In this document: positions 1 to 44,362 of the stretch, one piece after another | Numbering within the stretch: position 1 is the first letter of the stretch | Layout of the letters: each line of letters begins with the position of its first letter | Origin: a phage | Strand: one strand, 5' to 3' | Length of the DNA stretch: 44,362 nt | Sequence record: PZ445525.1 | Notes under the pieces: model-generated | Database searches by the model: none | What the model was told of the DNA's origin: nothing | What the model saw: only the letters and a program-made list of their open reading frames with translations | Made by a program: the position numbers and the translations under genes

Positions 1-1386
1 ATGCGTAACTATGCGGCAGAACATCGCGCCCTTGAACGCGCGATCGCAAAGCGAAACCGACCGCCGCGACCGACACGCGTTGCGCAGGCCGTCCGCCTGT
101 ATCAACCTGATTGTCTTCCTCACCAGGTGGAACTACTGCGCGACACGAAGACTAAAATCCTCGGCCTGTGCTCCGGCTTCGGTGGCGGTAAGTCATGGGT
201 CGCCGCTAGAAAGGTCATCCAGCTTTTAACCCTGAACCCTGGTCATGACGGCATCGTTACAGAACCGACAATCCCACTCCTGGTTAAAATCATGTACCCG
301 GAACTGGAGAAGGCTTTCGACGAGGCTGGATTTCGGTGGAAGTTCAATAAGCAGGACAAGATTTACAGTGTGCTGGTGCGAGGCAAATGGACGCGCGTAA
401 TCTGCGAGTCAATGGAGAACTACACCCGCCTTATCGGGGTTAACGCCGCGTGGATTGTTGCCGACGAGTTTGACACCACGAAACAAGACGTCGCGATGGC
501 GGCATATCACAAATTGCTTGGTCGTCTGCGTGCTGGATTGGTACGCCAGTTTGTCATCGTGTCCACGCCGGAAGGCTTCCGGGCGATGTACCAGATTTTC
601 GAAGTGGAGAAGGATAGCCAGAAACGTTTGATCCGGGCGAAGACTACCGATAACCACCACTTACCGGCAGACTTTATCGACACGCTGCGCAGTCAATACC
701 CGGCTAACCTGATAGATGCGTACCTGAACGGCATGTTTGTCAACCTTACGTCGGGCGCGGTGTACAAGATGTTTAACCGCGAGGAGAACGCCAGCACCGA
801 AGAAGTGCAACCGGACGACACGCTGATTATCGGTATGGACTTTAACGTCACGAAAATGGCGGCGGTCGTGTACGTCAGACGGCAGCGCATCACCGAAAAC
901 AAGGAGTTCCGCGACGAGATTCACGCAGTGGATGAATTTGTGGACCTGTTTGATACCCCGGCTATGATTGAGGCGATCGAGGAGCGCTACCCCGATCATT
1001 GTGCTGCCGGTAGGGTCGTCGTTTACCCGGATAGCAGTGGCAAGTCACGTAAGACCGTTAACGCATCATCGTCCGATATCGCGCAACTGGAAGACGCGGG
1101 CTTCGAGGTGGAGTATGACAGTGTTAACCCACCTGTGAAAGACCGATTGATCGCGATGAATACGATGATGTGCAACTCGAAGGGCGTGCGCCAGTATTTT
1201 GTCAACCTGGATAAATGCCCTACACTAGCGAAATGTCTGGAACAGCAGGTTTACGACCTGAAGAAAGGTGAGCCGGATAAAACCGCCGGAGTGGACCACA
1301 TGAACGATGCCGCGGGCTACCCAATTGCGCACCTGTTCCCAGTGATTCGTCCAATCGCCGTTGTTCCAACTGTAGACTTCTACTAA
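1..1386 (+). CDS. terL: terminase large subunit
   Basis: 461-aa ORF with Walker A-like GFGGGKS and Walker B-like IVADEFD; directly follows the terS-like ORF across the window junction. Confidence 0.85.
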   Translation: MRNYAAEHRALERAIAKRNRPPRPTRVAQAVRLYQPDCLPHQVELLRDTKTKILGLCSGFGGGKSWVAARKVIQLLTLNPGHDGIVTEPTIPLLVKIMYPELEKAFDEAGFRWKFNKQDKIYSVLVRGKWTRVICESMENYTRLIGVNAAWIVADEFDTTKQDVAMAAYHKLLGRLRAGLVRQFVIVSTPEGFRAMYQIFEVEKDSQKRLIRAKTTDNHHLPADFIDTLRSQYPANLIDAYLNGMFVNLTSGAVYKMFNREENASTEEVQPDDTLIIGMDFNVTKMAAVVYVRRQRITENKEFRDEIHAVDEFVDLFDTPAMIEAIEERYPDHCAAGRVVVYPDSSGKSRKTVNASSSDIAQLEDAGFEVEYDSVNPPVKDRLIAMNTMMCNSKGVRQYFVNLDKCPTLAKCLEQQVYDLKKGEPDKTAGVDHMNDAAGYPIAHLFPVIRPIAVVPTVDFY

Positions 1387-1396
1387 GGAAACGACC

Positions 1397-2917
1397 ATGA
1401 CCGTTAACGTTGACAACCAGCACCCACTTTATGCGCGCATCGCGCCGGAGTGGAAAATGATCCGCGATTGTGTAGCAGGGGAGCGCGCCGTGAAGGCGTG
1501 CGGCCCCTTGTACCTGCCACACCCAGCCAGCGGCGATAACACCGACCCGAAATCACGGGCGCGATATAAGGCGTATAAGCAACGCGCTGTATTCCTGAAC
1601 GCCACCGCCCGCACACTTAACGCACTGTTAGGCGTTGCCTTTGCTAAACCGGTAAGTCTTGACCTTTCCGGGGCGATGGCGGACCTGATTGACGACGTAG
1701 ACGGCAGCGGTATGCCGCTGCCACAACTCCTGCGCGGTGCTATGTCGGAAGTGCTGCAATCAGGTCGTGCGGGCTTTATGGTGGACTACGATCGCCAGGC
1801 GCATTTTGATGAACTGGGTAACGTAGTGCCGCAGACAGCGGCTGAGATGGCGTCACATCGCCCGCTTATCCGCCTGTACACGGCAGAACAGATCATCAAC
1901 TGGCGGCAGACCCACGGCGTCGATACGCTAATTGTGCTGAAGGAAACGGACGAAATCAGCACTGAAGATCCGGACGATTTCGCAAACCACGAAGTAACAA
2001 TCTGGACCGAGCTTCGCATGATTAACGGTGCGGCACACGCCCGCCGCTGGTTTTATAACGCGGACACGTCCGAGGTGCAAATGGACTTGCCGCGTGGGTT
2101 TACCCGCACCGACCTTGTTCCGCTGGTGGATGCTGCCGGTCGTGCGCTTACTCAACTTCCGTTTTGCTGGTGCGGCGCGGTGGATAACAACGCAACGCCA
2201 GACGCCGCGCCGCTGGCGGATATTGCGTCCATCAACATTAAGCACTACAACGCCGAAGCGGACGTCGCCGAGATTGCGCACATCGTGGGTCAACCTACCC
2301 TGGTGACAACGGGCTTGACTCAATCATGGGCTGACAAGAATCTGAAGGGCGGCATTGCCCTCGGTGCGACTAAGGGCGTTATTCTGGGTCAGAACATGGA
2401 CGCTAAACTGATTCAGGCGGAGGAGCGCAACTTGTCGGTTGCACTGTGTGAGCGTCGCGAATTGCAAATGGCTAAACTTGGCGCGGCCCTGGTCGAGAAG
2501 GGGACCGCACCTAAGACGGCAACTGAAGCGGCCTACGATGCGCAGACTGATAACAGTATCCTGTCGCTTATTGCCGGTAACGTTGAGAAGGCTTTCAACC
2601 GCGCGCTGCAAATCGTCCAGCTATTCACAGGCGACACCGCCGACCAGCGTGTGACGCTGAATAAGTTCTACACCGAGATCACGGTTGATGCGCAGCTTAT
2701 GACCGCGATGATGTCGGGTGTGCAGACGGGTACGGTCCGCCTGGCTGATTTCATCAAGTGGATGATGGCGCAGGGTGTCATCGACGACTCGCAAACCGTC
2801 GAGCAGGTGGAAGACGAATTGCGAAATCAGAATCCATTGCCTCAAATGTCCCCTGATGCGGTAGAATCTACCGAAGAAGACCCGGACAAGGTAGCGGACA
2901 ATGGCGAAGACAATTAA
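1397..2917 (+). CDS. portal protein
   Basis: 506-aa ORF immediately after terL with RBS aaggaaacgacc; size and position typical of portal; acidic C-terminus. Confidence 0.75.
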   Translation: MTVNVDNQHPLYARIAPEWKMIRDCVAGERAVKACGPLYLPHPASGDNTDPKSRARYKAYKQRAVFLNATARTLNALLGVAFAKPVSLDLSGAMADLIDDVDGSGMPLPQLLRGAMSEVLQSGRAGFMVDYDRQAHFDELGNVVPQTAAEMASHRPLIRLYTAEQIINWRQTHGVDTLIVLKETDEISTEDPDDFANHEVTIWTELRMINGAAHARRWFYNADTSEVQMDLPRGFTRTDLVPLVDAAGRALTQLPFCWCGAVDNNATPDAAPLADIASINIKHYNAEADVAEIAHIVGQPTLVTTGLTQSWADKNLKGGIALGATKGVILGQNMDAKLIQAEERNLSVALCERRELQMAKLGAALVEKGTAPKTATEAAYDAQTDNSILSLIAGNVEKAFNRALQIVQLFTGDTADQRVTLNKFYTEITVDAQLMTAMMSGVQTGTVRLADFIKWMMAQGVIDDSQTVEQVEDELRNQNPLPQMSPDAVESTEEDPDKVADNGEDN

Positions 2918-4004
2918 TCAATATTTGGCGGATCGAATGATTCGCCGTCACATCTTCACCCAGCGCTTGAGCAATGATCAGGCGCGGAGGGTGCTGGCTA
3001 TGTGGGAGAAGTTCCGGCCCGCTTTGCTGGGCAAGTTGACCGAGTTACTTGATGGCAAAAAGTCCATGAGCAACAAGGCACTTACCACACTGTTAACGCA
3101 ACTCGACAAGACCGTCAAAACGGAACTGCGCGCCGAGTTTAAAGTGCTGGCGGAGAGCCTTCAGGAGTTCGCCGACACCGAGGCTGATTATCTCGCCGAT
3201 ACATTAACGGCAGCGATCCAGCCCGCGGTCGCCGTACCGGCTGTCGAGGTGGTGGGTGTTGTGACCGGCGCGCAGATCGCAGCGACTGCAATGAAAAACC
3301 CGTTCCAGGGAAACACCATGATGCAATGGCCCGATTCACTTTCCGAGTGGACCCGGACGCAGATCGGCAATCAGGTGCGCGCTGGATTCATCCAGGGCAA
3401 GCCTACTATTGAAATTATTGCGGACGTGAGGCGCGCGCTCGGCGGTCGTAGTGCGCAAGCAATCTCAAGCGTTGTTAAGTCCGCGGTCAACCACTATGCG
3501 GCGACCGCCCGCGAATTAATGGTAAAAGCCAATGACGATATTCTCGAAGGTCGCCAATGGTTGGCTACATTGGACACGCATACTTCTCCCATGTGCCAGC
3601 TACGCGATCGCCTGTTTTATCCAGTTGGTGTTACTCCCGACACAAAAGGGAAGCGCGGCGGGAAAGTGGTGGCGGGGTCACAATATGGCGCGGGTCCTGG
3701 CAAGCTGCATTATTGCTGCCGTTCGACGGAGACGTGGAAAGTCAAAGGTATGGAGGATTGGCCCAGTGGTAAGCGTCCGGCACTGAAGGCTGATGCGGGC
3801 AGATTGCTGAGTGAGCAGGTCGACGCGCAGACTGATTTCTTCTCATGGGTGCAGCGCCAGCCTCGCCATATTCTGGAGGAGTTATATGGGGTGCAGCGCG
3901 CAGATCAGATTATGCGAGGCGTGAAAGTGCCGAAGATGTTCACCGATACTGGCGAATTAATGACTATTGCACAGCTTAAAAACCGGGGGTTATGGCGTGA
4001 TTAA
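2901..4004 (+). CDS. head morphogenesis protein (Mu F / SPP1 gp7-like minor head protein)
   Basis: 367-aa ORF overlapping portal stop; position after portal; W-x-T-L-D-T-H-T-S-P-M-C region recalls the phage head morphogenesis domain (recollection, unsearched). Confidence 0.55.
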   Translation: MAKTINQYLADRMIRRHIFTQRLSNDQARRVLAMWEKFRPALLGKLTELLDGKKSMSNKALTTLLTQLDKTVKTELRAEFKVLAESLQEFADTEADYLADTLTAAIQPAVAVPAVEVVGVVTGAQIAATAMKNPFQGNTMMQWPDSLSEWTRTQIGNQVRAGFIQGKPTIEIIADVRRALGGRSAQAISSVVKSAVNHYAATARELMVKANDDILEGRQWLATLDTHTSPMCQLRDRLFYPVGVTPDTKGKRGGKVVAGSQYGAGPGKLHYCCRSTETWKVKGMEDWPSGKRPALKADAGRLLSEQVDAQTDFFSWVQRQPRHILEELYGVQRADQIMRGVKVPKMFTDTGELMTIAQLKNRGLWRD

Positions 4005-4305
4005 GTATGCCGCGATCGGATTGGTTATAGGTCTGGCGGTTGGATTCTGGCAGGGTGATTCCTACCGCACTGGCGTTGAGGCGAGAGCGGCGCAAGAAGC
4101 GCAAGCGAAAGCCCAACGGCAGCAAACTAAGGCTGTCGAGGGGTCTGTGAAGGCAGAACAGGCCCGCGACGTGGAATACAGGACCATCACGAAAGAGGTT
4201 GTAAAATATGTTACGCGTCCTAACCGTCCTGATTGTAGTTTTGATGCTGAGCGCGTGCGGATCAAGCAAAGTGCCATCGATGCCGCTAACCGAGTCGGTC
4301 TATAG
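3997..4305 (+). CDS. i-spanin (Rz-like); start uncertain (ATG 3967 or GTG 3997)
   Basis: N-terminal TM helix IKYAAIGLVIGLAVGFW then Ala/Gln/Lys-rich helical periplasmic part; contains an embedded out-of-frame lipoprotein ORF. Confidence 0.55.
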   Translation: MIKYAAIGLVIGLAVGFWQGDSYRTGVEARAAQEAQAKAQRQQTKAVEGSVKAEQARDVEYRTITKEVVKYVTRPNRPDCSFDAERVRIKQSAIDAANRVGL

Positions 4306-4438
4306 ACCGCCTTGCACCTTTGAGAATGCCTCGTCAGATCCAGACGAAGACTTGCTGGTTGATGTTAAGAATATGGAGTGTGGGGCGAAGCTGAGGGCGC
4401 AAGTGCTGGAGTTGCAGAAAATAATTCGGGGGCCGTGA
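4208..4438 (+). CDS. o-spanin (Rz1-like outer membrane lipoprotein)
   Basis: 76-aa ORF starting inside the Rz-like gene in another frame and extending past it; signal peptide with lipobox L-S-A-C; Pro-rich mature region; RBS agagg. Confidence 0.6.
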   Translation: MLRVLTVLIVVLMLSACGSSKVPSMPLTESVYRPPCTFENASSDPDEDLLVDVKNMECGAKLRAQVLELQKIIRGP

Positions 4439-4449
4439 TGGCCCCTTTT
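4428..4449. terminator. bidirectional intrinsic terminator between convergent genes
   Basis: GC hairpin ggggcc-gtgat-ggcccc followed by TTTT; overlaps Rz1 stop and lies 3 nt from the stop of the minus-strand gene. Confidence 0.55.
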
Positions 4450-4451
4450 CG

Positions 4452-5216
4452 TTAGCGCGGAATACCGCAAATCTCGTTTAACGTCTTCACGTCCAGCGCC
4501 ACCGCCGTGGACTTCGGTTTGTCCGGGTATGGAATGAACTGTTCCACTTCAGGCCACGCCTTGATCAGCTTCTTATCGGTATTGTGCATATCCAGCACGC
4601 CGGTAACGGTTAGTTTGAACGCGTCATACTTAGCTCGTAATTCGCGGCGGGCCTTGTCGTTACGGTCCAGGCGCTTACAGAAAGCATGATCTGCCGGGTA
4701 ATCCACGCGACCGCGCGGAAGATATATCGGCAGCGCTTTCCCGTCCTCGTCCAATTCACACACTGACGCGAGCATCTCTTCTTCGTATCCGGGTACAATA
4801 TCGCCGAGGTCAGGCGCGAGTTTGTTCATGTATTTGATGTCCCAGTATCCTCGATGTGTGCGGTTTTGGCGTCCGTCGCCACTCAATGACAAGGTGCGAA
4901 CATTTCCGCCTGCATTGATTTCGAAAGTGGCGTCATAAACGCTGCCGATACCTTTCGGGCGGTCGGTGTCATAACGATACTTCGCCTTGTTGGGGTAGAC
5001 GCAGACGCAGTATGTGGGTGACTCGGATCCTTCTAATGCTTCGATGTGTGCGCGTAACTCGGCGAACGTGCGAATGCCTTTTGGCATACAGTCCAGCGTA
5101 ATGGCGTACGCCAGGTCGCGAGAGTCCATCATAATGGATTTGGCTTCGGTCGTGATCGCATGGTCGCGCAGGATGTTAGCCAGAATCAGGTTTTTAATAT
5201 CTTTCGTCAGTCTCAT
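4452..5216 (-). CDS. hypothetical protein (reverse-oriented moron inside head module)
   Basis: 254-aa ORF from ATG 5216 with RBS gagga; the longer six-frame ORF (to 5624) adds a low-complexity N-terminus antisense to the scaffold gene, so the internal start is preferred. Confidence 0.6.
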   Translation of the reverse strand: MRLTKDIKNLILANILRDHAITTEAKSIMMDSRDLAYAITLDCMPKGIRTFAELRAHIEALEGSESPTYCVCVYPNKAKYRYDTDRPKGIGSVYDATFEINAGGNVRTLSLSGDGRQNRTHRGYWDIKYMNKLAPDLGDIVPGYEEEMLASVCELDEDGKALPIYLPRGRVDYPADHAFCKRLDRNDKARRELRAKYDAFKLTVTGVLDMHNTDKKLIKAWPEVEQFIPYPDKPKSTAVALDVKTLNEICGIPR

Positions 5217-5245
5217 TTGTGTGTCCTCGTTGTTGGTGTGCAACC

Positions 5246-5274
5246 AATATATGCAACCAATACGAGGATTGCAA
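5246..5274 (-). promoter_or_regulatory. candidate sigma70-type promoter for the reverse moron
   Basis: -35 TTGCAA (5269-5274), 17-nt spacer containing ATTGGTTGCA, -10 TATATT (5246-5251), second ATTGGTTGCA copy at the predicted start site. Confidence 0.4.
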
Positions 5275-5281
5275 GCGAATT

Positions 5282-5310
5282 TTGCGATTATTTTTATCGC
5301 TGATAATATT
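5282..5310 (+). promoter_or_regulatory. candidate promoter for scaffold/capsid genes
   Basis: TTGCGA, 17-nt spacer, TAATAT upstream of scaffold RBS aggggga; weak prediction. Confidence 0.3.
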
Positions 5311-5364
5311 AGAAGCGTGAAGTCGAGCGGGTGGCCTGCTCTGCCACAATCCCAGGGGGATAGC

Positions 5365-6069
5365 ATGAATCTTACTAAAGCAGAATATGACGCGTTGCCG
5401 GAAGGTATGAAGGCGCTTTTTGTTGCCGATGGCGACGGGTATAAATCAACATTCATGACCGCCGAAGAGGTACAGGCGGAAATCAAGGGTCTGAAAGACA
5501 ATAACGCTAAGCTGGTGAGCGAGAAGAAAGCAGAAGCTGAACGCCGCGCCGAAGCTGAGCGCCTTGCGAAAGAGAAAGAGGAAGCCGCCGCGCGCAAAAA
5601 TGGCGACCTCGAAGCGATCGACAAGTCCTGGAAGGATAAGTTTGCGAAACACGAAGCAGATACATCGGGAAAAATCGAAGCCTACCGCAAGCAGATCCAC
5701 GATCTCACCATCGGCAGCGCTGCCAAAGACCTGGCATCAAAGCTGTTCGGTAAGAATGCCGGAATCATGCAACGTCACGTTATGGATCGCCTGACGCTGG
5801 AAGACGGCGAAGACGGCAGCTTGAAAGTGCGTGTATTGCAGGATGGCAAACCGTCCGCTCTTACTATGGAAGAACTTGAAAAAGAGTTCCGTAATAACGC
5901 CGATTTTGCATCCGTCCTGGCTGGCACGCCAGCCGGTGGCGCGCCTAGCAAACCGACGCAGGTTGTCGAAGATGTGAAGTCGAAAATCACTATGGGCCAC
6001 AGCTTCGGTATCACTGACCTTACGAAACAGGCAGGTGAAATCATCGCTAAGATGGGCGACGACGAGTAA
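5365..6069 (+). CDS. capsid scaffold protein
   Basis: 234-aa Lys/Glu/Ala-rich helical protein (AEAERRAEAERLAKEKEEAAARK) directly upstream of the major capsid gene; RBS aggggga; the six-frame ORF start at 5014 is rejected because that part is antisense to the moron. Confidence 0.6.
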   Translation: MNLTKAEYDALPEGMKALFVADGDGYKSTFMTAEEVQAEIKGLKDNNAKLVSEKKAEAERRAEAERLAKEKEEAAARKNGDLEAIDKSWKDKFAKHEADTSGKIEAYRKQIHDLTIGSAAKDLASKLFGKNAGIMQRHVMDRLTLEDGEDGSLKVRVLQDGKPSALTMEELEKEFRNNADFASVLAGTPAGGAPSKPTQVVEDVKSKITMGHSFGITDLTKQAGEIIAKMGDDE

Positions 6070-6166
6070 GCAGATTGCCCGCGAAAGCGGGCAATTTTGC
6101 GAGCGCATAAATCTAAGGTAACATTAACGTCACTGGGCGAATGCTCACAACTCAAAGGATTTCGAT

Positions 6167-7267
6167 ATGTCTTTAACAGTGTTCCAGCGTAAACTCGTCA
6201 CCGCGGTTACGCAAATGATCCCCGACAACCTGAACGTGTTCAACGCTGCCGCTAATGGTGCTGTTGTTCTCGGCACAGGTGAAGTGCTGAAGGATGTTGT
6301 AGAGAAAATGTCCGTAGGCTTGATCGCCAACCTCGTTACCGACCGTAACGCCTATGCCCCTGTCGGTACTCCGGCAACCGCTAAAGTGCTGGCGCGTATG
6401 CTGACCAACTCGGTTAACCTTTCCGCGAAAGTTGGTCCGGTAGCAATCACGAAGGCCATGATGGCTAAAATCGAAACCAACGTTAACAGCGTTGCGGCTG
6501 AGATTGCGGCGCAGGCTACTCAAGCGATTATGCTGCACTACCTGAAAGCTGGTATCGGCGCAAGTAAAGCGGCGATCGAAAGCAACGCAGCGGCAAAATA
6601 CACCCAACCGGCGCGCGTTGACGGCGTTGGTGGTCGTACCTTCCCGACCCTGGCAGACTTCCCGCTGGCGGCTTCTAAGTTCGGCGATCAGGCGTCTTTG
6701 ATTAAGTCGTGGTTTATGGACGGCGTTACCTGGGCAAACTTCATTGCGTACCAGGCACTCCCTTCCGCTGAACAGGTATTCGCAATTGGCGATCTCCAGG
6801 TAATGGGTGATGGCCTGGGCCGTCGCTTCATTATCTCCGATGCCGCTGCCGATGCTATGGGCGCTGGCACAATGCTGGGTCTGGTCCCTGGCGCGGTTGC
6901 AGTTACCACCAACGGCCTCGATATGCTGGCGCAGGAAAAAGGCGGTAACGAGAACATCGAGCGCTGGTGGCAGGGCGAGTTCGACTTCAACGTGGCTGTT
7001 AAAGGCTATCGTCTGAAGGCGTCCGCTCGTACCCCGATCGAAGGCGTCCGCTCGTTCAAGCTGGACGATATCACCACTTCCGCTAACTGGGAACTGGACC
7101 AGGGCCAGGTAGACAACGCACCGGCAACCGTGCAGGATGTTGGCGCTGTGGGTGATGGCGATACTAAAGGTCGTCGTAAGACCCAGGCCGCACAGGCAGT
7201 GCCTACCCGTCACATCAAGGAAACCGCTGGCGTACTGGTTACGCTGACTGCGACCACCGCGTCTTAA
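6167..7267 (+). CDS. major capsid protein
   Basis: 366-aa ORF with RBS aaagga following the scaffold and followed by a strong terminator; Ala/Gly/Val/Thr-rich composition typical of HK97-fold capsid proteins. Confidence 0.8.
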   Translation: MSLTVFQRKLVTAVTQMIPDNLNVFNAAANGAVVLGTGEVLKDVVEKMSVGLIANLVTDRNAYAPVGTPATAKVLARMLTNSVNLSAKVGPVAITKAMMAKIETNVNSVAAEIAAQATQAIMLHYLKAGIGASKAAIESNAAAKYTQPARVDGVGGRTFPTLADFPLAASKFGDQASLIKSWFMDGVTWANFIAYQALPSAEQVFAIGDLQVMGDGLGRRFIISDAAADAMGAGTMLGLVPGAVAVTTNGLDMLAQEKGGNENIERWWQGEFDFNVAVKGYRLKASARTPIEGVRSFKLDDITTSANWELDQGQVDNAPATVQDVGAVGDGDTKGRRKTQAAQAVPTRHIKETAGVLVTLTATTAS

Positions 7268-7285
7268 CGGGCGCACATCCCAAAT

Positions 7286-7310
7286 GGGCGGGCTTATGCC
7301 CGCCTTTTTT
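7286..7310 (+). terminator. intrinsic terminator after major capsid gene
   Basis: hairpin gggcgggc-ttat-gcccgcc followed by TTTTTT. Confidence 0.7.
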
Positions 7311-7325
7311 ATAGGAGTTAATACA

Positions 7326-7826
7326 ATGTATGGCGACCCGCAAACCTTTGTCGATTATGCCGCTGCGCGAGGCGTTGAAGTCACGTTGGGCGATGCAACG
7401 CGACACCTTACCATCGTCAATGACTTCCTTAACGGCGTCAACTGGATCGGCGAACAAGCGGACACGACCGGAATCGACGCATGGCCCCGCATCAATTACC
7501 CATCGGACGGGAAGCCGGTGCGCGACTCGCTAACCGAAGTCGTGGCGGTAGTGCCTGTCGGGCAAATCGTAGACTTTGCATCAATCCCCGTCGCCGTTGA
7601 GCAAGCCGTTTACCGGCTGGCGCTGTTGGTGGCAGACGAGATCGATATTTCTCCGGTCGGCGATGGTAAAGAGACTATTCGCGAAACGGTCGGCCCGATC
7701 ACGATGGAGTATGACCCGGCGTCGATTGGTAGCGGGGTGTCGTTCCCGTGGTGGGATGGCTTGTTAGGGCACTGGGTTGATTCAGGCGGCAACGCCGCAG
7801 GCAATTTCGACGTATTCAGGGGGTAA
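7326..7826 (+). CDS. hypothetical head/neck protein
   Basis: 166-aa ORF from ATG 7326 with RBS aggag; first gene after the capsid terminator. Confidence 0.45.
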   Translation: MYGDPQTFVDYAAARGVEVTLGDATRHLTIVNDFLNGVNWIGEQADTTGIDAWPRINYPSDGKPVRDSLTEVVAVVPVGQIVDFASIPVAVEQAVYRLALLVADEIDISPVGDGKETIRETVGPITMEYDPASIGSGVSFPWWDGLLGHWVDSGGNAAGNFDVFRG

Positions 7827-7827
7827 T

Positions 7828-7959
7828 ATGAGTCCTGCATTACTCGCGGCGATAATCGCCGCCAACACTAAACGGCAACCAGAACAACCGGAGCCAGAAC
7901 AACCGGAGCCAGAACCAGCACCACCGGCACAGGAGAGTGAAGAAGATGGCGGGCTTTAA
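7828..7959 (+). CDS. small Pro/Glu-rich protein
   Basis: 43-aa ORF with RBS aggggg; contains QPEQPEPEQPEPEP encoded by a 15-bp tandem repeat. Confidence 0.35.
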   Translation: MSPALLAAIIAANTKRQPEQPEPEQPEPEPAPPAQESEEDGGL

Positions 7960-8299
7960 TTACGCAGGATTAAAGCGGAAAGTGAATCCGCTGATTAAAA
8001 AATTCGGCATGACCGTTACGGTTACGCGTCCTGGGGCTGTTGACCGCGTAGACGGCGAAGAAGTGGTCATCCCGCCGACCTCGTTTGACGTCATCGGTCT
8101 TCGCGAGGAGTATAAGCCGAGCGAGATCGACGGAACGCGTATCGTTGCCGGTGATGTGAAGTTTTTATGTCGGGCGGTTGAGCAATTGCGGGTTGGCGAC
8201 CTGGTTAACCTGAACGGCACTGACTACCGGGTCGTCAACCCTAACCCATTGCAACCGGCGGGCACTACCATGCTGTTTCAACTACAGCTAAGGGGCTAA
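7946..8299 (+). CDS. hypothetical neck/head-tail joining protein
   Basis: 117-aa ORF, ATG 7946 preferred over 7937 because of aggag spacing; located in the head-tail connector region. Confidence 0.45.
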   Translation: MAGFNYAGLKRKVNPLIKKFGMTVTVTRPGAVDRVDGEEVVIPPTSFDVIGLREEYKPSEIDGTRIVAGDVKFLCRAVEQLRVGDLVNLNGTDYRVVNPNPLQPAGTTMLFQLQLRG

Positions 8300-8300
8300 C

Positions 8301-8894
8301 GTGGCTGAGGTCTACTCATTCGCCGCCACCATTGCTACGTGGGTGGATAAGACGAAGGAGAACAACGATAAGGCGGTGCGGGCGTACGGTATGCAAATAC
8401 TCGGACGCCTTATTGAGATCTCCCCGGTAGGCGACCCCCGCCGGTGGAAGATTAACAAGGCTTACGCGCTTGCACGCGAACACGCGAACAAGGTGAACGC
8501 GGCGCAGCGCCGCAAGAACGGCGGCAAACTGAAGCGCGGGCAGAAGAAGCACGCCAGTGTGCTCGTCTCATTCAAAACTAAAAATGGCAATGTCACGTTC
8601 CGCCAGCGTGGCTGGGCCGCGAAGAATTACACCGGCGGACGCTTCCGGGGAAACTGGCAGGTTACGTTCGACCGCCCAGCTGTCGGAGCTATTGACCGCG
8701 TGGACAAGGCCGGAACGGCAACATTAGCCGCGGGGCGCGAAGTGCTGGCGCATTACGATTCCGGAGAATACGGGTCTATCTGGTTTACTAACAATGTGCC
8801 GTATGCGCAGCGACTTGAGTATGGCTGGAGTAAACAAGCGCCCGCGGGGATTGTTCGCGTCGTAGCGGCGGAAATTAATTCGAAGGTGAAATAA
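8301..8894 (+). CDS. hypothetical neck protein (GTG start)
   Basis: 197-aa ORF starting at GTG with RBS aagggg; basic central region; position between capsid and tail genes. Confidence 0.45.
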   Translation: MAEVYSFAATIATWVDKTKENNDKAVRAYGMQILGRLIEISPVGDPRRWKINKAYALAREHANKVNAAQRRKNGGKLKRGQKKHASVLVSFKTKNGNVTFRQRGWAAKNYTGGRFRGNWQVTFDRPAVGAIDRVDKAGTATLAAGREVLAHYDSGEYGSIWFTNNVPYAQRLEYGWSKQAPAGIVRVVAAEINSKVK

Positions 8895-9316
8895 TGAGCA
8901 ATACTCTAATCCGCAAGGCGCTTAATAGCGTAGTAGAAGAATTATCGGTAAGCCTGAGCACTAGCACGCGCCCGATAAAGGTTAACTGGGAGAACGTGAG
9001 CGGCGACCACGCAAACGGCAGCGGTGTCTACCTGGAACCGTATCTGCTCCCGGCCCCTACCCAGTTTGTGGGCTTCCAGCAGAAGGGCCGGGTCTATGCA
9101 GGCGTGTATCAGGTTGCCGTGGTATTTCCTGCAGGCACGGGCACACAGTATGCGAGCGAACTGGCGGACGCCATCGCGACGTCTGACAAGTGGCAGGCCG
9201 TAAGGCTTACCAGCGCTGCATTCCAGCTTCAGGACGCGCCATACACCAGTTCGGTGATTGAGGATGTTGACCGCGCCCGCATCGTGGTTACAGTGCCCTA
9301 TTCCTGTTGCGCCTGA
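8894..9316 (+). CDS. hypothetical tail completion/terminator candidate
   Basis: 140-aa ORF whose ATG overlaps the preceding stop; immediately upstream of the major tail protein. Confidence 0.4.
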   Translation: MSNTLIRKALNSVVEELSVSLSTSTRPIKVNWENVSGDHANGSGVYLEPYLLPAPTQFVGFQQKGRVYAGVYQVAVVFPAGTGTQYASELADAIATSDKWQAVRLTSAAFQLQDAPYTSSVIEDVDRARIVVTVPYSCCA

Positions 9317-9377
9317 TTTGGCGCAATTCTGCGCGTGCTGTATCATTAAACCGTATATCTAAACAGGAGCGTTCATT

Positions 9378-10103
9378 ATGGGTTATCAACTTCCTAACGG
9401 GTCCAGCGTCCAGATTGGGTCCGTACTGGGCAGCGGCATCGCTGTTACGGCAGCTACCAACGCCGCCGCGTCGATCTCCGACCTTACGCAAGGTTGCGTA
9501 ATTACCTGTGCGGCTTCGCATGGCCTGGTTGTTGGCGACGTTGTTATGTTCACTAAAACCCCGTGGGTCCGAGCGCTTAACCGCGCATTCATCGTGGGTA
9601 AAGTGGACACCAACGACGTTACGCTGGCGCGCTTCGACACCGAAGACGTCACAAAATACCCGACCGGCGCTTTCAGCGTAGGCACTCCGGGCGAAGTGGT
9701 GAAGGTGTCGAGCTTTATCGACTTCCCTTTCATTACTAACGTTGCCGTGTCTGGTGGCGACCAGCAGACGACTACCTTCCAGCCGTTGCAGGTGAACACC
9801 GCAATCAGTCTGAACACCACGAAAAACCCGTTGGTACAGACTTACACTTTCACCCACGACGAAGAAGACCCGATCCGCCCAATCCTGGAAGACCTGGACG
9901 ACACACAGAAAACCACTGTGATCAAGTTCACTAACCCGGCAGCGGCAAGCGGCAAAGGTGAGATCCGTATTTACCCAGCTAAGGTATCTTTCCAGAAGAT
10001 TCCGTCCGCTGAAGTAAACAACGTGGAAACGGTACAATCCACTCTGACCATGCAGTCTGATATGGTTATCTACCGTAAGGATCTGGTCGAGGCATTGTCT
10101 TGA
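9378..10103 (+). CDS. major tail (tube) protein
   Basis: 241-aa Thr/Val/Ser-rich ORF with RBS aggag, immediately upstream of the G/GT chaperone pair and followed by a terminator. Confidence 0.65.
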   Translation: MGYQLPNGSSVQIGSVLGSGIAVTAATNAAASISDLTQGCVITCAASHGLVVGDVVMFTKTPWVRALNRAFIVGKVDTNDVTLARFDTEDVTKYPTGAFSVGTPGEVVKVSSFIDFPFITNVAVSGGDQQTTTFQPLQVNTAISLNTTKNPLVQTYTFTHDEEDPIRPILEDLDDTQKTTVIKFTNPAAASGKGEIRIYPAKVSFQKIPSAEVNNVETVQSTLTMQSDMVIYRKDLVEALS

Positions 10104-10133
10104 TTTGGTCGCTTAAATAGCGAGTGTTAATAT

Positions 10134-10156
10134 GGGGCCAGCACGGCCCCTTTTTA
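10134..10156 (+). terminator. intrinsic terminator after major tail gene
   Basis: hairpin ggggccagcacggcccc followed by TTTTT. Confidence 0.65.
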
Positions 10157-10171
10157 TTGGAGAATACTACA

Positions 10172-10534
10172 ATGGCTAAAGCACCACTCTTTACACTTGA
10201 CCCCAAGCCGACCTTTAAGCTGCCGATTGAGATCCCGCGCCCTGGTGAGAACGAACCCGGCAAAATGACGTTTACCGTCCGCCACCGCCCGATCGACGAA
10301 TTTTCGCAGACCATGCAGGACACCGAACGCAAGCTGTCGGAATATGACGACAATGACCCGGACGGCTTTAACGTTATGGTCGAGGCCATCATGCACGTCG
10401 CAGAAGGCTGGAATCTGCCGGACGAATTTAACGCGGAGAACGTCCGCCGCCTGGTGGTCAACTATCCACGCGCGTTCGGGGTGTTCCACACGTCGTACTA
10501 TCTCGAACTGATGGGGTTGCGTGAAAAAAACTAA
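10172..10534 (+). CDS. tail assembly chaperone (G-like)
   Basis: 120-aa acidic ORF from ATG 10172 with RBS ggaga, between major tail and tape measure genes; ends 3 nt after the slippery heptamer A-AAA-AAC. Confidence 0.7.
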   Translation: MAKAPLFTLDPKPTFKLPIEIPRPGENEPGKMTFTVRHRPIDEFSQTMQDTERKLSEYDDNDPDGFNVMVEAIMHVAEGWNLPDEFNAENVRRLVVNYPRAFGVFHTSYYLELMGLREKN

Positions 10535-10848
10535 TTGAGGCGGCGCGACGCTTTTATGGCCCGCCGCCACCCTCCGAAGATTTAGCCGCAAGTTTATGGG
10601 GTGCGGCCCCCGAAGATGTTTGTCCGCCTGTTGCGCTATGGCCCGACAACGCGAAGGTCGTCGCAGTCTTCACAGATTGCTCCACGCAATGGCGCACCGG
10701 ATTTGGTGGCGCATACGGCATCGACTACGGCGTTCTGGAGTGGCTATTTAAGATGCACGGTATCGAAAACGAGCAGCGTGCGTTTAAAGATATCAAGCTA
10801 ATGGAGCGAATCGCGCTTGATGAGATGGCGCAGCAGAACCCCGCATAA
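10172..10848 (+). CDS. tail assembly chaperone GT fusion via programmed -1 ribosomal frameshift
   Basis: slippery A_AAA_AAC at 10525-10531 just before the G stop; the -1 frame is open for ~105 further codons (LIEAARRFYGPPPPSEDL...QQNPA) to a TAA at 10846-10848. Confidence 0.6.
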
Positions 10849-11170
10849 TGGAGCGGGACAGATCGGGGCGTCCCGTTTTGTCCCGCCTCCGCAAAACTGC
10901 ATACCTACTCACTTCCACTGCATAAACCCAAAACGGGACAAGCGGGACGTCCCGATCTATCCCACCCCATAAATGCGCATACCTATTCATATTTCGTGCA
11001 TAAAGCAAACGGGACAGAAAGCGGGACAAACAAGGGGTGGGACAAAGCGGGGCAGCACCCCGCCCCCACCAGTGCTGCCGCGGGTTTTAGCCGATCGGGA
11101 CAGGCGGGACAACTCCCAGTCTTTCAGACTAGACGGGGGTCAATGGCCCCCCTCGTCTGAGACTGAATAA
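10849..11170. repeat. GGGACA-iteron block with inverted sub-modules and terminal long hairpin (copy A)
   Basis: at least 8 exact GGGACA in ~270 bp; palindrome CGGGACGTCCCG; two inverted ~30-bp modules; 3' part (~10999-11170) about 85-90 percent identical to 38189-38362. Confidence 0.75.
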
Positions 11171-11233
11171 GGTTTGTTTTAAAATCGCTGATACAATGTC
11201 AATCGGCAACTGCATAAAAAAGGGGACTGCATA

Positions 11234-13876
11234 ATGGCAGATCAAGCGGCAGGCATCACGCTAAAGGCGGATGTTGCACAAATCAGAACGGCGAATACTG
11301 TGCTTGATTCATTCGCACAGAAATCCGAGAACACAGAAAACAAGGTTAAGAAATTAAACAACACCCTCGGCAACTCTAAAAAGGTGACGAGTGATGCCGC
11401 GGGCGGAATGGAAAAGCTGGCGAACGAATCGCAGCGCGCCGCCGATGGCATGACGAAACAGGAGCGACTCGCCAACAGGTTAGGCATGTCGACCAAAAAC
11501 CTGGGCTTTGCCTCGCGTAACGCAGCATTCCAGTTACAGGATATTGCGGTAACGCTTGAGATGGGTATGCCTGTGCACCGCGTTATGCTTCAGCAGTTAC
11601 CACAGCTTACTGGGGCGTTCGGTGGATTTGGTAACACGCTGCGTTATGTGGCGGGATTCCTCGGCCCGGTAGGGATCGGCATTGCAGCACTAACGGCAAC
11701 GTTAGGCGTAGGAGTGGCGGTTACGTCCCGTGCCGAAAACCAGGTCGCAGCGCTTAACAAGACGCTGGCGCTGTCGGGTAATATTTCCGGCCTCACCGCT
11801 AACCAGATCCTTGTGCTGTCGGAGAACGCCGAGCGTATGGGCGGGTCATTCAGTAAGACGCGTGACACAATCCAGGCGCTGGCAGCAGCGGGTGTGAAAG
11901 CGGGCGCTGACTTCGGCGCGCTGGCGAAAGTGGTGAATGACTTTGCGAAGGCGTCTAATCAGCCGATCTCTGACGTGGTTGAATCCATCTCAAAATTGTC
12001 GAACGACCCGGTCGGGGGACTGCGCGCACTGGCGGACCAGTATCACGTCGTTACCGAGGCGCAGATCCAGCAGGTGCAATCACTAGTGACGGCGGGTCGC
12101 GAAACCGAAGCGGTGGCGCTGGCTAACAAAACAGCCGCTGCGTCGTTCTCCAGCATGACCAATGAGATCAAGTCCAACATGGGTACGCTCGAGCGGTCGA
12201 TGAACGTCGTCACATCGGCAGCCAAATCCATGTGGGACGCCATCCTGGATGTGGGCCGCGCGCAGTCCTCGAATGAGTCCGAGATGAAAGCGCGTGAATC
12301 CTTGCAGCGCATGACCACGGCGTACTATGCCGAGATGAGGGCGGTAAACGCTGCCGGTGGGGTGATGACCGAAGCGCAGAAAGCGCGTATTAACATGCTT
12401 TACAGCGAACTGGTCGCCCAGGAAAAGGTGGTGGCGTCGCTCACCCTGCGCAACCGTGCCGAGCGAGACAACGCCAGCGCCGCGGACGAAGCCGCAAAGG
12501 CGAACGAGGAGGCCAATCGCACCGCCCGCGACCGCGCCGCGTTTGAGAAGGAGTACGCAACCAACGCGAAGCGGCGAGCCGACGAGATCGCCCGCCTCAA
12601 CTTGCTGAATAAGCGCGGTGTTATTAACGAGAAAGAACTAGCCGAGGCGGTGAAGCAGGTCAACGAGCGCTACAAAGACCCCGCACCGAAGAAAGCGGCG
12701 GCAATTCGAGTCGATGCCGGGCTGAAAATGCTGGAAGTCGCGCGAAGCGAATTAGCCCAGCTTCGAGAGTCTGGGAAGCAGATCGAAGCCAACGCATCGA
12801 CGCAGACCCGCACGCAACGCGCGCAAGCGGCTCTTAACAAGCTGATTGCCGATAATGAGCAGTTAATCGCCGCAAGCAAGGAGCGCACACTAACGGCAGC
12901 AGAAAAGCAGCAAACGGCGGAGTTCGAGGCGGTTAAATCGGTACGCGAGCAGATCGTCGAAGAAGCCAAATTGCTGGACGCGAAAGAGAAGCAGATCAAG
13001 GCACACGCCCAGGTCGAGGCATTCATCAAGAACCAGAACGCCGAGCTAAAAGCCACCGCGGCGGGCTATGCGCTTTCTACTCGCGAAGCGGCTAACCTGC
13101 GCGAAGAGTTGCAGCTAATTGACCGCCTTCAGCGTGCCGGTGCTAACGATACTGATATTGACAAGGCGGTGTCTAAGCTGCGTGAGGTTCAGGAAGCACA
13201 GACCGGTGCTAACGCCTCATTATGGGATGGATTCAGTCGCGGGCTTCGCGATAGTGTGGATGAAATGGGTAACGGATACACGCAGATGGCGTCACTCACA
13301 AAATTCACGTTCGGCGCTATGCAGGACACGATGAACGAGTTTTTCGAGACTGGCAAGCTGAACGCAAAAGATATGGTTAAGTCCATTCTGAGCGAATTAA
13401 TAAAGCTGGCTACCTCGCAGGCGTTCAAGTCCATCGTTAGCGCTTTCGGTGGTGACGGAGGCAAAAACGGATTGTTCGGCGCTATCTTCTCGGGCCTCAC
13501 TAAGAATGCGGACGGCGGAGCGTACGCAGGAGGTAATCTCGCGGCCTATTCGGGGCAGGTGGTAAGCCAGCCAACCTTTTTCAGTTATGGCGTCCAGGCG
13601 TTCGCTAAGGGCGCAGGATTGATGGGTGAGGCGGGACCCGAAGCCATCATGCCGCTGAAGCGCGGCCCGGACGGCAAACTTGGCGTTGCCGCTGCCGGTG
13701 GTGTCGGGGGGATGATTGTAACGACCAACGTTAACATGGGGACCGGTAAGACGGATACCAGTGTTAGCGGACCAGACCCGCGCACCGCGCAGGCGTTCGG
13801 AAAGCAAATCACCGAGTCGGTCAAGGCCGAGATCGTGAAGGCGACGAAACCGGGTGGTGTACTTTACAAACGATGA
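11234..13876 (+). CDS. tail tape measure protein
   Basis: 880-aa Ala/Gln/Glu-rich coiled-coil ORF with RBS aagggga, between chaperone and distal tail genes. Confidence 0.85.
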   Translation: MADQAAGITLKADVAQIRTANTVLDSFAQKSENTENKVKKLNNTLGNSKKVTSDAAGGMEKLANESQRAADGMTKQERLANRLGMSTKNLGFASRNAAFQLQDIAVTLEMGMPVHRVMLQQLPQLTGAFGGFGNTLRYVAGFLGPVGIGIAALTATLGVGVAVTSRAENQVAALNKTLALSGNISGLTANQILVLSENAERMGGSFSKTRDTIQALAAAGVKAGADFGALAKVVNDFAKASNQPISDVVESISKLSNDPVGGLRALADQYHVVTEAQIQQVQSLVTAGRETEAVALANKTAAASFSSMTNEIKSNMGTLERSMNVVTSAAKSMWDAILDVGRAQSSNESEMKARESLQRMTTAYYAEMRAVNAAGGVMTEAQKARINMLYSELVAQEKVVASLTLRNRAERDNASAADEAAKANEEANRTARDRAAFEKEYATNAKRRADEIARLNLLNKRGVINEKELAEAVKQVNERYKDPAPKKAAAIRVDAGLKMLEVARSELAQLRESGKQIEANASTQTRTQRAQAALNKLIADNEQLIAASKERTLTAAEKQQTAEFEAVKSVREQIVEEAKLLDAKEKQIKAHAQVEAFIKNQNAELKATAAGYALSTREAANLREELQLIDRLQRAGANDTDIDKAVSKLREVQEAQTGANASLWDGFSRGLRDSVDEMGNGYTQMASLTKFTFGAMQDTMNEFFETGKLNAKDMVKSILSELIKLATSQAFKSIVSAFGGDGGKNGLFGAIFSGLTKNADGGAYAGGNLAAYSGQVVSQPTFFSYGVQAFAKGAGLMGEAGPEAIMPLKRGPDGKLGVAAAGGVGGMIVTTNVNMGTGKTDTSVSGPDPRTAQAFGKQITESVKAEIVKATKPGGVLYKR

Positions 13877-13911
13877 TAAAATGGCCCTCACTACAACGTG
13901 GGGGCTTTTTT

Positions 13912-14511
13912 ATGTCACAAGGTACAATCACACTAACTAAGGGAAGTAAGACCGTCACGGGCGCGGGAACGGCGTTCTTGAGCGAGATCGGGAAGGTCCG
14001 CGTATTTACCCGCATCGATGGCAGCGACTACACCGGAAAAATTGCGGCATTCAACTCTAACACCGTCATCACCCTGGCGGATAACTGGGCAGGTCCGACA
14101 AAAGCCGGTGCGGCTTATGAGCTAATCGAAGCGCACGACCCGCGGTCAAACGAATGGCCCTATTACTGGCACATGCAATTGCAAGGCGGCGGAGACGTGC
14201 AGTTGGCTTTCCGGTCCGAGGAATTGCAATTCGGTAACGGTTACGGTCAGAACATCGCGGACGGCCCGAACGCCGAAACGAAACAGTTCCCCGTGCAATT
14301 CATCGGGCTGACTACTGATAAGTGGTGCGACCCTAAACTGGTTTACAAATTCCTTCGCGGGCACTTCGTCAAGCCGTTTGTTGTCACCGCGCCGGATGGC
14401 GAAACAGGTTTATTCGTGGTCGAGCGTTCGAGCTTGTCGTACACTGACAACGGGCACTACACGGCAACGGTGTCCGCCACCCTTAAGACAGCTATTGGAT
14501 TCGTAAGATGA
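13912..14511 (+). CDS. minor tail protein (gpM-like)
   Basis: 199-aa ORF first after tape measure; alternative start at 13873 overlaps the tape measure stop. Confidence 0.6.
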   Translation: MSQGTITLTKGSKTVTGAGTAFLSEIGKVRVFTRIDGSDYTGKIAAFNSNTVITLADNWAGPTKAGAAYELIEAHDPRSNEWPYYWHMQLQGGGDVQLAFRSEELQFGNGYGQNIADGPNAETKQFPVQFIGLTTDKWCDPKLVYKFLRGHFVKPFVVTAPDGETGLFVVERSSLSYTDNGHYTATVSATLKTAIGFVR

Positions 14512-15296
14512 ATAAACTATATCGCGAGGCGACGCGCTTTGATCCATCGGGCCGCGTTCGCCTGATTCACATTGACGCGCAGGACGTGGAGCCGGGCGAC
14601 GGCGCGATCGGCGCGGGCCATCACTATTTTCACTACTGCTTTATTCCGCACACTGCCGAGGATATTGCCGCCGCAGGTGGTGACGAGGACAAGCTAAAAC
14701 CTAAATCCATCTTCTTCGGCGGGCAGGAGTTCGAATTTTGGCCCTTCGATTTGTCCGGCCTCAACTTCTCCACATCAACGGCAGCAGAACCGCAGCTGAC
14801 CATTGTCGATATTGGCGGCATAATCACCCGGCTATCATTGAATCACGACCAGCTACTGGGCGCGAAGGTTGAAATAATCGACACGTTCGCGAAGTTCCTG
14901 GATAACGGGTCGGATCCAGACCCGACGCAAAAACGTGTCCAGGAGTATTACATCGACTCACAGGTCGGGCGCAATCCAGGCAAGCAAATCACCTTCGCAT
15001 TATCCTCCCCCGCGGATATGGAGGGGCAAGTAGTACCACGCCGCCAGATCATGAACATGTGCGAATGGGCGCTCAATGGGAAGTACGCCAGCGGTGACGG
15101 TTGCACATGGAACCTTGCGCAGCCCGGAATCAAATATTACGACGAGCGCGGAAACGAAGTCATCTCGATGAATATGGACCGATGCGGCGGATGCTTGTCG
15201 GACTGCTATCTTCGTTTTGGACAAGGTCTTGCGGACCCGAAAGCGGCGGTGCTGGACTTCGGCGGTTTTCCTGGATCAAAATTGATTAAGGGGTAG
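14508..15296 (+). CDS. minor tail protein (gpL-like)
   Basis: 262-aa ORF overlapping the previous stop; C-terminal Cys cluster (C-x-C ... C-x2-C-x3-C) as in Fe-S-containing lambda gpL-type proteins. Confidence 0.7.
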   Translation: MNKLYREATRFDPSGRVRLIHIDAQDVEPGDGAIGAGHHYFHYCFIPHTAEDIAAAGGDEDKLKPKSIFFGGQEFEFWPFDLSGLNFSTSTAAEPQLTIVDIGGIITRLSLNHDQLLGAKVEIIDTFAKFLDNGSDPDPTQKRVQEYYIDSQVGRNPGKQITFALSSPADMEGQVVPRRQIMNMCEWALNGKYASGDGCTWNLAQPGIKYYDERGNEVISMNMDRCGGCLSDCYLRFGQGLADPKAAVLDFGGFPGSKLIKG

Positions 15297-15298
15297 TC

Positions 15299-16039
15299 AT
15301 GCTAACGAAGAAGGTTAAACGCGATATCGCCGCACACGTTGCGGCATGTCTGCCGGAAGAAGCGTGCGGGCTGGTCGTCATGGTGGGCCGCAAACAAGTG
15401 TTTATCCCGTGCCTGAACGTCTTCGAAGACCCAACCGGCGCGCGCTCGCGAAAGGACGCGTTTACAATTAGTGATATGGCCTGGGTGGATGCCGAGGATA
15501 TGGGCGACGTTGTGCGCGTAGTCCACTCGCACCCCGGGCAGCGCGAGCTAACCCCGTCATTGGGCGACGTTAACGGGTGCAATGGTAGCGGCGTCGTCTG
15601 GTCAATTACCAATGAGTATGGCGACTTTATCGAGATCGACCCGGAAGACCCGCCGCTGGTAGGCCGCCGATTTGTTCTCGGAATTACGGATTGTTATGGC
15701 CTCGTTATGGACTGGCATAAAAAGCAGGGCGTAAATTTGCCAGACTTCCGCGTACCGTACAACTGGTGGGAGACAGGAGAAAACCTGTATATGGACAATT
15801 GGTATGGCGCGGGCTTCCGGGAGTGTGAGGAGAATACGCCGGGGGCGATGGTTATCATGCAGATTAGCGCGCCAGTGCCTAATCATGCCGGAATCTACCT
15901 TCCGGGCAACCAACTACTACACCATATCTACGGCAGCCTGTCGAGCGTCGTTCCCTTCCGGGCGGGATTTTTCCGGGACAATGTGGTTAAATGGGTTCGT
16001 CATAAAGACCTACCGGGGAATATCACAGAATGGCAATGA
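15299..16039 (+). CDS. tail assembly protein (gpK-like; MPN/JAMM plus NlpC/P60-like)
   Basis: JAMM motif HSHPGQ...S..D; downstream Cys (DCYG) and His (HAG) consistent with an NlpC/P60 region. Confidence 0.75.
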   Translation: MLTKKVKRDIAAHVAACLPEEACGLVVMVGRKQVFIPCLNVFEDPTGARSRKDAFTISDMAWVDAEDMGDVVRVVHSHPGQRELTPSLGDVNGCNGSGVVWSITNEYGDFIEIDPEDPPLVGRRFVLGITDCYGLVMDWHKKQGVNLPDFRVPYNWWETGENLYMDNWYGAGFRECEENTPGAMVIMQISAPVPNHAGIYLPGNQLLHHIYGSLSSVVPFRAGFFRDNVVKWVRHKDLPGNITEWQ

Positions 16040-16647
16040 CCACATTTAAATTGTACGGCGTATTAGGACGCCGATTCGGTAAAGTGCACAAGCTGGACTG
16101 TTTCACACCGGGCGAGGGTATCACCGGCCTGTGCGTGAAGTTGCCTGGCTTACAGGACTTTCTAATGTCGGCCCACCTGGACAACATGATGTTTAAAGTG
16201 CGCAAGGGCAATCACACTTTGACCGGCTACGACGAGTTAGGTGAGTTCCACGGCGACCGCGTAGTGACCATCGCGCCGGTTATGACTGGTGCAAAAAGCG
16301 GACTGGGCCAATTGCTGGCGGGTGTCGCGATCGTGGTGGCGTCGTTCTATACCGGCGGGCTTGCTACCGCCGCTTTCGGGGCTTCGGCGGCAACCGCTGC
16401 CGCTATAGGTACGGCGACGTTTTCGTTCGGCATGTCGCTTGCGATGGGCGGTGCTATGCAATTGCTGTCGCCACAACCGAAAGGATTGCAGACAAGGCAG
16501 GACGTGGATAACAAGGCGTCGTACGCGTTCGGCGGACCAGTAAACACCACCGCGCAAGGTACGGCACTTGGTGTATTATGGGGCGAGCGTGAGATCGGCG
16601 GCGCTATTATTTCAGCCGGAATCGTAACCGAGGATTTGAACGAATGA
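16030..16647 (+). CDS. tail assembly protein (gpI-like)
   Basis: 205-aa ORF overlapping the K-like stop; Gly/Ala-rich hydrophobic C-terminal half; conserved position before the J-like gene. Confidence 0.6.
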   Translation: MAMTTFKLYGVLGRRFGKVHKLDCFTPGEGITGLCVKLPGLQDFLMSAHLDNMMFKVRKGNHTLTGYDELGEFHGDRVVTIAPVMTGAKSGLGQLLAGVAIVVASFYTGGLATAAFGASAATAAAIGTATFSFGMSLAMGGAMQLLSPQPKGLQTRQDVDNKASYAFGGPVNTTAQGTALGVLWGEREIGGAIISAGIVTEDLNE

Positions 16648-19600
16648 CGATTATCTACGACGTCACTGGGCATAAGGGTGGCGGTGGTAAACAGCACACC
16701 CCGCAGGAAACGCCTGACAGCCTGCATTCTCTGGCTAAAATCCGCATCCTCCTTGCACTTGGTGAAGGGGAATTCGAAAGTATTACCAGCGCCAGCGAAT
16801 TGCGGCAGCGTGTATATCTGGACGGCACGCCGATCCAGAACGCCGACATGTCGGAAAACTTCCCCGGCGCGCGCGTGGAGTTCCGCCCTGGCACACAGCA
16901 CCAGGATGTGATCCACGGATTTTCAGCGGTAGAAAGCGAGCAATCCGTCGGTGTAAAACTGGAAAACGGCACGCCGTGGGTCCGCCAGATTAACGACACC
17001 AGTCTTGACGCCGTGCGCATTCGTGTCGGTATTCCGGCCCTGTACACCAACGAAGATAACGGCGATTTGGTTGGCGGGCGCATCGACTACAAAATCGTTG
17101 TGTACACCGACAACGCTGACCCGCGCGAGTTCAACTTCGCTGCCGTTGGTAAAACAATGTCGCTGTATGAGCGCGACCACCGCATCGAGCTACCGTCGAA
17201 CGTGAATACCGGCTGGCGCGTGGAGGTGCACCGCACGACGGCAGACTCCACATCGGCAAAAGTGGTTAACGATATCCAGGTGCAATCAATCACTGAGATT
17301 ATCGACGCCCGTCTGCGCTACCCGCTAACCGCGCTGTTGTTCGTGGAGTTCGACGCTAAGGCGTTCCAGAACATCCCGCGCGTGTCCATCAAGTGCAAAG
17401 GTCGCAAAGTGCTGGTCCCGAACAACTACGACCCGGTCAATCATACCTATTCTGGCGACTGGGACGGGACGTTTAAACGCGCATGGACTGATAACCCTGC
17501 GTGGCACTGGTATGATATTTGTATTACTGAGCGCTTCGGCCTCGGTCGGAGGATCAAGCCGCAAATGCTAAACCGTTACGCGCTCTACCAGATTGCGCAG
17601 CGCTGCGACCAGTTGGTCAGCGACGGAAACGGCGGACGGGAAATCCGCTTTAAGAATGATATGTACATCCAGTCGCAGACCGACGCATGGACCGTGCTTA
17701 AGGATTTAGCAGCCATCTTTGCTGGTATGACCTGGTGGGGAAACCAGATGTTGAATATCGTCAGTGACCAGCCGGTCGCAGCGGTATCGCACACTATCAC
17801 CAACGCCTCGGTAATTGATGGTCGATTCGACTACGCATCTGGGAGCCAGAAAACTCGCTATTCCACGTTCGCGGTAGCATACGGCAACCCGAAGAACCAC
17901 TACGAAGACGCCATCGCAACGGGCCAGCGTGTCGAACTGGTGCGCCGCCATAAAATCAACCGCCTTGATATTACGGCGATCGGCTGTACGCGTGAATCAG
18001 AAGCGCAACGCCGCGGTCACTGGGCGCTAATCTCCAACCAGCTTGACCAGCAAGTTAGCTTTAGGGTTGGCATGGAGGGACTTTTCTTTATTCCGGGTAG
18101 CGTAGTCGCGATCGCCGATACAAACATTTCTGGCGGCTTCGAGACACGCGGCGGTCGCCTGTTGCCAGATCCTGGCACGCGGACGGTGCTGAACACAGAC
18201 AGCGAAATCACGTTCCGCCCTGGCGATAAATTCCTGGTACGCACCGATAGCGGTAATGTGGAGACTCGCGAGATCGCCAGCGTCAACGGCAACAAGGTTA
18301 CGCTAAAAACCGCACTGGACGCAGACCCGATTCCTGATCAGCCGTTTTGCGTTGATGGCGATGATATCCAGTTGCAGAAGTTCCGCATCACCGACCTGGA
18401 ATATGACGACTCTACCAGCACTTTTTCAGTGCGCGGGGTCGAGTACAACGATAGCAAATATGATGCCGTTGATAATGGCGCTCGCCTTGATCCTGGTATT
18501 TTCACGCAAGTGCCAGACGGCGTAATGAAGGGGCCGGAGTCCGTGACCATCACCCCGTCGCAGATTTCATCGCAAGGCCAGCTAATCACCAACGTGGATA
18601 TTGTTTTCCCGCCGGTGAAGGATGCCGTTGTTTATGAAATCCAGTGGCGGCGTACCAGCTTGCAGAATATGGCGATCCAGTGGGGTAACGACTGGGTGAA
18701 CATCCCACGCACGGCATCGAACGGCGCGCACATCCCTAACGTGTTCTCCGGTAACTACCAGGCACGCGTCCGCGCGATCGGTATGGGCGAGATTTCGTCC
18801 CCGTGGGTGTCGTCCGCTATCACGCCGGTGGACGGTCGTCTCGGCGGGCTTAACGCGCCTATCATCACCAACGCGATTTCGGGCCTCCACCAAATTTTGT
18901 GGAAGTGGAACCACAACAACGCCGCGACGGATATCTCATACACCGAGCTTGAAGTGCGCAAGACTGGTGAAACGGAATGGAAGTTCTTAACCAACGTCCC
19001 ATATCCTGGGTCGGAGTATGCGCAAACGTCGCTGGAGTTCGGCATTTACCAGCAGTTGCGCGCCCGTGTGGCTGATAAAATCGGCAACCTGTCGGACTGG
19101 TCCGCCCCGTTTGAAGGCCAGGTGAGTGACAAAGTTGACGAGTACATGAAGGGGCTTGATGACGCGTTCTTGACTTCCGAGGATGGTAAACACTTCCAGG
19201 AAGCAATCGACACCATTCCGCAAGGCATTTACGAATCAATGCTAACGGACGCCCAGCAGCTATTCAACGCCCGCACCGAGTATAAAGGGATTTATGCAGA
19301 AATAACGGTGGCATATAACGTGGCGGCGGACGCCCACAAGGCGGTCGCTCAACTGGAGACGTTGATTGGCACGCGCCTTGACGACGCGGAAGCGGCGATC
19401 CACACGTTGCAGACTGCGCAAAGCACGCACGAACAAGCGTTCGCCCAGTACCAACAAACTGTTGCCGCTAAGTTCGGGGAACAGGAAGCTGCCATCCAGC
19501 AGGTACAAACGGCAACGGCAGACGTAGCGGGCGCACTGGCGGAGTATAAGACCCAGGTTGCGGCGCAGTTTGGTCAGCAGTCCGCAGCTATTGAGCAGAA

Positions 19601-20066
19601 GATGACGTCTTCGTTTAACCATGCTGGCGGCAGTGCCACATACAGCCTTAAGGCTGGCGTGACGTATAACGGGACTTACTACGATGCCGGTATGCAGCTT
19701 TCCGTCGTGGCGGAAGGTGGCGCGGTTAAATCCCGCATCGCGTTCAAGGCGGACCAGTTCTACATCATGCACCCATCTAACGGGTCGCTTTCGTCCGCGT
19801 TTATTGTAGACGGCGGGGCGGTGTACATCGACACGGCACGCATCAAGGACGCGACTATCAACTTCGCGCAGATCACGGACACGCTGCAATCTAATAACTA
19901 CGACGGCAGCACGCGAGGCTGGCGCTTAGGGAAAGATGGGACGTTTATCAACCTGGGAACCGGTAGCGGTGGCGGGGCGATGAAAATGACGAATGACACA
20001 ATCAGCGTCAAGGATTCTAACGGAGTTTTGCGGGTTCAGATTGGTAAAATCACGGGGGGTTGGTGA
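16644..20066 (+). CDS. tail tip / host specificity protein (gpJ-like)
   Basis: 1140-aa ORF last in the M-L-K-I-J series; C-terminal Ala/Gln-rich repeats. Confidence 0.8.
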   Translation: MTIIYDVTGHKGGGGKQHTPQETPDSLHSLAKIRILLALGEGEFESITSASELRQRVYLDGTPIQNADMSENFPGARVEFRPGTQHQDVIHGFSAVESEQSVGVKLENGTPWVRQINDTSLDAVRIRVGIPALYTNEDNGDLVGGRIDYKIVVYTDNADPREFNFAAVGKTMSLYERDHRIELPSNVNTGWRVEVHRTTADSTSAKVVNDIQVQSITEIIDARLRYPLTALLFVEFDAKAFQNIPRVSIKCKGRKVLVPNNYDPVNHTYSGDWDGTFKRAWTDNPAWHWYDICITERFGLGRRIKPQMLNRYALYQIAQRCDQLVSDGNGGREIRFKNDMYIQSQTDAWTVLKDLAAIFAGMTWWGNQMLNIVSDQPVAAVSHTITNASVIDGRFDYASGSQKTRYSTFAVAYGNPKNHYEDAIATGQRVELVRRHKINRLDITAIGCTRESEAQRRGHWALISNQLDQQVSFRVGMEGLFFIPGSVVAIADTNISGGFETRGGRLLPDPGTRTVLNTDSEITFRPGDKFLVRTDSGNVETREIASVNGNKVTLKTALDADPIPDQPFCVDGDDIQLQKFRITDLEYDDSTSTFSVRGVEYNDSKYDAVDNGARLDPGIFTQVPDGVMKGPESVTITPSQISSQGQLITNVDIVFPPVKDAVVYEIQWRRTSLQNMAIQWGNDWVNIPRTASNGAHIPNVFSGNYQARVRAIGMGEISSPWVSSAITPVDGRLGGLNAPIITNAISGLHQILWKWNHNNAATDISYTELEVRKTGETEWKFLTNVPYPGSEYAQTSLEFGIYQQLRARVADKIGNLSDWSAPFEGQVSDKVDEYMKGLDDAFLTSEDGKHFQEAIDTIPQGIYESMLTDAQQLFNARTEYKGIYAEITVAYNVAADAHKAVAQLETLIGTRLDDAEAAIHTLQTAQSTHEQAFAQYQQTVAAKFGEQEAAIQQVQTATADVAGALAEYKTQVAAQFGQQSAAIEQKMTSSFNHAGGSATYSLKAGVTYNGTYYDAGMQLSVVAEGGAVKSRIAFKADQFYIMHPSNGSLSSAFIVDGGAVYIDTARIKDATINFAQITDTLQSNNYDGSTRGWRLGKDGTFINLGTGSGGGAMKMTNDTISVKDSNGVLRVQIGKITGGW

Positions 20067-20070
20067 TATA

Positions 20071-20084
20071 GGGGCTTCGGCCCC
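20071..20084. terminator. bidirectional hairpin between convergent J-like gene and minus-strand gene
   Basis: ggggcttcggcccc (GNRA-like loop) between stops at 20066 (+) and 20090 (-); no strong T-run. Confidence 0.45.
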
Positions 20085-20089
20085 TTCTA

Positions 20090-20704
20090 TCAATCATATT
20101 TAGCCGCATCTATTACGAGTATGGATGGCGAATAATAAACGCCGAGTGGCCCTGGTGTGTGGGCTACTTGCTTAGATATCGAATAAATGCTTGTTCCGGA
20201 TGCGCCGGATTGTGATTCATAAATAGCGTGCCCACCAATCTGAGGGGTGGGGACCGAGTTTATTGCCGTTTGTTGTGGCGATACGGCACATGTATACCCC
20301 AGATTAACATCAAAAGACAGACCATTTATCGGTATTTGGTGGGCCTCCAGCGGCAGCATTTTACCGTGGTACACCATATCCCCCGCAGAATTATAGAATG
20401 CGATCCCGTAGTCTCCTGGCGGGGTAACCATATCACTAAAAGCATATACTCTAATCCATCCTGGATTGTCGGTCTTGTCTAGCCGTAGCGCATGATAACC
20501 ACCATTATTTATGTGAGTGAATGCGGTGTACGCACGCCCGCCCATCCTCACAAAGAAAAAGCACACGCGATCGAATGGTATTGGCGTTGTAAAAACAGAA
20601 CCGCTATATACCCCCATATCACCGCGACTTATTAAATTAACAGGCGTAAAATCCGGGCTTAACCAAATGGACCCATCCGGCTTTGTGATCTGCATTCCGT
20701 ACAT
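20090..20704 (-). CDS. hypothetical protein (possibly C-terminal part of a split gene)
   Basis: 204-aa Gly/Tyr/Ser-rich ORF; its ATG lies 1 nt after the stop of the upstream ORF, separated by a G5 tract. Confidence 0.45.
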   Translation of the reverse strand: MYGMQITKPDGSIWLSPDFTPVNLISRGDMGVYSGSVFTTPIPFDRVCFFFVRMGGRAYTAFTHINNGGYHALRLDKTDNPGWIRVYAFSDMVTPPGDYGIAFYNSAGDMVYHGKMLPLEAHQIPINGLSFDVNLGYTCAVSPQQTAINSVPTPQIGGHAIYESQSGASGTSIYSISKQVAHTPGPLGVYYSPSILVIDAAKYD

Positions 20705-20705
20705 G

Positions 20706-20999
20706 TCACCCCCAATACGTATATATAAATCTTGATTCGCCAGCGTTAAAGCCGCTCCAGGAGACAGTGTTGTCGCTTACGGATATTGATGGCGCACCCC
20801 AAGATGTGCCGTTCCATGTATGCGTACCAACGTAACCCGCCTTTAAACTTTTCCCCGGCGGACGGTTGTGATACGTCTTGCTCCCGGATGGTTGTGTGAA
20901 TTTGTCGAGGAAAAAAACCGGCGTTAGCAGACCGGTTACATCCCTGCCGTGCTCGTCATAAATCGCGTACCCATAGTTACTCACTTTTACACTCCACAA
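20706..20999 (-). CDS. hypothetical protein (possibly N-terminal part of a split gene)
   Basis: 97-aa ORF ending TGG-GGG-TGA immediately before the next ATG; removal of one G would fuse the two ORFs. Confidence 0.4.
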   Translation of the reverse strand: MWSVKVSNYGYAIYDEHGRDVTGLLTPVFFLDKFTQPSGSKTYHNRPPGKSLKAGYVGTHTWNGTSWGAPSISVSDNTVSWSGFNAGESRFIYTYWG

Positions 21000-21246
21000 T
21001 TTCGAATTTATCTTCGCGTTGCCATCTGTGAACGAAAGTTACAAATTTCTGTGATGGGGCTACTCGGTATTGTTTTTCGCCAAATCGGTTTTCACGCACC
21101 GCGTTTAGTTTAACAGGGTAGCTATCGTTTACGGGGAATGTTTTAACCACATATTGGCCTGTGCAATTAATGGCCTTGTAGTTGCCGTCTGGTGGCGCTG
21201 AGCAACCCGCCAACAGAACCGCACAAATCATAATTAAAGTTTTCAT
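20977..21246 (-). CDS. small lipoprotein, candidate Cor/Llp-like superinfection exclusion protein
   Basis: 89-aa ORF from ATG 21246 with strong RBS aggag; signal peptide MKTLIMICAVLLAGC with lipobox L-A-G-C; located beside tail fiber/host-range genes. Confidence 0.5.
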   Translation of the reverse strand: MKTLIMICAVLLAGCSAPPDGNYKAINCTGQYVVKTFPVNDSYPVKLNAVRENRFGEKQYRVAPSQKFVTFVHRWQREDKFEIVECKSE

Positions 21247-21326
21247 GGTATCATCTCCTATATTTGGTTGAGTTTTAGTATTACACCGCTCGATCAAGAA
21301 TGCAACCAATTTATGAGGATTTAGCT

Positions 21327-22955
21327 ATGGCAGCGGGTACGCTCTCCGTAACGAACAATAGCAAGGCGGTAGTAGGGGTTGGCACAACGTTTACCGCGTT
21401 CAAGGCTGGCGACTTCTTATCACTGGTGGTAGGACAAGTCCCCTACACCGTGGCAATCGCGTCCATTGAAAGCGACACTGCGCTTACCCTGGTGCTGCCG
21501 TTCGACGGCCCAACGGCAACCGGCCTGGCATGGGATGGCGTAGCGCGCGATACCATGTCGCTGGCAACTATGGGCGTAACGGTCCAGGCACAGAAAGCAT
21601 TACGCTTGATGATCGCGGACGAAAACAACTGGCGTGCAATCTTCGGCGACGCTGAAGAAATCACCGTAACGTTACCTAACGGGCAGGTTATGCAGGGGAT
21701 GTCATGGGGCTATCTGTCGCAGTTGATGAAACAGATCGACCCCGTTGAAATGCGCGACCTGCAACAACAAGCCGCCGCATCGGAAGCCGCCGCGCAAGGA
21801 TTTCGTAATGAGGCCGAAGGCTTCAAGACCGAGACGGCAGGCATTCGCGACGCCACCAATCAGATTAAGGCGGATACGCAGGCGATCCACGACGCCACTA
21901 ATACTGTCAAGACGCAGACTGACCAGATTAAGACTGATACGCAGGCCATCAAGGACCAGACGAACCAGATCAAGACTGACACCGGCGTTATAAGGGATGA
22001 AGCCAATACCGCGAAGACGGACGCGCAAGCCGCCCGTGATGCCGCGCAGGGATACCGGAACGAAGCCGAACAATTCAAGAATGAGATCGACCCGTCGAAA
22101 TTGCTGGCAAAGGCCAACAACCTGAGCGACGTTGCCGACCCAACGGCAGCGCGGGGCCACTTAGGCTTGGGGTCCGTGGCGACGCTAAATGTTGGTACGT
22201 CTGGTGATAATGTGCCAAAACTAAACGGCGCTAACACATGGTCACAGGCTCAAACCTTCAGCACGCCTTTAGCGATCGAGTCTGGGGGCACGGGCGTAAA
22301 CACGCGTGAGGCACTGTGGCCTGTCGTACGACCTCTCGACGTGTTAGGTAACGCAGGAAGACATTTTGGGATACCTGACGGTGTCACCAGAAACCACATC
22401 TGGCTGTGGAACCAGGCGGATACCCCGGACGCAGGTTTTGCTAACTTTATTGAAGGTGGCTGGTTTGACAGCGCATGGCGCATGGGAGGTATTCGTAGTG
22501 GAAATGTCCAATTATCACATGTGCAGCTTACCGTTGATAGCGACCCGGGTCCGGCTGCTGACTTCAAATTTTTCCCTGACGGTACTGCGGTAACTACAAA
22601 CTGGAGTTCAACATCCGACCCGCGCGTCAAATCTCTGATTGAGGTTATACCAGACCCACTTTATTTGATGCGAGGTATCCGTGGTTATTCTTGGTACTAT
22701 GAACATACTGGTAGTAAGGGCTTTGGGTTCCTGTCTTCCGAGGTGAAGGTTAACTTCAGCGGGGCGGTTAAGACATTTGGGGATGCTACGCTACCCGATG
22801 GTACAGTAGTACATGATGTGGAGGGTGTGGACACATCGGGAGTGTCCGCCGCACTCCATCACGAGGCCATACTGGCACTGATGGATAAAATGGAGGATAT
22901 GCAGAAAGAACTGGAGGAACTGAAAGCCGCAGTAGCGGCCCAGGCTAAAGCATAA
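21327..22955 (+). CDS. tail fiber protein with C-terminal intramolecular chaperone (peptidase S74-like) domain
   Basis: 542-aa ORF with RBS gaggat; 11-residue repeats (QIKTDTQAIKD...) encoded by ~33-bp tandem repeats; C-terminal region with S-D-P-R-V-K motif and coiled-coil tail typical of auto-cleaving chaperone domains. Confidence 0.65.
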   Translation: MAAGTLSVTNNSKAVVGVGTTFTAFKAGDFLSLVVGQVPYTVAIASIESDTALTLVLPFDGPTATGLAWDGVARDTMSLATMGVTVQAQKALRLMIADENNWRAIFGDAEEITVTLPNGQVMQGMSWGYLSQLMKQIDPVEMRDLQQQAAASEAAAQGFRNEAEGFKTETAGIRDATNQIKADTQAIHDATNTVKTQTDQIKTDTQAIKDQTNQIKTDTGVIRDEANTAKTDAQAARDAAQGYRNEAEQFKNEIDPSKLLAKANNLSDVADPTAARGHLGLGSVATLNVGTSGDNVPKLNGANTWSQAQTFSTPLAIESGGTGVNTREALWPVVRPLDVLGNAGRHFGIPDGVTRNHIWLWNQADTPDAGFANFIEGGWFDSAWRMGGIRSGNVQLSHVQLTVDSDPGPAADFKFFPDGTAVTTNWSSTSDPRVKSLIEVIPDPLYLMRGIRGYSWYYEHTGSKGFGFLSSEVKVNFSGAVKTFGDATLPDGTVVHDVEGVDTSGVSAALHHEAILALMDKMEDMQKELEELKAAVAAQAKA

Positions 22956-22961
22956 CGAGAA

Positions 22962-22983
22962 GGGGCCGTATGGCCCCTTTTTT
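22962..22983. terminator. bidirectional intrinsic terminator
   Basis: hairpin ggggccgtatggcccc followed by TTTTTT, between convergent stops at 22955 (+) and 22982 (-). Confidence 0.65.
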
Positions 22984-23557
22984 AGTTTGAGTTTTCCCAA
23001 TCCATTTTGCGCCGCACCAGCGGGCTTTCGTAGTATTCCTTTCCTTCCACTTCCACTAAGGGCCAGTCATTAACAATCACGTATGGCTCTGCGATATCCT
23101 CAATCACGCCGTGCGCGCTTTGCGGCCCTAACGACACACCCACCAGGATAACACCGGCAACGCGACGTGACAGATACTCGCGAGCGCAACGCGCCTCTAC
23201 CAGCCCGCGACGGATGCCGCTGGTGGCCTTAACCTCGTAGGTCCATACGGCATCGATTACATGCTCGCGGAAGTCTGGACCGGACTTAACCTTGCGCTTG
23301 CCGACCATGATGATATCGCCGCGGTCAATGGTATTGGCGCTAAACAGGCCGGTACGCATAAGCAAGCCTTGCGGGATGCAACTACGCCCGCCCGCCTGCC
23401 CTTCAAGATACATGCCCGCAAACATTTCGCCCAGCACACCGACCAGTCGGCTTTGCTTGCACGCGTCGGACTTTAAGCGCCACTGGTCAAACTCGATGCT
23501 TGCTATCATTGCCGCCAGGTGGAATTGTTTACCAGATATTTCATATTCGCCGTACAT
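22982..23557 (-). CDS. hypothetical protein (possible PD-(D/E)xK-type motif)
   Basis: 191-aa ORF; segment D-A-V-W-T-Y-E-V-K resembles a D...ExK nuclease motif; weak. Confidence 0.45.
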   Translation of the reverse strand: MYGEYEISGKQFHLAAMIASIEFDQWRLKSDACKQSRLVGVLGEMFAGMYLEGQAGGRSCIPQGLLMRTGLFSANTIDRGDIIMVGKRKVKSGPDFREHVIDAVWTYEVKATSGIRRGLVEARCAREYLSRRVAGVILVGVSLGPQSAHGVIEDIAEPYVIVNDWPLVEVEGKEYYESPLVRRKMDWENSN

Positions 23558-23599
23558 CGTGTGGTCCCCATTGATGCGGGCCGAAGCCCGCTATTCGAA

Positions 23600-24121
23600 T
23601 TATTTAAGTGCGCCAGTCACCAGTGTTTTTTCCATGTTACGGAAGTCTTCCGGCGTCATAAGTATTTTGGACCCATCTTCGCCGGTGAGCACGACCATAG
23701 GCTGGACGTCCCGGTCTACGACGCCGAAATTAGCGGCTTTAACCGTCTTGCCTGCCGATGGTGAAGGACGCCACGTCCCCGCGGTGGCGATGGGCCGTCC
23801 TTTAAGGCTGTCGTATTGCGCTGCCGTTGTATCGACCTGAATCTCGTCGTGTACGGTCATGTACGACTCGCCCAGCAAGGCCGCATACGCTACCAGGTCG
23901 ACGATATTGTCTTCCCGGTGCTTGCGGTGCTGGCGTACCAGCTTCAGGCAAATCAAGAAGGTCCAGGCTTCTTGCTCGGTTAGGTCGCGACCGGTAAGCG
24001 CGTTAAACACGGCAGCGATTTGTTTAGCGATGCGTTCTTCTTTCGCGTTGCCATAGCCGTTTTCTTTCCCGCGCTGTTCCATAGTGGTGGCGGCGTTTTT
24101 GCAGTATTCGTATGCTTTCAT
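23600..24121 (-). CDS. hypothetical protein with MazG-like/all-alpha NTP pyrophosphatase-like N-terminal region
   Basis: 173-aa ORF; N-terminal helical region with EER...LTEQEAW...ED..D pattern (recollection of MazG/DUF-type fold, unsearched). Confidence 0.45.
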   Translation of the reverse strand: MKAYEYCKNAATTMEQRGKENGYGNAKEERIAKQIAAVFNALTGRDLTEQEAWTFLICLKLVRQHRKHREDNIVDLVAYAALLGESYMTVHDEIQVDTTAAQYDSLKGRPIATAGTWRPSPSAGKTVKAANFGVVDRDVQPMVVLTGEDGSKILMTPEDFRNMEKTLVTGALK

Positions 24122-24183
24122 TATGTGGTCCTTTTTAGCGTGGGGCCTTATTGCCCCGACGCGTTAACTATAGTGCAACCAAC

Positions 24184-24654
24184 CTATTGGTTGCAAGTAA
24201 ATTTTGCAACATTTATTGCGTAAATTTTCGGGACCAAATCGCTACACGCCCGGCGAATTGCCGCGATGTTCTTCGGACAGTCTTCAATGATGACCAGTTC
24301 CGACACGTCCGCATAGCAGACCATTTTGAACACCGCGCACGCTTTAAACTCTGGCGGCGGGGTGTCGTCCAGCATGTGGCGCATAAACAACCGCCCTACG
24401 GGGAATACTTCCAATTGCTCGGCGGTGGTTTCCCAGCATTCACGCTGCCGGTTTGTCAAATACGCTATCTCGAAGCCTTGCTCTTTGTACATGCGCAACA
24501 GCGGCAGCATATCCATGTTCAGGTCTTCGCGTACGTGCGCTTTGTGCCACTTCGCCCAAAAAGTGGATTTGGTTTTTATACCCGGCACCAGGTCGGCGCG
24601 TGCATCACTCGAACCATTAATAACGCCATCCAGATCACAAATCAGTAGTTTCAT
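24184..24654 (-). CDS. HAD-superfamily phosphatase
   Basis: N-terminal motif I L-I-C-D-L-D-G-V (DxDG[TV]); 156 aa. Confidence 0.55.
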   Translation of the reverse strand: MKLLICDLDGVINGSSDARADLVPGIKTKSTFWAKWHKAHVREDLNMDMLPLLRMYKEQGFEIAYLTNRQRECWETTAEQLEVFPVGRLFMRHMLDDTPPPEFKACAVFKMVCYADVSELVIIEDCPKNIAAIRRACSDLVPKIYAINVAKFTCNQ

Positions 24655-24884
24655 TTTAATTCCTCAACCAAATCCGAACGAACAACTCTGGCGGAAAACT
24701 TGTTACACACAAGATGCCAATTTGCGGTTATGACAAGCCAGCCGGTAAGGTCCAGACCCAGGATATATTCTGGACGTGGCACTCGCTTCACACGACCGCG
24801 GCGTTGGTCGATGTTATAGTCTCTTTGCATTTGGTCTACTACCGCGGGGTCGCGGTCAACGATTAAGATATTCATGTAACTCAC
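24651..24884 (-). CDS. hypothetical protein
   Basis: 77-aa ORF translationally coupled within the minus-strand operon. Confidence 0.4.
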   Translation of the reverse strand: MSYMNILIVDRDPAVVDQMQRDYNIDQRRGRVKRVPRPEYILGLDLTGWLVITANWHLVCNKFSARVVRSDLVEELK

Positions 24885-25341
24885 TCTCGCTCATTATTTC
24901 AATTTGTGCGCTGCCGATGGGTGGCGCTTCGTCAAAGATTATCAATTGCTGGCACTTGTTATTGCTCGGACCGACTTCGCCGGTTACGGCGTGAATGAAT
25001 CTAATCCGCCAGTCCAGAAGAATTATCAGGTTTGCAGTCTTCCGGGCCAACTTCGCCCACTTCGTCGACGTGTCCTGATTCAGTAGCATGACAGTCCGGC
25101 GTCCGTGCGCTGCGCACTCGACCCACGGCAGCGGATCGGAATACGGCGGATTGCACCATTTCCACCCTTTCAACTCTGCCCAGTCCACATCAAGCGCGCT
25201 ATGTTCTGCCGTGAAGTAACGCGGTAGCAGATGATTGGCGTCGCTCGCTGCCATATCGTAACGGAATCGGAACTTACGGCGCAGCGGTTTAAATAAAGCT
25301 GGCGGCGTGCGCCAGCTATCTTTTTGCTCACTCTCCGTCAT
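24856..25341 (-). CDS. DNA N6-adenine (amino) methyltransferase
   Basis: catalytic motif IV W-C-N-P-P-Y; 161 aa, phage Dam-like size. Confidence 0.65.
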   Translation of the reverse strand: MTESEQKDSWRTPPALFKPLRRKFRFRYDMAASDANHLLPRYFTAEHSALDVDWAELKGWKWCNPPYSDPLPWVECAAHGRRTVMLLNQDTSTKWAKLARKTANLIILLDWRIRFIHAVTGEVGPSNNKCQQLIIFDEAPPIGSAQIEIMSESELHEYLNR

Positions 25342-25786
25342 AGTCGGGATCTATCGCATACAGGGCGGTTTTCTTGCCGCGGGATAGCACGCGTTGGACT
25401 CGGGATAGCTCCGCCCTACTGAGCGGTCGGCTCTCGGAATAGTAGCCGCCGTTTGCACGCCACGCTATACGCACCAGTCCTTCCCGCGGGATCGAAGACG
25501 GGCTACCCTTCGGTCGCACGTACGCCTCGGCCCGTTTGCAATGCTCGCGCAGACCTTCGGCAGTGATGCGGTTTAGTGCGACGGTGGTTGTGTACCCGGT
25601 GCGCTGCATGATACCCATCAATTCGAAAAGCAGTTCGAAGCGCTCCTCTAGCTCCTGGCGCACTTTCTTCTCGCCTTCATATAGCGCCTGGTTGGTGTCC
25701 GCCAACGCGTTAGCACGTTCGGCCTGTTCGCGGGCTTCGAAGCATTGCGCGGCCCAGTATGCTTTTTCTTCTTGTAAAATTTTCAT
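25328..25786 (-). CDS. hypothetical protein
   Basis: 152-aa ORF with coiled-coil N-terminus; promoter-like TTGCAT/TATATT with ATTGGTTGCA motifs upstream (25841-25880). Confidence 0.45.
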   Translation of the reverse strand: MKILQEEKAYWAAQCFEAREQAERANALADTNQALYEGEKKVRQELEERFELLFELMGIMQRTGYTTTVALNRITAEGLREHCKRAEAYVRPKGSPSSIPREGLVRIAWRANGGYYSESRPLSRAELSRVQRVLSRGKKTALYAIDPDYDGE

Positions 25787-25867
25787 CGTGTTGTCTCCAG
25801 GTATTAAAAAGGGCGTCCAAACCGGACACCCTCAATATAATGCAACCAATCTTATTATGCAACCAAT

Positions 25868-26191
25868 TTACGCATAAAAGTTCGGGTCGCGTGCAACGTC
25901 TACCAAGTAAAGGTTGCTTATGCGGTTGCCGTAGTGCCCTGGAGTGCGCTGGCGGCACACAACGGCGAAGCCTGGAGGGATTGTATTGCCCGTCGCAATA
26001 ATCCACGCCACGCGTGCGCCAGACAGCGTCTTGCCGTTGTATTCGATACGTGTTCCGCCATCGGCAGTGTTAAGGTTGCCAATCTTGCCGCCTGTGGACT
26101 TCAGGCGGATGACGCCGGTTTTGCTGTCGTAGGAAAAAAGCTGATTGGTCATCGCCACTGAAAAGTCGATGGCGTCGAATGTAGTATTCAT
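25868..26191 (-). CDS. hypothetical protein (possible HNH/NUMOD4-like endonuclease)
   Basis: 107-aa ORF; pattern YDSKTGVIRL...GK...GY resembles NUMOD4/HNH homing endonuclease N-termini; ATGA overlap with upstream stop. Confidence 0.35.
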   Translation of the reverse strand: MNTTFDAIDFSVAMTNQLFSYDSKTGVIRLKSTGGKIGNLNTADGGTRIEYNGKTLSGARVAWIIATGNTIPPGFAVVCRQRTPGHYGNRISNLYLVDVARDPNFYA

Positions 26192-26898
26192 TTTAAATTT
26201 TCCTCGTTAACCGCTATCGCGAAGCCGCGCGGGGTGAGTGAGCGGATTAATTTTGTACGAGCGGATTTACCACCGAGGCGATTATACTGTTTAGAGTACC
26301 CTTTTTCAACGAAAACAGGTTTCTTCTCTGGCATACGGAAGCCGTTGCCGGTCCATAAGCAGGTCAGCTTCGGATATGAATCGCGGGCGTTGATGTATTC
26401 CGGGAAAAGCGGGTGTACGTCATCCTCCGGCAAATATCCCCCATACTCCCACGGGTCGAACGAGTGGTCCGGCTTGCGCCACTGGGTGGAAAGCACACTG
26501 CGCGGATTCTCAATCATATACGGCACTTCAAAGAAATCACCCAGGTAAGCGGCAATCTTCGCGGTGCGCACCGCCTTAAGCTGAAAAGCCGGGTCTTTTG
26601 CACGCTTGCGCGGGAAAGCTGGCGCGCCGCTCACTGCCAGATCCGTGCACGGAGGAAACGCATAGATGATATCTGGCGTACCGAAATCGCCATTCATCGC
26701 GCGGTCCACGAAGTCCAGATCGATAAACTCATTGCGATAGCGGATCCCGCGACCATAAATCCGGTAGTCAAGGTAAGACCCGTGATCGGCTTCGGCGTAG
26801 TTGAAGCAATAACACTTATGCCCCATCTCGGCAGCACGCTCAATCATCAAGCCGCTGCCGTCAAACAGTGACCAGATTGTCATTTTAGCAATAGTCAT
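26188..26898 (-). CDS. DNA C5-cytosine methyltransferase (short, orphan)
   Basis: motif I L-F-D-G-S-G, motif IV F-P-P-C-T with catalytic Cys, ENP region; ATGA overlap with helicase stop. Confidence 0.55.
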   Translation of the reverse strand: MTIAKMTIWSLFDGSGLMIERAAEMGHKCYCFNYAEADHGSYLDYRIYGRGIRYRNEFIDLDFVDRAMNGDFGTPDIIYAFPPCTDLAVSGAPAFPRKRAKDPAFQLKAVRTAKIAAYLGDFFEVPYMIENPRSVLSTQWRKPDHSFDPWEYGGYLPEDDVHPLFPEYINARDSYPKLTCLWTGNGFRMPEKKPVFVEKGYSKQYNRLGGKSARTKLIRSLTPRGFAIAVNEENLK

Positions 26899-28319
26899 TT
26901 GCGCGCCTTCTTAGCTTTCATGTATTCCATCAAGTCGTCCTGAATCCCACGCTTACTGTCGCGACGCTCGGCGACCAATTCATCCAGTGTACCGCGCGCC
27001 TGGATAATGTAGACGAATACCGGACGGGGGTGTCCAGCTTGCATCTGGCGAACCGGCCCGATACGTTCAACGATCTGCGAAAAGTGCTCAAAGTTCCAGG
27101 TATCGGAGAAGATTGCCAGGTGATGTCCGCCGTCTTGCAAGTTGAGGCCGTGGCCCGCCGATGCCGGGTGCGCAAACATGACGGGGATCTCGCCTCTGTT
27201 CCACGCTTCTATATCCTTATTTCCCTGCTTACCTTTACCCAACGCAACGCCGTGCGGAAATTTCTTCTTGAGACGTGCCAGGTCATGTTTGTATTGGTAC
27301 GCAACGAGCAACGGCGCACCGTTCAACTCCTCCACGATACTTTCCAGCGCGTCCAGCTTGGCGTCGTGAATCTTCTCCCACTCGTCGGTCCGTTCGCCAT
27401 CTTCGTCCACTTTGTACACGGCCCCGGATGCAAGCTGAAGGCACTTGATGGTCTTCGCCGCGGCGTTCGCCGCTTCCACTGTTCCGCTTTCCAGTTCGGC
27501 AAATAGCTCGGCTTCGAACTGGTCGTAAATCCGGCGGGCTTTCTTCGGCAGGTCCACGACAACCGGCGTATATATTGGCTTGTCACATCCGAAGTATTCA
27601 GCCGCGTCAACGGTGAGGGATACATCAGACAGGCGTTGTTGTATTTCTTTCTCGGAGTTCTTTAGCGGGGCGTGCTGCATAGTGAAGCTGCCAGGCTTAA
27701 CCGGCTTGCTAATGAACCAGCGGTCGGTAAATGCCTTATAGCTACTGCCGAGGCGTTCACCACCGTCGACAAACCATGTCTGACCCCATAAGTCTTTCAA
27801 GCCATTTGGTGCGGGTGTGCCGGTTAGGTTGATCCAGCGCTTGACGTGCTTATGCGCAATAGCCGCCAGCGCACGGGCACGCTTGCTTCCCTGCTTGCTG
27901 CGGTAGCCTTTCAGCTTAGTGGATTCATCGGCAACGACGACCGTAAAGGGCCACTCGTCGCCGCAATACTCAACAAGCCACTCAACCACATCGTAGTTGA
28001 CACAAACCACGTTAGCGTCGCTCTCAAGCGCAGCTATTCGGTCCTTCTCTGGTCCGGTGCCGTCTACTACCAGCAGGGCGGGGAAGCGCCATTTCTCCTG
28101 CTCCGGGGGCCATGTACCGGATGCAACGCGAAGCGGGGCCAGCACCAGTACGCGGTCCTCATGATGGGACAGGACGCCAGTCTGGAACATTTTATTCAGC
28201 GCCCACATTGTCGCGCCGGTTTTACCGGACCCCATTGTCGCCCAGATATTACATCGCTTATGCTTGAGGATGAACGCGGTTATCAACTTCTGATATTCGC
28301 GGCGTCGGAATCGTGCCAT
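26895..28319 (-). CDS. SNF2-family helicase
   Basis: motif I M-G-S-G-K-T, motif II V-A-D-E-S-T, motif III L-T-G-T-P; start taken at MARFRRREYQ (28319) rather than the longer ORF start. Confidence 0.7.
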   Translation of the reverse strand: MARFRRREYQKLITAFILKHKRCNIWATMGSGKTGATMWALNKMFQTGVLSHHEDRVLVLAPLRVASGTWPPEQEKWRFPALLVVDGTGPEKDRIAALESDANVVCVNYDVVEWLVEYCGDEWPFTVVVADESTKLKGYRSKQGSKRARALAAIAHKHVKRWINLTGTPAPNGLKDLWGQTWFVDGGERLGSSYKAFTDRWFISKPVKPGSFTMQHAPLKNSEKEIQQRLSDVSLTVDAAEYFGCDKPIYTPVVVDLPKKARRIYDQFEAELFAELESGTVEAANAAAKTIKCLQLASGAVYKVDEDGERTDEWEKIHDAKLDALESIVEELNGAPLLVAYQYKHDLARLKKKFPHGVALGKGKQGNKDIEAWNRGEIPVMFAHPASAGHGLNLQDGGHHLAIFSDTWNFEHFSQIVERIGPVRQMQAGHPRPVFVYIIQARGTLDELVAERRDSKRGIQDDLMEYMKAKKARK

Positions 28320-28323
28320 ATCT

Positions 28324-28542
28324 TTATTCCGCCTTTTTCCAGACTTCTGTCTCACTATCCCAGTTCCTCTTTGTGGCGTCGTAGTTGGTGGCGTGTCCGA
28401 CGTGAACACCGGTAGCCCGGAAGCTCTTAAATCTTTGCCAGCACACCATCAACGGCAGCGGGTAGTTCATGCCTGAGATAAACCATACGCGATCGCCTGG
28501 TTTGCATTCTCCCAGCTTGGTGAGTCGGTAATGTTCTTTCAT
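28324..28542 (-). CDS. hypothetical protein
   Basis: 72-aa ORF (alternative start 28548) with RBS ggaga. Confidence 0.4.
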   Translation of the reverse strand: MKEHYRLTKLGECKPGDRVWFISGMNYPLPLMVCWQRFKSFRATGVHVGHATNYDATKRNWDSETEVWKKAE

Positions 28543-28584
28543 CGTCATGTCTCCAAAAATGGCGGGACAAGCCCGCCGTATTGA

Positions 28585-28758
28585 TTATTCTTGTTCTGCA
28601 CGATATCGGCGCTGCCGTTCGCGCTCTTTTTTATTGCGGCACGATTTGCACTCGGCCCGATGCCCGTCCGGGCTGCGCGCAGTCTTACCGGTGTATTTGT
28701 GGAACTGAGACAGCGGCTTGATGCAGCCGCAATTACTACAACGTTTTTCTTCAATCAT
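28585..28758 (-). CDS. small zinc-ribbon protein
   Basis: 57-aa ORF with RBS gagga; C-S-N-C-G-C ... C-K-S-C cysteine pairs. Confidence 0.45.
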   Translation of the reverse strand: MIEEKRCSNCGCIKPLSQFHKYTGKTARSPDGHRAECKSCRNKKERERQRRYRAEQE

Positions 28759-28798
28759 TTCTAAAATCCTCGATAGCGCCAACCTGCACACTATACCG

Positions 28799-29077
28799 CT
28801 ACGCGACCAATTCAGCAACCAATAAATCGCAGTCGGCTATGTTGTCGATAACGCGAACGTCAGCACCGCGGCGGGCCATTCGCTCATGTTCACGTACCTG
28901 GTGCGGCTTCGGTTTTCCACCTGGGCGCTTCACTTCGACGAACACTATTTTGCCGTTAATGATGATAATCAGGTCGGGCGCACCCGCGTGCCCCTCCCAT
29001 GCCAGTTTTCGGCAGAATCCGCCAACATCTTTCACCCGTTTCATAAGGTGACTCTGCACCTTGCCTTCTGGGGTCAT
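28799..29077 (-). CDS. VRR-NUC domain nuclease
   Basis: G-A-P-D-L-I...V-E-V-K PD-(D/E)xK signature in a ~90-aa protein; adjacent to SNF2 helicase as is common in phages. Confidence 0.6.
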   Translation of the reverse strand: MTPEGKVQSHLMKRVKDVGGFCRKLAWEGHAGAPDLIIIINGKIVFVEVKRPGGKPKPHQVREHERMARRGADVRVIDNIADCDLLVAELVA

Positions 29078-31368
29078 TATTTTCTGTACCTATACATGAT
29101 GTCGCCTTCGGCGGCAAGTGGGAAGCCTTTCGCCCAAATAGGCAGGTCGCACATCAGCGCGCAAAGCTCCTCGGTCGTGTAGTCGTCGGTGTCCGGTACT
29201 TCTGTGATCAATTCGTCGTGTACAGACAGTACGATTTCATACCCAGCGGCTTCAACACCGGGCATGGACCATGCGAGAATATCGCGACACAACGCCTGTA
29301 CGATGTTCTCCGTAAGTTTGCCGCCGTAGGTGTACTGGAAACCCCACTGGCGCGTCGTCTGATTTTCGCCCTGGTATTTAATGCGGGTGCTGGTGCGCTT
29401 CTTGCCGGTGTCTTCGTCGATCTCGGTCGTGACCGACAGCGCGATGCCTGGGTAGCTCATGATGCGCCCGGACGGCAACTCAATTTTCAACCACCACCCC
29501 GCGGCGTTCGGGTCGTCGCGCTCCTCGTCGAAGGTTGGGTCGTGCTTCGCCTTCGTGCGCACAATCTTGAGCGCTTTCCTACCATCAGGGCGAACGTTCG
29601 CGCCAGCCCAGTATGCTTTGCCCGGATTGCGGATTGCACACAACACCGCGTCCTCAAGCTCGGCCCAAAAGGCTACCGTCTTCGGGTGAGCCTCACGCCA
29701 CATACGTTTGATCGCATCACAAGTCAGCCATACGTTTTTCGGCAGTATGTAAGTTGGGCGCTCGTCCTTCTTGCCGGGCTTCGGTGGGAGTTTCGCTTCG
29801 TTAATGCGGGCGTACTCATAGCCGCGTTTCGCCGCCGCCCAAATGTGATCCGGGAACGTGCCTTTCATCACGTCAGCCATAGTGTAAAGGTCGAGGCCCA
29901 GGTTTTTAGCGAACTGCAAGAATGCCGCGACGCCGCCACCATAGCCCAGACCCAATTCGCACGCCTTACCGATCTGGCGTAAGTCCTTGCGGTTGGCTTT
30001 AATGTAGTCCGGGTCTAAGCCGAACATCTTACCGGCAGTCTCGCAATAGATATCGCGCCCGGCCTTAAACACCATTAGCGCGGTTTTCTCGCCTGCTATC
30101 CAGGCAAGGCCGCGCCCCTCCACGTTGGAGTAGTCAGCTACAACAAACTTCTTACCCTTAGCCGGGATAATGCAGCCGCGTACGGTAGATGCTGTCAGCT
30201 TCGATATGTCGTACGCCCAGTGTGCGGTCCCGCGTAATAGGGAATTGATGCCGTTGGTGAGCATGTGCGACCGGACCCAAAACGACACGTCGCTTTCGCC
30301 CTCGCGGCGTTTAATCTTCCCTTCGTGGTCGTCGCTGTACTCGCCGCGCGCCAGGTTTTGAGGCTGAAAGCCTTTACCGGCCCAGCGTAGCGTGCGCTTT
30401 GCCCCACCATACTGAATGCAACCACGGCGGCGTCCATCGGCAGACAGGCCGTTGACGAGCGGATTGTACTTAGTCGATGCCGTTGATGACGCACCGAGAC
30501 GCATCTCAATCAGCGCTTTGCCCTCGTCGGGGAAGTCCGGATCTTCCAGTAGGTCGTTTAGCGTGGATTTCTGCGCGTTGTGGATCGTGAACGCCGGGGC
30601 GATATCTCGCAGGATTGGCAGGAAGTCGTTGCCGGTCAGTTTACCGCCGAACCGCTCCCAAGCCTCTTCCTTCAATTCTTCCTTATGCGCCTGCACCGCT
30701 TTGATCGCGGCGTTTGCCAGGTCAACGTCCACATAGAAGCCGCGGTCGTTAATCATCTGGTCGATAAGCAGTATCTCGTCTTCCTTAGGCGTGTTACCCC
30801 AGTCCGGTATGCGCCAGTAGACTTCACGCATCGCGATAATATCCAGCGCGGCATAGCGCAGAAATTTGGCCCACTCTTCTGGGTGAGTCTCGCGAGTGTA
30901 GCGGCGGATTTTGTAGGTCTTAGGGGTAGGCTTACAGAATCGTTTGATCAGCGCCTTGCCTGCCTTATCCTTCGCGTGCTCTGCGTCAACGCCCAGAACC
31001 TGACACTGCATATCGAGGCTACCCGGCAGCGCGTGGCGAAAGGCCATAATCATGGTATCTTCGATCTGGCTTACCGGCAGGTCAATACCCCACTTCTCGC
31101 GGATAACCAGGCGGTCAAACAGGAGGCCGTTAGCCATCACTATTTTTGCTTTCTTGCGGGATACCTGGCGGAGCGCCTTGCGCAGTTCACGCGGCATTGT
31201 TGGGGATTCAGTGGCATCCCATGTCTGCACGCGGCCCTCGTCGATGGCGTATGTGCAAATCATGATCTCGGTGGTTGGGTGCTCTGCGTAGGCATATGCG
31301 CCAACTTTCTTCAGGTCCACCCCGCTAAATGTCTCGGTATCGAGAAACAGGCGTTCGAAGTCTTTCAT
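29077..31368 (-). CDS. DNA polymerase I (family A) with 3'-5' exonuclease domain
   Basis: Exo I motif L-D-T-E-T-F; polymerase motif B R...K...LG..YG; motif C V-H-D-E; 763 aa. Confidence 0.85.
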   Translation of the reverse strand: MKDFERLFLDTETFSGVDLKKVGAYAYAEHPTTEIMICTYAIDEGRVQTWDATESPTMPRELRKALRQVSRKKAKIVMANGLLFDRLVIREKWGIDLPVSQIEDTMIMAFRHALPGSLDMQCQVLGVDAEHAKDKAGKALIKRFCKPTPKTYKIRRYTRETHPEEWAKFLRYAALDIIAMREVYWRIPDWGNTPKEDEILLIDQMINDRGFYVDVDLANAAIKAVQAHKEELKEEAWERFGGKLTGNDFLPILRDIAPAFTIHNAQKSTLNDLLEDPDFPDEGKALIEMRLGASSTASTKYNPLVNGLSADGRRRGCIQYGGAKRTLRWAGKGFQPQNLARGEYSDDHEGKIKRREGESDVSFWVRSHMLTNGINSLLRGTAHWAYDISKLTASTVRGCIIPAKGKKFVVADYSNVEGRGLAWIAGEKTALMVFKAGRDIYCETAGKMFGLDPDYIKANRKDLRQIGKACELGLGYGGGVAAFLQFAKNLGLDLYTMADVMKGTFPDHIWAAAKRGYEYARINEAKLPPKPGKKDERPTYILPKNVWLTCDAIKRMWREAHPKTVAFWAELEDAVLCAIRNPGKAYWAGANVRPDGRKALKIVRTKAKHDPTFDEERDDPNAAGWWLKIELPSGRIMSYPGIALSVTTEIDEDTGKKRTSTRIKYQGENQTTRQWGFQYTYGGKLTENIVQALCRDILAWSMPGVEAAGYEIVLSVHDELITEVPDTDDYTTEELCALMCDLPIWAKGFPLAAEGDIMYRYRK

Positions 31369-31535
31369 TGCTTAATCCTCACTACGGCGTCAGCGCTGCC
31401 GATCATGGAGAAGATGCCGTCAGACAGGGCAATCTCTTCGCCATTGTTGCGAATCTCTGCAACTGTAAAATATTCCCCTAGTAGCTTGGACCATACTTTC
31501 ATCCCGACTTTTACTTCGCTGGCTTTAATACGCAT
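31365..31535 (-). CDS. small hypothetical protein
   Basis: 56-aa ORF (MRIKASEVKVGMKVW...) whose TGA overlaps the polymerase ATG; weak RBS. Confidence 0.35.
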   Translation of the reverse strand: MRIKASEVKVGMKVWSKLLGEYFTVAEIRNNGEEIALSDGIFSMIGSADAVVRIKQ

Positions 31536-31550
31536 TTTTCATTGTCCTAT

Positions 31551-31574
31551 TAAAAAGCCCGCATTAAGCGGGCT
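31551..31574 (-). terminator. intrinsic terminator (minus strand) after SSB-like gene
   Basis: hairpin aagcccgc-ttaat-gcgggctt followed by TTTT on the minus strand. Confidence 0.5.
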
Positions 31575-31593
31575 TGAATAGTGGGCTTTGCCC

Positions 31594-32331
31594 TTAACGG
31601 CGGCGACGTGTACGTGGTGCTTCGTCTTCGTCTTCGTCGTCGTCCTCATCTTCGTCGTCATCGCGGCGCTTGGATTTCTTGGACTTGCGCGGCTTGTCAT
31701 CTTCATCATCGTCATCACGACGTTTTGACTTCTTAGCCTTGCGCGGTGCTTCGTCTTCGTCGTCGTTGTCCAGGTCTTCATCGGAGCAAGAAGACCCGCC
31801 ACCTCCGAAGGCTTCGCCGTCTTCACGGAATCGCAGACCCAGCAAGCCTGCCCCGAGTCCCTTGCCGTTGGTATTGTTCCACGCCCAAATATCAAGGGAC
31901 ACGTTGCAATAACAACCGGAGTAGATCTCCTGGCCTTCAATCTCGTCGCCGTCGACGGTCAGACCCTGTTCAGTCTGCTTCTCGCCTAGTGACGTTTGAA
32001 TGATAGGCTGTTTGAACGATTTGGCGTTGATGTACAACATGCCTTCGAATTCTTCGGTCACTTCGTCGCGCTCGTCGCCGTCGCGAACTGCACATTCCTT
32101 AGAATCTTGGGCGTAGTGGCGGTCCATCCACTTATCGGCATTCTTCTCGGATTTCAGCTTGTCGGTGAGCACTGCGCGTGCTGCCGCTTCCACTTTGTCC
32201 ACCTGCGGATCTTCTTTATCCAGAAGAATAACGGCACGGTATGCCGGTTTTTGTCCATCCTGTTTAGGGGTATCACGCTCCCAAATTTTCAGGAAGCATA
32301 CGCGCACATTTTTCAGGTTGACTTTAGCCAT
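31594..32331 (-). CDS. ssDNA-binding protein candidate (DUF2815-like) with acidic/basic repeat tail
   Basis: 245-aa ORF from MAKVNLKNVRVCF with RBS gagga; C-terminus has alternating K/R-rich and D/E-rich tandem repeats. Confidence 0.55.
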   Translation of the reverse strand: MAKVNLKNVRVCFLKIWERDTPKQDGQKPAYRAVILLDKEDPQVDKVEAAARAVLTDKLKSEKNADKWMDRHYAQDSKECAVRDGDERDEVTEEFEGMLYINAKSFKQPIIQTSLGEKQTEQGLTVDGDEIEGQEIYSGCYCNVSLDIWAWNNTNGKGLGAGLLGLRFREDGEAFGGGGSSCSDEDLDNDDEDEAPRKAKKSKRRDDDDEDDKPRKSKKSKRRDDDEDEDDDEDEDEAPRTRRRR

Positions 32332-32388
32332 TTTCCAATTCCTCATTTTCACATGTATCGGGGTTAATGGAAGCCACCCCGTTCGGCT

Positions 32389-32416
32389 TGGTTGCCAATT
32401 TACTTGGTTGCGCCTA
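32389..32416 (-). promoter_or_regulatory. candidate promoter with GCAACCAAG motifs for SSB-like gene
   Basis: minus-strand TTGACC, 17-nt spacer containing GCAACCAAG, TAAATT, second GGCAACCAAG immediately downstream. Confidence 0.3.
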
Positions 32417-32421
32417 AGCGG

Positions 32422-32664
32422 TCAAGCATTTTCATTAAAAAGATTTCTGGTCACGTAGTTGGTGGCGTTCTCGATCCAGCTTAACGGCGGGCGGTTGATG
32501 TTCTTCTCCACCCAATCGACGGCAGCTTCGCTATAGCCGTCATCCAGCCAGCGGGTCGGATGTCGAATCATCCACGCCACCATTAACACGCCTTGCACAC
32601 AATTCAGGATAAAGCCCAGCGCGCCGATAACAAACATCAATAAGATTGCGAACACTTTATTCAT
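32422..32664 (-). CDS. small membrane protein
   Basis: 80-aa ORF with two hydrophobic helices. Confidence 0.45.
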   Translation of the reverse strand: MNKVFAILLMFVIGALGFILNCVQGVLMVAWMIRHPTRWLDDGYSEAAVDWVEKNINRPPLSWIENATNYVTRNLFNENA

Positions 32665-34096
32665 TGCTTAAGTCCTCGTCAGTAGCTTCAGACCACGCAG
32701 GGCGCGGGTCGTCGATGGGCGCTAATACCGGTTTAGCCGGTGCGCGCGTGATTTTATCACACAGCTTCGCCCACACTTTCGGCTTCTCGTCCTTCAGTAC
32801 CTTCTCGGCATCCGTAGGACTGAGCAATGTTTCTTTGTACATCACATCGCGCTTGATCCGGGCCTTCGTGAAGATTTCAATCACTTCGCTTTCGTCCGCC
32901 CACTTGCGAATCCCTTCCTTACCGGCAACCATCTTGAGGCCCAGCGATTCGCCATCACCCGCCATTACGGCCTTGAATACCGCAGACTCGATAGCCTTGA
33001 TGTGCTGGCGCATTGCGTCAAGACCTTCATATGCCTTGCGCAGTTCCGCGGCGGTCATAGCGCCGGGGGACGCTTCTTTCTTACTACGCTTCTCACGTCG
33101 TGCCGCTTTGCGGGCTTCGCGGGCCATATTGCGGTCGTGATTGGCGCATTCTTCCTCGGTCGCGATACTCACGTCGTCGCCCAGGTCGTCATCAGTTGCC
33201 GTTGGTGGGGTCATCGTGTCGATTGCAGCCTTAGCGCGGGCGCTACACTGATCCGCAAATCTGCACCACTGACACGCATCAACGCTCGGTCGGAAGTCGG
33301 CACGGGTTAGTCCCTTTTTGCCGCGGGCGTACGCTTCCAGGGCGGCGATAGCACGCTTGGACGCAAACTTCGCGAATATCTCCAGCGCTTCCACTGAGAT
33401 ATCCCACTCCGACGCCCCGCCGCAATACGGCTGGAAGATAACCAGGCGCACGGTCGTAATGTCGTACATAGGTTTCAGCTTGCGCAGCAGGCCCAGCGCA
33501 TACAACATAAGCTGTTTGTTTTCTTTCGCCTCGACCTTGTGTCGCCCCGTCTTCAGGTCGCCAACAATGAGCATCGCTGAGTTATTTTCACCTGTAAAGC
33601 CTTCTACAACCGCCACTAAGTCGGCGGTTCCGAATGTCTTAACCTTGTTACCGTCTATCTCGAAGCCGGGGTGTAGGACGCGGGTTAGCTCGGCGCGCAT
33701 CTCAAGCTGAACAAACTCCGCCACTTCGAGGATCGGTCGCCAGTGGTCGATGTACGCGTCGCACTGTTTCACCATATCGTCGGTGACCAGTACGCCGCCT
33801 TTCGGCGCTTTCGGGTGCGCCTTTACTGGCCCCTTACCTTCGTTCTCGACGTAGCACCCTTTGTAAGTCTTCGCGGTTATCAGCTTTTCACCGGCAATGA
33901 TGCGGTTCAGCACCACTTCAGATACGGTGTGCATACTCGTACCGTTAATCGCCGCTTGCCCTGATTCGTTCGGGATACCTTGTTCTACCGCTAGGGCGGC
34001 AGGGCAACCCATCCATTTTTTAGCACCGGATGGGCCGAGTAATGAGTGTTCCGTGTTGCTACCGGATTGCGTTTTACGTTTTGGTTTAATAGCCAT
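32657..34096 (-). CDS. PD-(D/E)xK exonuclease (Cas4/RecB-like nuclease domain, DUF2800-like)
   Basis: V-G-D-L-K-T-G ... Q-L-M-L-Y nuclease motifs and C-terminal Cys cluster C-Q-W-C-x5-C; 479 aa. Confidence 0.65.
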   Translation of the reverse strand: MAIKPKRKTQSGSNTEHSLLGPSGAKKWMGCPAALAVEQGIPNESGQAAINGTSMHTVSEVVLNRIIAGEKLITAKTYKGCYVENEGKGPVKAHPKAPKGGVLVTDDMVKQCDAYIDHWRPILEVAEFVQLEMRAELTRVLHPGFEIDGNKVKTFGTADLVAVVEGFTGENNSAMLIVGDLKTGRHKVEAKENKQLMLYALGLLRKLKPMYDITTVRLVIFQPYCGGASEWDISVEALEIFAKFASKRAIAALEAYARGKKGLTRADFRPSVDACQWCRFADQCSARAKAAIDTMTPPTATDDDLGDDVSIATEEECANHDRNMAREARKAARREKRSKKEASPGAMTAAELRKAYEGLDAMRQHIKAIESAVFKAVMAGDGESLGLKMVAGKEGIRKWADESEVIEIFTKARIKRDVMYKETLLSPTDAEKVLKDEKPKVWAKLCDKITRAPAKPVLAPIDDPRPAWSEATDEDLSNE

Positions 34097-34275
34097 TATT
34101 CCACCCGTGTAAACTGGACAATTACATATTCCACATTAGCCATGCCCGCTTTTTCGACGCGGCGCTTGACCTCATTTTGCGCGTCCACAAAGCAATTGCT
34201 TGCGTTGGTGTTTTCAACAATAAAAGAGCAATGGTCGTCTAATTCGTGGCATGTCGCCAGCACGAAGAATTTCAT
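34096..34275 (-). CDS. small hypothetical protein
   Basis: 59-aa ORF (MKFFVLATCHELDDHCSF...) tightly coupled with 1-nt stop/start overlaps on both sides; below the 60-aa cutoff of the ORF track. Confidence 0.35.
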   Translation of the reverse strand: MKFFVLATCHELDDHCSFIVENTNASNCFVDAQNEVKRRVEKAGMANVEYVIVQFTRVE

Positions 34276-34526
34276 TATTTTGTCCCCCAGCGGTCAATCG
34301 TTCTTGCTTCGGATGCAACTGCGAAGCGAACATATTCCAGATTGGAGTCCGCCCAAATATAAAAGTCGGGATTAGTAAAGGTGGTGCGCTTAATTTGCGC
34401 GGGTGTGTTACGGCGTTTATCTATTACGGCAACTCGGGACTGAAAGCTGCCGATGCGTTCGAATAGCCAATAGTACGGGCGCTGGTCGCGGGAGTCCACC
34501 GCCTCAATTAGCGTGAAGCGTGCCAT
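34275..34526 (-). CDS. hypothetical protein
   Basis: 83-aa ORF in the minus-strand operon. Confidence 0.45.
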   Translation of the reverse strand: MARFTLIEAVDSRDQRPYYWLFERIGSFQSRVAVIDKRRNTPAQIKRTTFTNPDFYIWADSNLEYVRFAVASEARTIDRWGTK

Positions 34527-34537
34527 TGTCTCGTCCT

Positions 34538-34567
34538 CTAAAAATAGGCCCGCAGATTAGCGGGCCG
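34538..34567 (-). terminator. intra-operon intrinsic terminator (minus strand)
   Basis: minus-strand hairpin ccggcccgc-taatct-gcgggcc followed by TATTTTT, between the 34575-35084 gene and the downstream gene. Confidence 0.4.
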
Positions 34568-34574
34568 GATACTA

Positions 34575-35084
34575 TTAATCTTCCAGTTCGAAATAGGTTT
34601 CGACGATTTCTTTTAGCTCTTTGTGGAAGTCTTCGACGTCGTCATCTTCCAGCTTGGCGATTGATTTGATCTCGAACGCTTCCAGCAGATCATCAAATTC
34701 GTCGTTAGCGTCGTCGTCATCACCACCGGCAATAATCGCGGCATACTGTTTGATTTCGTCGCGCATCTCCGCCAGCGGATCGGCATCTTTCTTACCTTTG
34801 CCTTTCGCCGGTGCTTTTTTAGCCTTAGCCGGTTTTTCGTCTTCGGCGTCTTCGTCGTCATCTTCTACGACTTCTTTTTTGGCCTTGCCTTTCGCCGGTG
34901 CTTTTTTAGTTTTCGCCGGTGCTTCGTCGTCAGCGTCGTCATCTTCTACGACTTCTTTTTTGGCCTTAGACGGCTTCTTGTCTTCCTGTTTACCAACGGC
35001 AGCGCCAACGGTTTCATAATGTTTGGCGATGGTTTCCAGTGCTACTACGCCGCGAGTGATCAGGTTTACGATTTGTTCGAACAT
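34575..35084 (-). CDS. acidic repeat protein, first gene of leftward operon
   Basis: 169-aa ORF from ATG 35084 with RBS ggaga; two tandem ~24-aa repeats KKEVVEDDD-D-E-PAK-KKAPAKGK-KK. Confidence 0.5.
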   Translation of the reverse strand: MFEQIVNLITRGVVALETIAKHYETVGAAVGKQEDKKPSKAKKEVVEDDDADDEAPAKTKKAPAKGKAKKEVVEDDDEDAEDEKPAKAKKAPAKGKGKKDADPLAEMRDEIKQYAAIIAGGDDDDANDEFDDLLEAFEIKSIAKLEDDDVEDFHKELKEIVETYFELED

Positions 35085-35280
35085 GGTATATCTCCGATTG
35101 GTTAAGTTTAGGTGTCGGCAGTTAACTTCGTCGGTGGCCTTAACATATTGCCCGGTTGCGCGTTCTCCCGTTCGGGTAGTGGACCGGGTTATATAATCAC
35201 GGTTGGGAATCCTGACACTTCGATCCGGCCCCTGCGTTGCCCCTCTCCAGTTTGCGTCCTGCATCCTGTCGACGGAGTGA

Positions 35281-35310
35281 ATGATAGATTGGTTGCAGGA
35301 TGGGTGTCAA
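35281..35310 (-). promoter_or_regulatory. candidate leftward early promoter
   Basis: minus-strand TTGACA, 18-nt spacer containing TGCAACCAAT, TATCAT. Confidence 0.4.
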
Positions 35311-35320
35311 CAACTAATTT

Positions 35321-35355
35321 AAAAAAAAAAGCGCCGAGGCAAAATGCGACGGCGC
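35321..35355 (-). terminator. terminator-like hairpin with T10 (minus strand) upstream of leftward promoter
   Basis: 6-bp GC stem gcgccg/cggcgc with 13-nt loop; A10 on plus strand = T10 after the hairpin on the minus strand. Confidence 0.35.
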
Positions 35356-35419
35356 TAACCAATAAGAGACAATGAGACGGGAATTATTATTATTACACGC
35401 GTGCGCGCCCGTTTCAATA

Positions 35420-35448
35420 TCCAAAGGATTTGACACCGTGCAGTTTTG
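35420..35448 (+). promoter_or_regulatory. candidate rightward early promoter
   Basis: TTGACA, 17-nt spacer, TAGTTT, followed by inverted repeat TTGGTcattaACCAA and RBS gagggaag. Confidence 0.4.
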
Positions 35449-35489
35449 GGTGTAGTTTCGTTGGTCATTAACCAACTGAGGGAAGAGCA

Positions 35490-35819
35490 ATGAATGTAAA
35501 CGACGCAATCGAAATGTTAACGAAGACTGTTTGCAGTGAGACAAGCCGGTCATGGGCTTATACAGATGCCGTGGGGGCGGTGTTATTCGAAATCGAACGA
35601 CTACGGCTTACCGAAAAAGAATTGCGCGCCCGGCTGGAATTACTCAACGGTACGGCGGCCAGCAAGCTGCAAAAGCACAATGAAGAAATGGAAGAATACA
35701 AAAAGCAGGTTATCCGTTTGCGCGATGAGGGAAAGTCATGGGCGATGATTGCCGAGTTAACCGGAATTAATCAGAGCACTGTGCGCTCATGGGTACGCAA
35801 TAATAAAACTTCTAAGTAA
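35490..35819 (+). CDS. helix-turn-helix DNA-binding protein
   Basis: 109-aa ORF; C-terminal S-W-A-M-I-A-E-L-T-G-I-N-Q-S-T-V-R-S-W HTH-like segment; first gene of rightward operon. Confidence 0.55.
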   Translation: MNVNDAIEMLTKTVCSETSRSWAYTDAVGAVLFEIERLRLTEKELRARLELLNGTAASKLQKHNEEMEEYKKQVIRLRDEGKSWAMIAELTGINQSTVRSWVRNNKTSK

Positions 35820-35829
35820 GGCAACGGCA

Positions 35830-38094
35830 ATGAGCTTAATCAAATTCGCTGTAACACGCCCCGCTAAAAAAGGCGAAAAAGCCAGGGCGGAAAACTTCCA
35901 GATGACCACCGACGAGTTTTTCGAATTTATCAACGATGCTAAAGAAATATCCTCGGTGCATATCAACAAGACGGAAGATAAAGCCGAGTATGCGCGCCGC
36001 AAGCGTAAGGCCGATGGCATTGTGGCTTATACCAGTGATGGGCTGCGCCGCAAGACCAGTGCGGTGGATCGCTCGATCCTGTTCTTCGATATTGACCGTA
36101 CCGACACCCGCACCCTGCGCCGCTGCCGTAAGGCGTTTATCGACGCGGGGCTGGAACACGTATTTCACACCACAACCGGCGACCGCCACCCGCTGAAAGG
36201 CGGCACGCGTTGCGCGCGTTTCCTGGTGCTAACGGATAAGCCTGTACCGGCTGAAGACCTGGGCCGCGTCCAGTATGCACTATTACACCAACTGGGCCTG
36301 TCAGATGTGGACTTCGATGATTGTACGAAAGACACAAACCGCCTAATGTACCTGCCGCACCAGCAATCGGTTATCAAATGCCATTACGGAAAGCGCGCCC
36401 GCGTCCGTCGTCTGCTTCGCCTGGCGGATAAGCTGGGAGTGGAAAAAGAGGAAGTACGCCGCGAACTAACCCAGGGCGATGACGGCGTGGCGGACGGCAT
36501 TCTGGATTGGTGCTTCCAGGCAGGATTCGAACCGCTGTCGTCCGGTCGTGGTTATGAAGTGCCGTGCCCTAACGAACACCTGCACAGCGGCGAAGGGTCC
36601 ACCGCTATCATGGTTAAGGATGGCGAGATCCGTTTCAAGTGTATGCACACCGGCAACGAGTGTTGCTCGGAACTGAACAGACACCAGCACCTGGCGCTAA
36701 GTCTTATCGGGATACCGGACCACCTGAACGTCGAACCGCACAACATGTCACGCAAGCAAATCGCCGCCATTCTCCCAGGACTGGACGACGAGGAAGTGGA
36801 ATCGTGCTATGCGCATATCGTTGATGCGGTCGGTGACGGCGACGAGTACGGCGGATGTACCGATGCGGACCTGGACAACGAACCGGTCGCACTGTTCAGC
36901 AAGCACGACCCGATCATCGAGGGGTTGATTAACTTCAAATCGACCTGGTATATGGCGGGTGAGTCGAATATCGGTAAATCGTTCTACGTGCTGGGGCAAA
37001 TGGGTGCGGTTGCCGCTGGGATTCCGTTCGGTGGCGCGAAGGTAGTCCAGTCTCATTGCTTCTATTTCGACGCGGAAGGTGGCGAAGCCTCCCACCAGCG
37101 TAAGGAAGCATTGCAGATTAAATACGAGCACGACCTGGACAAGCTGCACATTATCGACCTGCAATCTCGCGGCTGGGATATCACCAGCAAATCCGGCTTG
37201 CGTGAAGTTATCAGCTTTATCAACCGCACCGCTAACGGCGAACCGGTTGGCCTGGTGGCGTTCGACTCACTCAACCAGACTGTTGCGCTGCGGTCCGCCG
37301 ATGCTAAACCGTTCGACGAGAACAACGCCAGCGATATGGGCGAAGTGGTCAAGGCGCTGAAGGCCATTGCGGAAAATACCGGCGGCAGTGCTGGCGTCAT
37401 CCACCACCCGGCGAAAGGTGCAAACGGCAGCAGAACCCCACGCGGGTCCGGCGCGCTGCATGGTGCTGTCGATTCCGCGTTCTTCCTGGAGCAACCGGAC
37501 GACAATCAGCCGGGCCAATTGAACCTGTTTCACGAAAAGGCACGTAACGGCATCAAGCAAGCGCCGCGCGGATTCGTCCTGCTCAAGTGCAAGGTTAAGG
37601 TTGATCTCCGCAAGTCCGAGGCGTTCGAAGCCCACCAGTCCACCTGCTCCGGGCCGGACTTCGGGGACGTCGTTGCCGGTTGGGACGTCAAGCCAATTGC
37701 CTCCACGCCACGCGACGAGACTCTTTACCTCGTACCTGTCGCCCTGGCACCGTTCGCTATCGAACAGGCGAAGGCCGCGGGCAAGGCCGCAGTTAAGGAA
37801 GAGAACGCCGCAGGCCCGCGCAACGAAAAAGAGAAAGTGCTTTATGCGGCGCTGGAAAAACTGATGGAAGATAACCCGGACCATACCGGATTCAGCAAAT
37901 CGGCAATCGTCCGCCAGGCGGGATTGGCAAAAGGGGGTACGTCGACGAAGGCAATCGACGATATGGTCGAGCGCGGCGTACTCGGTTTTTATACAGACCC
38001 GCACACCGGGGCCATCTATGGGTCGTCAAATATCGTCATAAAAACGAACATACCCATCACGCTTTCTGCGACCGACGATGACTTAAAAGATTAA
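35830..38094 (+). CDS. bifunctional primase-helicase (AEP-type prim-pol domain fused to RecA-fold helicase)
   Basis: N-terminal I-L-F-F-D-I-D-R (DxD) primase motif; zinc-ribbon cysteines; Walker A G-E-S-N-I-G-K-S and Walker B-like V-A-F-D-S; ~190-aa C-terminal extension. Confidence 0.8.
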   Translation: MSLIKFAVTRPAKKGEKARAENFQMTTDEFFEFINDAKEISSVHINKTEDKAEYARRKRKADGIVAYTSDGLRRKTSAVDRSILFFDIDRTDTRTLRRCRKAFIDAGLEHVFHTTTGDRHPLKGGTRCARFLVLTDKPVPAEDLGRVQYALLHQLGLSDVDFDDCTKDTNRLMYLPHQQSVIKCHYGKRARVRRLLRLADKLGVEKEEVRRELTQGDDGVADGILDWCFQAGFEPLSSGRGYEVPCPNEHLHSGEGSTAIMVKDGEIRFKCMHTGNECCSELNRHQHLALSLIGIPDHLNVEPHNMSRKQIAAILPGLDDEEVESCYAHIVDAVGDGDEYGGCTDADLDNEPVALFSKHDPIIEGLINFKSTWYMAGESNIGKSFYVLGQMGAVAAGIPFGGAKVVQSHCFYFDAEGGEASHQRKEALQIKYEHDLDKLHIIDLQSRGWDITSKSGLREVISFINRTANGEPVGLVAFDSLNQTVALRSADAKPFDENNASDMGEVVKALKAIAENTGGSAGVIHHPAKGANGSRTPRGSGALHGAVDSAFFLEQPDDNQPGQLNLFHEKARNGIKQAPRGFVLLKCKVKVDLRKSEAFEAHQSTCSGPDFGDVVAGWDVKPIASTPRDETLYLVPVALAPFAIEQAKAAGKAAVKEENAAGPRNEKEKVLYAALEKLMEDNPDHTGFSKSAIVRQAGLAKGGTSTKAIDDMVERGVLGFYTDPHTGAIYGSSNIVIKTNIPITLSATDDDLKD

Positions 38095-38164
38095 ATTTTG
38101 CGCGCATTGGTTGCCATTTTGAGTGTTTCTAGCCGGTCGTATTGGTTGCCGTGTAGTGTGAACA

Positions 38165-38362
38165 TAGTGAATAGTTATGCAGTTTTATTGCATAAAACAA
38201 ACGGGACAAAAGGCGGGACAAACAAGGGGCGGGACAAAGCGGGACAGCACCCCGTCCCACCCCCGGATGACGCGGCCTGGAGAGGAGCGGGACAAGCGGG
38301 ACAAACCCCAGTCTTTCAGACTAGACGGGGGTCAGTGGCCCCCCTCGTCTGAGACTGAATAA
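38165..38362. repeat. GGGACA-iteron block with terminal long hairpin (copy B)
   Basis: 6 exact GGGACA in ~120 bp; hairpin CAGTCTTTCAGACTAGACGGGGGTCAGTGGCCCCCCTCGTCTGAGACTG differs from copy A by one loop base. Confidence 0.75.
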
Positions 38363-38516
38363 AATCCGGGGATTGCAAAATACACGGCAGCATGATGCGA
38401 AGTGCGGTCGCGGATGAACTAGGCAACCAATGCCAGTTGTATTATGCGGAGTGAAAAACGCAGTTTGCAGTCACAGCAGATAGCGATCAACTTTTTCATG
38501 CGCGTGATTAATATTG

Positions 38517-38552
38517 GTTGCATTCAGCCCGGCACCCGGCTATATTGGTTGC
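38517..38552 (+). promoter_or_regulatory. candidate promoter for small early genes with paired ATTGGTTGCA motifs
   Basis: TTGCAT (within ATATTGGTTGCAT), 17-nt spacer, TATATT, then GGTTGCACACCAAC, the same string found at the moron promoter. Confidence 0.4.
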
Positions 38553-38574
38553 ACACCAACATGAGGGCTGAACG

Positions 38575-38772
38575 ATGGAACACGAAGACCTGGTCGACGA
38601 ACTGTTAGAACTGATTGAGGCCGAGAACAAAGCTGATTTGCAAGCACGCGCAGCGTACATGGTCGGCAACATTAAGAAATCGCGCCACTACGCCGGATTG
38701 CGTGTAAAGGCGCAAGAGGCCTTGCTGCAATTCCTGGACAGCGTAACTATCACGAAGAGGACCGAACAATGA
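38575..38772 (+). CDS. small acidic hypothetical protein
   Basis: 65-aa ORF with RBS gagggctgaacg; acidic N-terminal half. Confidence 0.5.
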   Translation: MEHEDLVDELLELIEAENKADLQARAAYMVGNIKKSRHYAGLRVKAQEALLQFLDSVTITKRTEQ

Positions 38773-39074
38773 AAGCACTAATCTGGAATTACACCCTGGC
38801 TGCGGCAAAGTTGGACGAAGCTAAGGCACTGAACGGCAACGTAGATCAGGCGATTCAGGTTGCGATACTGGCGCATCAATCCCTTCGCAGCGCGCTCTAT
38901 GGTATGGGCGCCAGCATGGACGAACTGAGGCCGTTGCGTATGGCAATCCACGAATACGCGCGGGCATTCTCCCGTGAGCGCCTGGCGTATCGCTTCGGTA
39001 TTGGCGATAAGGCAGTGACAAACGTCGCCAGGATTAAAGCCCAGCGCGAACTATTCGCCCAGCTTGCGAAATAA
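38769..39074 (+). CDS. hypothetical protein
   Basis: 101-aa ORF overlapping the previous stop. Confidence 0.5.
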   Translation: MKALIWNYTLAAAKLDEAKALNGNVDQAIQVAILAHQSLRSALYGMGASMDELRPLRMAIHEYARAFSRERLAYRFGIGDKAVTNVARIKAQRELFAQLAK

Positions 39075-39083
39075 GGGGCCAAA

Positions 39084-39353
39084 ATGAGCCGTAGGCGAGC
39101 TAAACAGCTTTCGTGGCATATTCCCCTGCATTGCATACGAATATGGGCTAAGAATGCGATTGAGGGCGATTCTGTGTACTGGAGCTATCGCGACGATGTG
39201 AAGCCGTTGACGCAGACTCGCTACTTGCACCAGTTCGCAGCACAACACGATTTCAGGGTGCGTACTTCCTTGCAACCAATGGGGATTCGTATTACATTAC
39301 GCCGGAAGCCCGCCGTTGAGCGGGTAGGCAAACACTGGAGACTGAGCAAATGA
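39084..39353 (+). CDS. hypothetical basic protein
   Basis: 89-aa ORF with RBS aagggg; contains an in-gene TTGCAACCAAT copy. Confidence 0.45.
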   Translation: MSRRRAKQLSWHIPLHCIRIWAKNAIEGDSVYWSYRDDVKPLTQTRYLHQFAAQHDFRVRTSLQPMGIRITLRRKPAVERVGKHWRLSK

Positions 39354-39538
39354 TGATTCGACTAAGCGACCAGGTGACGGACTCCGAGCTTGCGGAGTGG
39401 ATTGCCGAAGGGCGGGTCAGTTATCGTTACGGGCCGCAGGTATGGGCTATTAAGCGCTGCCGTTGTGATATGCGCCCGCATAACGTGCGCAAGTTTATAC
39501 GCAAGCATGGGGTATTTCTGGAGGCCGAGAAATGTTAA
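39350..39538 (+). CDS. hypothetical protein
   Basis: 62-aa ORF with ATGA overlap to the previous gene. Confidence 0.45.
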   Translation: MMIRLSDQVTDSELAEWIAEGRVSYRYGPQVWAIKRCRCDMRPHNVRKFIRKHGVFLEAEKC

Positions 39539-39666
39539 TAGGCGGATTCTCGCAGGAGTATATCTACCTGCATATGTGCGTACTTGACTACGAACAAAAC
39601 GGCATCGCTACGGTATGCGATGGCGACACAAAATCAATTGACGAGATCGAGGAGACAGAACAATGA
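39532..39666 (+). CDS. small hypothetical protein
   Basis: 44-aa ORF with overlapping stop/start on both sides; below ORF-track cutoff. Confidence 0.3.
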   Translation: MLIGGFSQEYIYLHMCVLDYEQNGIATVCDGDTKSIDEIEETEQ

Positions 39667-40202
39667 AATTACTATTCCGCCGTAAGTGCGATGGCCGTAT
39701 CCTGAAGCCGATCCAGACCCTTGCTACATGCGTGCGCTTGAGTCATGTTCACAGTGGCCTTGAGTGTCTGGCGGATACGGCCCACCTACCGGCAAACTTT
39801 GACGTACTCACACACGATATTGAGCGCGGAGATGTGCTGCGTGATATTCGCGATGGGCAATTGTGGGTCGTGGAGTGTGCGGGATTTAATAACCTTCGTA
39901 TACAGACACGCATGGGTGGCGTATCGGGCAACATGATTAGGGGTATGACGTACTTCGGGCTAATCCACTACGAGCGCGTGGGGCGCAAGTACAGACTCCG
40001 CAAGTCACAGCCAGCCTATGCGACCTACGACGCGAGCAAAGTGCAGGAACCGATCCGCCGTGCCGCACACGAAATCGTCAATCGCTTTGATGCCGTGACG
40101 AATGCGCAGCGCCATGCGCAGGAATACGGCGTTGGATTCATCCGGGTAGAACGAGACGGCAGCATGAAAGCCATCGACCCGCGCTCGGTGATTCTGAAAT
40201 GA
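39663..40202 (+). CDS. hypothetical protein
   Basis: 179-aa ORF with ATGA coupling. Confidence 0.5.
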   Translation: MKLLFRRKCDGRILKPIQTLATCVRLSHVHSGLECLADTAHLPANFDVLTHDIERGDVLRDIRDGQLWVVECAGFNNLRIQTRMGGVSGNMIRGMTYFGLIHYERVGRKYRLRKSQPAYATYDASKVQEPIRRAAHEIVNRFDAVTNAQRHAQEYGVGFIRVERDGSMKAIDPRSVILK

Positions 40203-40339
40203 GTGCGACGATCCGTGATATGCTGATGCACAACCGCTTTGAGATAGGCGGTCGGGTGTTCCGCAATTACTTCGTGGCGCGTGCCTGGGCGCGCCATATT
40301 GGCAAACCAGAGGGGGCAATACGATGCTACACGATTTGA
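40199..40339 (+). CDS. small hypothetical protein
   Basis: 46-aa ORF with ATGA overlap to the previous gene. Confidence 0.3.
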   Translation: MSATIRDMLMHNRFEIGGRVFRNYFVARAWARHIGKPEGAIRCYTI

Positions 40340-40611
40340 TATATTGGTTTGGATTGGCCTGGGGGCTATGCCTGATCACGGCAGTTCTGGGCGCGATATG
40401 GGTATTCCTGGTATGGCCAGCGGTGGAAGCTGCCAGTATTACCCGGATGACGTTCCAGATATACAAGCGCCGAGGCATCACGGATCACCCAACCCGGTTG
40501 CGCATGTGGTGGCTGTGGTATCGGGATATGATAGGCGGGCGAACATTCGAAGCCGTCCGATCATCCGGGTGGGAGTGGAAAGGCGTCGGCAAGTGGTCCA
40601 TTTTCGATTAA
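40324..40611 (+). CDS. small membrane protein
   Basis: 95-aa ORF with RBS gaggggg; two hydrophobic helices then Trp/Arg-rich tail. Confidence 0.5.
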   Translation: MLHDLIYWFGLAWGLCLITAVLGAIWVFLVWPAVEAASITRMTFQIYKRRGITDHPTRLRMWWLWYRDMIGGRTFEAVRSSGWEWKGVGKWSIFD

Positions 40612-40663
40612 TTATGCAAGCGTGATATAGTCCCAGTGAGCTAAAACTTACTGGGACTTTTTT

Positions 40664-40954
40664 ATGGATAAGATAAACGAGTGGCTATTTGCCCTTGCAT
40701 GTCTGGCTGGCGGCTTCGTAGGCGCACGCATTCATGGCGAGGCTACGAAAGGGCCGCTAAACTTCGTTTTATATATCGTTGTTGGCTTCCTGTGTGCCAT
40801 ATTTGGTGCGCCAGCTATCGCCGAGTGGGCGGGCTTATCAGGCGAGCGCACTGTCGCCGGTTTGGGCTTCGTAACTGCAATCTTCTGGATGCCAATAGCC
40901 GCCCGGATCAGGGAGACTATTGAGTCGTTCCGACTTCCGGGGGGTGCAAAATGA
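40664..40954 (+). CDS. holin candidate
   Basis: 96-aa protein with three predicted TM segments, two genes upstream of the lysozyme. Confidence 0.5.
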   Translation: MDKINEWLFALACLAGGFVGARIHGEATKGPLNFVLYIVVGFLCAIFGAPAIAEWAGLSGERTVAGLGFVTAIFWMPIAARIRETIESFRLPGGAK

Positions 40955-41196
40955 TTATCTCCGTCCTGTTGTTTGTTATCATAGGGGCTTCGTCCCTGTT
41001 TAACGTGTATGCGCCGTCCGTTCAGGATGGCATTTTCGGTCGGGTGTTATATCTGCTTACGGCGATGGTCTGCGTTATCGGACTGTTGCAAACAGGAGAC
41101 GTATCTGACACCACCTGGACCGCGCTAATCTGGCTGTTTGCATTGCGCACGCTGCGTAATGCTGTTTTGAATGGGGTAAAACATGCGATTCAGTGA
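40951..41196 (+). CDS. membrane protein (holin/antiholin candidate)
   Basis: 81-aa protein with three hydrophobic segments overlapping both neighbours. Confidence 0.45.
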   Translation: MIISVLLFVIIGASSLFNVYAPSVQDGIFGRVLYLLTAMVCVIGLLQTGDVSDTTWTALIWLFALRTLRNAVLNGVKHAIQ

Positions 41197-41674
41197 CAAC
41201 GGTCTACGATTTACGGCAGCATGGGAGACTTTCAGCCCAGTGCCGTATTTCGCGACTAAGAAAGAGCAGGCCCGCGGCCTGTACACCTGGGGCTATGGTC
41301 ACACCGGAACTAACCCGCCTCGAAGCATTACCCGAGCGGAAGCGCTGGAGCTACTCAAGCGCGATGTGGCGTATGCGGAAGATTGGGTGAACAAATACGC
41401 ACATCCGAGCATTAACCAGGCGCAATTCGACGCGCTGGTGGATCTGGTAATCAATGCAGGTCCGGGTCCGATCGTACCGGATAACATCGCGAACGATTTC
41501 GATGATGCGGTGCGCCTGGGTGACTGGGCGAAGGTCCGTGCTACGCTGCCGCAGTTCCGCAAGCAAGGCGGGGAAGTGCTTAAGGGTCTGGTCCGTCGGG
41601 CAATCGGCAGGCAAGCGCTATTCGATGGTAAGCAGTGGGACGTCGCCGAGAAGATCGGACGTAACGCAGCATAA
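41183..41674 (+). CDS. endolysin, phage lysozyme (GH24-like)
   Basis: A-A-W-E-T-F-S-P-V-P-Y ... T-W-G-Y-G-H-T and I-N-Q-A-Q-F-D-A-L-V-D-L-V-I-N-A-G match the Glu/Asp/Thr lysozyme pattern. Confidence 0.8.
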   Translation: MRFSDNGLRFTAAWETFSPVPYFATKKEQARGLYTWGYGHTGTNPPRSITRAEALELLKRDVAYAEDWVNKYAHPSINQAQFDALVDLVINAGPGPIVPDNIANDFDDAVRLGDWAKVRATLPQFRKQGGEVLKGLVRRAIGRQALFDGKQWDVAEKIGRNAA

Positions 41675-41690
41675 TACGAGGTAACACAGT

Positions 41691-42104
41691 ATGCTAAAAA
41701 GTATTCTTGATCATAACGCCGACGCGCTAGCTGCGCTGGCTAAAATCGAAGACCCAGGCGCACGCGCTATTGTAGCGGATACGATCAGCCATGCGGGGGT
41801 CTTCGACGCGAAGTTACCCAGCCCGCCGGAAAGTAAGCCAGTGGCAAGTGCGACCGTAACCATCACCCCAGTGTCCGCCGCAGTTGGTGCGACTGCCGCC
41901 GCTTCTGTTGCCGTCCTGCCATCCGACGCAACTAACAAGGCTGGGAAGTGGGTGTCTGCAAACCCAGAATGCGCGGCAATCGATCAGGCTACCGGCGAAA
42001 TCACAGCAAAATCGGAGGGTGGCGTCCACATCTTTTGGGTGGCATCCGATGGGGGCGGGGCGATGGCGTCCGCCATCTTCACCGTAACGGGAGCAGGGGA
42101 ATAA
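41691..42104 (+). CDS. bacterial Ig-like (Big_2-type) domain protein
   Basis: 137-aa ORF; T-V-T-I-T-P ... K-W-V-S-A-N-P-E-C-A-A-I-D-Q-A-T-G-E-I-T-A-K-S-E-G pattern typical of Big_2 domains. Confidence 0.55.
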   Translation: MLKSILDHNADALAALAKIEDPGARAIVADTISHAGVFDAKLPSPPESKPVASATVTITPVSAAVGATAAASVAVLPSDATNKAGKWVSANPECAAIDQATGEITAKSEGGVHIFWVASDGGGAMASAIFTVTGAGE

Positions 42105-42110
42105 ATCTAC

Positions 42111-42136
42111 AAGCCCGGAATTAACCGGGCTTTTTA
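42111..42136 (+). terminator. intrinsic terminator after lysis cassette
   Basis: hairpin gcccgg-aattaa-ccgggc followed by TTTTT. Confidence 0.6.
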
Positions 42137-42140
42137 TTGC

Positions 42141-42170
42141 TTGACTTGCAACCAACATAGAGGCCATACT
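42141..42170 (+). promoter_or_regulatory. candidate promoter with TTGCAACCAAC motif
   Basis: TTGACT, spacer containing TGCAACCAAC, CATACT; followed by palindrome TATTGGTCC-tc-GGACCAATA (42297-42316). Confidence 0.3.
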
Positions 42171-42343
42171 GCGACCAATAAACGAGAGGAGTAATACACT
42201 ATGGCACGTAATGATATTTGGGTATTGGCAATATTGTCCACCGCAGCATTTATCGGTATGGTTATTTGCGAACTGTCATAACCCGCCACAATAGGGACCG
42301 TGGTATATTGGTCCTCGGACCAATAACCAGGAAGTTAATTAAT

Positions 42344-43486
42344 ATGCACCCGCAAACTAAAATCACCGACGAGCAATTGATCGCCGAGCTGCAATCTGGC
42401 ACTACATCGAAAGATATCGCGAAGAAATACGGTATTGCCCTTCGAAATGTCTACATGCGAAAAGCCCGCCTGTCGAAGAAAGGGATTGGTCACGGTAACG
42501 ATGCCGTAATCCATAAGCGCGTTGCCGATGGCTTCGGTGTTAAGCGCGTATCCGCCCTGGTGCGCGGAAATGGCGAAGAGGTCATGTCGTGGGTTATCAC
42601 TGAGCAGGACAAGGAGCGCCAGCTTGAAGCAATGCGCGCCGTTGTCGAGGGCATGAACAGCGAAATCACACCGGCAGCACCAGTAAGCGCCCCGCCTGTC
42701 CCGACCCAGGCGCTCGACCTACTCAACCTGTACACCGTGTCCGACTTCCACCTGGGCATGTTGGCCTGGGGCGAGGAGACTGGCGAAGACTGGGATATGG
42801 CGATTGCCGAAGACCTGTTTTACCGCTGGTTTGTCGAAGCCTTCGCACGCGCACCGGACGCAGGCACTGCCGTTATCAATATCCTCGGTGATATGGCCCA
42901 CTTTGACAGCCTCGACGCCGTCACTCCGGCAAGTGGTCACATCCTGGATGCGGACACCCGATACCAGAAGTTGGTCCGCTACATGATTCGCATGGTGCGC
43001 AACGTGGTGGAACTGGCGCTGCAAAAACACCACAAAGTCAAATTGCTAATCGTCCAGGGGAATCACGACGAGTCGGGCATGATTTGGCTGGCGGAAATGT
43101 TCAATACGCTGTACGAGAACGAGCCACGCGTCGAGGTGGACACGTCACCGGACGTATACAAAATGGTGCAGCACGGTAAAACAACGCTGTTCTTCCACCA
43201 CGGGCACAAAGCGCGCTTCGATGCTATCGAAACCGTCATGATTTCTAAATTCAGACAGGCTTTCGGGTCCAGCGAGTACAGCTACGCGCATGTAGGCCAC
43301 TTGCACCACCAGAAGATTGTAGAATCCCGCAACATGATTGTTGAACAGCACCGGACCCTCGCAGCGAAAGACGCATATGCCAGCCGCGGCGGTTGGATGT
43401 CCGGTCGTAGCGCCAATGTCATTACCTACAGCGCCAACTACGGAGAAGTAGCGCGCTTAACCATTAGCCCGGAAATGTTGAAATGA
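42344..43486 (+). CDS. calcineurin-like metallophosphoesterase with N-terminal HTH-like region
   Basis: motifs S-D-F-H-L-G, G-D-M-A-H-F-D, G-N-H-D-E, H-H-G-H, G-H-L-H-H; start at 42344 (RBS aggaag) rather than 42218, whose extension covers the palindrome. Confidence 0.65.
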   Translation: MHPQTKITDEQLIAELQSGTTSKDIAKKYGIALRNVYMRKARLSKKGIGHGNDAVIHKRVADGFGVKRVSALVRGNGEEVMSWVITEQDKERQLEAMRAVVEGMNSEITPAAPVSAPPVPTQALDLLNLYTVSDFHLGMLAWGEETGEDWDMAIAEDLFYRWFVEAFARAPDAGTAVINILGDMAHFDSLDAVTPASGHILDADTRYQKLVRYMIRMVRNVVELALQKHHKVKLLIVQGNHDESGMIWLAEMFNTLYENEPRVEVDTSPDVYKMVQHGKTTLFFHHGHKARFDAIETVMISKFRQAFGSSEYSYAHVGHLHHQKIVESRNMIVEQHRTLAAKDAYASRGGWMSGRSANVITYSANYGEVARLTISPEMLK

Positions 43487-43695
43487 TCAGACAAGTATTC
43501 ATGAGCACGCAGGCGGACCGCCTGAAGGAACTACGCAAGCAACTCGAAGGCTTGCGCCGATTCGAACGAACGGCAGCGGCAATAGGCATGTCTATCAGTG
43601 AGCGGATCGAGATACTATCGCAAATACGCTACACAGAAGGCGCTATAAGCGAAGTAGAAAGCATGTTAACCCGATACTACGGGCGCACCGTTTAA
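43483..43695 (+). CDS. hypothetical protein
   Basis: 70-aa ORF with ATGA overlap to the previous gene. Confidence 0.45.
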   Translation: MIRQVFMSTQADRLKELRKQLEGLRRFERTAAAIGMSISERIEILSQIRYTEGAISEVESMLTRYYGRTV

Positions 43696-43701
43696 ACCGC
43701 A

Positions 43702-43728
43702 CAGCCCGCCGATTTGGTGGGCTTTTTT
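43702..43728 (+). terminator. intrinsic terminator
   Basis: GC-rich hairpin (agccc...gggct) followed by TTTTTT. Confidence 0.4.
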
Positions 43729-43811
43729 GTGCCTGTTATAATCCCCTTAGATGGCAGGGCCGTCTCTTATGTTGCCGATGGTCGGCGCATATGCACAAAA
43801 GGGCTTATATC

Positions 43812-44362
43812 ATGGCAGAAATTAAAGTTAAAGGCCGTCGCGCTAAACTGGACGGACGAGTAGCAGTTACCCCGCGCCGTAAACCAGGCGAGCAAACAGA
43901 ACACACCAATCTTGGACCTGAGATCGAATATGGCAAGCGTCGTAAAGGCGGCAAATGTGGACGCCCGACCGACTACCGATCCGTTTACTGCGACCAGCTT
44001 CGCCGCTATTTTGCCGACGCCGACGCCTGGCAGGTTAACTACTCCGATAAAGGCGCTGCGCAAGTAATCCCCCGAAACAAGATGCCGACCTTTGGGCGCT
44101 TTGCTGCAGAAATTGGCGTAGGCGTTGCCTGCCTGTACCGCTGGGCGCGCGCACATGAGGAGTTCGCCGAGGCGATGGCGGACGCTATGGAATTGCAGAA
44201 AACCTTCCTGATGGAAGCTGGCGGCGTAACCATCGCGGCGGGCTTCGCTACATTCCTGCTTAAAGCCAACCACGGCGTCCGGGACGATGTACCGCTGGAT
44301 GACGACGAAGATGATAACGGCGACGTCGTGGTAGAACCTACCGGCAAAGGTCAGGGTGAATA
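43812..44362 (+). CDS. terS: terminase small subunit candidate (3' end runs to window edge)
   Basis: open frame to the last base; HTH-like F-A-A-E-I-G-V-G-V-A-C-L-Y-R-W-A-R-A-H-E-E-F; final nt TA plus nt 1 (A) make a TAA overlapping the terL ATG; absent from the ORF track because no in-window stop. Confidence 0.5.
   Translation, partial: MAEIKVKGRRAKLDGRVAVTPRRKPGEQTEHTNLGPEIEYGKRRKGGKCGRPTDYRSVYCDQLRRYFADADAWQVNYSDKGAAQVIPRNKMPTFGRFAAEIGVGVACLYRWARAHEEFAEAMADAMELQKTFLMEAGGVTIAAGFATFLLKANHGVRDDVPLDDDEDDNGDVVVEPTGKGQGE

Follow-up and report, generated by a model that had tools for sequence, protein, structure and literature searches.

The genome of the phage analysed here (record PZ445525.1) raises the question whether a pair of small overlapping reading frames, located among the head genes and not beside the holin and endolysin genes, encodes the spanin of this phage. 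The window, which is the whole stretch of 44,362 nucleotides that was analysed, is a complete genome of an E. coli siphophage of the genus Dhillonvirus (HK578-like) with about 93% identity to phage PaulFeyerabend, and in a database comparison it was matched by 159 related records. We conclude, at a probability of roughly 0.9, that positions 3997-4438 encode a two-component spanin in an overlapped gene arrangement. The analysis established the gene structure, the topology signals, the homology to catalogued spanin families and the lack of an alternative spanin candidate. In fact, the spanin pair is already known, as it has been annotated and catalogued in close relatives.

The first gene of the pair (3997-4305, forward strand) encodes an i-spanin of 102 aa that matches the Rz-like spanin family phrog_2536 (E 3.2e-34) and that is annotated as i-spanin in record MZ501097. 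Its GTG start and the stop codon of the upstream head-morphogenesis gene share bases (GTGATTAA). The original prediction had started this frame at TTG 3967. We reject that start, as it is missing from 2 of the 16 sequences compared and adds a non-hydrophobic extension (MHSLKTGGYG) that overlaps the upstream gene, whereas GTG 3997 and the GGGG(G) upstream of it are kept in 16 out of 16. GenBank also starts the i-spanin at the GTG, and in an annotation its start belongs at position 3997. The protein has Lys3 ahead of an N-terminal membrane anchor (IKYAAIGLVIGLAVGFW, approximately residues 3-18). The Kyte-Doolittle maximum over 15-aa stretches amounts to 2.05 (residues 1-15) and drops to -0.12 after residue 22, and by this measure there is no second hydrophobic stretch beyond the N-terminal anchor. 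The protein thus shows one transmembrane domain at its N-terminus, in type II orientation (N-in/C-out), which serves as a criterion for i-spanins (Kongari et al. 2018, BMC Bioinformatics 19:326, PMC6139136). A further criterion is a periplasmic domain of two helical (coiled-coil) segments with a linker between them. An AlphaFold single-sequence model, which has low confidence (pLDDT 58) and was used for secondary structure alone, contains helices at residues 5-72 and 84-99 that are connected by a linker (73-83). A crude count of the heptad register yielded at most 50% hydrophobic a/d positions, which is unconvincing for a canonical coiled coil. The one cysteine of the protein, Cys80 (at 78% of its length), lies in the linker (TRPNRPDCSFD) and is invariant in 16 sequences.

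The second gene (4208-4438, forward strand) encodes an o-spanin, with a precursor of 76 aa and a predicted mature form of 60 aa. The product matches phrog_5672 (E 1.2e-25) and phrog_1267 (E 1.6e-11) and is likewise annotated as o-spanin in MZ501097. A Shine-Dalgarno-like AAGAGG (4193-4198, forward strand) is found 9 nt upstream of the ATG, within the coding sequence of the i-spanin, and its aaagagg context is kept in relatives. The N-terminus of the protein (MLRVLTVLIVVLMLSAC, followed by GSS) comprises Arg3, a hydrophobic core and the lipobox LSAC with Cys17, and has Gly at the +2 position. It passes a PROSITE-style lipoprotein rule that considers Cys17, Arg3 and an h-region without charged residues; the lipoprotein signal on which the original prediction had staked its case is present according to this rule-based call. 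Since the +2 residue is Gly and not Asp, sorting of the o-spanin to the outer membrane would be expected. The protein has 6 Pro and two periplasmic cysteines (Cys36 and Cys58) that are invariant in 16 sequences. Both spanins carry periplasmic cysteines that are available for intermolecular disulfides, another criterion of Kongari et al. 2018 (PMC6139136). The C-terminus of the o-spanin (AKLRAQVLELQKIIRGP) is not hydrophobic, and on this ground, together with the lipobox scans described below, a unimolecular spanin of the T1 gp11 type was rejected.

A clear relation to catalogued spanins was found for both products. In GenBank relatives with near-identical genes, an i-spanin and an o-spanin are annotated at homologous coordinates, and a relative was detected by tblastn in 611 phage records. 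The i-spanin shows 86-98% protein identity to the i-spanins of other Dhillonviruses and, in blastp, 34-39% identity to those of Jerseyvirus and Kagunavirus (E 1e-14 to 1e-15), and the o-spanin is 47% identical to that of Kagunavirus (E 7e-17). Moreover, the motif PPC...DEDL.VDV.N.EC is common to the spanins of the window and those of Jerseyvirus and Kagunavirus. Scans of both products against Pfam and NCBIfam gave sub-threshold matches and no significant one. The best Pfam match of the i-spanin was DUF2570 (E 0.044, 14 bits versus a cutoff of 26.6), the lambda Rz/Rz1 Pfam families were not reported at E <= 1, and the NCBIfam model NF038368 (P2_Rz1) stayed below its cutoff (13.2 bits versus 27, E 0.074). 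As these matches are sub-threshold, the family assignment is based on PHROGs, on BLAST and on published work. The latter describes a "Jersey" family of overlapped two-component spanins that lists HK578, JL1, SSL-2009a, SO-1, EK99P-1 and EP23, with both their i- and o-spanins (Kongari et al. 2018, PMC6139136). The Dhillonviruses in this family share with the window the genus, the gene position and the overlapped +1-frame architecture, and nothing of substance differs. The same two PHROGs (phrog_2536 and phrog_5672) are represented by Gp_009 and Gp_010 of Jerseyvirus SeF1 (PMC9409062). The length of the overlap does vary: it is 98 nt in the window, 119-128 nt in other Dhillonviruses, which have an i-spanin of 109 aa, and it reaches 155 nt both in Jersey and in Kagunavirus. 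The original prediction of an i-spanin/o-spanin pair outside the holin-endolysin cassette is thus borne out by the PHROG Rz-like spanin families, the GenBank annotations and the listing of the Jersey family.

A comparison with the well-studied systems places the pair among variations on one theme. It resembles lambda Rz/Rz1 in that one product is a predicted inner-membrane protein of type II, with a periplasmic part predicted to be helical, and the other a small predicted outer-membrane lipoprotein in the +1 frame. The periplasmic cysteines of both products and a probable late expression are further similarities. Nevertheless, the Rz1 frame of lambda lies entirely within Rz, whereas the o-spanin of the window passes the stop of the i-spanin, and, unlike Rz/Rz1, the pair does not adjoin the endolysin gene. 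The sizes differ as well: the i-spanin is a third shorter than lambda Rz (102 versus 153 aa) and the mature o-spanin is longer than that of lambda (60 versus 40 aa). In LysB/LysC of phage P2, the prototype of the overlapped arrangement, the o-spanin gene, in the +1 frame, likewise begins within the i-spanin gene and ends past its stop, and the predicted topology is the same, but there is no significant sequence similarity (13 bits versus 27 for NF038368). The P2 spanin genes sit in the lysis cassette beside holin and endolysin. The T4 genes PseT.3/PseT.2, like the pair in the window, lie away from the holin (t) and endolysin (e) genes (PMC6139136). They are non-overlapping, unlike the pair described here, and no sequence relationship was seen.

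In the window the spanin pair sits between a head-morphogenesis gene (2901-4004, phrog_241) and a scaffold gene (5365-6069, phrog_206), as had been noticed originally, and the same placement is found in Jerseyvirus and Kagunavirus. The separation from the lysis cassette had been regarded as uncommon. Instead, it represents the conserved layout across Dhillonvirus, Jerseyvirus and Kagunavirus (see also PMC9409062). Similarly, the distance of ~36 kb that had been given is an artefact of linearisation. The end and the start of the window are contiguous in phage Gluttony, and the stop of terS overlaps the ATG of terL at window position 1, which puts the spanin pair ~6.7 kb downstream of the endolysin gene, on the same strand, on the circular map. 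Indeed, the Gluttony record shows the matching gene order, from endolysin to spanin pair. The linearisation point of the public related records varies widely, and a literature look-up on the DNA packaging mode of Dhillonvirus returned none. Linearised circular maps can thus give misleading distances.

The lysis cassette itself starts with a holin gene (40664-40954, forward strand; phrog_2359, E 1.5e-31), of which the PHROG is shared with Gp_063 of Jerseyvirus SeF1 (PMC9409062). It is followed on the same strand by a gene for a second holin or holin-like protein (40951-41196; phrog_2508 holin, E 1.8e-27; annotated as holin in Gluttony) and by the gene of an endolysin of the lysozyme family (41183-41674; PF00959, E 8e-21; phrog_7, E 8e-36). 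In this phage, terminator-like hairpins separate the spanin pair from the holin-endolysin unit. Candidate terminators of this kind are the hairpins at 40629-40658, 42111-42132, 43703-43723 and 4428-4446. Among the ORFs of the window there is none downstream of the endolysin gene that bears a lipobox or a membrane anchor, and the search for another spanin candidate beside the endolysin, which the original prediction had proposed as a check, yielded none. Two cassette-linked candidates were considered and rejected: the product of 41691-42104 is a soluble Ig-domain protein (Big_2), whereas the product of 40324-40611, a 95-aa membrane protein, lacks a lipobox and is encoded upstream of a strong terminator-like hairpin. 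The sole other genuine lipoprotein signal in the genome is that of an 89-aa product encoded at 21246-20977 (reverse strand), and among the ORFs that genome-wide scans for a lipobox picked up, no other one starts with a convincing signal peptide. It was rejected as an alternative o-spanin, being Cor-like (phrog_1119) and located downstream of a long ORF (16644-20066) that we take to be a gpJ-like tail-tip gene.

Considering the extent of the overlap, one may ask whether the locus contains two genes at all. The frame of the o-spanin is +1 relative to that of the i-spanin, shares 98 nt with it and extends 133 nt beyond its stop. The original description of a lipobox ORF that starts inside the anchored-protein ORF, in a different frame, and runs past its stop was therefore correct, but the arrangement is "overlapped" and not, as it had been labelled, "embedded". 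Adjacent genes in an embedded, overlapped or separated layout are likewise a spanin criterion of Kongari et al. 2018. If just the membrane-anchored protein were real, the second frame would be open by chance. Taken by itself, the lipobox pattern is not a rare one: it occurs 12 times in the six-frame ORFs versus ~4 times in shuffled sequences. In addition, several public records leave the o-spanin unannotated or start it at a Met further inside the frame, so that the signal peptide is missing (e.g. Gluttony gp39), and the profile of phrog_5672, with 47 positions, matches just residues 32-76 of the o-spanin in the window. As the regular expression is not discriminating, evidence from conservation and codon position is needed. 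All 15 relatives compared, of which the most distant has 76% DNA identity, keep both ORFs, that of the o-spanin at full length, together with the o-spanin ATG, the AAGAGG site, the lipobox ([LM][ST]AC) and all cysteines, including the three of the o-spanin. Moreover, the variable sites peak at the third codon position, counted ahead of the overlap in the frame of the i-spanin (23/12/44 for positions 1/2/3) and past the overlap in that of the o-spanin (14/8/28), so that the signature changes frame where the coding frame does. The fraction of variable sites is lower within the overlap (0.30 versus 0.37-0.38). Judged by these substitution patterns, purifying selection acts on both spanin frames. 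Conservation and codon-position evidence, together with the 47% identity to the Kagunavirus o-spanin, effectively refute a chance origin of the lipoprotein frame. The internal-Met calls drop the lipoprotein signal, and the annotation of the o-spanin needs ATG 4208.

Two genuine genes could nevertheless serve another function than lysis. They might constitute a non-lytic envelope moron, for instance a superinfection-exclusion or receptor-masking lipoprotein with its membrane partner, in a variable slot of the genome, with the outer membrane being disrupted by something else or its disruption being unneeded. This slot, which separates the head-morphogenesis gene from the scaffold gene, is indeed plastic: in the window it contains an Nmad5 gene on the reverse strand, in Jerseyvirus and Kagunavirus Hoc-like or small reverse-strand genes. 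The pair does not adjoin holin and endolysin, but neither do the spanins of T4 (PMC6139136). The literature searched yielded no complementation or knockout of a Dhillonvirus or Jersey-type spanin pair, nor another experiment on the Jersey-type family. However, the pair has the full diagnostic architecture of a spanin, that is a type II membrane protein and an overlapping +1-frame lipoprotein with periplasmic cysteines in both, and it is the sole such candidate in a genome that already encodes a separate Cor-like exclusion lipoprotein. Moreover, it has been kept across three genera whose phages would otherwise be spanin-less, and we consider an envelope moron highly unlikely. Alternatively, the pair could be vestigial or redundant, the outer membrane being disrupted by an unrecognised factor from the lysis cassette. 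Two proteins of unknown function (the products of 40324-40611 and 41691-42104) do flank the holin and endolysin genes, and other phages have spanin-less lysis routes (Kongari et al., PMC6139136). Yet neither protein looks the part, given the features described above and the fact that the product of 41691-42104 is matched over its full length in just 18 of 94 related records, and a vestigial pair is at odds with the purifying selection on both spanin frames. We regard a vestigial or redundant pair as extremely unlikely.

When the two products are read as a spanin, the lambda Rz/Rz1 paradigm suggests how they may act, with respect to complex formation, lipidation, membrane fusion and timing. The N-terminal helix of the i-spanin would anchor the protein in the inner membrane, with a largely helical domain of ~83 aa reaching into the periplasm. 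The o-spanin would be exported and receive its lipid at Cys17; after cleavage by signal peptidase II, its destination would be the inner leaflet of the outer membrane. Binding between the C-terminal parts of the two proteins in the periplasm would then create a bridge that is threaded through the peptidoglycan mesh. Once the holins (40664-41196) have made the inner membrane permeable and the murein has been destroyed by the lysozyme-type endolysin (41183-41674), the freed spanin complexes would fuse or disrupt the outer membrane and thereby complete lysis.

The genomic context also provides an indication of how the pair may be expressed. A GC-rich hairpin (4428-4446; GGGGCC-GTGAT-GGCCCC) with T-rich tails on both strands obtained a terminator-like score on both strands in a pattern match, and the reverse-strand Nmad5 gene (4452-5216) ends at it. 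This agrees with the bidirectional terminator shared with the reverse gene that had been proposed, and we regard the hairpin as a putative bidirectional terminator that would close both the block from terS to the o-spanin gene and the convergent Nmad5 gene. The feature had been extended to position 4449. The o-spanin gene ends at 4438, however, and positions 4439-4449 belong to the hairpin and its tail. Because its start overlaps the end of the head-morphogenesis gene, the i-spanin gene may be translationally coupled to it. The pair would be expressed along with the late genes for packaging and head, probably as the last coding unit ahead of the hairpin terminator. In Dhillonvirus, Jerseyvirus and Kagunavirus alike, the spanin pair closes the terminase-portal-minor-capsid block. 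The placement may be non-neutral, in that the dosage or timing of the spanins would be set independently of holin and endolysin, or their supply would be tied to head assembly, although we hold this to be decidedly unlikely. If true, it would imply a regulatory logic unlike that of the lambda-type single lysis cassette.

For the biology of the phage, the identification of the pair means that a full set of lysis genes is present, consisting of two holins, an endolysin and a two-component spanin. In this phage group the spanins belong to the head-gene block and not to the lysis cassette; otherwise, the finding matters little beyond annotation.

Two overlapping plus-strand genes, located between the head-morphogenesis gene (2901-4004) and the scaffold gene (5365-6069), have the structure expected of a two-component spanin and are, by sequence, a member of the Jersey family, the overlapped spanin family described by Kongari et al. 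2018 (PMC6139136). The ORF listing and the sequence gave one ORF stopping at 4305 and a second, in the +1 frame, at 4208-4438. The original prediction had started the first at a TTG at 3967. This TTG is missing in two of 16 sequences, whereas a GTG at 3997 and the GGGG(G) upstream of it are kept in all 16 and the corresponding GTG is the start used in GenBank, which places the i-spanin gene at 3997-4305 (102 aa). Translational coupling of the i-spanin to the head-morphogenesis gene is suggested by the overlap of this GTG with that gene's stop (GTGATTAA).

The only hydrophobic segment of the i-spanin is N-terminal (IKYAAIGLVIGLAVGFW). A single-sequence AlphaFold model of low confidence (pLDDT 58), from which secondary structure alone was taken, has helices at 5-72 and 84-99 flanking the linker TRPNRPDCSFD. 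The ATG of the o-spanin gene (4208-4438, 76-aa precursor) is preceded, 9 nt 5', by AAGAGG, and the N-terminus of the product, MLRVLTVLIVVLMLSAC followed by GSS, has a basic residue and a strongly hydrophobic core (Kyte-Doolittle 3.4), together with the lipobox LSAC and its Cys17. The +2 residue is Gly, not Asp, and the mature protein of 60 aa contains six Pro and two Cys besides Cys17. As originally proposed, the pair shares a putative terminator with a reverse-strand gene: in pattern matching, both strands of a GC hairpin at 4428-4446 gave terminator-like scores, and the convergent gene (4452-5216, -) ends at it. This lone gene between the o-spanin and scaffold genes encodes a full-length Nmad5 protein (PF18757, nucleotide modification associated domain 5, E 3e-53; its PHROG, phrog_1965, has no assigned function), keeps its location in Dhillonviruses and has a promoter-like site nearby (5274-5246, -).

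The lipobox rule by itself is unconvincing as evidence (12 six-frame matches in the genome versus about 4 in shuffled sequence), and the comparative data decide. Among 15 related IMG/VR contigs with 76-95% DNA identity across the pair, both ORFs are intact in every one, the lipobox reads [LM][ST]AC and all four cysteines of the pair are invariant. Variable sites at codon positions 1/2/3 number 23/12/44 in the i-spanin-only segment and 14/8/28 in the o-spanin-only segment, each counted in its own frame, and the variable-site fraction of the 98-nt overlap (0.30) is lower than elsewhere in the pair (0.37-0.38). The conserved ORFs and the codon-position variation show that both frames are translated and under purifying selection.

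The spanin reading itself was right. Besides the conservation, the i-spanin matches the PHROG 'Rz-like spanin' family phrog_2536 (E 3e-34) and the o-spanin phrog_5672 (E 1e-25) and phrog_1267 (E 2e-11), both likewise 'Rz-like spanin'; close relatives carry the GenBank labels i-spanin/o-spanin (BASEL phages) or Rz-like spanin, and both components of HK578, JL1, SSL-2009a, SO-1, EK99P-1 and EP23 were listed in the Jersey overlapped family (PMC6139136). A tblastn search with the i-spanin matched 611 phage records, most of them Salmonella Jerseyvirus and Escherichia Kagunavirus. In blastp the i-spanin shares 34-39% identity with the Jerseyvirus and Kagunavirus proteins (E 1e-14 to 1e-15) and the o-spanin 47% with that of Kagunavirus (E 7e-17), where the pair overlaps by 155 nt, the published Jersey figure (PMC6139136). 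The pair falls outside the sequence family of lambda Rz/Rz1, neither of which is among its Pfam matches even at E <= 1, and outside the P2 LysC family, where it scores 13 bits and the cutoff is 27. The label 'embedded', given originally, denotes the lambda type, and 'overlapped' (P2 type) is the term of the field (PMC6139136). A literature search for an experimental test of Jersey-family spanin function found none.

In several public records the o-spanin is called from an internal Met (e.g. Gluttony NC_031113 11253-11411 and SCS44 5586-5729), which shortens the product to about 47-52 aa and removes signal peptide and lipobox, and the 47-position phrog_5672 profile aligns solely to residues 32-76 of the o-spanin studied here. 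In these calls the start codon is systematically mis-annotated, an error of the sort against which Kongari et al. 2018 warn.

The lysis cassette consists of a holin (40664-40954, +; PHROG match), a holin-like gene (40951-41196, +; PHROG match) and a lysozyme-type endolysin (41183-41674, +; Pfam and PHROG matches). Immediately upstream of the holins lies a gene for a 95-aa membrane protein (phrog_2531; 40324-40611, +), with the region's strongest terminator-like hairpin (40629-40658; 12-bp stem and five-T run) in between. Directly 3' of the endolysin an ORF at 41691-42104 (+) precedes the exonuclease gene; its product, a small conserved N-terminal module (phrog_11068) joined to a Big_2 Ig-like domain, is soluble and therefore not a spanin. 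It is labelled 'major tail protein' in some records and is matched over its full length in only 18 of 94 related records; the Gluttony counterpart has just 53 aa, and bases 41828-42296 are without match there. The second spanin near the endolysin that would have refuted the original prediction was looked for: inspection of the cassette and the ORFs downstream revealed no candidate, no candidate for a unimolecular spanin was seen, and the sole other convincing lipoprotein signal in the genome belongs to a Cor-like superinfection-exclusion protein (21246-20977, -; MKTLIMICAVLLAGC). Together with genes labelled 'outer membrane protein' (20706-20999, -; phrog_557) and 'membrane associated protein' (20090-20704, -; phrog_425), the latter makes up a reverse-strand trio (20090-21246) downstream of a long ORF (16644-20066) taken to be a gpJ-like tail-tip gene; the trio is probably the variable receptor-binding/exclusion locus that the BASEL paper places downstream of the gpJ homolog.

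The 36-kb gap between spanins and cassette is a product of where the circle was cut. Bases 3000-6200 matched 159 records of the phage collection in megablast (139 covering at least 80% of the query), nearly all Escherichia phages of the genus Dhillonvirus (HK578-like siphoviruses), with PaulFeyerabend on top (93.4% identity), and the 44,362 bp fall inside the Dhillonvirus range of 43-46 kb (PMC8594841). The window opens with the start codon (ATG) of terL, the large terminase gene, and its first base is also part of the TAA stop of terS, the small terminase gene, which crosses the end of the window. Since, moreover, the last 3.5 kb and first 4.5 kb align to Gluttony as one unbroken block across the join, the window is a whole genome, cut at terL. 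Over the join, the endolysin stop (41674) lies about 6.7 kb upstream of 3997, and in Gluttony the order on a single strand is holin, holin, endolysin, small ORF, exonuclease, terS, terL, portal, head morphogenesis, Rz-like, Rz-like. Going by the positions of the plus-strand terminator-like hairpins (40629-40658, 42111-42132, 43703-43723 and 4428-4446; pattern matching only), the lysis cassette, the exonuclease gene and the terS-to-o-spanin block would be transcribed as separate units.

The spanins of the Jerseyvirus ZCSE9 and the Kagunavirus SCS44 likewise lie between the head-morphogenesis and scaffold genes, and a published Jerseyvirus has its spanins Gp_009/010 (phrog_2536/5672) distant in gene order from holins Gp_063/064 and endolysin Gp_065 (PMC9409062); its spanin and holin PHROGs (the latter phrog_2359/2508) are those found here. 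Spanins apart from the lysis cassette are thus usual in this phage group, and the pair, annotated and catalogued before, is typical of it; T4 is a classical precedent for spanins unlinked from holin and endolysin (PMC6139136). ZCSE9 also has a gene annotated 'endolysin (amidase)' (3319-3969, -) between portal and head-morphogenesis genes, in the same head-gene neighbourhood as its spanins.

This analysis established the gene anatomy, the topology signals, the selection on both frames and the family membership; for lipidation, complex formation, disulfide linkage, fusion activity and timing we infer by analogy. On the model of lambda Rz/Rz1, established knowledge that PMC6139136 summarises, the i-spanin would have its anchor in the inner membrane and the o-spanin would be tethered by lipid to the outer membrane; the two would meet in the periplasm and, after the holins and endolysin have cleared the murein, disrupt or fuse the outer membrane.

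Follow-up and report, generated by a model that had tools for sequence, protein, structure and literature searches.

The DNA analysed here (44,362 nucleotides, record PZ445525.1; hereafter the window) is from a Dhillonvirus-type E. coli siphophage that shares 92–94% nucleotide identity with PaulFeyerabend and SECphi18. The head morphogenesis gene (2901–4004) is followed by the Rz/Rz1 spanin pair on the plus strand (3967–4438; PHROG 2536, 5672 and 1267), which consists of Rz (3967–4305) and Rz1 (4208–4438, stop codon at 4436–4438), and further downstream by the scaffold gene (5365–6069) and the major capsid gene (6167–7267). Between the spanins and the scaffold gene, inside the head module, a 254-aa gene was observed on the minus strand at 4452–5216, reading from an ATG (5216–5214) to a TAA stop (4452–4454) without internal stops, as the preliminary description of this DNA had claimed. 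This reverse-strand gene is already known: it is nmad5, a catalogued and previously studied phage gene. Its neighbours in the window are the spanins and the scaffold gene, with no adjoining modification gene, and its composition (GC 52.9%, or 0.529, against 0.546 for the window; GC3 63%, or 0.63) resembles that of its neighbours.

The stop-to-stop frame of nmad5 is open upstream to about 5681, and the list of open reading frames contains a 390-aa version starting at TTG. We took the ATG at 5216 as the start because a Shine-Dalgarno sequence, GAGGA (5228–5224, minus strand), lies 7 nt upstream of it, and because the N-terminal MRLT is kept in homologues; it was present in every Nmad5 homologue, down to about 20% identity. 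This ribosome-binding site, which the preliminary description had also read, is identical in SECphi18 and PaulFeyerabend.

The preliminary description recognised no family for the product, its sole factual error. The protein matches the Pfam family PF18757 (Nmad5) with an E-value of 3.3e-53 and 181.2 bits (gathering cutoff 27), and the match spans residues 1–253 of the protein and the full length of the model (positions 1–206 of 206). It belongs to PHROG 1965, whose function label is "unknown", and its relatives carry the NCBI name "Nmad5 family putative nucleotide modification protein". Reciprocal profile searches returned PF18757 proteins only, and the family contains 369 representatives at 50% identity. 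The Nmad domain names are said to come from Iyer et al. in 2013; they do not appear in the polyvalent-protein paper of 2017. Searches of NCBIfam and PADLOC with Nmad5 gave no match, and the family profile, run against PDB sequences, gave only noise (E of at least 0.3). The structure-based fold search that the preliminary description had proposed was run: only other Nmad5 proteins were found in BFVD, and the predicted structure showed no likeness to any solved fold.

Comparisons of 32–51 diverse members showed that R2, L3, T4, I11, G104, T213, L217, W221, P222, E223, P229, L246, N247, G251 and P253 are at least 90% conserved, and all signature residues (RLT, G104, T213, L217, W221-P222-E223, P229, L246-N247, G251 and P253) are present in the window protein. 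This set is mostly structural or hydrophobic and contains no classic catalytic constellation. An A175-D176-H177 motif is moderately conserved in the family (57–67%), and, judged from conservation, R2, T4, T213, K215/216, E223 and N247 together with this motif may form a novel active site. In the structural model, DSSP pairs residue 2 with residue 213. Across Dhillonvirus the protein is 81–94% identical (84–94% for the genus proteins matched directly to that of the window), with near-invariant termini and the greatest variability at residues 51–90, and the window protein has an insertion of about 45 residues (about 111–165) that is common to close relatives only.

These comparisons also bear on the idea of an ADP-ribosyltransferase-like toxin; the R...S-x-S...E triad behind it had been put forward in the preliminary description as a weak inference. 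The proposed residues do exist in the window sequence, and the gene is toxic when cloned (PMC11846954). However, R81–R86 (RYDTDR) and G143–E147 (GYEEE) lie in insertions that are gapped in 23–24 of 32 members (72–75%), the RYDTDR region falls within the stretch that is most variable even in Dhillonvirus, and S110 and S112 are conserved in just 7 and 5 of 32 members, respectively. Nmad5 had no Pfam hit to an ADP-ribosyltransferase, and its predicted structure lacks the split beta-sheet fold of these enzymes. The reading is thus refuted at the level of both sequence conservation and fold, and we give it practically no chance of being right.

Regulatory signals on both sides of nmad5 are consistent with an independent transcription unit. 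A sigma-70-like promoter is predicted at 5274–5246 on the minus strand, with a -35 element TTGCAA (5274–5269), a 17-nt spacer and a -10 element TATATT (5251–5246). It has 9 of 12 consensus matches and was the sole hit of the promoter scan in 3900–6300, against 1.9 in shuffled sequences, so that it constitutes consensus-level evidence for an nmad5 promoter. The intergenic region (5217–5364) is 99% identical among three phages, although their Nmad5 proteins share just 86–91% identity with that of the window. The motif TGCAACCAATA was found 24 times genome-wide at two mismatches or fewer, against 11 ± 3.2 expected, a count reached in none of 100 shuffles. Two exact tandem copies on the minus strand (5239–5249 and 5252–5262), reading TGCAACCAATA on the plus strand and TATTGGTTGCA in the sense of the gene, overlap the spacer, the -10 element and the start region of the predicted promoter. 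The sense-oriented element lies 20–55 nt 5' of a ribosome-binding site and ATG in at least six non-structural genes. It is usually preceded by TA(A/T), giving TA(A/T)ATTGGTTGCA.

On the other side, a hairpin, GGGGCC-GTGAT-GGCCCC (4428–4446), is a candidate bidirectional terminator at the point where Rz1 and nmad5 converge. The stop codon of Rz1 falls in the hairpin loop, and the nmad5 stop at 4452 lies just beyond the hairpin. It was scored as terminator-like on both strands, with folding energies of -17.4 kcal/mol (plus) and -13.8 kcal/mol (minus) and modest z-scores of -1.9 and -1.65; its T-run is good on the plus strand and interrupted on the minus strand. An Rfam search of the whole window gave no match. 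The promoter with its genome-wide motif and the terminator shared with Rz1, both named in the preliminary description, are borne out as sequence-level predictions, and both promoter and hairpin are conserved. If the promoter belongs to the class of the replication and early gene clusters and is read by host RNA polymerase, nmad5 would be expressed early or in the middle of infection and not late, a timing derived from the consensus promoter and from our reading of the motif orientation.

To place the locus among relatives, we carried out the synteny comparison, from portal/Rz to scaffold, that the preliminary description had suggested. In eiAU, of the sister genus Eiauvirus (capsid 60% identical), the order is head morphogenesis, scaffold and capsid with nothing between them, and in the Klebsiella phage Border_ER3 (capsid 44% identical) the head morphogenesis gene likewise runs directly into scaffold and capsid. 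The spanins, too, are missing from this interval in both phages, so that the insert relative to the sister genera consists of the spanins and nmad5 together. Haito_Bas83 and SM_W22 carry an additional leftward gene upstream of nmad5, and in a metagenomic relative the island holds a DUF7438-like gene, Nmad5 and a NinC/PAPS-reductase-like gene. Within the genus, nmad5 occupies this position in about 150 of 159 Dhillonvirus records (counted as 150 records whose protein reaches 60% identity and 159 whose capsid reaches 80%). A search for related loci with an alignment of close homologues gave Dhillonviruses only. With its ribosome-binding site, promoter-like site and hairpin, nmad5 forms a separate leftward unit within an accessory island of varying content that, with the spanins, interrupts the head module; the island is old and nearly universal in the genus.

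Classical lambdoid morons are independent promoter-gene-terminator units between late genes. nmad5 resembles them in its promoter- and terminator-like signals, in its insertion between genes that are adjacent in insert-free relatives (eiAU and Border_ER3) and in being dispensable, but differs in that it is fixed across the genus and has neither a sporadic distribution nor a deviant composition. Expression from a prophage state, as in lambdoid morons, does not apply, since an annotated relative has no integrase. A recent horizontal acquisition was considered and rejected, as the composition matches that of the genome. The description of nmad5 as an opposite-strand moron thus holds for an independent, dispensable gene (PMC11846954) on a variable island missing in sister genera, and fails for a recent or sporadic one.

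Universal conservation as a core head component had been named as an outcome that would speak against the moron description; conservation was found within the genus, yet the gene is not a head component and its deletion leaves the phage viable (PMC11846954). A capsid-associated or head-assembly role would fit the position inside the head module, the near-universal presence there within the genus and an additional scaffold mutation in one phage that escaped the defence system Tmn (PMC11846954, Table 1). We nevertheless consider this role very improbable. The gene is on the opposite strand with its own predicted promoter, and eiAU and Border_ER3 build homologous capsids without Nmad5 in the head module. 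Homologues elsewhere, including those of lambdoid phages, M6, CN2, a Dinoroseobacter phage, and eiAU and C130_2, which have an Nmad5 at another place in the genome, lie in early or replication regions. In the relative EE09, the homologue CDS32 was not among the 24 proteins detected, whereas CDS28, 29, 30, 34, 35 and 36 were; this absence is weak evidence, as lysates and not purified virions were analysed and CDS32 is annotated with a truncated N-terminus. The literature shows the nmad5 product to be non-structural and dispensable.

Functional data come from a study of two Dhillonvirus phages, SMA8 and SMS22, by Yamashita et al. (2025, Commun Biol, PMC11846954). Their orthologues share both locus and strand with the window gene. 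These phages are different isolates from the window phage; the Tmn genetics were done there. The window protein is 84% identical to that of SM_S22, with K216 and the TDKKLIKAWPE motif identical. SM_S22 nmad5 is annotated at 334 aa and so overlaps the scaffold gene by about 200 nt; since it is the start of the 254-aa form that is conserved, the annotated product is 80 codons too long, and its K296 corresponds to K216. A K216E substitution allows SMA8 and SMS22 to escape Tmn, whereas deletion of nmad5 gives no escape and leaves a Dhillonvirus phage viable; the gene is toxic to clone (PMC11846954). In the window, codons T213-D-K-K216-L-I lie at 4569–4586 on the minus strand and encode K at the escape position, where a basic residue, K or R, is found throughout the family. 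Because a charge reversal and not gene loss changes the outcome with Tmn, K216E is best seen as an altered-function or dominant mutation.

Ksap1 of SECphi18, the trigger of KpAvs2 (PMC11564622), is comparable in being small, conserved in its genus, non-essential and subject to escape point mutations, but its loss of function or deletion gives escape, and binding to the sensor was shown directly (PMC11564622). Ksap1 is not the same gene: it is a separate, unrelated 74-aa gene at 24651–24875 on the minus strand of the window.

The gain-of-function genetics with Tmn (PMC11846954) could suggest a dedicated counter-defence protein against another immune system, which K216E retargets or extends to Tmn. 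Such a role would suit an accessory, dispensable gene on an island (PMC11846954), the lambdoid early operons in which Nmad5 stands beside ral and not far from anti-RecBCD genes, and the strong constraint on its surface motif and tail. We regard it as quite unlikely, however. Tmn acts on phages that carry wild-type nmad5, and the gene that does counter Tmn is another one, ORF35 of SMS22 (PMC11846954); wild-type Nmad5 thus gives no protection of the kind expected of an anti-Tmn protein, and no target system is known. There was no PADLOC-related match, the conserved motifs are common to phages of alpha-, beta- and gamma-proteobacteria, unlike a patchy defence target, and 81–94% conservation in the genus with near-invariant termini is unlike the fast diversification typical of anti-defence proteins. 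A DNA-mimic anti-restriction protein was ruled out separately by the isoelectric points of the family (median 7.3, range 5.2–9.5).

The family name rests on the association of Nmad5 with modification genes, which is contextual, is no requirement for homology and is not seen in the window. In M6, CN2 and SN1-type phages, Nmad5 lies within thymidine-hypermodification cassettes, between aGPT-Pplase and the dUMP hydroxymethylase. The gp56-type proteins of M6 share with the window protein the N-terminal RLT helix, the GG hairpin, the TTxK(K/R)LxxWPE motif and the LN..G.P tail, and both are single-domain proteins of about 190–250 aa; M6-type members have 186–187 aa and are encoded in modification cassettes, whereas the window protein is longer and is encoded away from such genes. 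In lambdoid prophages (HK542_033, the HK244 orf and E. coli prophages), homologues with 33% identity over the C-terminal part have a similarly accessory position, after N and ral in the pL operon. ral modulates host methylation, and early transcription of these homologues follows from the organisation of the pL operon. They differ from nmad5 in belonging to temperate phages, in lying on the same strand as their operon and in length (207–210 aa).

From such contexts Nmad5 could be an enzyme of DNA or nucleotide modification, or else an indispensable subunit or a targeting factor of such an enzyme. In Dhillonvirus it would put in place or adjust a modification, perhaps jointly with the Dam- and Dcm-like methyltransferases of the phage, with Tmn responding to the modification state. 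Besides the cassettes and the position after ral, this proposal draws on one Dhillonvirus relative in which the next gene after Nmad5, also on its strand, encodes a NinC/PAPS-reductase-like PP-loop protein, and on the few polar residues (R2, T4, T213, E223 and N247) that are at least 90% conserved; it is the reading favoured by the authors of PMC11846954. We find it improbable, for several reasons. No hypermodification genes occur near nmad5 in the window genome, and the only modification genes seen in a close annotated relative, Dam-/Dcm-like, are about 20 kb from nmad5. The 5-NedU pathway of M6 is complete with gp54, gp51, gp53 and gp52, without an Nmad5 protein, and the paper that reconstituted it never mentions gp56 or Nmad (PMC8989533). 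Type I and II restriction affects Dhillonviruses comparatively strongly, in contrast to 7-deazaguanine phages (PMC8594841). Nmad5 resembles no known enzyme fold, and the unchanged Tmn sensitivity after nmad5 deletion is hard to square with Tmn sensing a modification made by Nmad5. A constant pairing of Nmad5 with NinC/PAPS-reductase was discarded as a candidate: it was observed in one metagenomic relative only and is absent from the window, where a search for a NinC-like protein gave no match, and from a Stx2 phage locus.

Besides the TxKKLxxWPE motif, the C-terminus of the protein is strongly conserved. Comparison with homologues delimited a 20-mer, KSTAVALDVKTLNEICGIPR (codons at 4455–4514, minus strand), of which 19 residues are identical in a homologue of just 38% overall identity. 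Over the last 24 codons (72 nt) the two genes differ at 13 nucleotides, and within the 20-mer only one S is changed, to T. The family-wide core, A..L....LN...G.P, persists across phages whose hosts are alpha-, beta- and gamma-proteobacteria. The codons differ synonymously, and the invariant C-terminus is therefore neither a DNA-level element nor a product of recent recombination; by this comparison the peptide is under purifying selection at the protein level. Instead of docking to a partner, the motif could serve contacts within the protein or oligomerisation; model confidence at the C-terminus is only 52–76. P0047 and P0053, which contain only the C-terminal part, were considered as a portable form of the peptide and set aside, as they look like truncated or chimeric calls.

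Our best explanation as a whole, to which we give roughly an even chance, is that nmad5 is a dispensable, non-structural Dhillonvirus gene, expressed early or in the middle of infection, encoding a binding or adaptor protein. The 29-kDa alpha+beta protein would act through binding and not catalysis. One element would be the conserved RLT/TxKKLxxWPE patch, in which the strand R2-L3-T4 is paired with T213, followed by K215-K216-L217 and W221-P222-E223, and the second would be the invariant C-terminal peptide (...ALDVKTLNEICGIPR). Patch and tail would together bind a partner that is conserved among proteobacteria, be it a factor associated with DNA metabolism or replication, or DNA itself, and Nmad5 would thereby modulate the fate of newly made phage DNA. 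K216E might, for example, keep the partner in a complex by which Tmn is no longer triggered. The binding model would account for the occurrence of the family beside thymidine-hypermodification genes, beside ral in lambdoids and alone here, as well as for the toxicity of over-production in E. coli and the effect of K216E with Tmn, and motifs common to phages of three proteobacterial classes argue for a universal partner. A more specific form, which we hold only tentatively and think doubtful, is that Nmad5 is a small non-enzymatic hub whose C-terminal peptide docks on a universally conserved bacterial replication or repair factor. Lambdoids, M6-likes and Dhillonviruses, different as they are, would all employ it to steer new DNA to modification, recombination or protection, and single surface substitutions such as K216E would turn it into a dominant blocker of the signal sensed by Tmn, a KAP-NTPase defence.

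nmad5 is ordinary in that it is catalogued in Pfam and a Dhillonvirus orthologue has already been handled experimentally. The label "DNA modification enzyme", which is spreading in annotations and papers and rests only on an M6-like gene neighbourhood, is probably wrong or at least premature, given that there is no catalytic signature or known fold, that the M6 pathway was reconstituted without the protein and that Dhillonviruses are restriction-sensitive. For phage engineering, nmad5 is a known handle for evading Tmn. The K216E escape residue belongs to the motif that is best conserved in the family, whose members occur in phages of alpha-, beta- and gamma-proteobacteria; the partner of this motif and the C-terminal peptide, once found, would explain a widespread phage function and would probably also reveal what Tmn senses.

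The 3-kb region around nmad5 matched 159 phage records by megablast, the majority of them Escherichia phages of the genus Dhillonvirus, including PaulFeyerabend, SECphi18, Gluttony and others at 92-94% identity. PHROG assignments gave the gene order large terminase (1-1386), portal (1397-2917), head morphogenesis (2901-4004), Rz (3967-4305), Rz1 (4208-4438), nmad5 (4452-5216, minus strand; PHROG 1965, listed as unknown function), scaffold (5365-6069) and major capsid (6167-7267). The Rz/Rz1 spanin genes (3967-4438) were located inside the head module, adjoining nmad5 and apart from the holin/endolysin cassette (compared with PaulFeyerabend, L002 41854-42864). Elsewhere in the window, a homologue of Ksap1 lies between a Dam-like methyltransferase and a phosphatase gene (24651-24875, minus strand), with the wild-type, sensitive-state residues at both escape positions, L47 and T50; Ksap1 of SECphi18 is a 74-aa protein that directly activates Klebsiella Avs2 defence (PMC11564622).

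The minus-strand reading frame and ribosome-binding site of the preliminary description were both confirmed, as 4452-5216 translates without stops into 254 aa and GAGGA is found 7 nt 5' of the ATG. Upstream, no stop interrupts the frame until about 5681, which allows automatic callers to extend the gene too far. The SM_S22 copy was annotated at 334 aa (L033 561-1565, CDS0006); its 80 surplus codons, which run ~200 nt into the scaffold gene, account for the K296 versus K216 numbering of the Tmn paper. Since the MRLT N-terminus is kept throughout the family, the 254-aa start is correct.

The proposed transcription signals were also found. A sigma-70-like site (TTGCAA, 17 nt, TATATT; 5274-5246, minus strand), the sole one detected in 3900-6300, is overlapped by two exact copies of TGCAACCAATA (5239 and 5252), a motif enriched genome-wide (24 sites with <=2 mismatches vs 11 +/- 3.2 expected), and a GC hairpin with a terminator-like score on both strands (4428-4446) lies between the Rz1 and nmad5 stops as a candidate convergent terminator. 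The palindromic TTGCAA (5269-5274) could double as the -35 of divergent promoters. The 148-bp nmad5-scaffold intergenic region (5217-5364) is 99% identical in the window, SECphi18 and PaulFeyerabend, which exceeds the conservation of the coding sequence on either side; the Nmad5 proteins of these phages are just 86-91% identical to that of the window. The genome-wide element, TGCAACCAAT(A) of 10-11 nt, was located at 5239-5262, 21301-21311, 24174-24195, 25841-25868, 28814-28824, 35287-35297, 38105-38150, 38422-38553, 39271-39281 and 42147-42180, frequently as tandem or palindromic pairs spaced 13-35 nt apart. Oriented as ATTGGTTGCA, it lies 20-55 nt 5' of the RBS and ATG in at least six non-structural genes, namely nmad5 itself, leftward genes of the methyltransferase, helicase and polymerase cluster (after 25.85 and 28.8 kb), further, small leftward genes (21.3 and 24.2 kb) and a rightward gene (38.57 kb); among the motif sites across the window, no sense-oriented copy precedes a structural operon. 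TA(A/T) usually comes before ATTGGTTGCA, giving a -10-like TAnATT followed by GGTTGCA, so that TA(A/T)ATTGGTTGCA looks like the -10 plus discriminator consensus, or an operator, of one promoter class. The copies at 39271 and 42147/42170 cannot be read as simple sense promoters. From these features we infer that nmad5 is a member of the non-structural (early or middle) promoter class.

The protein had initially been assigned to no family, but it matches Pfam PF18757, 'Nucleotide modification associated domain 5', from end to end (E=3.3e-53, 181 bits vs a cutoff of 27), and neither the family nor this nmad5 locus is new. An exhaustive profile search recovered 369 representatives at 50% identity; with few exceptions these have a single domain and a length of 170-250 aa, and prophage members are named 'Nmad5 family putative nucleotide modification protein' by NCBI. 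The contexts of these genes are heterogeneous: in lambdoid phages and prophages the order is N - (orf) - ral - Nmad5 - ... - cIII - kil - erf - abc2; in M6, CN2 and SN1-type phages Nmad5 is included in the thymidine-hypermodification cassette between aGPT-Pplase and dUMP hydroxymethylase; and in a Dinoroseobacter phage it belongs to an early cluster, adjoining an exonuclease. The association with nucleotide modification is true of one branch only. In the Vibrio myovirus 1.017.O, NVP1017O_22 (L012 4557-5276) matches only the C-terminal third of Nmad5 (WPE motif and LN..GLP tail). Its location in a tail-gene cluster, directly after the putative tape-measure gene, is unlike every other Nmad5 context.

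Comparisons with sister genera supported part of the suggestion that nmad5 is a moron. Edwardsiella phage eiAU and Klebsiella phage Border_ER3, whose capsids are 60% and 44% identical, respectively, have the scaffold and capsid genes immediately after head morphogenesis, and the interval contains neither spanins nor a reverse gene. Two small genes come after the eiAU lysis cassette. Extra leftward genes just upstream of nmad5 in Haito_Bas83 (L031 1758-2087, minus strand; 109 aa, phrog_24635) and SM_W22 (L032 1761-2279, minus strand; 172 aa, no family) make the site a variable accessory island. In a metagenomic relative the island (L008 7746-9779) carries on one strand an 82-aa DUF7438-like protein, an Nmad5 with 44% identity and a NinC/PAPS-reductase-like (PP-loop) protein of 311 aa, the sole case found in this phage group of Nmad5 adjoining a putative modification enzyme. 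While this architecture is moron-like, recent or sporadic cargo was not supported: Nmad5 is at least 60% identical in about 150 records, vs 159 for capsid at 80% or more, and neither GC nor GC3 sets the gene apart from the remaining genome. In eiAU and Hungariovirus C130_2 an Nmad5 is encoded 5' of the lysis genes, in a non-structural cluster that runs rightward. All these indicated that Nmad5 has long been carried by the lineage and was relocated by Dhillonviruses.

Positions conserved in at least 90% of 32 and 51 diverse members (R2, L3, T4, I11, G104, T213, L217, W221, P222, E223, P229, L246, N247, G251 and P253) are dominated by structural residues, and the D176-H177 pair is just 57-67% conserved. 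In 48 Dhillonvirus-type sequences the protein hardly varies at residues 1-20 and 211-254, and variation is highest at 51-90. The last 20 residues, K(S/T)TAVALDVKTLNEICGIPR (codons 4455-4514, minus strand), differ by a single S to T change from a homologue 38% identical overall, although the last 24 codons contain 13 nucleotide differences. This conservation through synonymous changes reflects selection at the protein level; a conserved DNA element or recent recombination was ruled out by the same codon differences. Constraint of that degree is unusual in phage accessory proteins. The tail core A..L....LN...G.P and the TTxK(K/R)LxxWPE motif are retained in phages of gamma-, beta- and alpha-proteobacteria. 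A confident AlphaFold model (51-sequence alignment; pLDDT 83.4, pTM 0.78) has three helices at the N-terminus and a four-stranded sheet, together with a low-confidence lineage-specific insertion (about 111-165). Helix 178-209 is long, the WPE motif is carried by two short helices, and a disordered linker leads to another short helix at the C-terminus. The DSSP string of the model has residues 2 and 213 paired, which would bring the conserved N-terminus and the K216 motif into one predicted patch. A PDB sequence search with the family profile gave no match.

The speculative ADP-ribosyltransferase triad was rejected, because RYDTDR (81-86) and GYEEE (143-147) lie in segments gapped in 23-24 of 32 members, S110 and S112 are conserved in only 7 and 5 of the 32, and neither structure search returned such a fold. 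A structural role was weakly disfavored by lysate proteomics of the relative vB_EcoS-EE09: the Nmad5 homologue CDS32 was not among the 24 phage proteins, which included CDS28 (capsid), 29 and 30 (scaffold fragments), 34 (spanin), 35 (head morphogenesis) and 36 (portal), in agreement with the dispensability of nmad5.

Yamashita et al. 2025 selected Dhillonvirus mutants that escape the KAP NTPase defence Tmn, and the identical Nmad5 change K216E (K296E in the over-long annotation) arose in SMA8 and SMS22-delta-anti-Tmn; reverting it brought sensitivity back and introducing it alone gave resistance (PMC11846954). The delta-nmad5 phage was viable and still Tmn-sensitive, and nmad5 could not be cloned, apparently owing to toxicity (PMC11846954). 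K216E must therefore be an altered-function or dominant allele. A dedicated counter-defence role of Nmad5, one main rival explanation, appears quite improbable. The other, a role in DNA modification, is what the family name implies, and from that name alone Yamashita et al. termed Nmad5 a DNA modification enzyme (PMC11846954). We consider it unlikely: the M6 5-NedU pathway was fully reconstituted in vitro with gp54, gp51, gp53 and gp52, in a paper that does not mention gp56 or Nmad (PMC8989533), type I and II restriction is comparatively effective against Dhillonviruses (PMC8594841), and unchanged Tmn sensitivity after nmad5 deletion is a poor fit to Tmn sensing an Nmad5-made modification. Literature later than PMC11846954 adds nothing on the mechanism. 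K216 and its surroundings, TDKKLIKAWPE, are present in the Nmad5 of the window, and K216E reverses the charge at a residue that is basic across the family, on the most conserved surface of the protein. On the combined evidence, a binding or adaptor role is a better bet than catalysis, the absence of which is not proven, and the best-supported mechanism, which we favor tentatively, is that Nmad5 would be a non-catalytic adaptor acting via its conserved patch and C-terminal peptide.

Follow-up and report, generated by a model that had tools for sequence, protein, structure and literature searches.

A short asymmetric box dispersed over predicted promoters of a Dhillonvirus: a candidate operator of a phage-encoded HTH protein

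The box and the predicted promoters that it overlaps

The window analyzed in this work, i.e. the whole 44,362-nucleotide stretch of sequence record PZ445525.1, comes from a Dhillonvirus, an HK578/SO-1-like virulent siphophage of E. coli. It contains about 20 copies of a box of 9-10 bp with the consensus A-TTGGTTGC-(A>C/G), which occur in both orientations and at distances of 9-35 bp, and some of which form direct or inverted pairs. Every intergenic region that bears the box also bears a pair of -35 and -10 hexamers, 16-18 nt apart, that overlaps it, e.g. TTGACA-18-TATCAT (11/12 matches to the consensus), TTGCAA-17-TATATT, or TTGACC-17-TAAATT. Altogether, 11 predicted promoters of the sigma70 type are overlapped by boxes, at the -35 element, in the spacer, at the -10 element or at +1, and the units beneath them comprise early, replication (DNA-metabolism) and moron/accessory genes; almost all predicted promoters of these classes, in this phage as in its relatives, bear the box. 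These promoters are consensus predictions; a generic promoter scan gives no enrichment over shuffled sequences and therefore does not by itself validate them, and the hexamers are presumed here to be active.

The promoter of the moron (Nmad5) gene, P5 (5231-5274, minus strand; TTGCAA-17-TATATT), carries two boxes, of which the first (5252-5261) abuts the -10 hexamer and the second (5239-5248) overlaps -10/+1 and makes a palindrome, TTGGT-N5-ACCAA, at 5233-5247. The 21-nt string TATATTGGTTGCACACCAACA, which an earlier sequence-only reading of this DNA had reported as common to the moron promoter and an early promoter, is indeed found in exact form at 5231-5251 (minus strand) and at 38541-38561 (plus strand). 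The latter copy lies in P38b (38513-38561, plus strand), where one box (38513-38522) provides the -35 hexamer (TTGCAT), followed after 17 nt by TATATT, and a second box (38544-38553) overlaps -10/+1, with a palindrome at 38545-38559. A box likewise coincides with a TTGCAT -35 in two promoters on the minus strand: P21 of the cor-like lipoprotein moron (21278-21310; box 21301-21310), which continues with TGT-AATACT, an extended -10, and P25 (25834-25867; box 25858-25867), in which a second box (25841-25850) occupies the spacer and abuts TATATT. The internal promoter P28 (28790-28823, minus strand), which is kept in 15 genomes, has a box at the -35 (28814-28823, ATTGGTTGCT), a degenerate one in the spacer (28802-28811, ATTGGTCGCG), and then TATAGT.

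In the remaining promoters the boxes lie elsewhere with respect to the hexamers. P24 (24167-24196, minus strand; TTGCAA-18-TATAGT) contains the inverted pair TGCAACCAA-N4-TTGGTTGCA at 24174-24195. P32, the promoter of the SSB/DNA-polymerase unit (32387-32425, minus strand; TTGACC-17-TAAATT), has boxes in inverted orientation in the spacer (32403-32412) and over -10/+1 (32387-32396). The leftward early promoter P35L (35281-35310, minus strand; TTGACA-18-TATCAT) has a box in the spacer (35288-35297), 2 nt off the -10, and the rightward early promoter P35R (35430-35475, plus strand; TTGACA-17-TAGTTT), which drives the gene of an HTH protein, has the palindrome TTGGTcattaACCAA (TTGGT-N5-ACCAA) at +1 (35461-35475). 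P39, located inside a gene (39270-39298, plus strand; TTGCAA-17-TACATT), has an inverted box (39271-39280) over its -35, and P42 (42141-42179, plus strand; TTGACT-18-CATACT), which follows a terminator at 42111-42132, has inverted boxes just past the -35 (42147-42156) and just past the -10 (42170-42179), the latter degenerate here and perfect in other genomes. Thus, the previous placement of the box in the spacer of sigma70-like promoters holds for some of the copies, whereas others lie at -35 or over -10/+1. All promoter-associated boxes fall within about -40 to +17, i.e. in the polymerase footprint (-35 to +20), and about 12 of them are co-directional with transcription and 8 opposed to it. 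No box was found in the late structural region (5365-20066), nor is there one at TGTTATAAT (43734-43742), the candidate promoter of the late operon; control by the box, earlier proposed for both early and late or accessory units, is hence retained for the early and accessory units and not for the late structural operon.

Most positions given by the sequence-only reading are correct to within 1-4 nt, with the copies placed at 38511, 38541 and 39269 now assigned to 38513, 38544 and 39271; the sites at 28814-28823, 28802-28811 (degenerate), 38422-38431 (minus strand) and 42170-42179 (minus strand) were absent from its list. The in-gene copy near 39269 is real, but it is not the only one, as the box at 28814 also lies in an internal promoter. 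The boxes at 32388/32404 and 38106/38141 each deviate from the motif at one position (TTGGTTGCC or TTGGTTGCG).

Frequency and location of the motif

Exact TGCAACCAA occurs 12 times in the window compared to 0.42 expected from dinucleotide shuffles (none of 100 shuffles attains 12), and exact ATTGGTTGC occurs 14 times compared to 0.36; if up to one mismatch to the 10-mer is allowed, the count is 18 against 3.5 expected. According to a provisional gene map, in which intergenic DNA makes up 6.8% of the window, 10 of the 12 copies of TTGGTTGCA (binomial P ~1e-10) and 15 of the 20 copies of TTGGTTGC (P ~3e-14) are intergenic. Among the copies formally in coding DNA, the one at 24187 touches its gene only at the stop codon, and those at 39271 and 28814 are situated within conserved internal promoters. 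These results bear out the claim that the motif is real and mostly intergenic, and the shuffles rule out chance or base composition as its source. A coding repeat or codon artefact is ruled out as well: under synonymous-codon shuffling 17.5 copies of TTGGTTGC are obtained against 20 observed, the count being barely affected because the copies are non-coding. A second word, ACGGCAGCG, is embedded in coding DNA.

Conservation and the nature of the box

We compared 20 Dhillonvirus genomes, 4-19 of which entered the alignment of any one site. Invariant columns amount to 89.8% within the box and to 70.1% in the other columns of the same alignments (Fisher P = 2e-10), so that the comparison of orthologous intergenic regions, proposed earlier as a check, finds the box conserved genus-wide. 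The variable bases are located between the box and the hexamers; in P5, for instance, the boxes are invariant across 4 genomes and the spacer bases vary. The -10 hexamers vary only at positions 3-5 (TATCAT, TATTAT, TAATAT; TAAATT, TAGATT, TACATT; TATATT, TAGATT), in P32 only at position 3 (TAAATT, TAGATT, TACATT), and positions 1, 2 and 6 are conserved in the alignments, with positions 3-5 and the spacer free, as expected of real sigma70 -10 elements. The box and hexamers of P39 persist even when the coding sequence around them has been exchanged. The number of boxes changes by duplication of a unit: P25 of phage PaulFeyerabend has a third tandem box that arose from a 17-bp unit duplication, and the origin-like region B (see below) has 2 or 3 boxes. 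The P5 cassette precedes other cargo genes in SO-1 and CHD5UKE2.

We consider it very probable that the box is a protein-binding regulatory site. It could in principle be an intrinsic element, such as a phage-specific extended -35 or discriminator read by the host sigma70 holoenzyme with no regulator involved. The box includes TTGCA, which, whichever way the box is turned (TTGGTTGCA, or T+TGCAACCAA, which yields TTGCAA), often serves as the -35, and at P5 and P38b it begins inside the -10 (TATATTGG). However, its place (-35, spacer, +1) and orientation vary within one and the same promoter, inverted pairs and palindromes exist, some copies flank iterons with no -10 nearby, and the TTGG part is conserved as much as the TTGCA part. 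This makes an intrinsic element very unlikely, and the promoter-module alternative offered by the sequence-only reading is abandoned: the variable placement and orientation relative to the -10 fit an operator and not a polymerase recognition element.

The palindromes bear on another alternative, namely that the box is the site of a host transcription factor, e.g. of the GntR-family regulator PdhR. The PdhR box is AATTGGTnnnACCAATT, a palindrome AATTGGT-N3-ACCAATT (PMC7660256). Its half-site AATTGGT equals the left part of our box, and contigs L024 and L152 contain many copies of the extended form AATTGGTTGC. A search of the window for TTGGT-N{3,7}-ACCAA returned four palindromes, three with N5 and one with N6; N3 never occurs, i.e. 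no box has its partner half-site at the PdhR distance, and we rejected a PdhR/GntR-type box on these grounds. Furthermore, the conserved TGC(A) part has no role in the PdhR site, the word was linked to no host factor in the literature searched, and some 20 sites of a host metabolic repressor on one virulent phage of 44 kb would be unprecedented. A host factor is thus scarcely credible as the reader of the box. Two of the palindromes had been reported before at other positions: the one placed at 35451 is the P35R palindrome at 35461-35475, with N5 in place of a single base, and the one placed at 42297 is the N6 palindrome at 42308-42323, which is in coding DNA and probably occurs by chance.

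Several further readings were rejected. In sigma54 promoters (TGGCAC-N5-TTGCA) the GG element is 10 nt from the GC element; in the box GG and GC are 4 nt apart, and on inspection no pair of boxes is in the -24/-12 register. In a comparison by eye, none of the consensus sequences of sigma54, DnaA, IHF, CRP or NtrC fits the box. An RNA element or leader hairpin is disfavored by unremarkable folds of the leaders (z-scores +0.85, +0.38 and -0.50), and the window has no Rfam or tRNA matches. A search of IMG/VR for pairs of boxes at most 25 nt apart retrieved for the most part coding tandem repeats of 27 bp from unrelated contigs, and is uninformative on the phyletic distribution of the box; one unrelated contig (L134) contains 12 TAATTGGTTGCATC iterons, and the proteins encoded next to them have no informative Pfam match.

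Region B and the helicase-primase

Origin-like region B (38095-38440, plus strand), which corresponds to repeat region B in the SO-1 record, has GCGGGACAA iterons at 38194-38305, and its boxes flank the iterons and a hairpin: two direct boxes at 38106-38115 and 38141-38150 (ATTGGTTGCC) and an inverted one at 38422-38431, which is conserved while its flanks diverge. Some of these boxes have no -10 nearby and no obvious promoter. Region A also has GCGGGACAA iterons and is devoid of the box; the box therefore fails as a replication-origin iteron, as it is missing from region A and merely flanks the iterons of region B. The gene that ends just before region B encodes the helicase-primase (35830-38094, plus strand), whose C-terminal segment (approximately residues 660-754) can be read in the alignment as a putative winged-helix domain. 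This protein is an alternative candidate for the box binder and a more likely binder of the iterons.

One can envisage the box as a replication element that this C-terminal domain or another replication protein reads, with region B as the origin; the boxes at promoters would then couple the occupancy of the replication protein to transcription or act as secondary loading or priming sites. In Dhillonvirus, L024, L026, L152 and Serratia phage Tsm2, and with a variant box in phage Shemara, the clusters of boxes invariably coincide with or directly follow the 3' end of the helicase-primase gene. Tsm2 and Shemara are devoid of the HTH protein discussed below; the winged-helix-looking pattern of the C-terminal segment is in line with such a role. 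Nonetheless, the majority of the boxes are found over promoter hexamers, a long way from region B, and the lack of the box in the iteron-bearing region A is also difficult to reconcile with this scenario. Moreover, the recognition-helix region of the domain differs between Dhillonvirus and Tsm2, which have the same box, and it varies with the type of iteron and not with the box: the iterons of region B switch from GGGACAA to GGTGCCA together with the C-terminus of the helicase-primase, and the box remains unchanged, which leaves the box to the phage's other DNA-binding protein. We regard a replication element as quite improbable.

A candidate regulator

The protein that binds the box is, in our opinion, probably encoded by the phage. 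The best candidate is the one named in passing by the sequence-only reading, a 109-aa protein (35490-35819, plus strand) in which a variable N-terminus is followed by a predicted helix of ~55 residues and, at the C-terminus, by an HTH of three helices; its standing is now strengthened by the Pfam scan, the co-occurrence of HTH and box, and the palindrome at its own promoter. It matches HTH_23 (4e-7) and Sigma70_r4_2 (4e-6) and is the only recognizable DNA-binding protein among 27 non-structural proteins scanned against Pfam. Its AF2 model has a pLDDT of 85, a fold search with it retrieves only generic HTH domains at E ~1, and a PDB sequence search revealed nothing beyond generic HTH matches. 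The family appears to be an orphan one, with only three full-length representatives in a profile search of 1.8 billion proteins and no relatives in the bacterial genomes searched, and in the records its members are labelled 'transposase', 'resolvase' or 'Gam-like'.

The box and the HTH protein occur together in 5 HTH-positive lineages. The contigs L024, L026, L028 and L152 are only ~72% identical over half of their length, phage CHD5UKE2 has a 47%-identical variant of the protein, and all of them keep the recognition helix (S-T-V/I-R/K-x-W); ATTGGTTGC is the top 9-mer in all five (in L024 if runs of N are disregarded), including the lineage of the most divergent homologue (P0025 in L152). The distant relatives L024, L026 and L028 have two tandem boxes in the P35L (P_L) spacer and a box or palindrome at the position equivalent to the P35R palindrome, and a box or palindrome at +1 of the HTH gene's own promoter is found in every lineage compared. 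Among these lineages we found none with a changed box, and none with a joint change of recognition helix and box. Conversely, 4 of 5 relatives without the HTH protein lack promoter boxes; these are the syntenic Guernseyvirinae Shemara, K1H, SS3e and fEg-Eco19, which have an XRE-type protein in its place. Tsm2 has no HTH homologue, yet it contains 6 copies of TTGGTTGCA against 0.29 expected, including 4 of TTGGTTGC that are grouped within the 3'-terminal part of its helicase-primase gene, and Shemara has three ATGTTGGCTGC boxes in its equivalent of region B. Thus, the boxes near the origin, at least, may be older than the HTH protein or have another reader. In addition, the lineages tested are related, and the co-occurrence could therefore partly reflect shared ancestry.

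The match to Sigma70_r4_2 would also fit a different mode of action for the same binder, i.e. positive or dual control. At P21, P25, P28 and P38b, where the box replaces the -35 and TTGGTTGCAT is located ~17 nt from the -10, the sigma70 region 4-like HTH would recruit sigma region 4 or substitute for it in the manner of a middle-gene activator, and repression would be limited to P35L, P35R, P32 and P42, which have TTGAC(A/C/T) and a box in the spacer or at +1. Indeed, 4 or 5 promoters have a box 17-18 nt from the -10 and match TTGACA at only 3/6 positions, four of them with the box exactly at a weak TTGCAT -35, which would also fit activation, and the promoters with a consensus -35 have the box elsewhere. 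On the other hand, the second box of P25, P28 and P38b, in the spacer or over -10/+1, would clash with the polymerase, TTGCAx with a good -10 can function unaided, and the fold search revealed nothing beyond the generic HTH similarity. There is also no AsiA or MotA match in Pfam among the 27 non-structural proteins; together with the variable place and orientation of the box, this led us to reject a T4 MotA-type middle promoter. Dual control by the HTH protein is in our view rather unlikely.

A proposed model of phage-wide control

The explanation we favor, as a whole at about an even chance, is that the box is the operator of a phage regulator, most likely the 109-aa HTH protein, which probably acts as an autoregulating repressor. 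Taken separately, the assignment of the box to this particular protein is finely balanced, and it is somewhat easier to believe that binding to the box represses. In this model, synthesis of the regulator would start from P35R, a strong early promoter directed rightward, and each HTH would read one asymmetric box of 9-10 bp. Occupied boxes would exclude the host RNA polymerase, since they lie on the -35, spacer or -10/+1 of the 11 promoters. The regulator would then limit its own synthesis at P35R and turn down the early, replication and moron units in concert, and the box-free promoter of the late operon would remain active. The boxes that flank region B may link the regulator to the control of replication.

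It is tantalizing to consider the 109-aa protein as a bifunctional switch, the sigma region 4-like HTH of which would activate middle and moron promoters where the box is a surrogate -35 and shut off the immediate-early promoters from the spacer or +1, with further copies of the box flanking the replication origin. We find this scenario improbable; if it were true, one pair of a protein and a word would set the timing of transcription in a virulent siphophage and tie it to the initiation of replication, and the two-box promoter would be a portable cassette that subjects newly acquired morons to this regulation.

Dhillonviruses rank among the most common siphophages of E. coli, are represented in the BASEL collection, and are used in studies of phage defence and phage therapy. 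In the literature searched we found no description of the motif, of Dhillonvirus promoters or of the SO-1 repeat regions, no transcriptome data for any Dhillonvirus, and no published account of the organization of their transcription; querying the word as such gave nothing except primers and unrelated sequences. The proposed phage-wide control circuit was likewise not encountered in the papers searched. If the favored model is true, a promoter map of 11 units is ready and a candidate master regulator is in hand, the conserved two-box promoter cassette explains how 'moron' genes are brought into the programme of the phage, and an orphan HTH family acquires a function.

Comparison with known systems

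By analogy, the dispersed boxes resemble the operators of the P1 C1 repressor or the Kor sites of RK2. C1 is the immunity repressor of the temperate phage P1 and recognizes a 17-bp site. As in P1, an asymmetric word is dispersed genome-wide, overlaps many promoters, and forms single sites or paired ('bivalent') sites that make partial palindromes; unlike in P1, our phage is virulent, the box has only 9-10 bp, and the candidate binder is an HTH_23-type orphan, the 109-aa protein having no C1-type match in Pfam. In the RK2/IncP plasmid, the Kor operators coordinate the replication, maintenance and accessory genes. There, too, one short operator word recurs at many promoters of a compact replicon; however, the KorA and KorB operators are palindromic, the system belongs to a plasmid, and the proteins are unrelated.

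The stoperators of mycobacteriophage L5 are likewise many short asymmetric sites in short intergenic regions throughout the genome, read by a single phage HTH protein (gp71), as is proposed here. However, they lie downstream of promoters in one orientation and block elongation, whereas our boxes occupy the core promoter and point either way, and L5 is temperate while this phage is virulent. A gp71-type stoperator was accordingly rejected: the boxes occur in both orientations and on promoters rather than in transcribed spacers. With lambda Cro/CI, our candidate would share the character of an early phage HTH protein with sites over divergent early promoters, including its own, and the palindrome TTGGT-N5-ACCAA that P35R carries at +1 has the look of a classical dimer operator. 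Nevertheless, the boxes are mostly single and asymmetric rather than 17-bp palindromes, they are found at ~11 promoters rather than two, and the 109-aa protein does not belong to the Cro/CI (HTH_3) family.

With respect to P21, P25, P28 and P38b, the box resembles the MotA box of phage T4, a phage-specific 9-bp word in place of the sigma70 -35, but the latter has a fixed place (at about -30) and a single orientation and requires AsiA, whereas here both place and orientation vary. Finally, the alpha primase-helicase of P4 with its ori/crr sites parallels our helicase-primase, in which a C-terminal DNA-binding domain is suggested by the alignment, and the distant regions A and B that share iterons. 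This analogy suits the GCGGGACAA iterons and not the box, which promoters carry and region A lacks.

Genome layout and distribution of the box

By its sequence, the window covers nearly all of a Dhillonvirus genome of the HK578/SO-1-like type, from a virulent E. coli siphophage. Phages including PaulFeyerabend share 92-95% identity with it, and PaulFeyerabend and the window are colinear from the large terminase gene onwards. The structural genes run rightward (1 to ~22.9 kb), the DNA-metabolism genes leftward (~35.3 kb down to 23 kb), and a second rightward block (35.5-43.7 kb) carries a small HTH protein, the helicase-primase, small early genes, lysis genes and a metallophosphatase.

The recurrent word studied here (the box) has the core A-TTGGTTGC; the next base is more often A than C or G. 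Its exact forms are strongly over-represented in the window (TGCAACCAA, 12 copies against 0.42 expected; ATTGGTTGC, 14 against 0.36), and the 21-mer TATATTGGTTGCACACCAACA is found twice. According to a provisional gene map, non-coding DNA makes up 6.8% of the window and holds 10 of the 12 exact copies of TGCAACCAA (P about 1e-10) and 15 of the 20 copies of TTGGTTGC (P about 3e-14), in agreement with the sequence-only reading, which had described the motif as almost exclusively intergenic. The sites it listed stand, save for minor coordinate slips, but those at 28814/28802, 38422 and 42170 had been overlooked; the second of the palindromes it had related to the motif lies at 42308 in coding DNA, with N6 spacing, and is probably a chance occurrence.

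Anatomy of the predicted promoters

Each copy was oriented and its flanks were read, and a consensus promoter scan was made with exact coordinates. The proposed embedding of the motif in promoter-like sites was borne out, as a -35/-10 pair, 16-18 nt apart, overlaps the box in every box-bearing non-coding region. In the predicted sigma70-type promoters, named here by their position in kb, the box may form the -35 itself (P21, P25, P28 and P38b: TTGGTTGCAT, 16-17 nt, then the -10), overlap the -35 in inverted form (P24, P39, P42: TTGCAACCAAT), lie in the spacer abutting the -10 (P5, P24, P25, P28, P32, P35L) or extend across the -10/+1 (P5, P38b, P32, P42). The two strong divergent early promoters predicted here both have the consensus TTGACA; the leftward one contains a box within its spacer, and in the rightward one, upstream of the HTH gene, TTGGTcattaACCAA starts 2 nt past the -10, with the same N5 palindrome geometry as is formed by the second boxes of P5 and P38b. 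About 12 boxes point in the direction of transcription and 8 against it, and neighbouring boxes are spaced 9 to 35 bp.

No box was found in the 15-kb structural block. A perfect extended -10, TGTTATAAT, at 43734-43742, ahead of the small terminase gene (ATG at 43812), is likely to be the late-operon promoter, and it too lacks a box. Of the suggested control over both early and late or accessory units, the early and accessory (moron) part is retained, the corresponding predicted promoters bearing the box; control of the late structural operon is not supported. In the segment 43703-43742 this -10 is preceded by a strong terminator (AGCCCGCCGATTTGGTGGGCT and a T run).

Three further features were observed near these promoters. 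On the minus strand, a terminator-like hairpin (GGGTGTCCGGTTTGGACGCCC and TTTTT, 25806-25828), kept in all genomes compared, lies at most 5 nt past the -10 of P25; transcription from P25 would run directly into a terminator, unless the hairpin is an attenuator or belongs to the upstream gene. The divergent early region contains a highly conserved block (35316-35420). It comprises an A10-13 tract that varies in length, a minus-strand promoter-like site (35417-35389, TTGAAA-17-AATAAT with TG) and, on the same strand, a hairpin (AGCGCCG...CGGCGCT) with the form of an intrinsic terminator; a 36-aa CDS is annotated at the counterpart of the block in the PaulFeyerabend record, and the block could give rise to a short transcript running leftward or encode a tiny ORF. 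Finally, between P42 and the metallophosphatase gene, a 26-aa ORF (42201-42281, MARNDIWVLAILSTAAFIGMVICELS) has a good ribosome-binding site and an ATG context conserved across genomes; in the window it is out of frame with the long ORF 42218-43486.

Conservation of the promoter-box units

Every Dhillonvirus genome examined contains 10-13 exact copies of the box. Orthologous promoter regions were aligned from up to 19 genomes: boxes and hexamers are fixed there, whereas the intervening bases and -10 positions 3-5 vary; 89.8% of box columns are invariant against 70.1% of the others, where P = 2e-10 is only indicative, as alignment columns are not independent. Box number differs through duplication of whole units. 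The in-gene box at 39271 and the accompanying TTGCAA-17-TACATT are kept even where other coding sequence has taken the place of that around them, and the two-box P5 cassette is kept before differing moron genes in different phages. Taken together, these patterns are the marks expected of functional promoter-operator units rather than of drift.

The P5 promoter and leader (ACACCAACA..GAGG) are conserved at 5231-5274 in the window and at 5618-5660 and 5872-5900 in two comparison genomes (L004 and L020, respectively). The gene that P5 would drive is Nmad5 in the window, another small ORF in CHD5UKE2, and in SO-1 a gene annotated as a RusA-like resolvase or DNA polymerase III beta subunit. Two-box P5 looks like a portable moron promoter cassette.

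A candidate protein and its distribution

Among 27 non-structural proteins scanned against Pfam, a recognisable DNA-binding domain is present only in the 109-aa HTH protein (35490-35819, plus strand), which matches HTH_23 (4e-7) and Sigma70_r4_2 (4e-6). In its AF2 model (pLDDT 85) a short helix and one of ~55 residues precede a C-terminal three-helix HTH; fold and sequence searches returned only generic HTH matches (resolvase, LuxR, DeoR, sigma region 4) with E about 1. The family is tiny: it forms 24 clusters at 90% identity, a profile search of 1.8 billion cluster representatives found just three full-length members, and a search for relatives in bacterial genomes found none. The N-terminal part has been exchanged between lineages, and the segment LELLNGTAA...EGKSWAMIAE.TGIN.STVRSWVRN is nearly invariant.

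The HTH protein is kept in three syntenic metagenomic contigs, ~72% identical over half their length (L024, L026, L028), in CHD5UKE2 as a variant 47% identical, and in the contig L152 as a much more divergent homologue. In all five, ATTGGTTGC is the top 9-mer (in L024, runs of N aside). These distant lineages have the box at like promoter positions, with a tandem pair in the leftward early spacer and a box at +1 of the HTH gene's promoter. Syntenic Guernseyvirinae have an XRE-type protein at this position and lack an HTH homologue; no promoter boxes were found in Shemara, K1H, SS3e and fEg-Eco19.

Boxes and iterons near the helicase-primase gene

The non-coding, origin-like region B, after the helicase-primase gene, contains three boxes flanking GCGGGACAA iterons. 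About 200 bp of it (38170-38375) are duplicated with ~85% identity in region A (10975-11175), including the iterons and a conserved hairpin segment (CCCAGTCTTTCAGACTAGACGGGGGTCA.TGGCCCCCCTCGTCTGAGACTGAATAA), an arrangement similar to P4 ori/crr. This repeat probably explains the ORFs 10973-11170 and 38177-38362, which would then be spurious; the SO-1 GenBank record notes repeat regions A and B and nothing further. At the start of region B (window 38090), many comparison genomes, among them L003, L019 and L023, have an extra 54-bp unit, missing from the window, that supplies a third ATTGGTTGCC box as well as a perfect palindrome of 18 bp, ATATGGGAATTCCCATAT.

The C-terminal segment of the helicase-primase resembles a winged helix and is unlike between Dhillonvirus and Serratia phage Tsm2. 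In Dhillon-like lineages the segment changes from GGT to GMPKGGS along with a change of the iterons from GGGACAA to GGTGCCA, the box being unchanged; the GGTGCCA type, with the altered C-terminus, is present in L026 and L152. By analogy with P4 alpha and the ori/crr iterons, the helicase-primase would be the protein that reads the iterons, and the HTH protein the one that reads the box. Tsm2, without an HTH homologue, has six copies of TTGGTTGCA against 0.29 expected, four of them clustered within the 3' end of the helicase-primase gene, and Shemara has three ATGTTGGCTGC words at the counterpart place (helicase-primase 3' end/region B). Therefore, origin-proximal boxes may predate the HTH protein, or another protein may read them.

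An unrelated viral contig (L134; IMG/VR 3300038463_000167) carries TAATTGGTTGCATC 12 times at irregular intervals within 420 bp (2750-3180), resembling an iteron array, and its neighbouring ORFs gave no informative Pfam matches. The word it has in common with the box is probably a coincidence.

A second over-represented word

Another word, ACGGCAGCG, is unrelated to the box and occurs 16 times against 0.66 in dinucleotide shuffles and 2.0 (maximum 6) in synonymous-codon shuffles; ACGGCAGC occurs 30 times against 5.35 expected. All 16 copies are coding, in all three frames and both senses (e.g. 879, 1701, 3207, 9015, 22143, 24009, 28452, 34996 and 43570 on the plus strand; 17138, 23819, 26853, 28610, 36121 and 39455 on the minus strand). 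Of the 49 copies of the relaxed form ACGGCA[AG]C, 35 are on the plus and 14 on the minus strand, whatever the gene direction, and the word family heads the k-mer lists of Tsm2, Shemara, K1H, SS3e and fEg-Eco19. One possible role is that of a polar signal, either Chi-like or for priming. The E. coli Chi octamer GCTGGTGG itself has a raw count of five, four on the plus strand (2122, 6963, 23219, 41434) and one on the minus strand (37092).

Putative mechanism and relation to known systems

Within the predicted promoters the boxes are always inside the polymerase footprint, at varying positions and in both orientations, so that steric repression is the simplest reading of their action. A protein made early would then autoregulate P35R, the predicted rightward promoter at 35 kb, and reduce transcription of the early, replication and moron units, leaving the box-free late promoter running. 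The main rival is a dual role, with activation where the box substitutes for a weak -35. It is unlikely that a host factor reads the box: its left half is a PdhR half-site, but the PdhR site is a palindrome with N3 spacing (PMC7660256), and the required palindrome is present at no site in the window. An RNA-level role was not supported by leader folds or Rfam.

A literature search found no published description of the box. We regard the box system as solid and immediately testable, although not as a new principle. The putative system has functional parallels in P1, with the dispersed asymmetric operators of C1, in L5, with the gp71 sites, and in RK2, with the Kor operators; the palindrome at the HTH gene's own promoter is similar to a Cro/CI-type operator. 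The box system is not a member of the P1 C1, L5 gp71, Kor or Cro/CI families: here the candidate protein is an unrelated orphan, and the phage is virulent.

Follow-up and report, generated by a model that had tools for sequence, protein, structure and literature searches.

A small gene between the adaptor and stopper genes of Dhillonvirus-type phages encodes a length-variable Pro/Glu tract and a candidate neck or capsid accessory protein

The window analysed here is the whole of a 44,362-nucleotide stretch of phage DNA (sequence record PZ445525.1) which, judged by its sequence, derives from a Dhillonvirus-type siphophage of E. coli. More than 150 records, in addition to Sodalis phage SO-1, slur05, GeorgBuechner and EK99P-1, match positions 6167-9316 at 93-96% identity. 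Near-identical Dhillonvirus genomes are deposited under unrelated host names, including the Sodalis phage SO-1, Acinetobacter phage NJ01, Campylobacter phage A144 and Salmonella phage Kenya-K19, and host labels within the genus are to be used with caution. Pfam and PHROG matches order the neck region of the window as major capsid protein, Ad1, small ORF, Hc1, Neck1/tail completion, tail terminator and major tail protein. This synteny is shared by the window and every relative, and the neighbours Ad1 and Hc1 place the small ORF in the neck gene cluster, as an earlier note on this DNA had proposed. The features of the region are the following.

6167-7267: major capsid protein (Pfam/PHROG)
7326-7826, plus strand: Ad1 head-tail adaptor (PF20557, E 7e-14; phrog_477, E 5e-38; annotated with 166 aa in relatives)
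7818-7823, plus strand: Shine-Dalgarno-like AGGGGG, made by the final Arg-Gly codons of Ad1 (from the sequence)
7828-7959, plus strand: small ORF of 43 aa and a stop codon, belonging to phrog_11158
7828-7872, plus strand: codons 1-15 of the small ORF (MSPALLAAIIAANTK), predicted hydrophobic N-terminal helix, overlapping no other gene
7873-7932, plus strand: acidic Pro/Glu/Gln-rich tract (RQPEQPEPEQPEPEPAPPAQ), a spacer of variable length
7879-7915, plus strand: exact 15-bp tandem repeat in 2.5 copies (CCAGAACAACCGGAG; TRF)
7932-7959, plus strand: dual-use 3' end of the small ORF (ESEEDGGL and stop), containing the Hc1 Shine-Dalgarno sequence GGAGAG (7932-7937) and the Hc1 ATG (7946)
7946-8299, plus strand: Hc1 head closure/stopper (phrog_161, E 2e-31)
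8301-8894: Neck1/tail completion (Pfam/PHROG)
8894-9316: tail terminator (Pfam/PHROG)
9378-10103: major tail protein (Pfam/PHROG)

The longest ORF for Ad1 begins, by a mechanical call, at 7284 and would take in an intrinsic-terminator-like hairpin at 7286-7305 on the plus strand (GGGCGGGC-TTAT-GCCCGCCT, followed by T6). Since the hairpin lies inside this longer ORF and relatives are annotated from the 166-aa start, the real start of Ad1 is probably 7326. The hairpin is located just past the stop of the capsid gene at 7267 and may attenuate transcription into the neck genes. At the other side of the small ORF, Hc1 is approximately 91% identical to chain A of PDB entry 10lj, a 119-aa 'Stopper protein gp12', so that a structure of a Dhillonvirus stopper exists; the numbering in that entry implies that the small ORF is gp11. 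A sequence search of the PDB gave only a chance match for the small ORF (E 7.4) and none for Ad1.

The small ORF runs from the ATG at 7828-7830 to the TAA at 7957-7959, exactly as the earlier note had placed it, and its 43 codons read MSPALLAAIIAANTKRQPEQPEPEQPEPEPAPPAQESEEDGGL. The product is a protein of about 4.4 kDa with nine prolines, eight glutamates and a net charge of about -7, whose N-terminal tryptic peptide is M/SPALLAAIIAANTK. The good ribosome binding site that had been credited to the ORF is the AGGGGG sequence 4 nt before the ATG, and the Ad1 stop codon (TAA, 7824-7826) lies 1 nt upstream of the same ATG, a layout suited to translational coupling. An arrangement of GGGG(G), stop, one or two nucleotides and ATG is kept in all relatives. 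As previously noticed, the ORF also overlaps the start of the next gene: it extends 14 nt over the Hc1 ATG, and the same 14-nt overlap recurs in nearly all loci, with the alleles of Teewinot and SM_A2 ending before or at the Hc1 ATG. Its frame is open upstream to 7777, and the Hc1 frame of the window is closed directly upstream of the Hc1 start. Folding of the RNA from 7800 to 7975 yields no structure signal (z -0.52), and a scan for promoters and terminators finds none inside the small ORF.

The centre of the ORF is built on the exact repeat that TRF reports at 7879-7915, with a period of 15, 2.5 copies and a 100% match to its consensus. The unit codes for PEQPE, which is the (QPEPE)n of the earlier note in another register, and the 2.5 copies agree with the number given there. 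It is the only exact tandem repeat with a period of at least 10 and at least two copies in the 44-kb window; such repeats are lacking from 29 of 30 dinucleotide-preserving shuffles, and the remaining shuffle contains one case of 20 nt. Imperfect tandem repeats occur elsewhere in the window at 31641-31766 (54 bp, 2.3 copies, 73% match) and 34798-34967 (81 bp, 2.0 copies, 86% match), with shorter periodicities around 31620-31717. In a DNA alignment with SO-1 and the loci L002 and L031, the window carries exactly one additional 15-bp unit between two CCAGAAC heptamers. Since relatives that do not have the extra unit still carry the ORF, the repeat is a recent 15-bp addition to a gene that already existed.

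Repeat number had been put forward as a feature to compare among related phages, and it proves variable, with the window one unit above its closest relatives. Alleles of 32, 36, 37, 38, 39, 43, 46, 56, 72, 122 and 147 aa are found across the loci, the modal form being 38 aa (21 loci) and that of the window 43 aa. All length differences among relatives are in-frame and confined to the P/E tract, and the repeated unit differs by lineage: 15 bp in the window, five copies of 30 bp in Teewinot and (GAGCCA)n in bov11C2, bov25_1D and SM_A2. Such a pattern is what replication slippage leaves behind in a tract constrained in frame and composition only. As at contingency loci, copy number differs between near-identical genomes: bov11C2 and bov25_1D have flanks that are 99.8-100% identical and ORFs that differ by 30 nt, and the window differs from SO-1 by 15 nt. 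The on/off frame switching of such loci is not found, for the units measure 6, 15 or 30 bp and all alleles remain in frame. The small ORF is therefore a slippage locus but not a phase-variable one, as the frame is never switched by changes in the repeat; the sole frame change, in Ioannina, arises from single-base insertions outside any repeat unit.

The interval between Ad1 and Hc1 was compared in 40 Dhillonvirus-type loci, comprising the window, 15 IMG/VR contigs, 11 metagenome contigs, 12 GenBank phages and one Logan contig, with some phages present in two of these collections. In 39 of the 40 the ORF is intact and separate and begins at an ATG of its own, the exception being Ioannina. The earlier note had regarded absence from relatives with otherwise conserved neighbours as grounds for dismissing the ORF; within the genus no such pattern is seen, and it appears only in distant genera. 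In nine more distant relatives that share the neck module (Susuwatari, Elanor, Scapp, phiEB49, KP36, Sip, KW1E_UTAR, Koroua and Smarc2) the small ORF is absent and the Ad1 stop abuts or overlaps the Hc1 start. Between these extremes lies Edwardsiella phage eiAU-183 of the Eiauvirus genus, whose Ad1 is 40% identical and which has an unannotated positional homologue of 51 codons (L027, 2340-2495). This homologue begins MISIPVTAALIAV; its N-terminus is hydrophobic, its middle is rich in P, Q, A and E, and its acidic end extends 23 nt into Hc1. Because no such ORF occurs in the nine more distant relatives, the gene is an addition specific to Dhillonvirus and Eiauvirus, and because related genera assemble the same neck module without it, it is accessory at most.

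The protein family is already catalogued as phrog_11158 and pVOG VOG10345, both 'hypothetical protein'. Residues 1-42 of the window product match profile positions 1-38 of 38 of phrog_11158 with an E-value of 8.4e-17 (62.3 bits), and a protein search yields 27 clusters of 34-44 aa that are all 'hypothetical protein' or unnamed. TheodorHerzl gp11, SECphi18 gp28, EE09_26, bob gp29 and K19_010 of Salmonella phage Kenya-K19 exemplify the family; they are the same gene in the same position with the same architecture, and nothing essential sets the window apart from them. K19_010 is likewise 43 aa long and 93% identical to the window allele, which itself differs from the modal 38-aa form by Ser2 and one extra PEQPE unit. 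The new observations on the family are modest: alleles that carry an Ig-like domain, a homologue in Eiauvirus and the analysis of selection. Ksap1, a Dhillonvirus protein sensed by KpAvs2, is a different gene that encodes 74 aa and lies between methyltransferase and phosphatase genes (PMC11564622).

Codons 1-15 are near-invariant across the 27 protein clusters. Selection was assessed by pooled Nei-Gojobori pN/pS over codons 2-14, which overlap no other gene. In the ORF frame the ratio is 0.15 for the main clade and 0.35 for all clades, compared with 5.2 and 2.6 in frame +1 and 2.7 and 3.2 in frame +2. The first 16 codons occur as 20 distinct DNA haplotypes, in which 14 variable sites fall in third, eight in first and seven in second codon positions. 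These substitution patterns indicate that purifying selection preserves the amino acids of the N-terminal segment, and does so in the ORF frame only. The conservation of EEDGGL at the C-terminus is uninformative about the small protein, because this end is encoded by the Shine-Dalgarno sequence and first codons of Hc1. The small ORF is thus very probably a real protein-coding gene.

In several records the ORF is left out, antisense ORFs are placed over the repeats or Hc1 is made to run through it. The GenBank records of Teewinot (gp10; L017, 2086-2247, minus strand) and SM_A2 (XEC67346; L019, 2283-2489, minus strand) have antisense ORFs that span the expanded P/E repeats or the Ig insert; both are probably misannotations, and the conserved forward ORF is unannotated in either genome. 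SM_A2 additionally contains, at about 2386-2600 of L019, a direct duplication of approximately 110 bp that comprises part of (GAGCCA)n and the first 26 nt of Hc1. The duplication creates two Hc1 starts and could be a real repeat-mediated event or an assembly artefact. In ZCEC11 (L043, 852-1316) Hc1 is annotated from an upstream start and reads the repeat in another frame, with the small ORF intact. In Ioannina (L026, 2043-2504) the small ORF and Hc1 are annotated as a single CDS of 153 aa; this fusion is probably a sequencing error, given that it depends on two 1-nt insertions absent from the sister phage LM40P1, and it is unreliable as a 'Rosetta stone' for contact between the small protein and Hc1. 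The small ORF should be called in Dhillonvirus and Eiauvirus genomes.

AlphaFold2 run with the family alignment predicts a helix at residues 3-14 (pLDDT about 89) and a remainder of coil with no secondary structure. The product is accordingly modular, a hydrophobic helix being followed by an extended acidic P/E tract. The suggestion that the ORF encodes a linker-like peptide holds for the central tract, which is unstructured in the model, tolerates large in-frame expansions and flanks the Ig insert described below. A signal-peptide or transmembrane reading was rejected on inspection, the hydrophobic run being approximately 10 residues long with no N-terminal positive charge and no cysteine. 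Where a folded capsid- or neck-binding domain was looked for, a single helix of 12 residues is predicted and nothing more. Glu-Pro and Pro-Glu tracts form extended, polyproline-like spacers. The tract of the small ORF resembles the periplasmic spacer of TonB and the EP repeats of trypanosome procyclin in composition only. A TonB protein is among the low-complexity matches of the search, and the Pfam procyclin model PARP matches the SM_A2 allele with an E-value of 1e-9 and 38.9 bits, which is below its 100-bit cut-off. The features that would identify a TonB are missing from the small ORF, which has a hydrophobic run of only about 10 residues, no transmembrane anchor and no C-terminal TonB domain.

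Two alleles carry an Ig-like domain of approximately 85-90 aa; the window ORF has no Pfam match and no Ig-like domain. The 147-aa ORF of SM_A2 is composed of the usual N-terminus, a PPDPIPD linker, the Ig-like domain (Pfam Ig_3, E 2e-6, with weaker matches to Ig_2 and I-set) and (PE)17. P0028, from the independent Logan assembly SRR10023924, encodes 122 aa with a precomputed PF13927 match, identical synteny and the usual 14-nt overlap with Hc1. The independent assembly, the identical synteny and an identity of only 67% between the two alleles show that the Ig-bearing form is an evolving lineage and not an assembly artefact. A homology search seeded with P0028 recovered only P0028 itself, and an AlphaFold2 single-sequence model of this allele (pLDDT 48) is too low in confidence to use. 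The nearest Ig domains, at about 40% identity, belong to HK97-type major tail subunits, to T5-like 'Hoc-like head decoration' proteins and to proteins annotated 'whisker'. The Ig-like C-terminal domains of the HK97-type tail subunits are the closest sequence relatives of the insert in both long alleles; those subunits are large structural proteins to which the domain is added, whereas in the small-ORF alleles it is inserted in a 38-aa mini-protein. Such kinship, as read from sequence identity, would illustrate how promiscuously Ig modules pass between exposed structural proteins of phages.

Several explanations may be offered for a gene of this kind. A spurious ORF or non-coding spacer born of the tandem repeat, which the earlier note had entertained, would fit the very short length and low complexity of the ORF and the annotations that pass over it or prefer antisense ORFs. 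It is opposed by conservation in 39 of 40 loci and in Eiauvirus, by the preserved frame, by pN/pS values that point to selection on the repeat-free N-terminus, by the relatives that keep the ORF with no extra repeat unit and by the flat RNA-folding result. On comparative grounds this reading already appears effectively refuted, and of the explanations considered here it deserves the least credence. Scarcely more credible is a frameshift or fusion module, in which the frame would extend either Ad1 at its C-terminus, by way of a +1 shift at AGG-GGG-TAA, or Hc1 at its N-terminus. In phages, programmed frameshifting is sometimes the means by which Ig-like domains are added to proteins, and both this precedent and the frame being open to 7777 would suit such a module, as would the fusion read in the Ioannina record. 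Yet the small ORF keeps its own ATG and Shine-Dalgarno sequence in every locus, the Hc1 frame of the window is closed just 5' of the Hc1 start, and the Ioannina fusion results from the two insertions that are likely sequencing errors. Extension of Ad1 is rejected for lack of a conserved frame offset, the gap after Ad1 being 1 nt in most loci and 2 nt in the clade of L015, L026, L028 and L040 and in eiAU-183.

It is also improbable that translation itself is the function, carrying ribosomes from the Ad1 stop to the Shine-Dalgarno sequence and ATG of Hc1 and setting the ratio of Ad1 to Hc1, with the peptide as a by-product. The spacing speaks for such an ORF, for it starts 1-2 nt after the Ad1 stop and ends 14 nt into Hc1 with the Hc1 Shine-Dalgarno sequence in its last codons; so do a peptide middle that tolerates nearly any P/E length and the outgroups, which couple Ad1 and Hc1 by direct abutment. 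A by-product would not be expected to show amino-acid-level purifying selection at codons 2-14 while synonymous sites vary freely, to retain its hydrophobic N-terminus in eiAU-183 despite sequence turnover or to maintain an in-frame Ig-like domain in two lineages, and the alleles of Teewinot and SM_A2 demonstrate that the overlap is not obligatory. A somewhat better candidate, though still an unlikely one, is an assembly factor that does not enter the virion: its helix would bind Ad1 or Hc1 transiently during head completion and then be released, for example blocking premature oligomerisation or timing the binding of the stopper, with the P/E tail providing solubility or steric hindrance. The location of the gene between two head-completion genes, to which it is translationally coupled, and its dispensability in related genera agree with this role. 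Shotgun proteomics of a lysate of phage EE09 listed 24 phage proteins (PMC10673088), and the product is not listed there, which is likewise in keeping with such a factor; a text search of that study for CDS26, taken as the 35-aa homologue EE09_26, did not find it, in data that are insensitive for this region, given that the listed neck-region proteins CDS24 and CDS27 are represented by one peptide each (PMC10673088). Ig insertions akin to exposed tail and decoration domains would be unexpected on a transient chaperone, and the tolerance of spacers of 17 to more than 50 residues suggests a freely projecting tail instead.

On balance, the explanation given slightly better than even chances is a small accessory protein docked to the neck or capsid with a spacer tuned by slippage, and a minor accessory protein of the virion is a likelier reading of the ORF than an artefact. 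It is proposed that the gene, which would correspond to gp11 of HK578-like phages, is independently initiated inside a tightly coupled neck operon. The N-terminal helix of 12-15 residues, too short to span a membrane, would most likely dock into a partner protein, and the acidic Pro/Glu tract would form an extended spacer or brush whose repeats of 6, 15 or 30 bp grow and shrink by replication slippage, always in multiples of three. The protein would then be a minimal accessory of decoration or whisker type, displayed on the virion exterior and attached either close to the adaptor/stopper ring or to the capsid. Display is suggested by the closest relatives of the Ig insert, which are surface domains of tail subunits and of T5-type head-decoration proteins; phage Ig-like domains reportedly occur on exposed virion structural proteins, and the argument draws on two alleles together with this generalisation. 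Exposure on the virion is plausible, at a little under even chances. The predicted 12-residue helix would be a very small anchor, which counts against the docking proposal. The EE09 protein list, which does not contain the product, and the related genera that do without the gene weigh in the same direction. Literature searches on Dhillonvirus cryo-EM, on neck or whisker descriptions and on escaper mutations in the small ORF found nothing relevant.

In its proposed function the small ORF would most resemble T5 pb10 and T4 Hoc. In these accessory virion proteins, as in the T5-like 'Hoc-like head decoration' proteins, an exposed Ig-like domain is combined with a flexible linker and a small element for docking. 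The Ig domain of SM_A2 is approximately 40% identical to the Ig domains of the decoration proteins of DT57C and Gostya9. In contrast to pb10 and Hoc, the window allele lacks an Ig domain, its putative anchor is a stretch of about 12-15 residues rather than a folded capsid-binding domain, and the gene resides in the neck cluster. A bolder and more tentative possibility is that the helix of about 12-15 residues alone docks onto the Dhillonvirus neck or capsid and acts as a natural display tag for exchangeable cargo. The cargo would be the slippage-tuned acidic Pro/Glu brush and, in some lineages, an Ig-like adhesion domain.

If the inference of display is wrong, the ORF is an ordinary conserved small gene without an assigned function. 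If the protein is displayed on the virion, it would show how short a sequence can be and still fix cargo to a phage particle, and how an accessory protein on the virion surface is diversified by microsatellite-like slippage and by the insertion of domains. This could help in the engineering of display on well-behaved siphophages of E. coli, among them the BASEL Dhillonviruses. As a display tag it would be smaller than any phage decoration or whisker protein known and would offer siphophage display a ready-made anchor.

Follow-up and report, generated by a model that had tools for sequence, protein, structure and literature searches.

Why should some 385 bp of non-coding, repeat-laden DNA separate the tail chaperone and tape measure protein (TMP) genes of a siphophage, normally a compact gene pair? 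The window in which the question arises is the whole 44,362-nucleotide stretch of phage DNA analysed here (PZ445525.1). It is the genome of a Dhillonvirus, that is, of an HK578/SO-1-like siphophage: a BLASTN search with positions 10400-11700 matches 159 phage records at 80-95% identity, almost all of them Escherichia or Shigella Dhillonvirus. The domains encoded on either side, the T stop codon and the TMP start codon bear out the preliminary description of ~385 bp of non-coding DNA splitting the two genes. Its opinion that the short ORFs crossing the block are not genes also stands, since close relatives differ there by 1-nt indels and variable spacers. The local gene order is:

10124-10534: TAC G chaperone gene (Phage_TAC_4 match)
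ending at 10848: T part of the chaperone gene (DUF1799 match), stop codon at 10846-10848
10849-11233, plus strand: copy A, the whole non-coding block from the T-part stop to the TMP start codon
starting at 11234: TMP gene (TMP_2 and Tape_meas_lam_C matches)

The block, and a partner that we call copy B, have already been flagged in a database record. The 2009 GenBank entry of the Sodalis phage SO-1 (GQ502199) marks both, as "region A" and "region B". Region A is entered as a repeat_region at 11214-11597, equal to 10849-11233 of the window, with the note that it 'consists of direct, inverted and palindromic repeat sequences; sequence similarity with region B'. A literature search found no paper analysing the two regions. 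To our knowledge, the replication origin of Dhillonvirus has never been defined. The parts of copy A are:

10854-10885, plus strand: iteron cluster 1, reading CGGGACA, 9 nt, GTCCCG, TTTT, GTCCCG
10899-10926, plus strand: box 1, GCATACCTA-N11-TGCATAAA, a diverged copy of the copy B box (GTGAATAGTTATGCA-N7-TGCATAAA)
10934-10954, plus strand: iteron cluster 2, CGGGACA and then the perfect palindrome CGGGACGTCCCG
10977-11004, plus strand: box 2, GCATACCTA-N11-TGCATAAA, the start of the module shared with copy B
11010-11111, plus strand: main iteron array, spacings 9-16 bp, with CGGGACA at 11010, 11022, 11096 and 11105 and TGGGACA at 11038 (all plus strand), CGGGGCA at 11048 and an inverted GCCCC at ~11061
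11117-11165, plus strand: imperfect hairpin of 49 nt, CAGTCT...AGACTG, CAGTCTTTCAGACTAGACGGGGGTCAATGGCCCCCCTCGTCTGAGACTG
11189-11197, plus strand: extended -10-like element TGaTACAAT (a sequence match), 36 nt 5' of the TMP start codon

The main repeat is well above chance. GGGACA occurs seven times on the plus strand and once on the minus strand of 10849-11233, so that the eight or more exact hexamers first noticed are there. Dinucleotide shuffles of the region, the comparison that the preliminary description had proposed, average 0.32 copies, with at most 3 in any of 5000. Another six copies lie on the plus strand of 38203-38303, leaving only 8 for both strands of the other 43.5 kb, and no 385-bp window of the shuffled whole window (n=200) holds more than 3. 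The longer form CGGGACA is the top locally clustered 7-mer in an unbiased scan and is found 16 times window-wide against 6.1 expected, a count that 0/100 shuffles reach. The repeats are spaced at 9-16 bp, or about one helical turn, and together with their density this makes them a short direct-repeat cluster of the kind that marks iteron-type origins. AT-rich stretches of 30-40 bp flank the module (~10980-11019 and 11160-11219, GC 0.30-0.38). Its interior is GC-rich, and the base composition reveals no long AT-rich unwinding element between the iteron sets, where the conserved core CCAGTGCTGCCGCGG of copy A sits.

The perfect palindrome that had been pointed out is at 10943-10954. The two modules in inverted orientation, each with a tgcataaa element, survive in part: boxes of that kind do follow the two clusters (10899-10926 and 10977-11004), but the 5' iteron clusters are not inverted relative to one another, each having inverted iterons inside it instead. 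In HK578, box 2 reads GTGAATAGTTATGCAG...GCATAAA, the same type as the copy B box. Cluster 1 is at the same time a weak terminator-like hairpin directly 3' of the T stop (a small hairpin at 10854-10875 plus TTTT); the HK578 record has a rho-independent terminator annotated at the position of this first iteron hairpin, and GGGACGTCCCGTTTT within the cluster is kept in most of 16 aligned A copies. At the far end of the block, CTGATACAAT of the -10-like element is invariant in all A copies, with CGGCAAC lying 3' of the element at 11204-11210. Copy A thus appears to be bracketed by a weak terminator-like hairpin and a conserved extended -10-like element. A candidate promoter 5' of TMP in copy A reads TGATACAAT. 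Two other readings of short motifs were considered and dropped: TGCATAAA (reverse complement TTTATGCA) as a DnaA box, the positions that would complete TTATNCACA varying freely among copies; and CACGGCAGCA...TGC as a sigma-54 element, the spacing of which is, by eye, off by one.

The partner of copy A lies in the replication region, immediately after a large gene for a primase-helicase:

35490-35819, plus strand: gene for a 109-aa HTH protein (HTH_23/sigma-70 region 4-like), just upstream of the primase-helicase gene
35830-38094, plus strand: gene for the primase-helicase, 754 aa, with an N-terminal primase-like region, a zinc motif and an AAA_25 RepA-like helicase
38095-38574, plus strand: copy B region, all of the non-coding DNA from the primase-helicase stop to the next gene, the "region B" of SO-1
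38167-38196, plus strand: box B, GTGAATAGTTATGCAG-N6-TGCATAAA, containing the inverted repeat TTATGCA-N7-TGCATAA
38202-38303, plus strand: copy B iteron array, CGGGACA at 38202, 38214, 38230, 38240, 38288 and 38297, with an inverted GTCCC at ~38253
38309-38357, plus strand: copy B hairpin, the 49-nt element of A again, differing once in the loop

Positions 10979-11170 match 38171-38362 over 192 nt at 84% ungapped identity; the second copy of the 3' part is thus present, slightly longer and slightly less alike than the ~170 bp at 85-90% first reported. Copy A is 17 to 27 kb from the primase-helicase gene. When 41 unique Dhillonvirus copies of A and B are aligned, the spacers vary while the iterons hardly do. 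Since A and B have lineage-specific variants in common (in LM40P1) and an A-type core is found in one of the B copies, gene conversion between the two is indicated. The first half of box B is also found in the Salmonella phage FSL SP-031 (see below) and in promoter/operator DNA of Kagunavirus. Promoter-like pairs of ATTGGTTGC lie just upstream of module B, and the same motif marks operon starts genome-wide.

The long hairpin, anticipated at ~49 bp and found to be 49 nt, folds as RNA with about -28 kcal/mol. The DNA fold has a z-score of -3.0 and the RNA folds have z-scores of -2.3 and -3.0. The sequence of the lower stem is invariant across the 41 Dhillonvirus copies, and the apical loop is variable apart from a G5-6/C5-6 stem, which is kept. 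In a sister lineage one A..T pair has become G..C with pairing kept, and in the Edwardsiella phage eiAU the outer helix has been replaced on both arms with GACGGGGG/CCCCTCGTC retained. Between lineages, compensatory changes have kept the pairing. It does not resemble an intrinsic terminator: what follows it is AATAAGG (copy A) or AATAAAA (copy B), with no T-run. A terminator consensus scan does not call the long hairpin; its counts, like those of a sigma-70 consensus scan, are what shuffled sequence also gives. Rfam 15 at gathering score has 0 matches in the whole window.

What would read the iterons? The primase-helicase has an AAA_25 Pfam match and a weak match to 1g8y (RSF1010 RepA-like core), and its N-terminal primase-like region has no Pfam match. 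An AlphaFold2 model of residues 590-754, made with a 40-sequence alignment, has a C-terminal winged helix at about residues 665-740 (pLDDT 76-88), comprising three helices and a beta-wing. This is the least conserved part of the protein, the helicase core being nearly invariant. A search for homologues with the C-terminal 175 aa alone found no match; the full-length query found homologues, the total of which is at least 327. Their predicted recognition helices differ along with the repeat that lies next to the gene: a start of GG[TS]-[ST][TS][KT] goes with CGGGACA iterons, GGD-RYK goes with GGGGGAGA, and GGK-RRP goes with the GGGATC type. The modelled winged helix is accordingly proposed as the iteron reader. 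Since the type of iteron tracks lineage, however, any lineage-specific protein, such as the adjacent HTH protein, fits as well.

Every relative examined has a non-coding block of 290-900 bp 3' of the gene for its primase-helicase homologue. The architecture is the same and the short repeat is different:

L025: primase-helicase 68% identical; CGGGACA and the same hairpin
L052: 48% identical; TTGCGAGT in ~8 copies and a 65-nt hairpin
L026 and L054: 46% identical; a GGGATC-type repeat
Edwardsiella phage eiAU: 45% identical; a CGCCCCG repeat
Salmonella phage FSL SP-031 (Cornellvirus): 44% identical; repeat GGGGGAGA

In SP-031, 7 of the 9 genomic copies of GGGGAGA fall within 150 bp, one of them inverted, and the GTGAATAGTTATGCAG box of the window stands before them here too. 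An (A)CGGCA(G/A)C motif recurs 3' of the hairpin in all of these relatives. The module at the primase-helicase stop, as seen for copy B, is likewise found in 5 relatives, and the position of copy B, directly 3' of that gene, is on this comparison the ancestral one.

Copy A, too, is evidently old and has been maintained: 146 of the 159 Dhillonvirus records contain it at a coverage of at least 80%. In the sister lineage (TAC 60-63% and primase-helicase 68% identical) it stands before TMP, behind 1-2 reverse-strand moron ORFs. The T-TMP block of eiAU has GCAACCAAC arrays, the CGCCCCG iteron and a ~40-bp segment in common with the post-helicase region of the same phage. In Dhillonvirus as in eiAU, A and B thus carry one lineage-specific iteron in common. 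The expectation that relatives would have adjacent chaperone and TMP genes holds for the Cornellvirus SP-031 only, which has no T-TMP block and a tail module of a different type; the closest outgroups, on the contrary, also carry the block.

The search was extended to uncultivated phages by scanning IMG/VR for runs of three consecutive CGGGAC(A) units, with the composition-matched motif GGCGACA as control. The matches listed comprise 114 new loci for the first and 120 for the second. The raw count of arrays is uninformative, the control yielding a comparable listing made up mostly of coding tandem repeats, and several of the CGGGAC matches are also mere coding tandem repeats. Since the raw listings are alike, only association with a helicase gene separates CGGGAC from the control. 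A distant homologue of the helicase (24-29% identity) is encoded at 24 of the 114 listed CGGGAC loci and at 0 of the 120 listed control loci. Those 24 are not Dhillonvirus and have 53-67% GC. The array starts 2-110 nt after the helicase stop in 23 of the 24, and inverted copies follow. Since these distant helicases carry a different-looking C-terminal motif, KKAFxRA, the assignment of winged helix to iteron is not proven.

One further CGGGAC array lies 34 nt 3' of a D5/P4-alpha-like helicase gene (D5_N/DUF5906/Pox_D5), and others are embedded in ORFs classed by PHROGs as initiators of the DnaD-like, O-like or replisome-organizer kind. The inside of the initiator ORF is the classical position of the lambda and SPP1 origins. 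It is conceivable, and we offer it as a speculation, unlikely rather than likely, that CGGGAC(A) is a widely shared origin 'word' of non-homologous initiators in phages ranging from ~37% to 67% GC. The initiators concerned would be AAA_25 primase-helicases, the SF3 D5/P4-alpha-like helicase and DnaD/O-like replisome organizers. A word held in common might be due to a mobile origin-recognition winged-helix module swapped between initiator scaffolds, or to a conserved host or structural feature that CGGGAC(A) exploits.

We prefer to read A and B as two copies of one cis-acting module, the phage's origin of replication, and would give this a probability of roughly 0.6. A two-part origin with initiator-binding iterons, in the manner of ori and crr of P4, was among the first suggestions for this locus. 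It is favoured by the comparative evidence and partly supported overall: the primase-helicase gene has the ancestral copy directly 3' of it and encodes a protein that ends in a predicted winged helix, the type of iteron changes from lineage to lineage, and CGGGAC arrays follow homologous helicase genes in unrelated phages, which the control motif does not do. Near-invariant iterons among variable spacers, the retention of copy A, the compensatory changes of the hairpin and the CGGGAC arrays at or in genes for other types of initiator also speak for an origin.

The module consists of a short palindromic box, an array of CGGGACA iterons (some of them inverted), a GC-rich conserved core and the long hairpin with its conserved sequence. 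As we picture its working, the primase-helicase would attach to the iterons through its C-terminal winged helix; the RepA-like helicase would then assemble and open flanking DNA; and the hairpin, once extruded, would provide the protein's own primase domain with a place for assembly or priming. Copy B would be the ancestral and probably the primary origin, and copy A an old duplicate lodged between T and TMP, where its extended -10 element would restart TMP transcription after the weak terminator. Copy A is most likely a second initiator-binding site. As such it could, by analogy, be a second origin, an enhancer like crr of P4 or a fork barrier like oriR of SPP1. The cumulative GC-skew minimum, at ~34-35 kb, points to neither A nor B, since skew here follows gene orientation.

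The main rival of the origin reading is that the iterons are a regulator's binding array: the 109-aa HTH protein would bind CGGGACA and control transcription at two operon boundaries, setting the early/late switch at B and the dosage of TMP at A, with replication starting elsewhere. We consider this unlikely, albeit worth taking seriously. The HTH gene adjoins the primase-helicase gene; the replication gene of pRN1 is preceded by a repressor gene. Dhillonvirus and L025 have an HTH_23-type protein as well as the CGGGACA iteron in common, and the terminator-like and -10-like elements that bracket copy A would suit a regulatory site. Yet SP-031, L026 and L052 all have HTH_3-type proteins and three different iterons, and ATTGGTTGC already serves as a separate mark of operon starts genome-wide. 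The CGGGAC arrays of unrelated phages, after helicase genes or inside O-like initiator genes, stand where origins classically stand.

The remaining readings are weaker. That the module works as RNA, with the hairpin a terminator, attenuator, processing site or stable small RNA and the repeats binding protein as RNA, strikes us as quite improbable. Both copies and all flanking genes are co-oriented with transcription, the promoter-like ATTGGTTGC pairs lie just 5' of module B, and stable RNA folds and compensatory changes are what a functional RNA would show. Against this stand the missing T-run, terminator call and Rfam match, and the features proper to DNA: inverted as well as direct iterons, perfect palindromes and helical-turn spacing. 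Nor would an RNA element account for homologous arrays inside the initiator coding sequences of other phages.

It is less probable still that the repeats are sites for the terminase small subunit in a pac or cos region. The BMA1, SP1 and PEC9 records end at the equivalent of window position 38473, ~115 bp after hairpin B, and in eiAU the linear record stops within the non-coding block between T and TMP; breaks of contigs and records at the A/B repeat are, however, the usual behaviour of assemblers at repeats. terS is 5.3 kb downstream of B, and PhageTerm reports conflict (headful packaging for Opt-212; for EE09 a cos site, unrelated in sequence). One genome length is hard to square with a pair of pac sites lying 17 and 27 kb apart, and packaging leaves the link to helicase genes in unrelated phages unexplained. 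Ends of metagenome contigs at the hairpin were also considered as physical termini and put down to repeat-induced assembly breaks.

A small selfish or mobile (MITE-like) insertion, another early suggestion, can be rejected as next to impossible in spite of the interruption of a normally compact gene pair at a slot where the sister lineage and eiAU have reverse-strand moron ORFs as well: each genome has just two copies, the ends at 10849 and 11233 show neither terminal inverted repeats nor a target duplication, position and content are kept across three lineages (down to ~45% protein identity), and the sequence of copy A is that of the phage's own module B.

Dhillonviruses are common coliphages, found in the BASEL reference collection and among isolates for therapy and biocontrol. 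If A and B are the origin module, they are targets for engineering and blocks not to be deleted or split. The A/B repeat explains the trouble that assemblers and annotators have had with these genomes, in the form of contig breaks and of spurious 'hypothetical proteins' across the repeat. For many uncultivated phages, origins could be predicted by looking for an iteron array directly 3' of the gene for a RepA-like primase-helicase. That CGGGAC arrays are so widespread in the replication modules of unrelated phages was unexpected, and it makes the locus somewhat more interesting. Should CGGGAC(A) prove to be a shared origin word, the duplicated module and invariant hairpin of Dhillonvirus would be the first tractable model of the class, tractable because phages of the BASEL collection and an E. 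coli K-12 host are available, and two-site control of the switch to concatemer replication would become testable.

The layout that the origin reading calls for is known from SPP1 and P4. SPP1, a virulent Bacillus siphophage of ~44 kb, has two origin modules of direct repeats, oriL and oriR, that bind the initiator gp38. OriL lies in or at the initiator gene and oriR in a non-coding break of the late virion-assembly genes, with transcription signals around it; the proposal there is that initiator bound at oriR halts the fork and sets off the change to sigma (concatemer) synthesis (PMC6316719). The likeness to Dhillonvirus is one of arrangement: two homologous repeat modules, one at the initiator gene and the other in a non-coding break of late structural genes. 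Dhillonvirus offers an E. coli system for the idea, modelled on SPP1, that the theta-to-sigma switch is under the control of a second initiator-binding site. The differences are considerable. SPP1 uses a separate replisome organizer, a loader and a DnaB-type helicase, whereas a single fusion of primase, helicase and winged helix is proposed here. Its origins have a clear AT-rich unwinding element and no conserved long hairpin, oriR lies among head genes whereas copy A lies between T and TMP, and there is no sequence homology to A or B.

The P4 alpha protein comes closer to the proposed initiator. It is summarised as a primase and helicase with a C-terminal winged helix that binds short iterons at two sites, ori and crr (PMC4234260). 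What P4 and Dhillonvirus would share, on that account, is one polypeptide with primase, helicase and winged helix (the last predicted here) and iterons at two separated cis sites. P4 alpha combines a Toprim primase with an SF3 helicase, in contrast to the AAA_25 (RepA/RecA-like) helicase of Dhillonvirus; the iteron sequence is another, and crr is not placed inside a structural operon.

The hairpin has its parallels elsewhere. For ORF904 of pRN1 and for the Bordetella phage BIP-1, an essential stem-loop origin lies directly 3' of the replication gene, and the order of parts is that of the Dhillonvirus replication region: a small DNA-binding gene, a gene for a primase-helicase with winged helix and then a cis element with a long stem-loop (PMC4234260). 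pRN1 has an SF3 helicase and no iterons, whereas iterons and hairpin are combined here and the module is duplicated. In oriV of RSF1010 (IncQ), a RepA-type helicase works with iterons and with the ssiA and ssiB hairpins, which are recognised by a dedicated primase (PMC4234260). It resembles the present case in its type of helicase (through the weak match to 1g8y and AAA_25) and in joining iterons with hairpins. It differs in using three proteins (RepA, RepB' and RepC) and two ssi hairpins on opposite strands at one origin, whereas the phage has one hairpin per module and both modules in the same orientation. The stem-loop origin of pRN1 and the ssi hairpins of RSF1010 are the precedents on account of which we suggest that the Dhillonvirus hairpin may be a site of assembly or priming.

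An element scattered through the window, ATTGGTTGC, has its usual place in intergenic DNA at operon starts, where it is mostly paired and has the same orientation as the downstream genes. At no more than one mismatch it is matched 29 times in the window, with 12.5 matches expected and a maximum of 22 in shuffled sequence. Matches lie at the following positions.

Matches to ATTGGTTGC in the window
5240/5253, minus strand, pair of sites
21302, minus strand, single site
24175/24186, pair of sites
25842/25859, minus strand, pair of sites
28803/28815, minus strand, pair of sites
35288, plus strand, single site
38106/38141, plus strand, two sites in region B
38423, minus strand, single site in region B
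38513/38544, plus strand, two sites in region B
39272, minus strand, single site

To judge from sequence, ATTGGTTGC resembles a promoter or operator element specific to the phage. Region B, the non-coding block that follows the primase-helicase gene, holds five copies of it, and the same scan at no more than one mismatch finds none in region A, the non-coding block before the tape measure gene. The element is present, as GCAACCAAC arrays, in the A copies of the sister lineage and of Edwardsiella phage eiAU. In the linear eiAU record (L315, KF772233), start and end both fall in the GCAACCAAC array of that phage's T-TMP non-coding block.

Alignment of relatives at window position 38095 shows that most Dhillonviruses (L021, L022 and L023, for example) carry an additional 54-bp unit directly 3' of the primase-helicase stop, containing one more ATTGGTTGCC and a perfect 24-bp palindrome, GCGATATGGGAATTCCCATATCGC. 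The window, HK578, SO-1 and LM40P1 lack this unit, though the unit that LM40P1 retains includes a palindrome-like segment, GATATGGGAATTCCCAT. Further into copy B, the inverted repeat TTATGCA-N7-TGCATAA (38175-38195) is found in closely related genomes with its 7-nt spacer both ways round (GTTTTAT and ATAAAAC), the pattern characteristic of a hairpin or cruciform at which the loop has inverted or the template has switched. Next after region B comes a small gene.

38575-38772, 65-aa ORF

This ORF has no counterpart in any of the other 12 B loci compared, its 100-nt anchor matching only the window. Relatives have differing small genes in the slot, which is thus a variable moron position adjoining the module.

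The GenBank records of three Dhillonviruses (BMA1, SP1 and PEC9), which come from different submitters, start and end at exactly the same point in region B.

~38473, about 115 bp past hairpin B, shared record end, ...GCAGTCA|CAGCAGATAGCG...

This position may mark a physical terminus or a pac cut, or may be a copied convention; published PhageTerm calls within the genus conflict, one being headful and another cos. The A/B repeat is itself a frequent site of record or contig breaks or artefactual duplications (L020, L021, L182 and metagenome loci L027-L049). The Kente record (L020) is split within region A and lacks about 80 bp there, the UNVERIFIED TH11 record (L021) has a 515-bp duplication at the repeat, and the hairpin is where many metagenome contigs stop. 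Several GenBank records annotate the non-coding block as 'hypothetical proteins'.

GTC/TTC-rich direct-repeat families lie within minus-strand ORFs.

31613-31783, minus strand, GTC/TTC-rich repeats, Gp2.5-like SSB gene region
34781-34967, minus strand, GTC/TTC-rich repeats, 229-aa ORF at 34575-35264

These probably encode acidic repeat tails, unconnected with the A/B finding.

Numerous contigs of unrelated phages carry CGGGAC(A) iteron arrays (IMG/VR L057-L163, for example L063, L071, L079, L105 and L157; the set also includes L069, L085, L128 and L154). Among the IMG/VR matches listed, an AAA_25 helicase gene lies directly 5' of the array in 23 of 24 loci; other arrays follow an SF3 D5-like helicase or lie inside O-like/DnaD-like initiator ORFs. 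The matches listed for a control motif had no link of this kind.

Follow-up and report, generated by a model that had tools for sequence, protein, structure and literature searches.

Cor is the classical exclusion factor acting on FhuA, the receptor that phage T1 uses, and the vitamin B12 transporter BtuB is, like FhuA, a TonB-dependent transporter. The jamming of a receptor by a small periplasmic lipoprotein has been shown structurally for the FhuA-Llp pair (PMC9586334), and for the Llp of BF23 and DT57C, experiments have demonstrated a block of BtuB-dependent phages (PMC4728585). In LptD-type loci, the exclusion factor is Rtp45, whose structure with LptDE has been solved (PMC12685063). In small siphophages, the hypervariable locus located 3' of gpJ encodes receptor-binding proteins together with their cognate superinfection-exclusion proteins, and the alleles present at this locus follow the terminal receptor, being FhuA, BtuB, LptD or YncD (PMC8594841; bioRxiv 10.64898/2026.04.02.716166). 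LptD has been predicted to be the receptor of Bas84 (bioRxiv 10.64898/2026.04.02.716166), and the authors of the 2026 paper on KanT1 noted Cor-like proteins in BtuB-targeting Tempevirinae.

The kind of protein that we analyse here is already known: the literature predicts exclusion proteins at this locus, and some GenBank records name family members 'Cor'. Judging from sequence comparisons, what is added is that the label 'Cor' rests on the signal peptide, that the junction of the cassette lies at the boundary between the signal peptide and the mature protein, that a rare BtuB-type cassette is present in a Dhillonvirus, and that stand-alone homologues occur on conjugative plasmids. We consider it likely that the outer-membrane lipoprotein predicted at this locus is a receptor-blocking superinfection-exclusion ('lytic conversion') factor, the receptor most likely being BtuB.

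Results

Genomic context

The window, i.e., the whole stretch of phage DNA analysed (44,362 nucleotides; record PZ445525.1), is essentially the complete genome of a Dhillonvirus-type E. coli siphophage. Its first gene is that of the large terminase (1-1383), and it appears to cover the entire genome of the phage. Over positions 20000-23000, its closest relatives are PTXU06, Zar3M and BEK2-2, with about 91-94% nucleotide identity. The genes of the locus are the following:

16644-20066, plus strand: J-like central tail fibre or tail tip protein, 1140 aa (open reading frame and annotated homologues)
20090-20704, minus strand: gene 3, 204 aa, ATG start at 20704 (phrog_425, E=6.9e-48)
20706-20984, minus strand: gene 2, 92 aa, GTG start at 20984 (phrog_557, E=1.3e-18)
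20977-21246, minus strand: lipoprotein gene (open reading frame and sequence, dN/dS, family alignment, AF2 model)
21247-21326: divergent intergenic region, common to the compared Dhillonviruses of every cassette type
21300 or 21327 to 22955, plus strand: lateral tail fibre gene (phrog_1980, E=2e-119; BEK2-2 annotation)

The lipoprotein gene is the first of three translationally coupled minus-strand genes that form an operon. Gene 2, which overlaps the lipoprotein open reading frame by 8 nt, is preceded by a GGAG sequence of its own at 20995-20992, and its GTG start agrees with both the BEK2-2 annotation and the alignment. It is a homologue of T1 gp32, which also belongs to phrog_557, and of N15 gp22; gene 3 is a homologue of T1 gp31 and N15 gp23 (phrog_425). 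By homology, the product of gene 2 is a probable receptor-binding accessory protein and that of gene 3 a probable BtuB-specific receptor-binding protein. Receptor-binding proteins are thought to attach to the J-like protein, the final 250 aa of which are 93% identical to those of the J protein of Gluttony. As for the lateral tail fibre gene, its true start is probably the ATG at 21327 and not the listed ATG at 21300, because the alignment to the PHROG does not start before residue 10 and because the BEK2-2 annotation has an 80-bp divergent intergenic region.

A possible weak promoter of the operon could be read by eye in the divergent intergenic region of the window (21247-21326):

21305-21300 and 21285-21277, minus strand: TTGCAT, a 17-nt spacer and TGt-AATACT

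A scan with consensus promoters gave nothing above chance and did not flag this candidate. A terminator-like hairpin followed by a run of seven T residues is located inside gene 2 on the minus strand (20916-20937), 40-60 nt past the stop codon of the lipoprotein gene. It is present in BEK2-2 and absent from KarlJaspers and swan01, its folding is no better than that of shuffled sequences (z=-0.9), and it is probably a chance feature. The idea that this hairpin (20937-20916) acts as an attenuator that splits early expression of the lipoprotein from late expression of the receptor-binding genes was therefore dropped.

Two side observations concern the receptor-binding proteins. First, those of the FhuA type and the BtuB type look distantly related (BLASTP E=0.001; window 20090-20984 versus T1 14608-15602); a 2026 preprint terms the receptor-specific families 'unrelated'. 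Second, Stx-converting phages and the Nonagvirus JenP1 have homologues that are 43-44% identical to the 204-aa protein and thus much closer than T1 gp31 (25%), and the protein is also matched in SSU5 and in Klebsiella phages.

The lipoprotein gene

A first-pass annotation made from the letters alone had placed an 89-aa open reading frame with a classic lipoprotein signal peptide and a strong ribosome-binding site at 20977-21246, on the strand opposite to the tail-tip/J and tail fibre genes that surround it; the operon headed by this gene had escaped it. The features that it did give were all borne out: the open reading frame lies exactly there on the minus strand, running from an ATG (21246-21244) to a TAA (20979-20977), it is flanked by the plus-strand J-like and lateral tail fibre genes, and the signals could be read directly from the sequence:

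21205-21246, minus strand: signal peptide MKTLIMICAVLLAG
21204-21202, minus strand: codon of the lipobox cysteine, Cys15, directly after the signal peptide
21255-21259, minus strand: Shine-Dalgarno sequence AGGAG, 8 nt 5' of the ATG

In the N-terminus, MKTLIMICAVLLAGC, a basic n-region (K2) is followed by a hydrophobic core and the lipobox L-A-G-C; the latter, MKTLIMICAVLL-A-G-C15, matches the pattern [LVI][ASTVI][GAS]C. A lipobox is also present in all nine sequences of the family alignment (A2) and in swan01, its placement being ambiguous for one homologue (P0028) in the MAFFT alignment. The mature lipoprotein, which has 75 aa, a mass of ~8.7 kDa and a pI of 8.9, would start with Cys15 in lipidated form. 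The residue at position +2 is Ser (CSAPP), not Asp, and the homologues have Ser or Ala. According to the Lol sorting rule, lipoproteins without Asp at +2 go to the outer membrane, and the predicted location of the protein is hence the outer membrane. A longer version of 110 aa, with a TTG start, was discarded, as it has neither a ribosome-binding site nor a counterpart among the homologues.

The open reading frame is a real gene and not a chance one, because its mature part matched 86 phage records when searched on its own, because its dN/dS values are 0.10 against BEK2-2 and 0.12 against KarlJaspers, and because 13 residues, C28 and C86 included, are invariant in an alignment of ten diverse members. 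The gene is thus under strong purifying selection (dN/dS about 0.1). A word-indexed protein search returned only five close clusters, and an exhaustive HMMER search with the mature part retrieved three more true relatives and one spurious match (P0027); the latter is a 728-aa low-complexity repeat protein that matches query residues 34-62 nine times, and it was rejected. Matches in Proteus phage P59 and in 3H10_20 were left out, as they are weak and have another genomic context. Pfam, NCBIfam and PADLOC gave nothing useful for the lipoprotein, the only matches, to TraV and TrbK, being at the level of the signal peptide, and a sequence search of the PDB gave noise only.

A small phage lipoprotein might also be a lysis protein of the o-spanin or u-spanin-like kind, and the homologue of Providencia phage PSTCR4 does match an Rz-like spanin PHROG very weakly (E=0.02), through its signal peptide only (residues 1-27). 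The window, however, has separate holin, endolysin and Rz/Rz1-like genes elsewhere:

3997-4435: Rz/Rz1-like spanin genes, among the head genes and far from the holin-endolysin cluster
40664-41193: holins
41183-41671: endolysin

Moreover, the lipoprotein lacks a C-terminal transmembrane segment, its sequence is not rich in proline, and its gene does not sit within an Rz gene but goes, by its position, with the receptor cassette and not with the lysis cassette. We regard a role in lysis as extremely improbable.

Relationship to Cor and Llp

The first-pass annotation had further read the protein as Cor/Llp-like, a reading that the computed evidence as a whole supports, and had proposed a profile comparison with these families. 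The full-length protein matched phrog_1119 ('Cor') with E=1.7e-6; this match was lost when the mature part alone was searched, which hit only the uncharacterised phrog_27799 (1.9e-4). The match to phrog_1119 was accordingly rejected as evidence, since it is carried by the signal peptide. In line with this, the BLASTP alignment with the Cor of Gluttony consists essentially of the identical signal peptide, BLASTP gave no match to the Cor of T1, and the match to phrog_4281, which includes the Bas84 lipoprotein, covers residues 2-22 only, i.e., the signal peptide (E=0.091). The motif of Cor sensu stricto, LRAGYPFSF.YVSE.NF, is absent from the window lipoprotein.

The mature part by itself has a weak but consistent, above-control similarity to the BF23-type Llp and to Cor. 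In mature-only hhalign comparisons, the statistical power of which is limited by the short length of the proteins, the family reached P=0.0017 against the Llp of the BF23/DT57C type (z=4.0; one of the 250 column shuffles, i.e., 1 of 250, scored at least as high) and P=0.0095 against Cor (2 of 250 shuffles; z=3.4). The Llp of the BF23 type compared with Cor in the same way served as a control, because this Llp is a strong member of phrog_1119 (E=1e-25), and it gave P=0.0051 (2 of 250 shuffles; z=3.3); the similarity of the family to Llp and Cor is on a par with this control. BLASTP against the Llp of DT57C gave E=0.024 at ~25% identity, and the mature part of a distant member of the family (P0029) matched phrog_1119 with E=0.037. 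The alignment with Llp is collinear: both cysteines are paired, and the invariant residues R51, R54, F55, W75 and F81 meet conserved Llp residues. C28 and C86 likewise line up with the two cysteines of Cor, and this pair, like the genomic position, fits the reading. On this evidence, the family of the window lipoprotein, the BF23-type Llp and Cor appear to form a small superfamily with three branches that are equally far apart, and the mature part is likely, though not proven, to be homologous to Cor and Llp.

The Llp of BF23 and DT57C appears to be the closest relative in function and in sequence. Both proteins have precursors of ~88-89 aa, a lipobox and two conserved cysteines that bracket the mature domain, and they share the motif C-T-x..VK[TS]F..Y.[LV]K[IV]..VR..[DN]RF...W...F....C; in both cases the gene adjoins genes that set specificity for BtuB, the receptor likely being the same. 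BF23 Llp differs by a C-terminal extension past the last Cys, and its partner in T5-like phages is a large receptor-binding protein of the pb5/Hrs type, whereas the window has a gp32/gp31-like pair. In addition, the function of BF23 Llp has been demonstrated, whereas we infer that of the window lipoprotein. The candidate would be more like BF23 Llp in function than like Cor, because its likely target is BtuB and not FhuA.

With Cor (T1, phi80, N15 and HK022) the lipoprotein shares the genomic slot beside gp32/gp31-like genes 3' of J, the Cys pair, the predicted order of five strands and, among the compared Dhillonviruses, the signal peptide. The mature parts, however, have no pairwise similarity, and the window protein is 15 residues longer. 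The arrangement differs as well: cor is alone on the minus strand in T1 and in Dhillonviruses such as Gluttony, the gp32/gp31-like genes coming after J on the plus strand, whereas in the window these two genes are inverted and have the same orientation as the lipoprotein gene. Cor accompanies FhuA phages, and the cassette type of the window accompanies BtuB phages. For the Llp of T5, which acts on FhuA (8A60), the identity is 15%, the receptor is another one, and the match is indistinguishable from those to generic SH3-like barrels. Finally, the SE lipoprotein of the Rtp45/Bas18 type, which acts on LptD (cryo-EM structure 9RPS), shares position and signal peptide in Dhillonvirus, and its loci have the same layout, with the lipoprotein first, followed by a receptor-binding gene, on the minus strand; its mature sequence is unrelated, its receptor LptDE is not a TonB-dependent transporter, and its binding mode is different (PMC12685063).

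The AF2 model of the lipoprotein has a mean pLDDT of 79.6, with about 88-94 for the mature part, and is an all-beta mini-barrel with strands at 24-36, 39-52, 58-62 and 75-77, a 3-10 turn and a strand at 81-86. These elements follow one another in the same order in the model of a T1-type Cor, a comparison of two AF2 models that has to be read in the light of the earlier inaccuracy of AF2 for such lipoproteins, namely Rtp45 (PMC12685063) and Llp (PMC9586334). When the PDB was searched with Foldseek, all matches were to generic SH3/chromo-domains or to ribosomal bL19; SH3-like barrels ranked on top in the fold searches, which did not separate Llp from them. Among predicted viral structures, the best matches were lipoproteins of Providencia and Proteus phages, and the 'receptor-blocking protein' of the BtuB phage phiR2-01 was matched weakly (E=0.078).

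An exchangeable cassette joined at the signal peptide

Comparison by blastn with other Dhillonviruses delimits a cassette that contains the mature part of the lipoprotein and genes 2 and 3:

20087-21202: exchangeable host-recognition cassette (blastn breakpoints)

The right breakpoint is at 21203, inside the codon of the lipobox Cys; all megablast matches to other cassette types begin at this position (query position 1204), and from there upward the window is 86-89% identical at the nucleotide level to loci with three cassette types. The left breakpoint is at 20086 against genomes with a T1-like cassette that carries cor and at 19899 against Bas84-type genomes, the boundary of the cassette thus shifting to 19900 in the latter comparison.

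As a consequence of this junction, the same signal peptide, MKTLIMICAVLL[A/S]GC, is joined to three different mature lipoproteins among the compared Dhillonviruses: to Cor in Gluttony and Shigella phage 1b, in Bas84 and CHD2B1 to a lipoprotein that takes the place of the LptD exclusion factor, and to the mature part found in the window and BEK2-2. Because this identical signal peptide is fused at the Cys codon to all three mature proteins, and because Cor is the exclusion factor for FhuA and Rtp45 that of LptD-type loci, the three lipoproteins are interchangeable occupants of a single superinfection-exclusion slot, and they are swapped along with the receptor-binding genes.

This cassette type is rare in Dhillonvirus, being present in 5 of the 160 records retrieved in a nucleotide search with window positions 20000-23000, and it was not found when 5,426 complete E. 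coli genomes were searched at the DNA level. The linkage between the lipoprotein and the genes of receptor specificity is fixed. Six other lineages or loci have it as well, and the order of lipoprotein, ~90-aa protein and ~205-aa protein directly after a J-like gene recurs in unrelated lineages, in either orientation, examples being an uncultured phage contig and Cronobacter phage-plasmids. In Providencia phage PSTCR4, the homologue of the lipoprotein is followed by an unannotated 321-aa open reading frame (5266-6231) between the J-like and tail fibre genes, which may encode a fused receptor-binding protein, because its N-terminus resembles the 92-aa protein of the window.

That the gene order is kept across distant phages, together with the translational coupling with genes 2 and 3, would also agree with a different role, in which the lipoprotein is no exclusion factor and instead assists the co-transcribed receptor-binding proteins or their assembly, be it as a chaperone or as part of the virion; according to a speculation by the KanT1 authors, cor works together with its neighbouring genes. 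Yet tails are put together in the cytoplasm, and the Sec and Lol pathways carry a lipoprotein out of it into the envelope; nor is co-transcription required, as the gp32/gp31 genes of FhuA-type loci are on the strand opposite to cor. Moreover, a stand-alone homologue is present on conjugative plasmids without receptor-binding genes nearby. We therefore regard such an assembly role as very unlikely.

The receptor associated with the cassette

According to the BASEL supplementary table, the terminal receptor of Bas04 (FritzSarasin) and Bas06 (KarlJaspers), as determined experimentally, is BtuB. The proteins of KarlJaspers are 74% (lipoprotein), 82% (92-aa protein; bas06_0025) and 84% (204-aa protein) identical to those of the window, the corresponding values for swan01 being 53%, 71% and 62%, and the lipoprotein of FritzSarasin is ~53% identical, which about equals the match of swan01. 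As its cassette is shared with these BtuB-dependent phages, the phage of the window most likely uses BtuB.

This assignment rests on cassette homology, and a receptor-blocking lipoprotein of the same kind might instead target FhuA or another TonB-dependent transporter: PHROG and some GenBank annotators label family members 'Cor', and genes 2 and 3 are in the same PHROGs as gp32 and gp31 of T1 and hence of FhuA phages. On the other hand, both BASEL phages that have such a cassette depend on BtuB, those of the compared Dhillonviruses that carry a bona fide Cor have a different mature lipoprotein as well as different gp32/gp31 alleles, and the mature part of the window lipoprotein scores higher against the BtuB-blocking Llp than against Cor. 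A target other than BtuB is consequently considered unlikely.

The database entries that match this locus also include five 49,946-bp records labelled 'Campylobacter phage' (MG065643, MG065649, MG065657, MG065680 and MG065681), which have homologues of genes of the T1-like BtuB cassette and in which the lipoprotein is 71% identical; the 204-aa protein is likewise matched in Campylobacter-labelled records. These five look like coliphage-type genomes, and the host label is doubtful.

Discussion

We favour BtuB-directed exclusion because the protein has the signals of a lipoprotein, because its gene occupies the position of those for Cor, Rtp45-type lipoproteins and Llp and shares, among the compared Dhillonviruses, the signal peptide of Cor, because its cassette is of the type found in BtuB-dependent phages, and because of the weak profile similarity to Llp and Cor, the order of strands and the Cys pair. 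Several points count against this interpretation. At the sequence level, the mature part resembles Cor and Llp weakly, the fold searches were topped by generic barrels, and AF2 has been inaccurate for Llp and Rtp45. In addition, the lipoprotein gene is co-transcribed with structural genes that are presumably late, whereas llp of T5 is an early gene, and the promoter scan gave no convincing candidate.

If the protein acts as a BtuB-blocking exclusion factor, its precursor would be exported, lipidated on Cys15, cleaved and, having Ser at +2, delivered by the Lol system to the outer membrane, in whose inner leaflet it would be anchored. Its 74-residue beta-domain, clamped by a putative C28-C86 disulfide, would then bind to the periplasmic face of BtuB. 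This binding would disable the extracellular site allosterically or sterically, as it does in the Llp-FhuA case, and would lock BtuB in a state in which its surface loops could no longer be bound by the receptor-binding proteins encoded by the two downstream genes. As a result, the infected cell would be refractory to secondary infection by the phage itself and by other BtuB-dependent phages, and progeny would not be lost on envelope debris.

If verified, this would place a BtuB-specific exclusion factor of T1-like and Dhillonvirus siphophages beside Cor (FhuA) and Rtp45 (LptD), and it would mean that each receptor cassette brings its own receptor-jamming lipoprotein. It could then be used to predict cross-exclusion among therapeutic BtuB phages, as a small protein that shuts BtuB from the periplasm, and as an annotation marker with which receptor specificity can be called from a genome sequence. 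The breakpoint at the signal peptide would permit cassettes to be swapped without disturbing the signals for expression and export, which would be useful for host-range engineering.

A broader and much more tentative idea, which we consider doubtful, is that Cor, the BF23-type Llp and the family of the window lipoprotein derive from one ancient disulfide-clamped mini-barrel that has been retargeted repeatedly to TonB-dependent transporters, with the signal peptide as the recombination arm; the copies on plasmids would then be a receptor-masking defence against phages and possibly colicins.

As to these plasmid copies, the stand-alone homologue (P0029) is 34% identical to the window lipoprotein and has the same Cys pair and the motif NA[VM]R..RFG. 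Copies of this type are present on conjugative plasmids of ~80-86 kb with MOBF/MPF_F systems in Enterobacter, Citrobacter and E. coli, in which they lie between hha and traG and have no receptor-binding genes in their vicinity, for instance at 4001-4264 of pECL_B (NC_014108), whose homologue is WP_013087353, and at 6001-6264 of L013.
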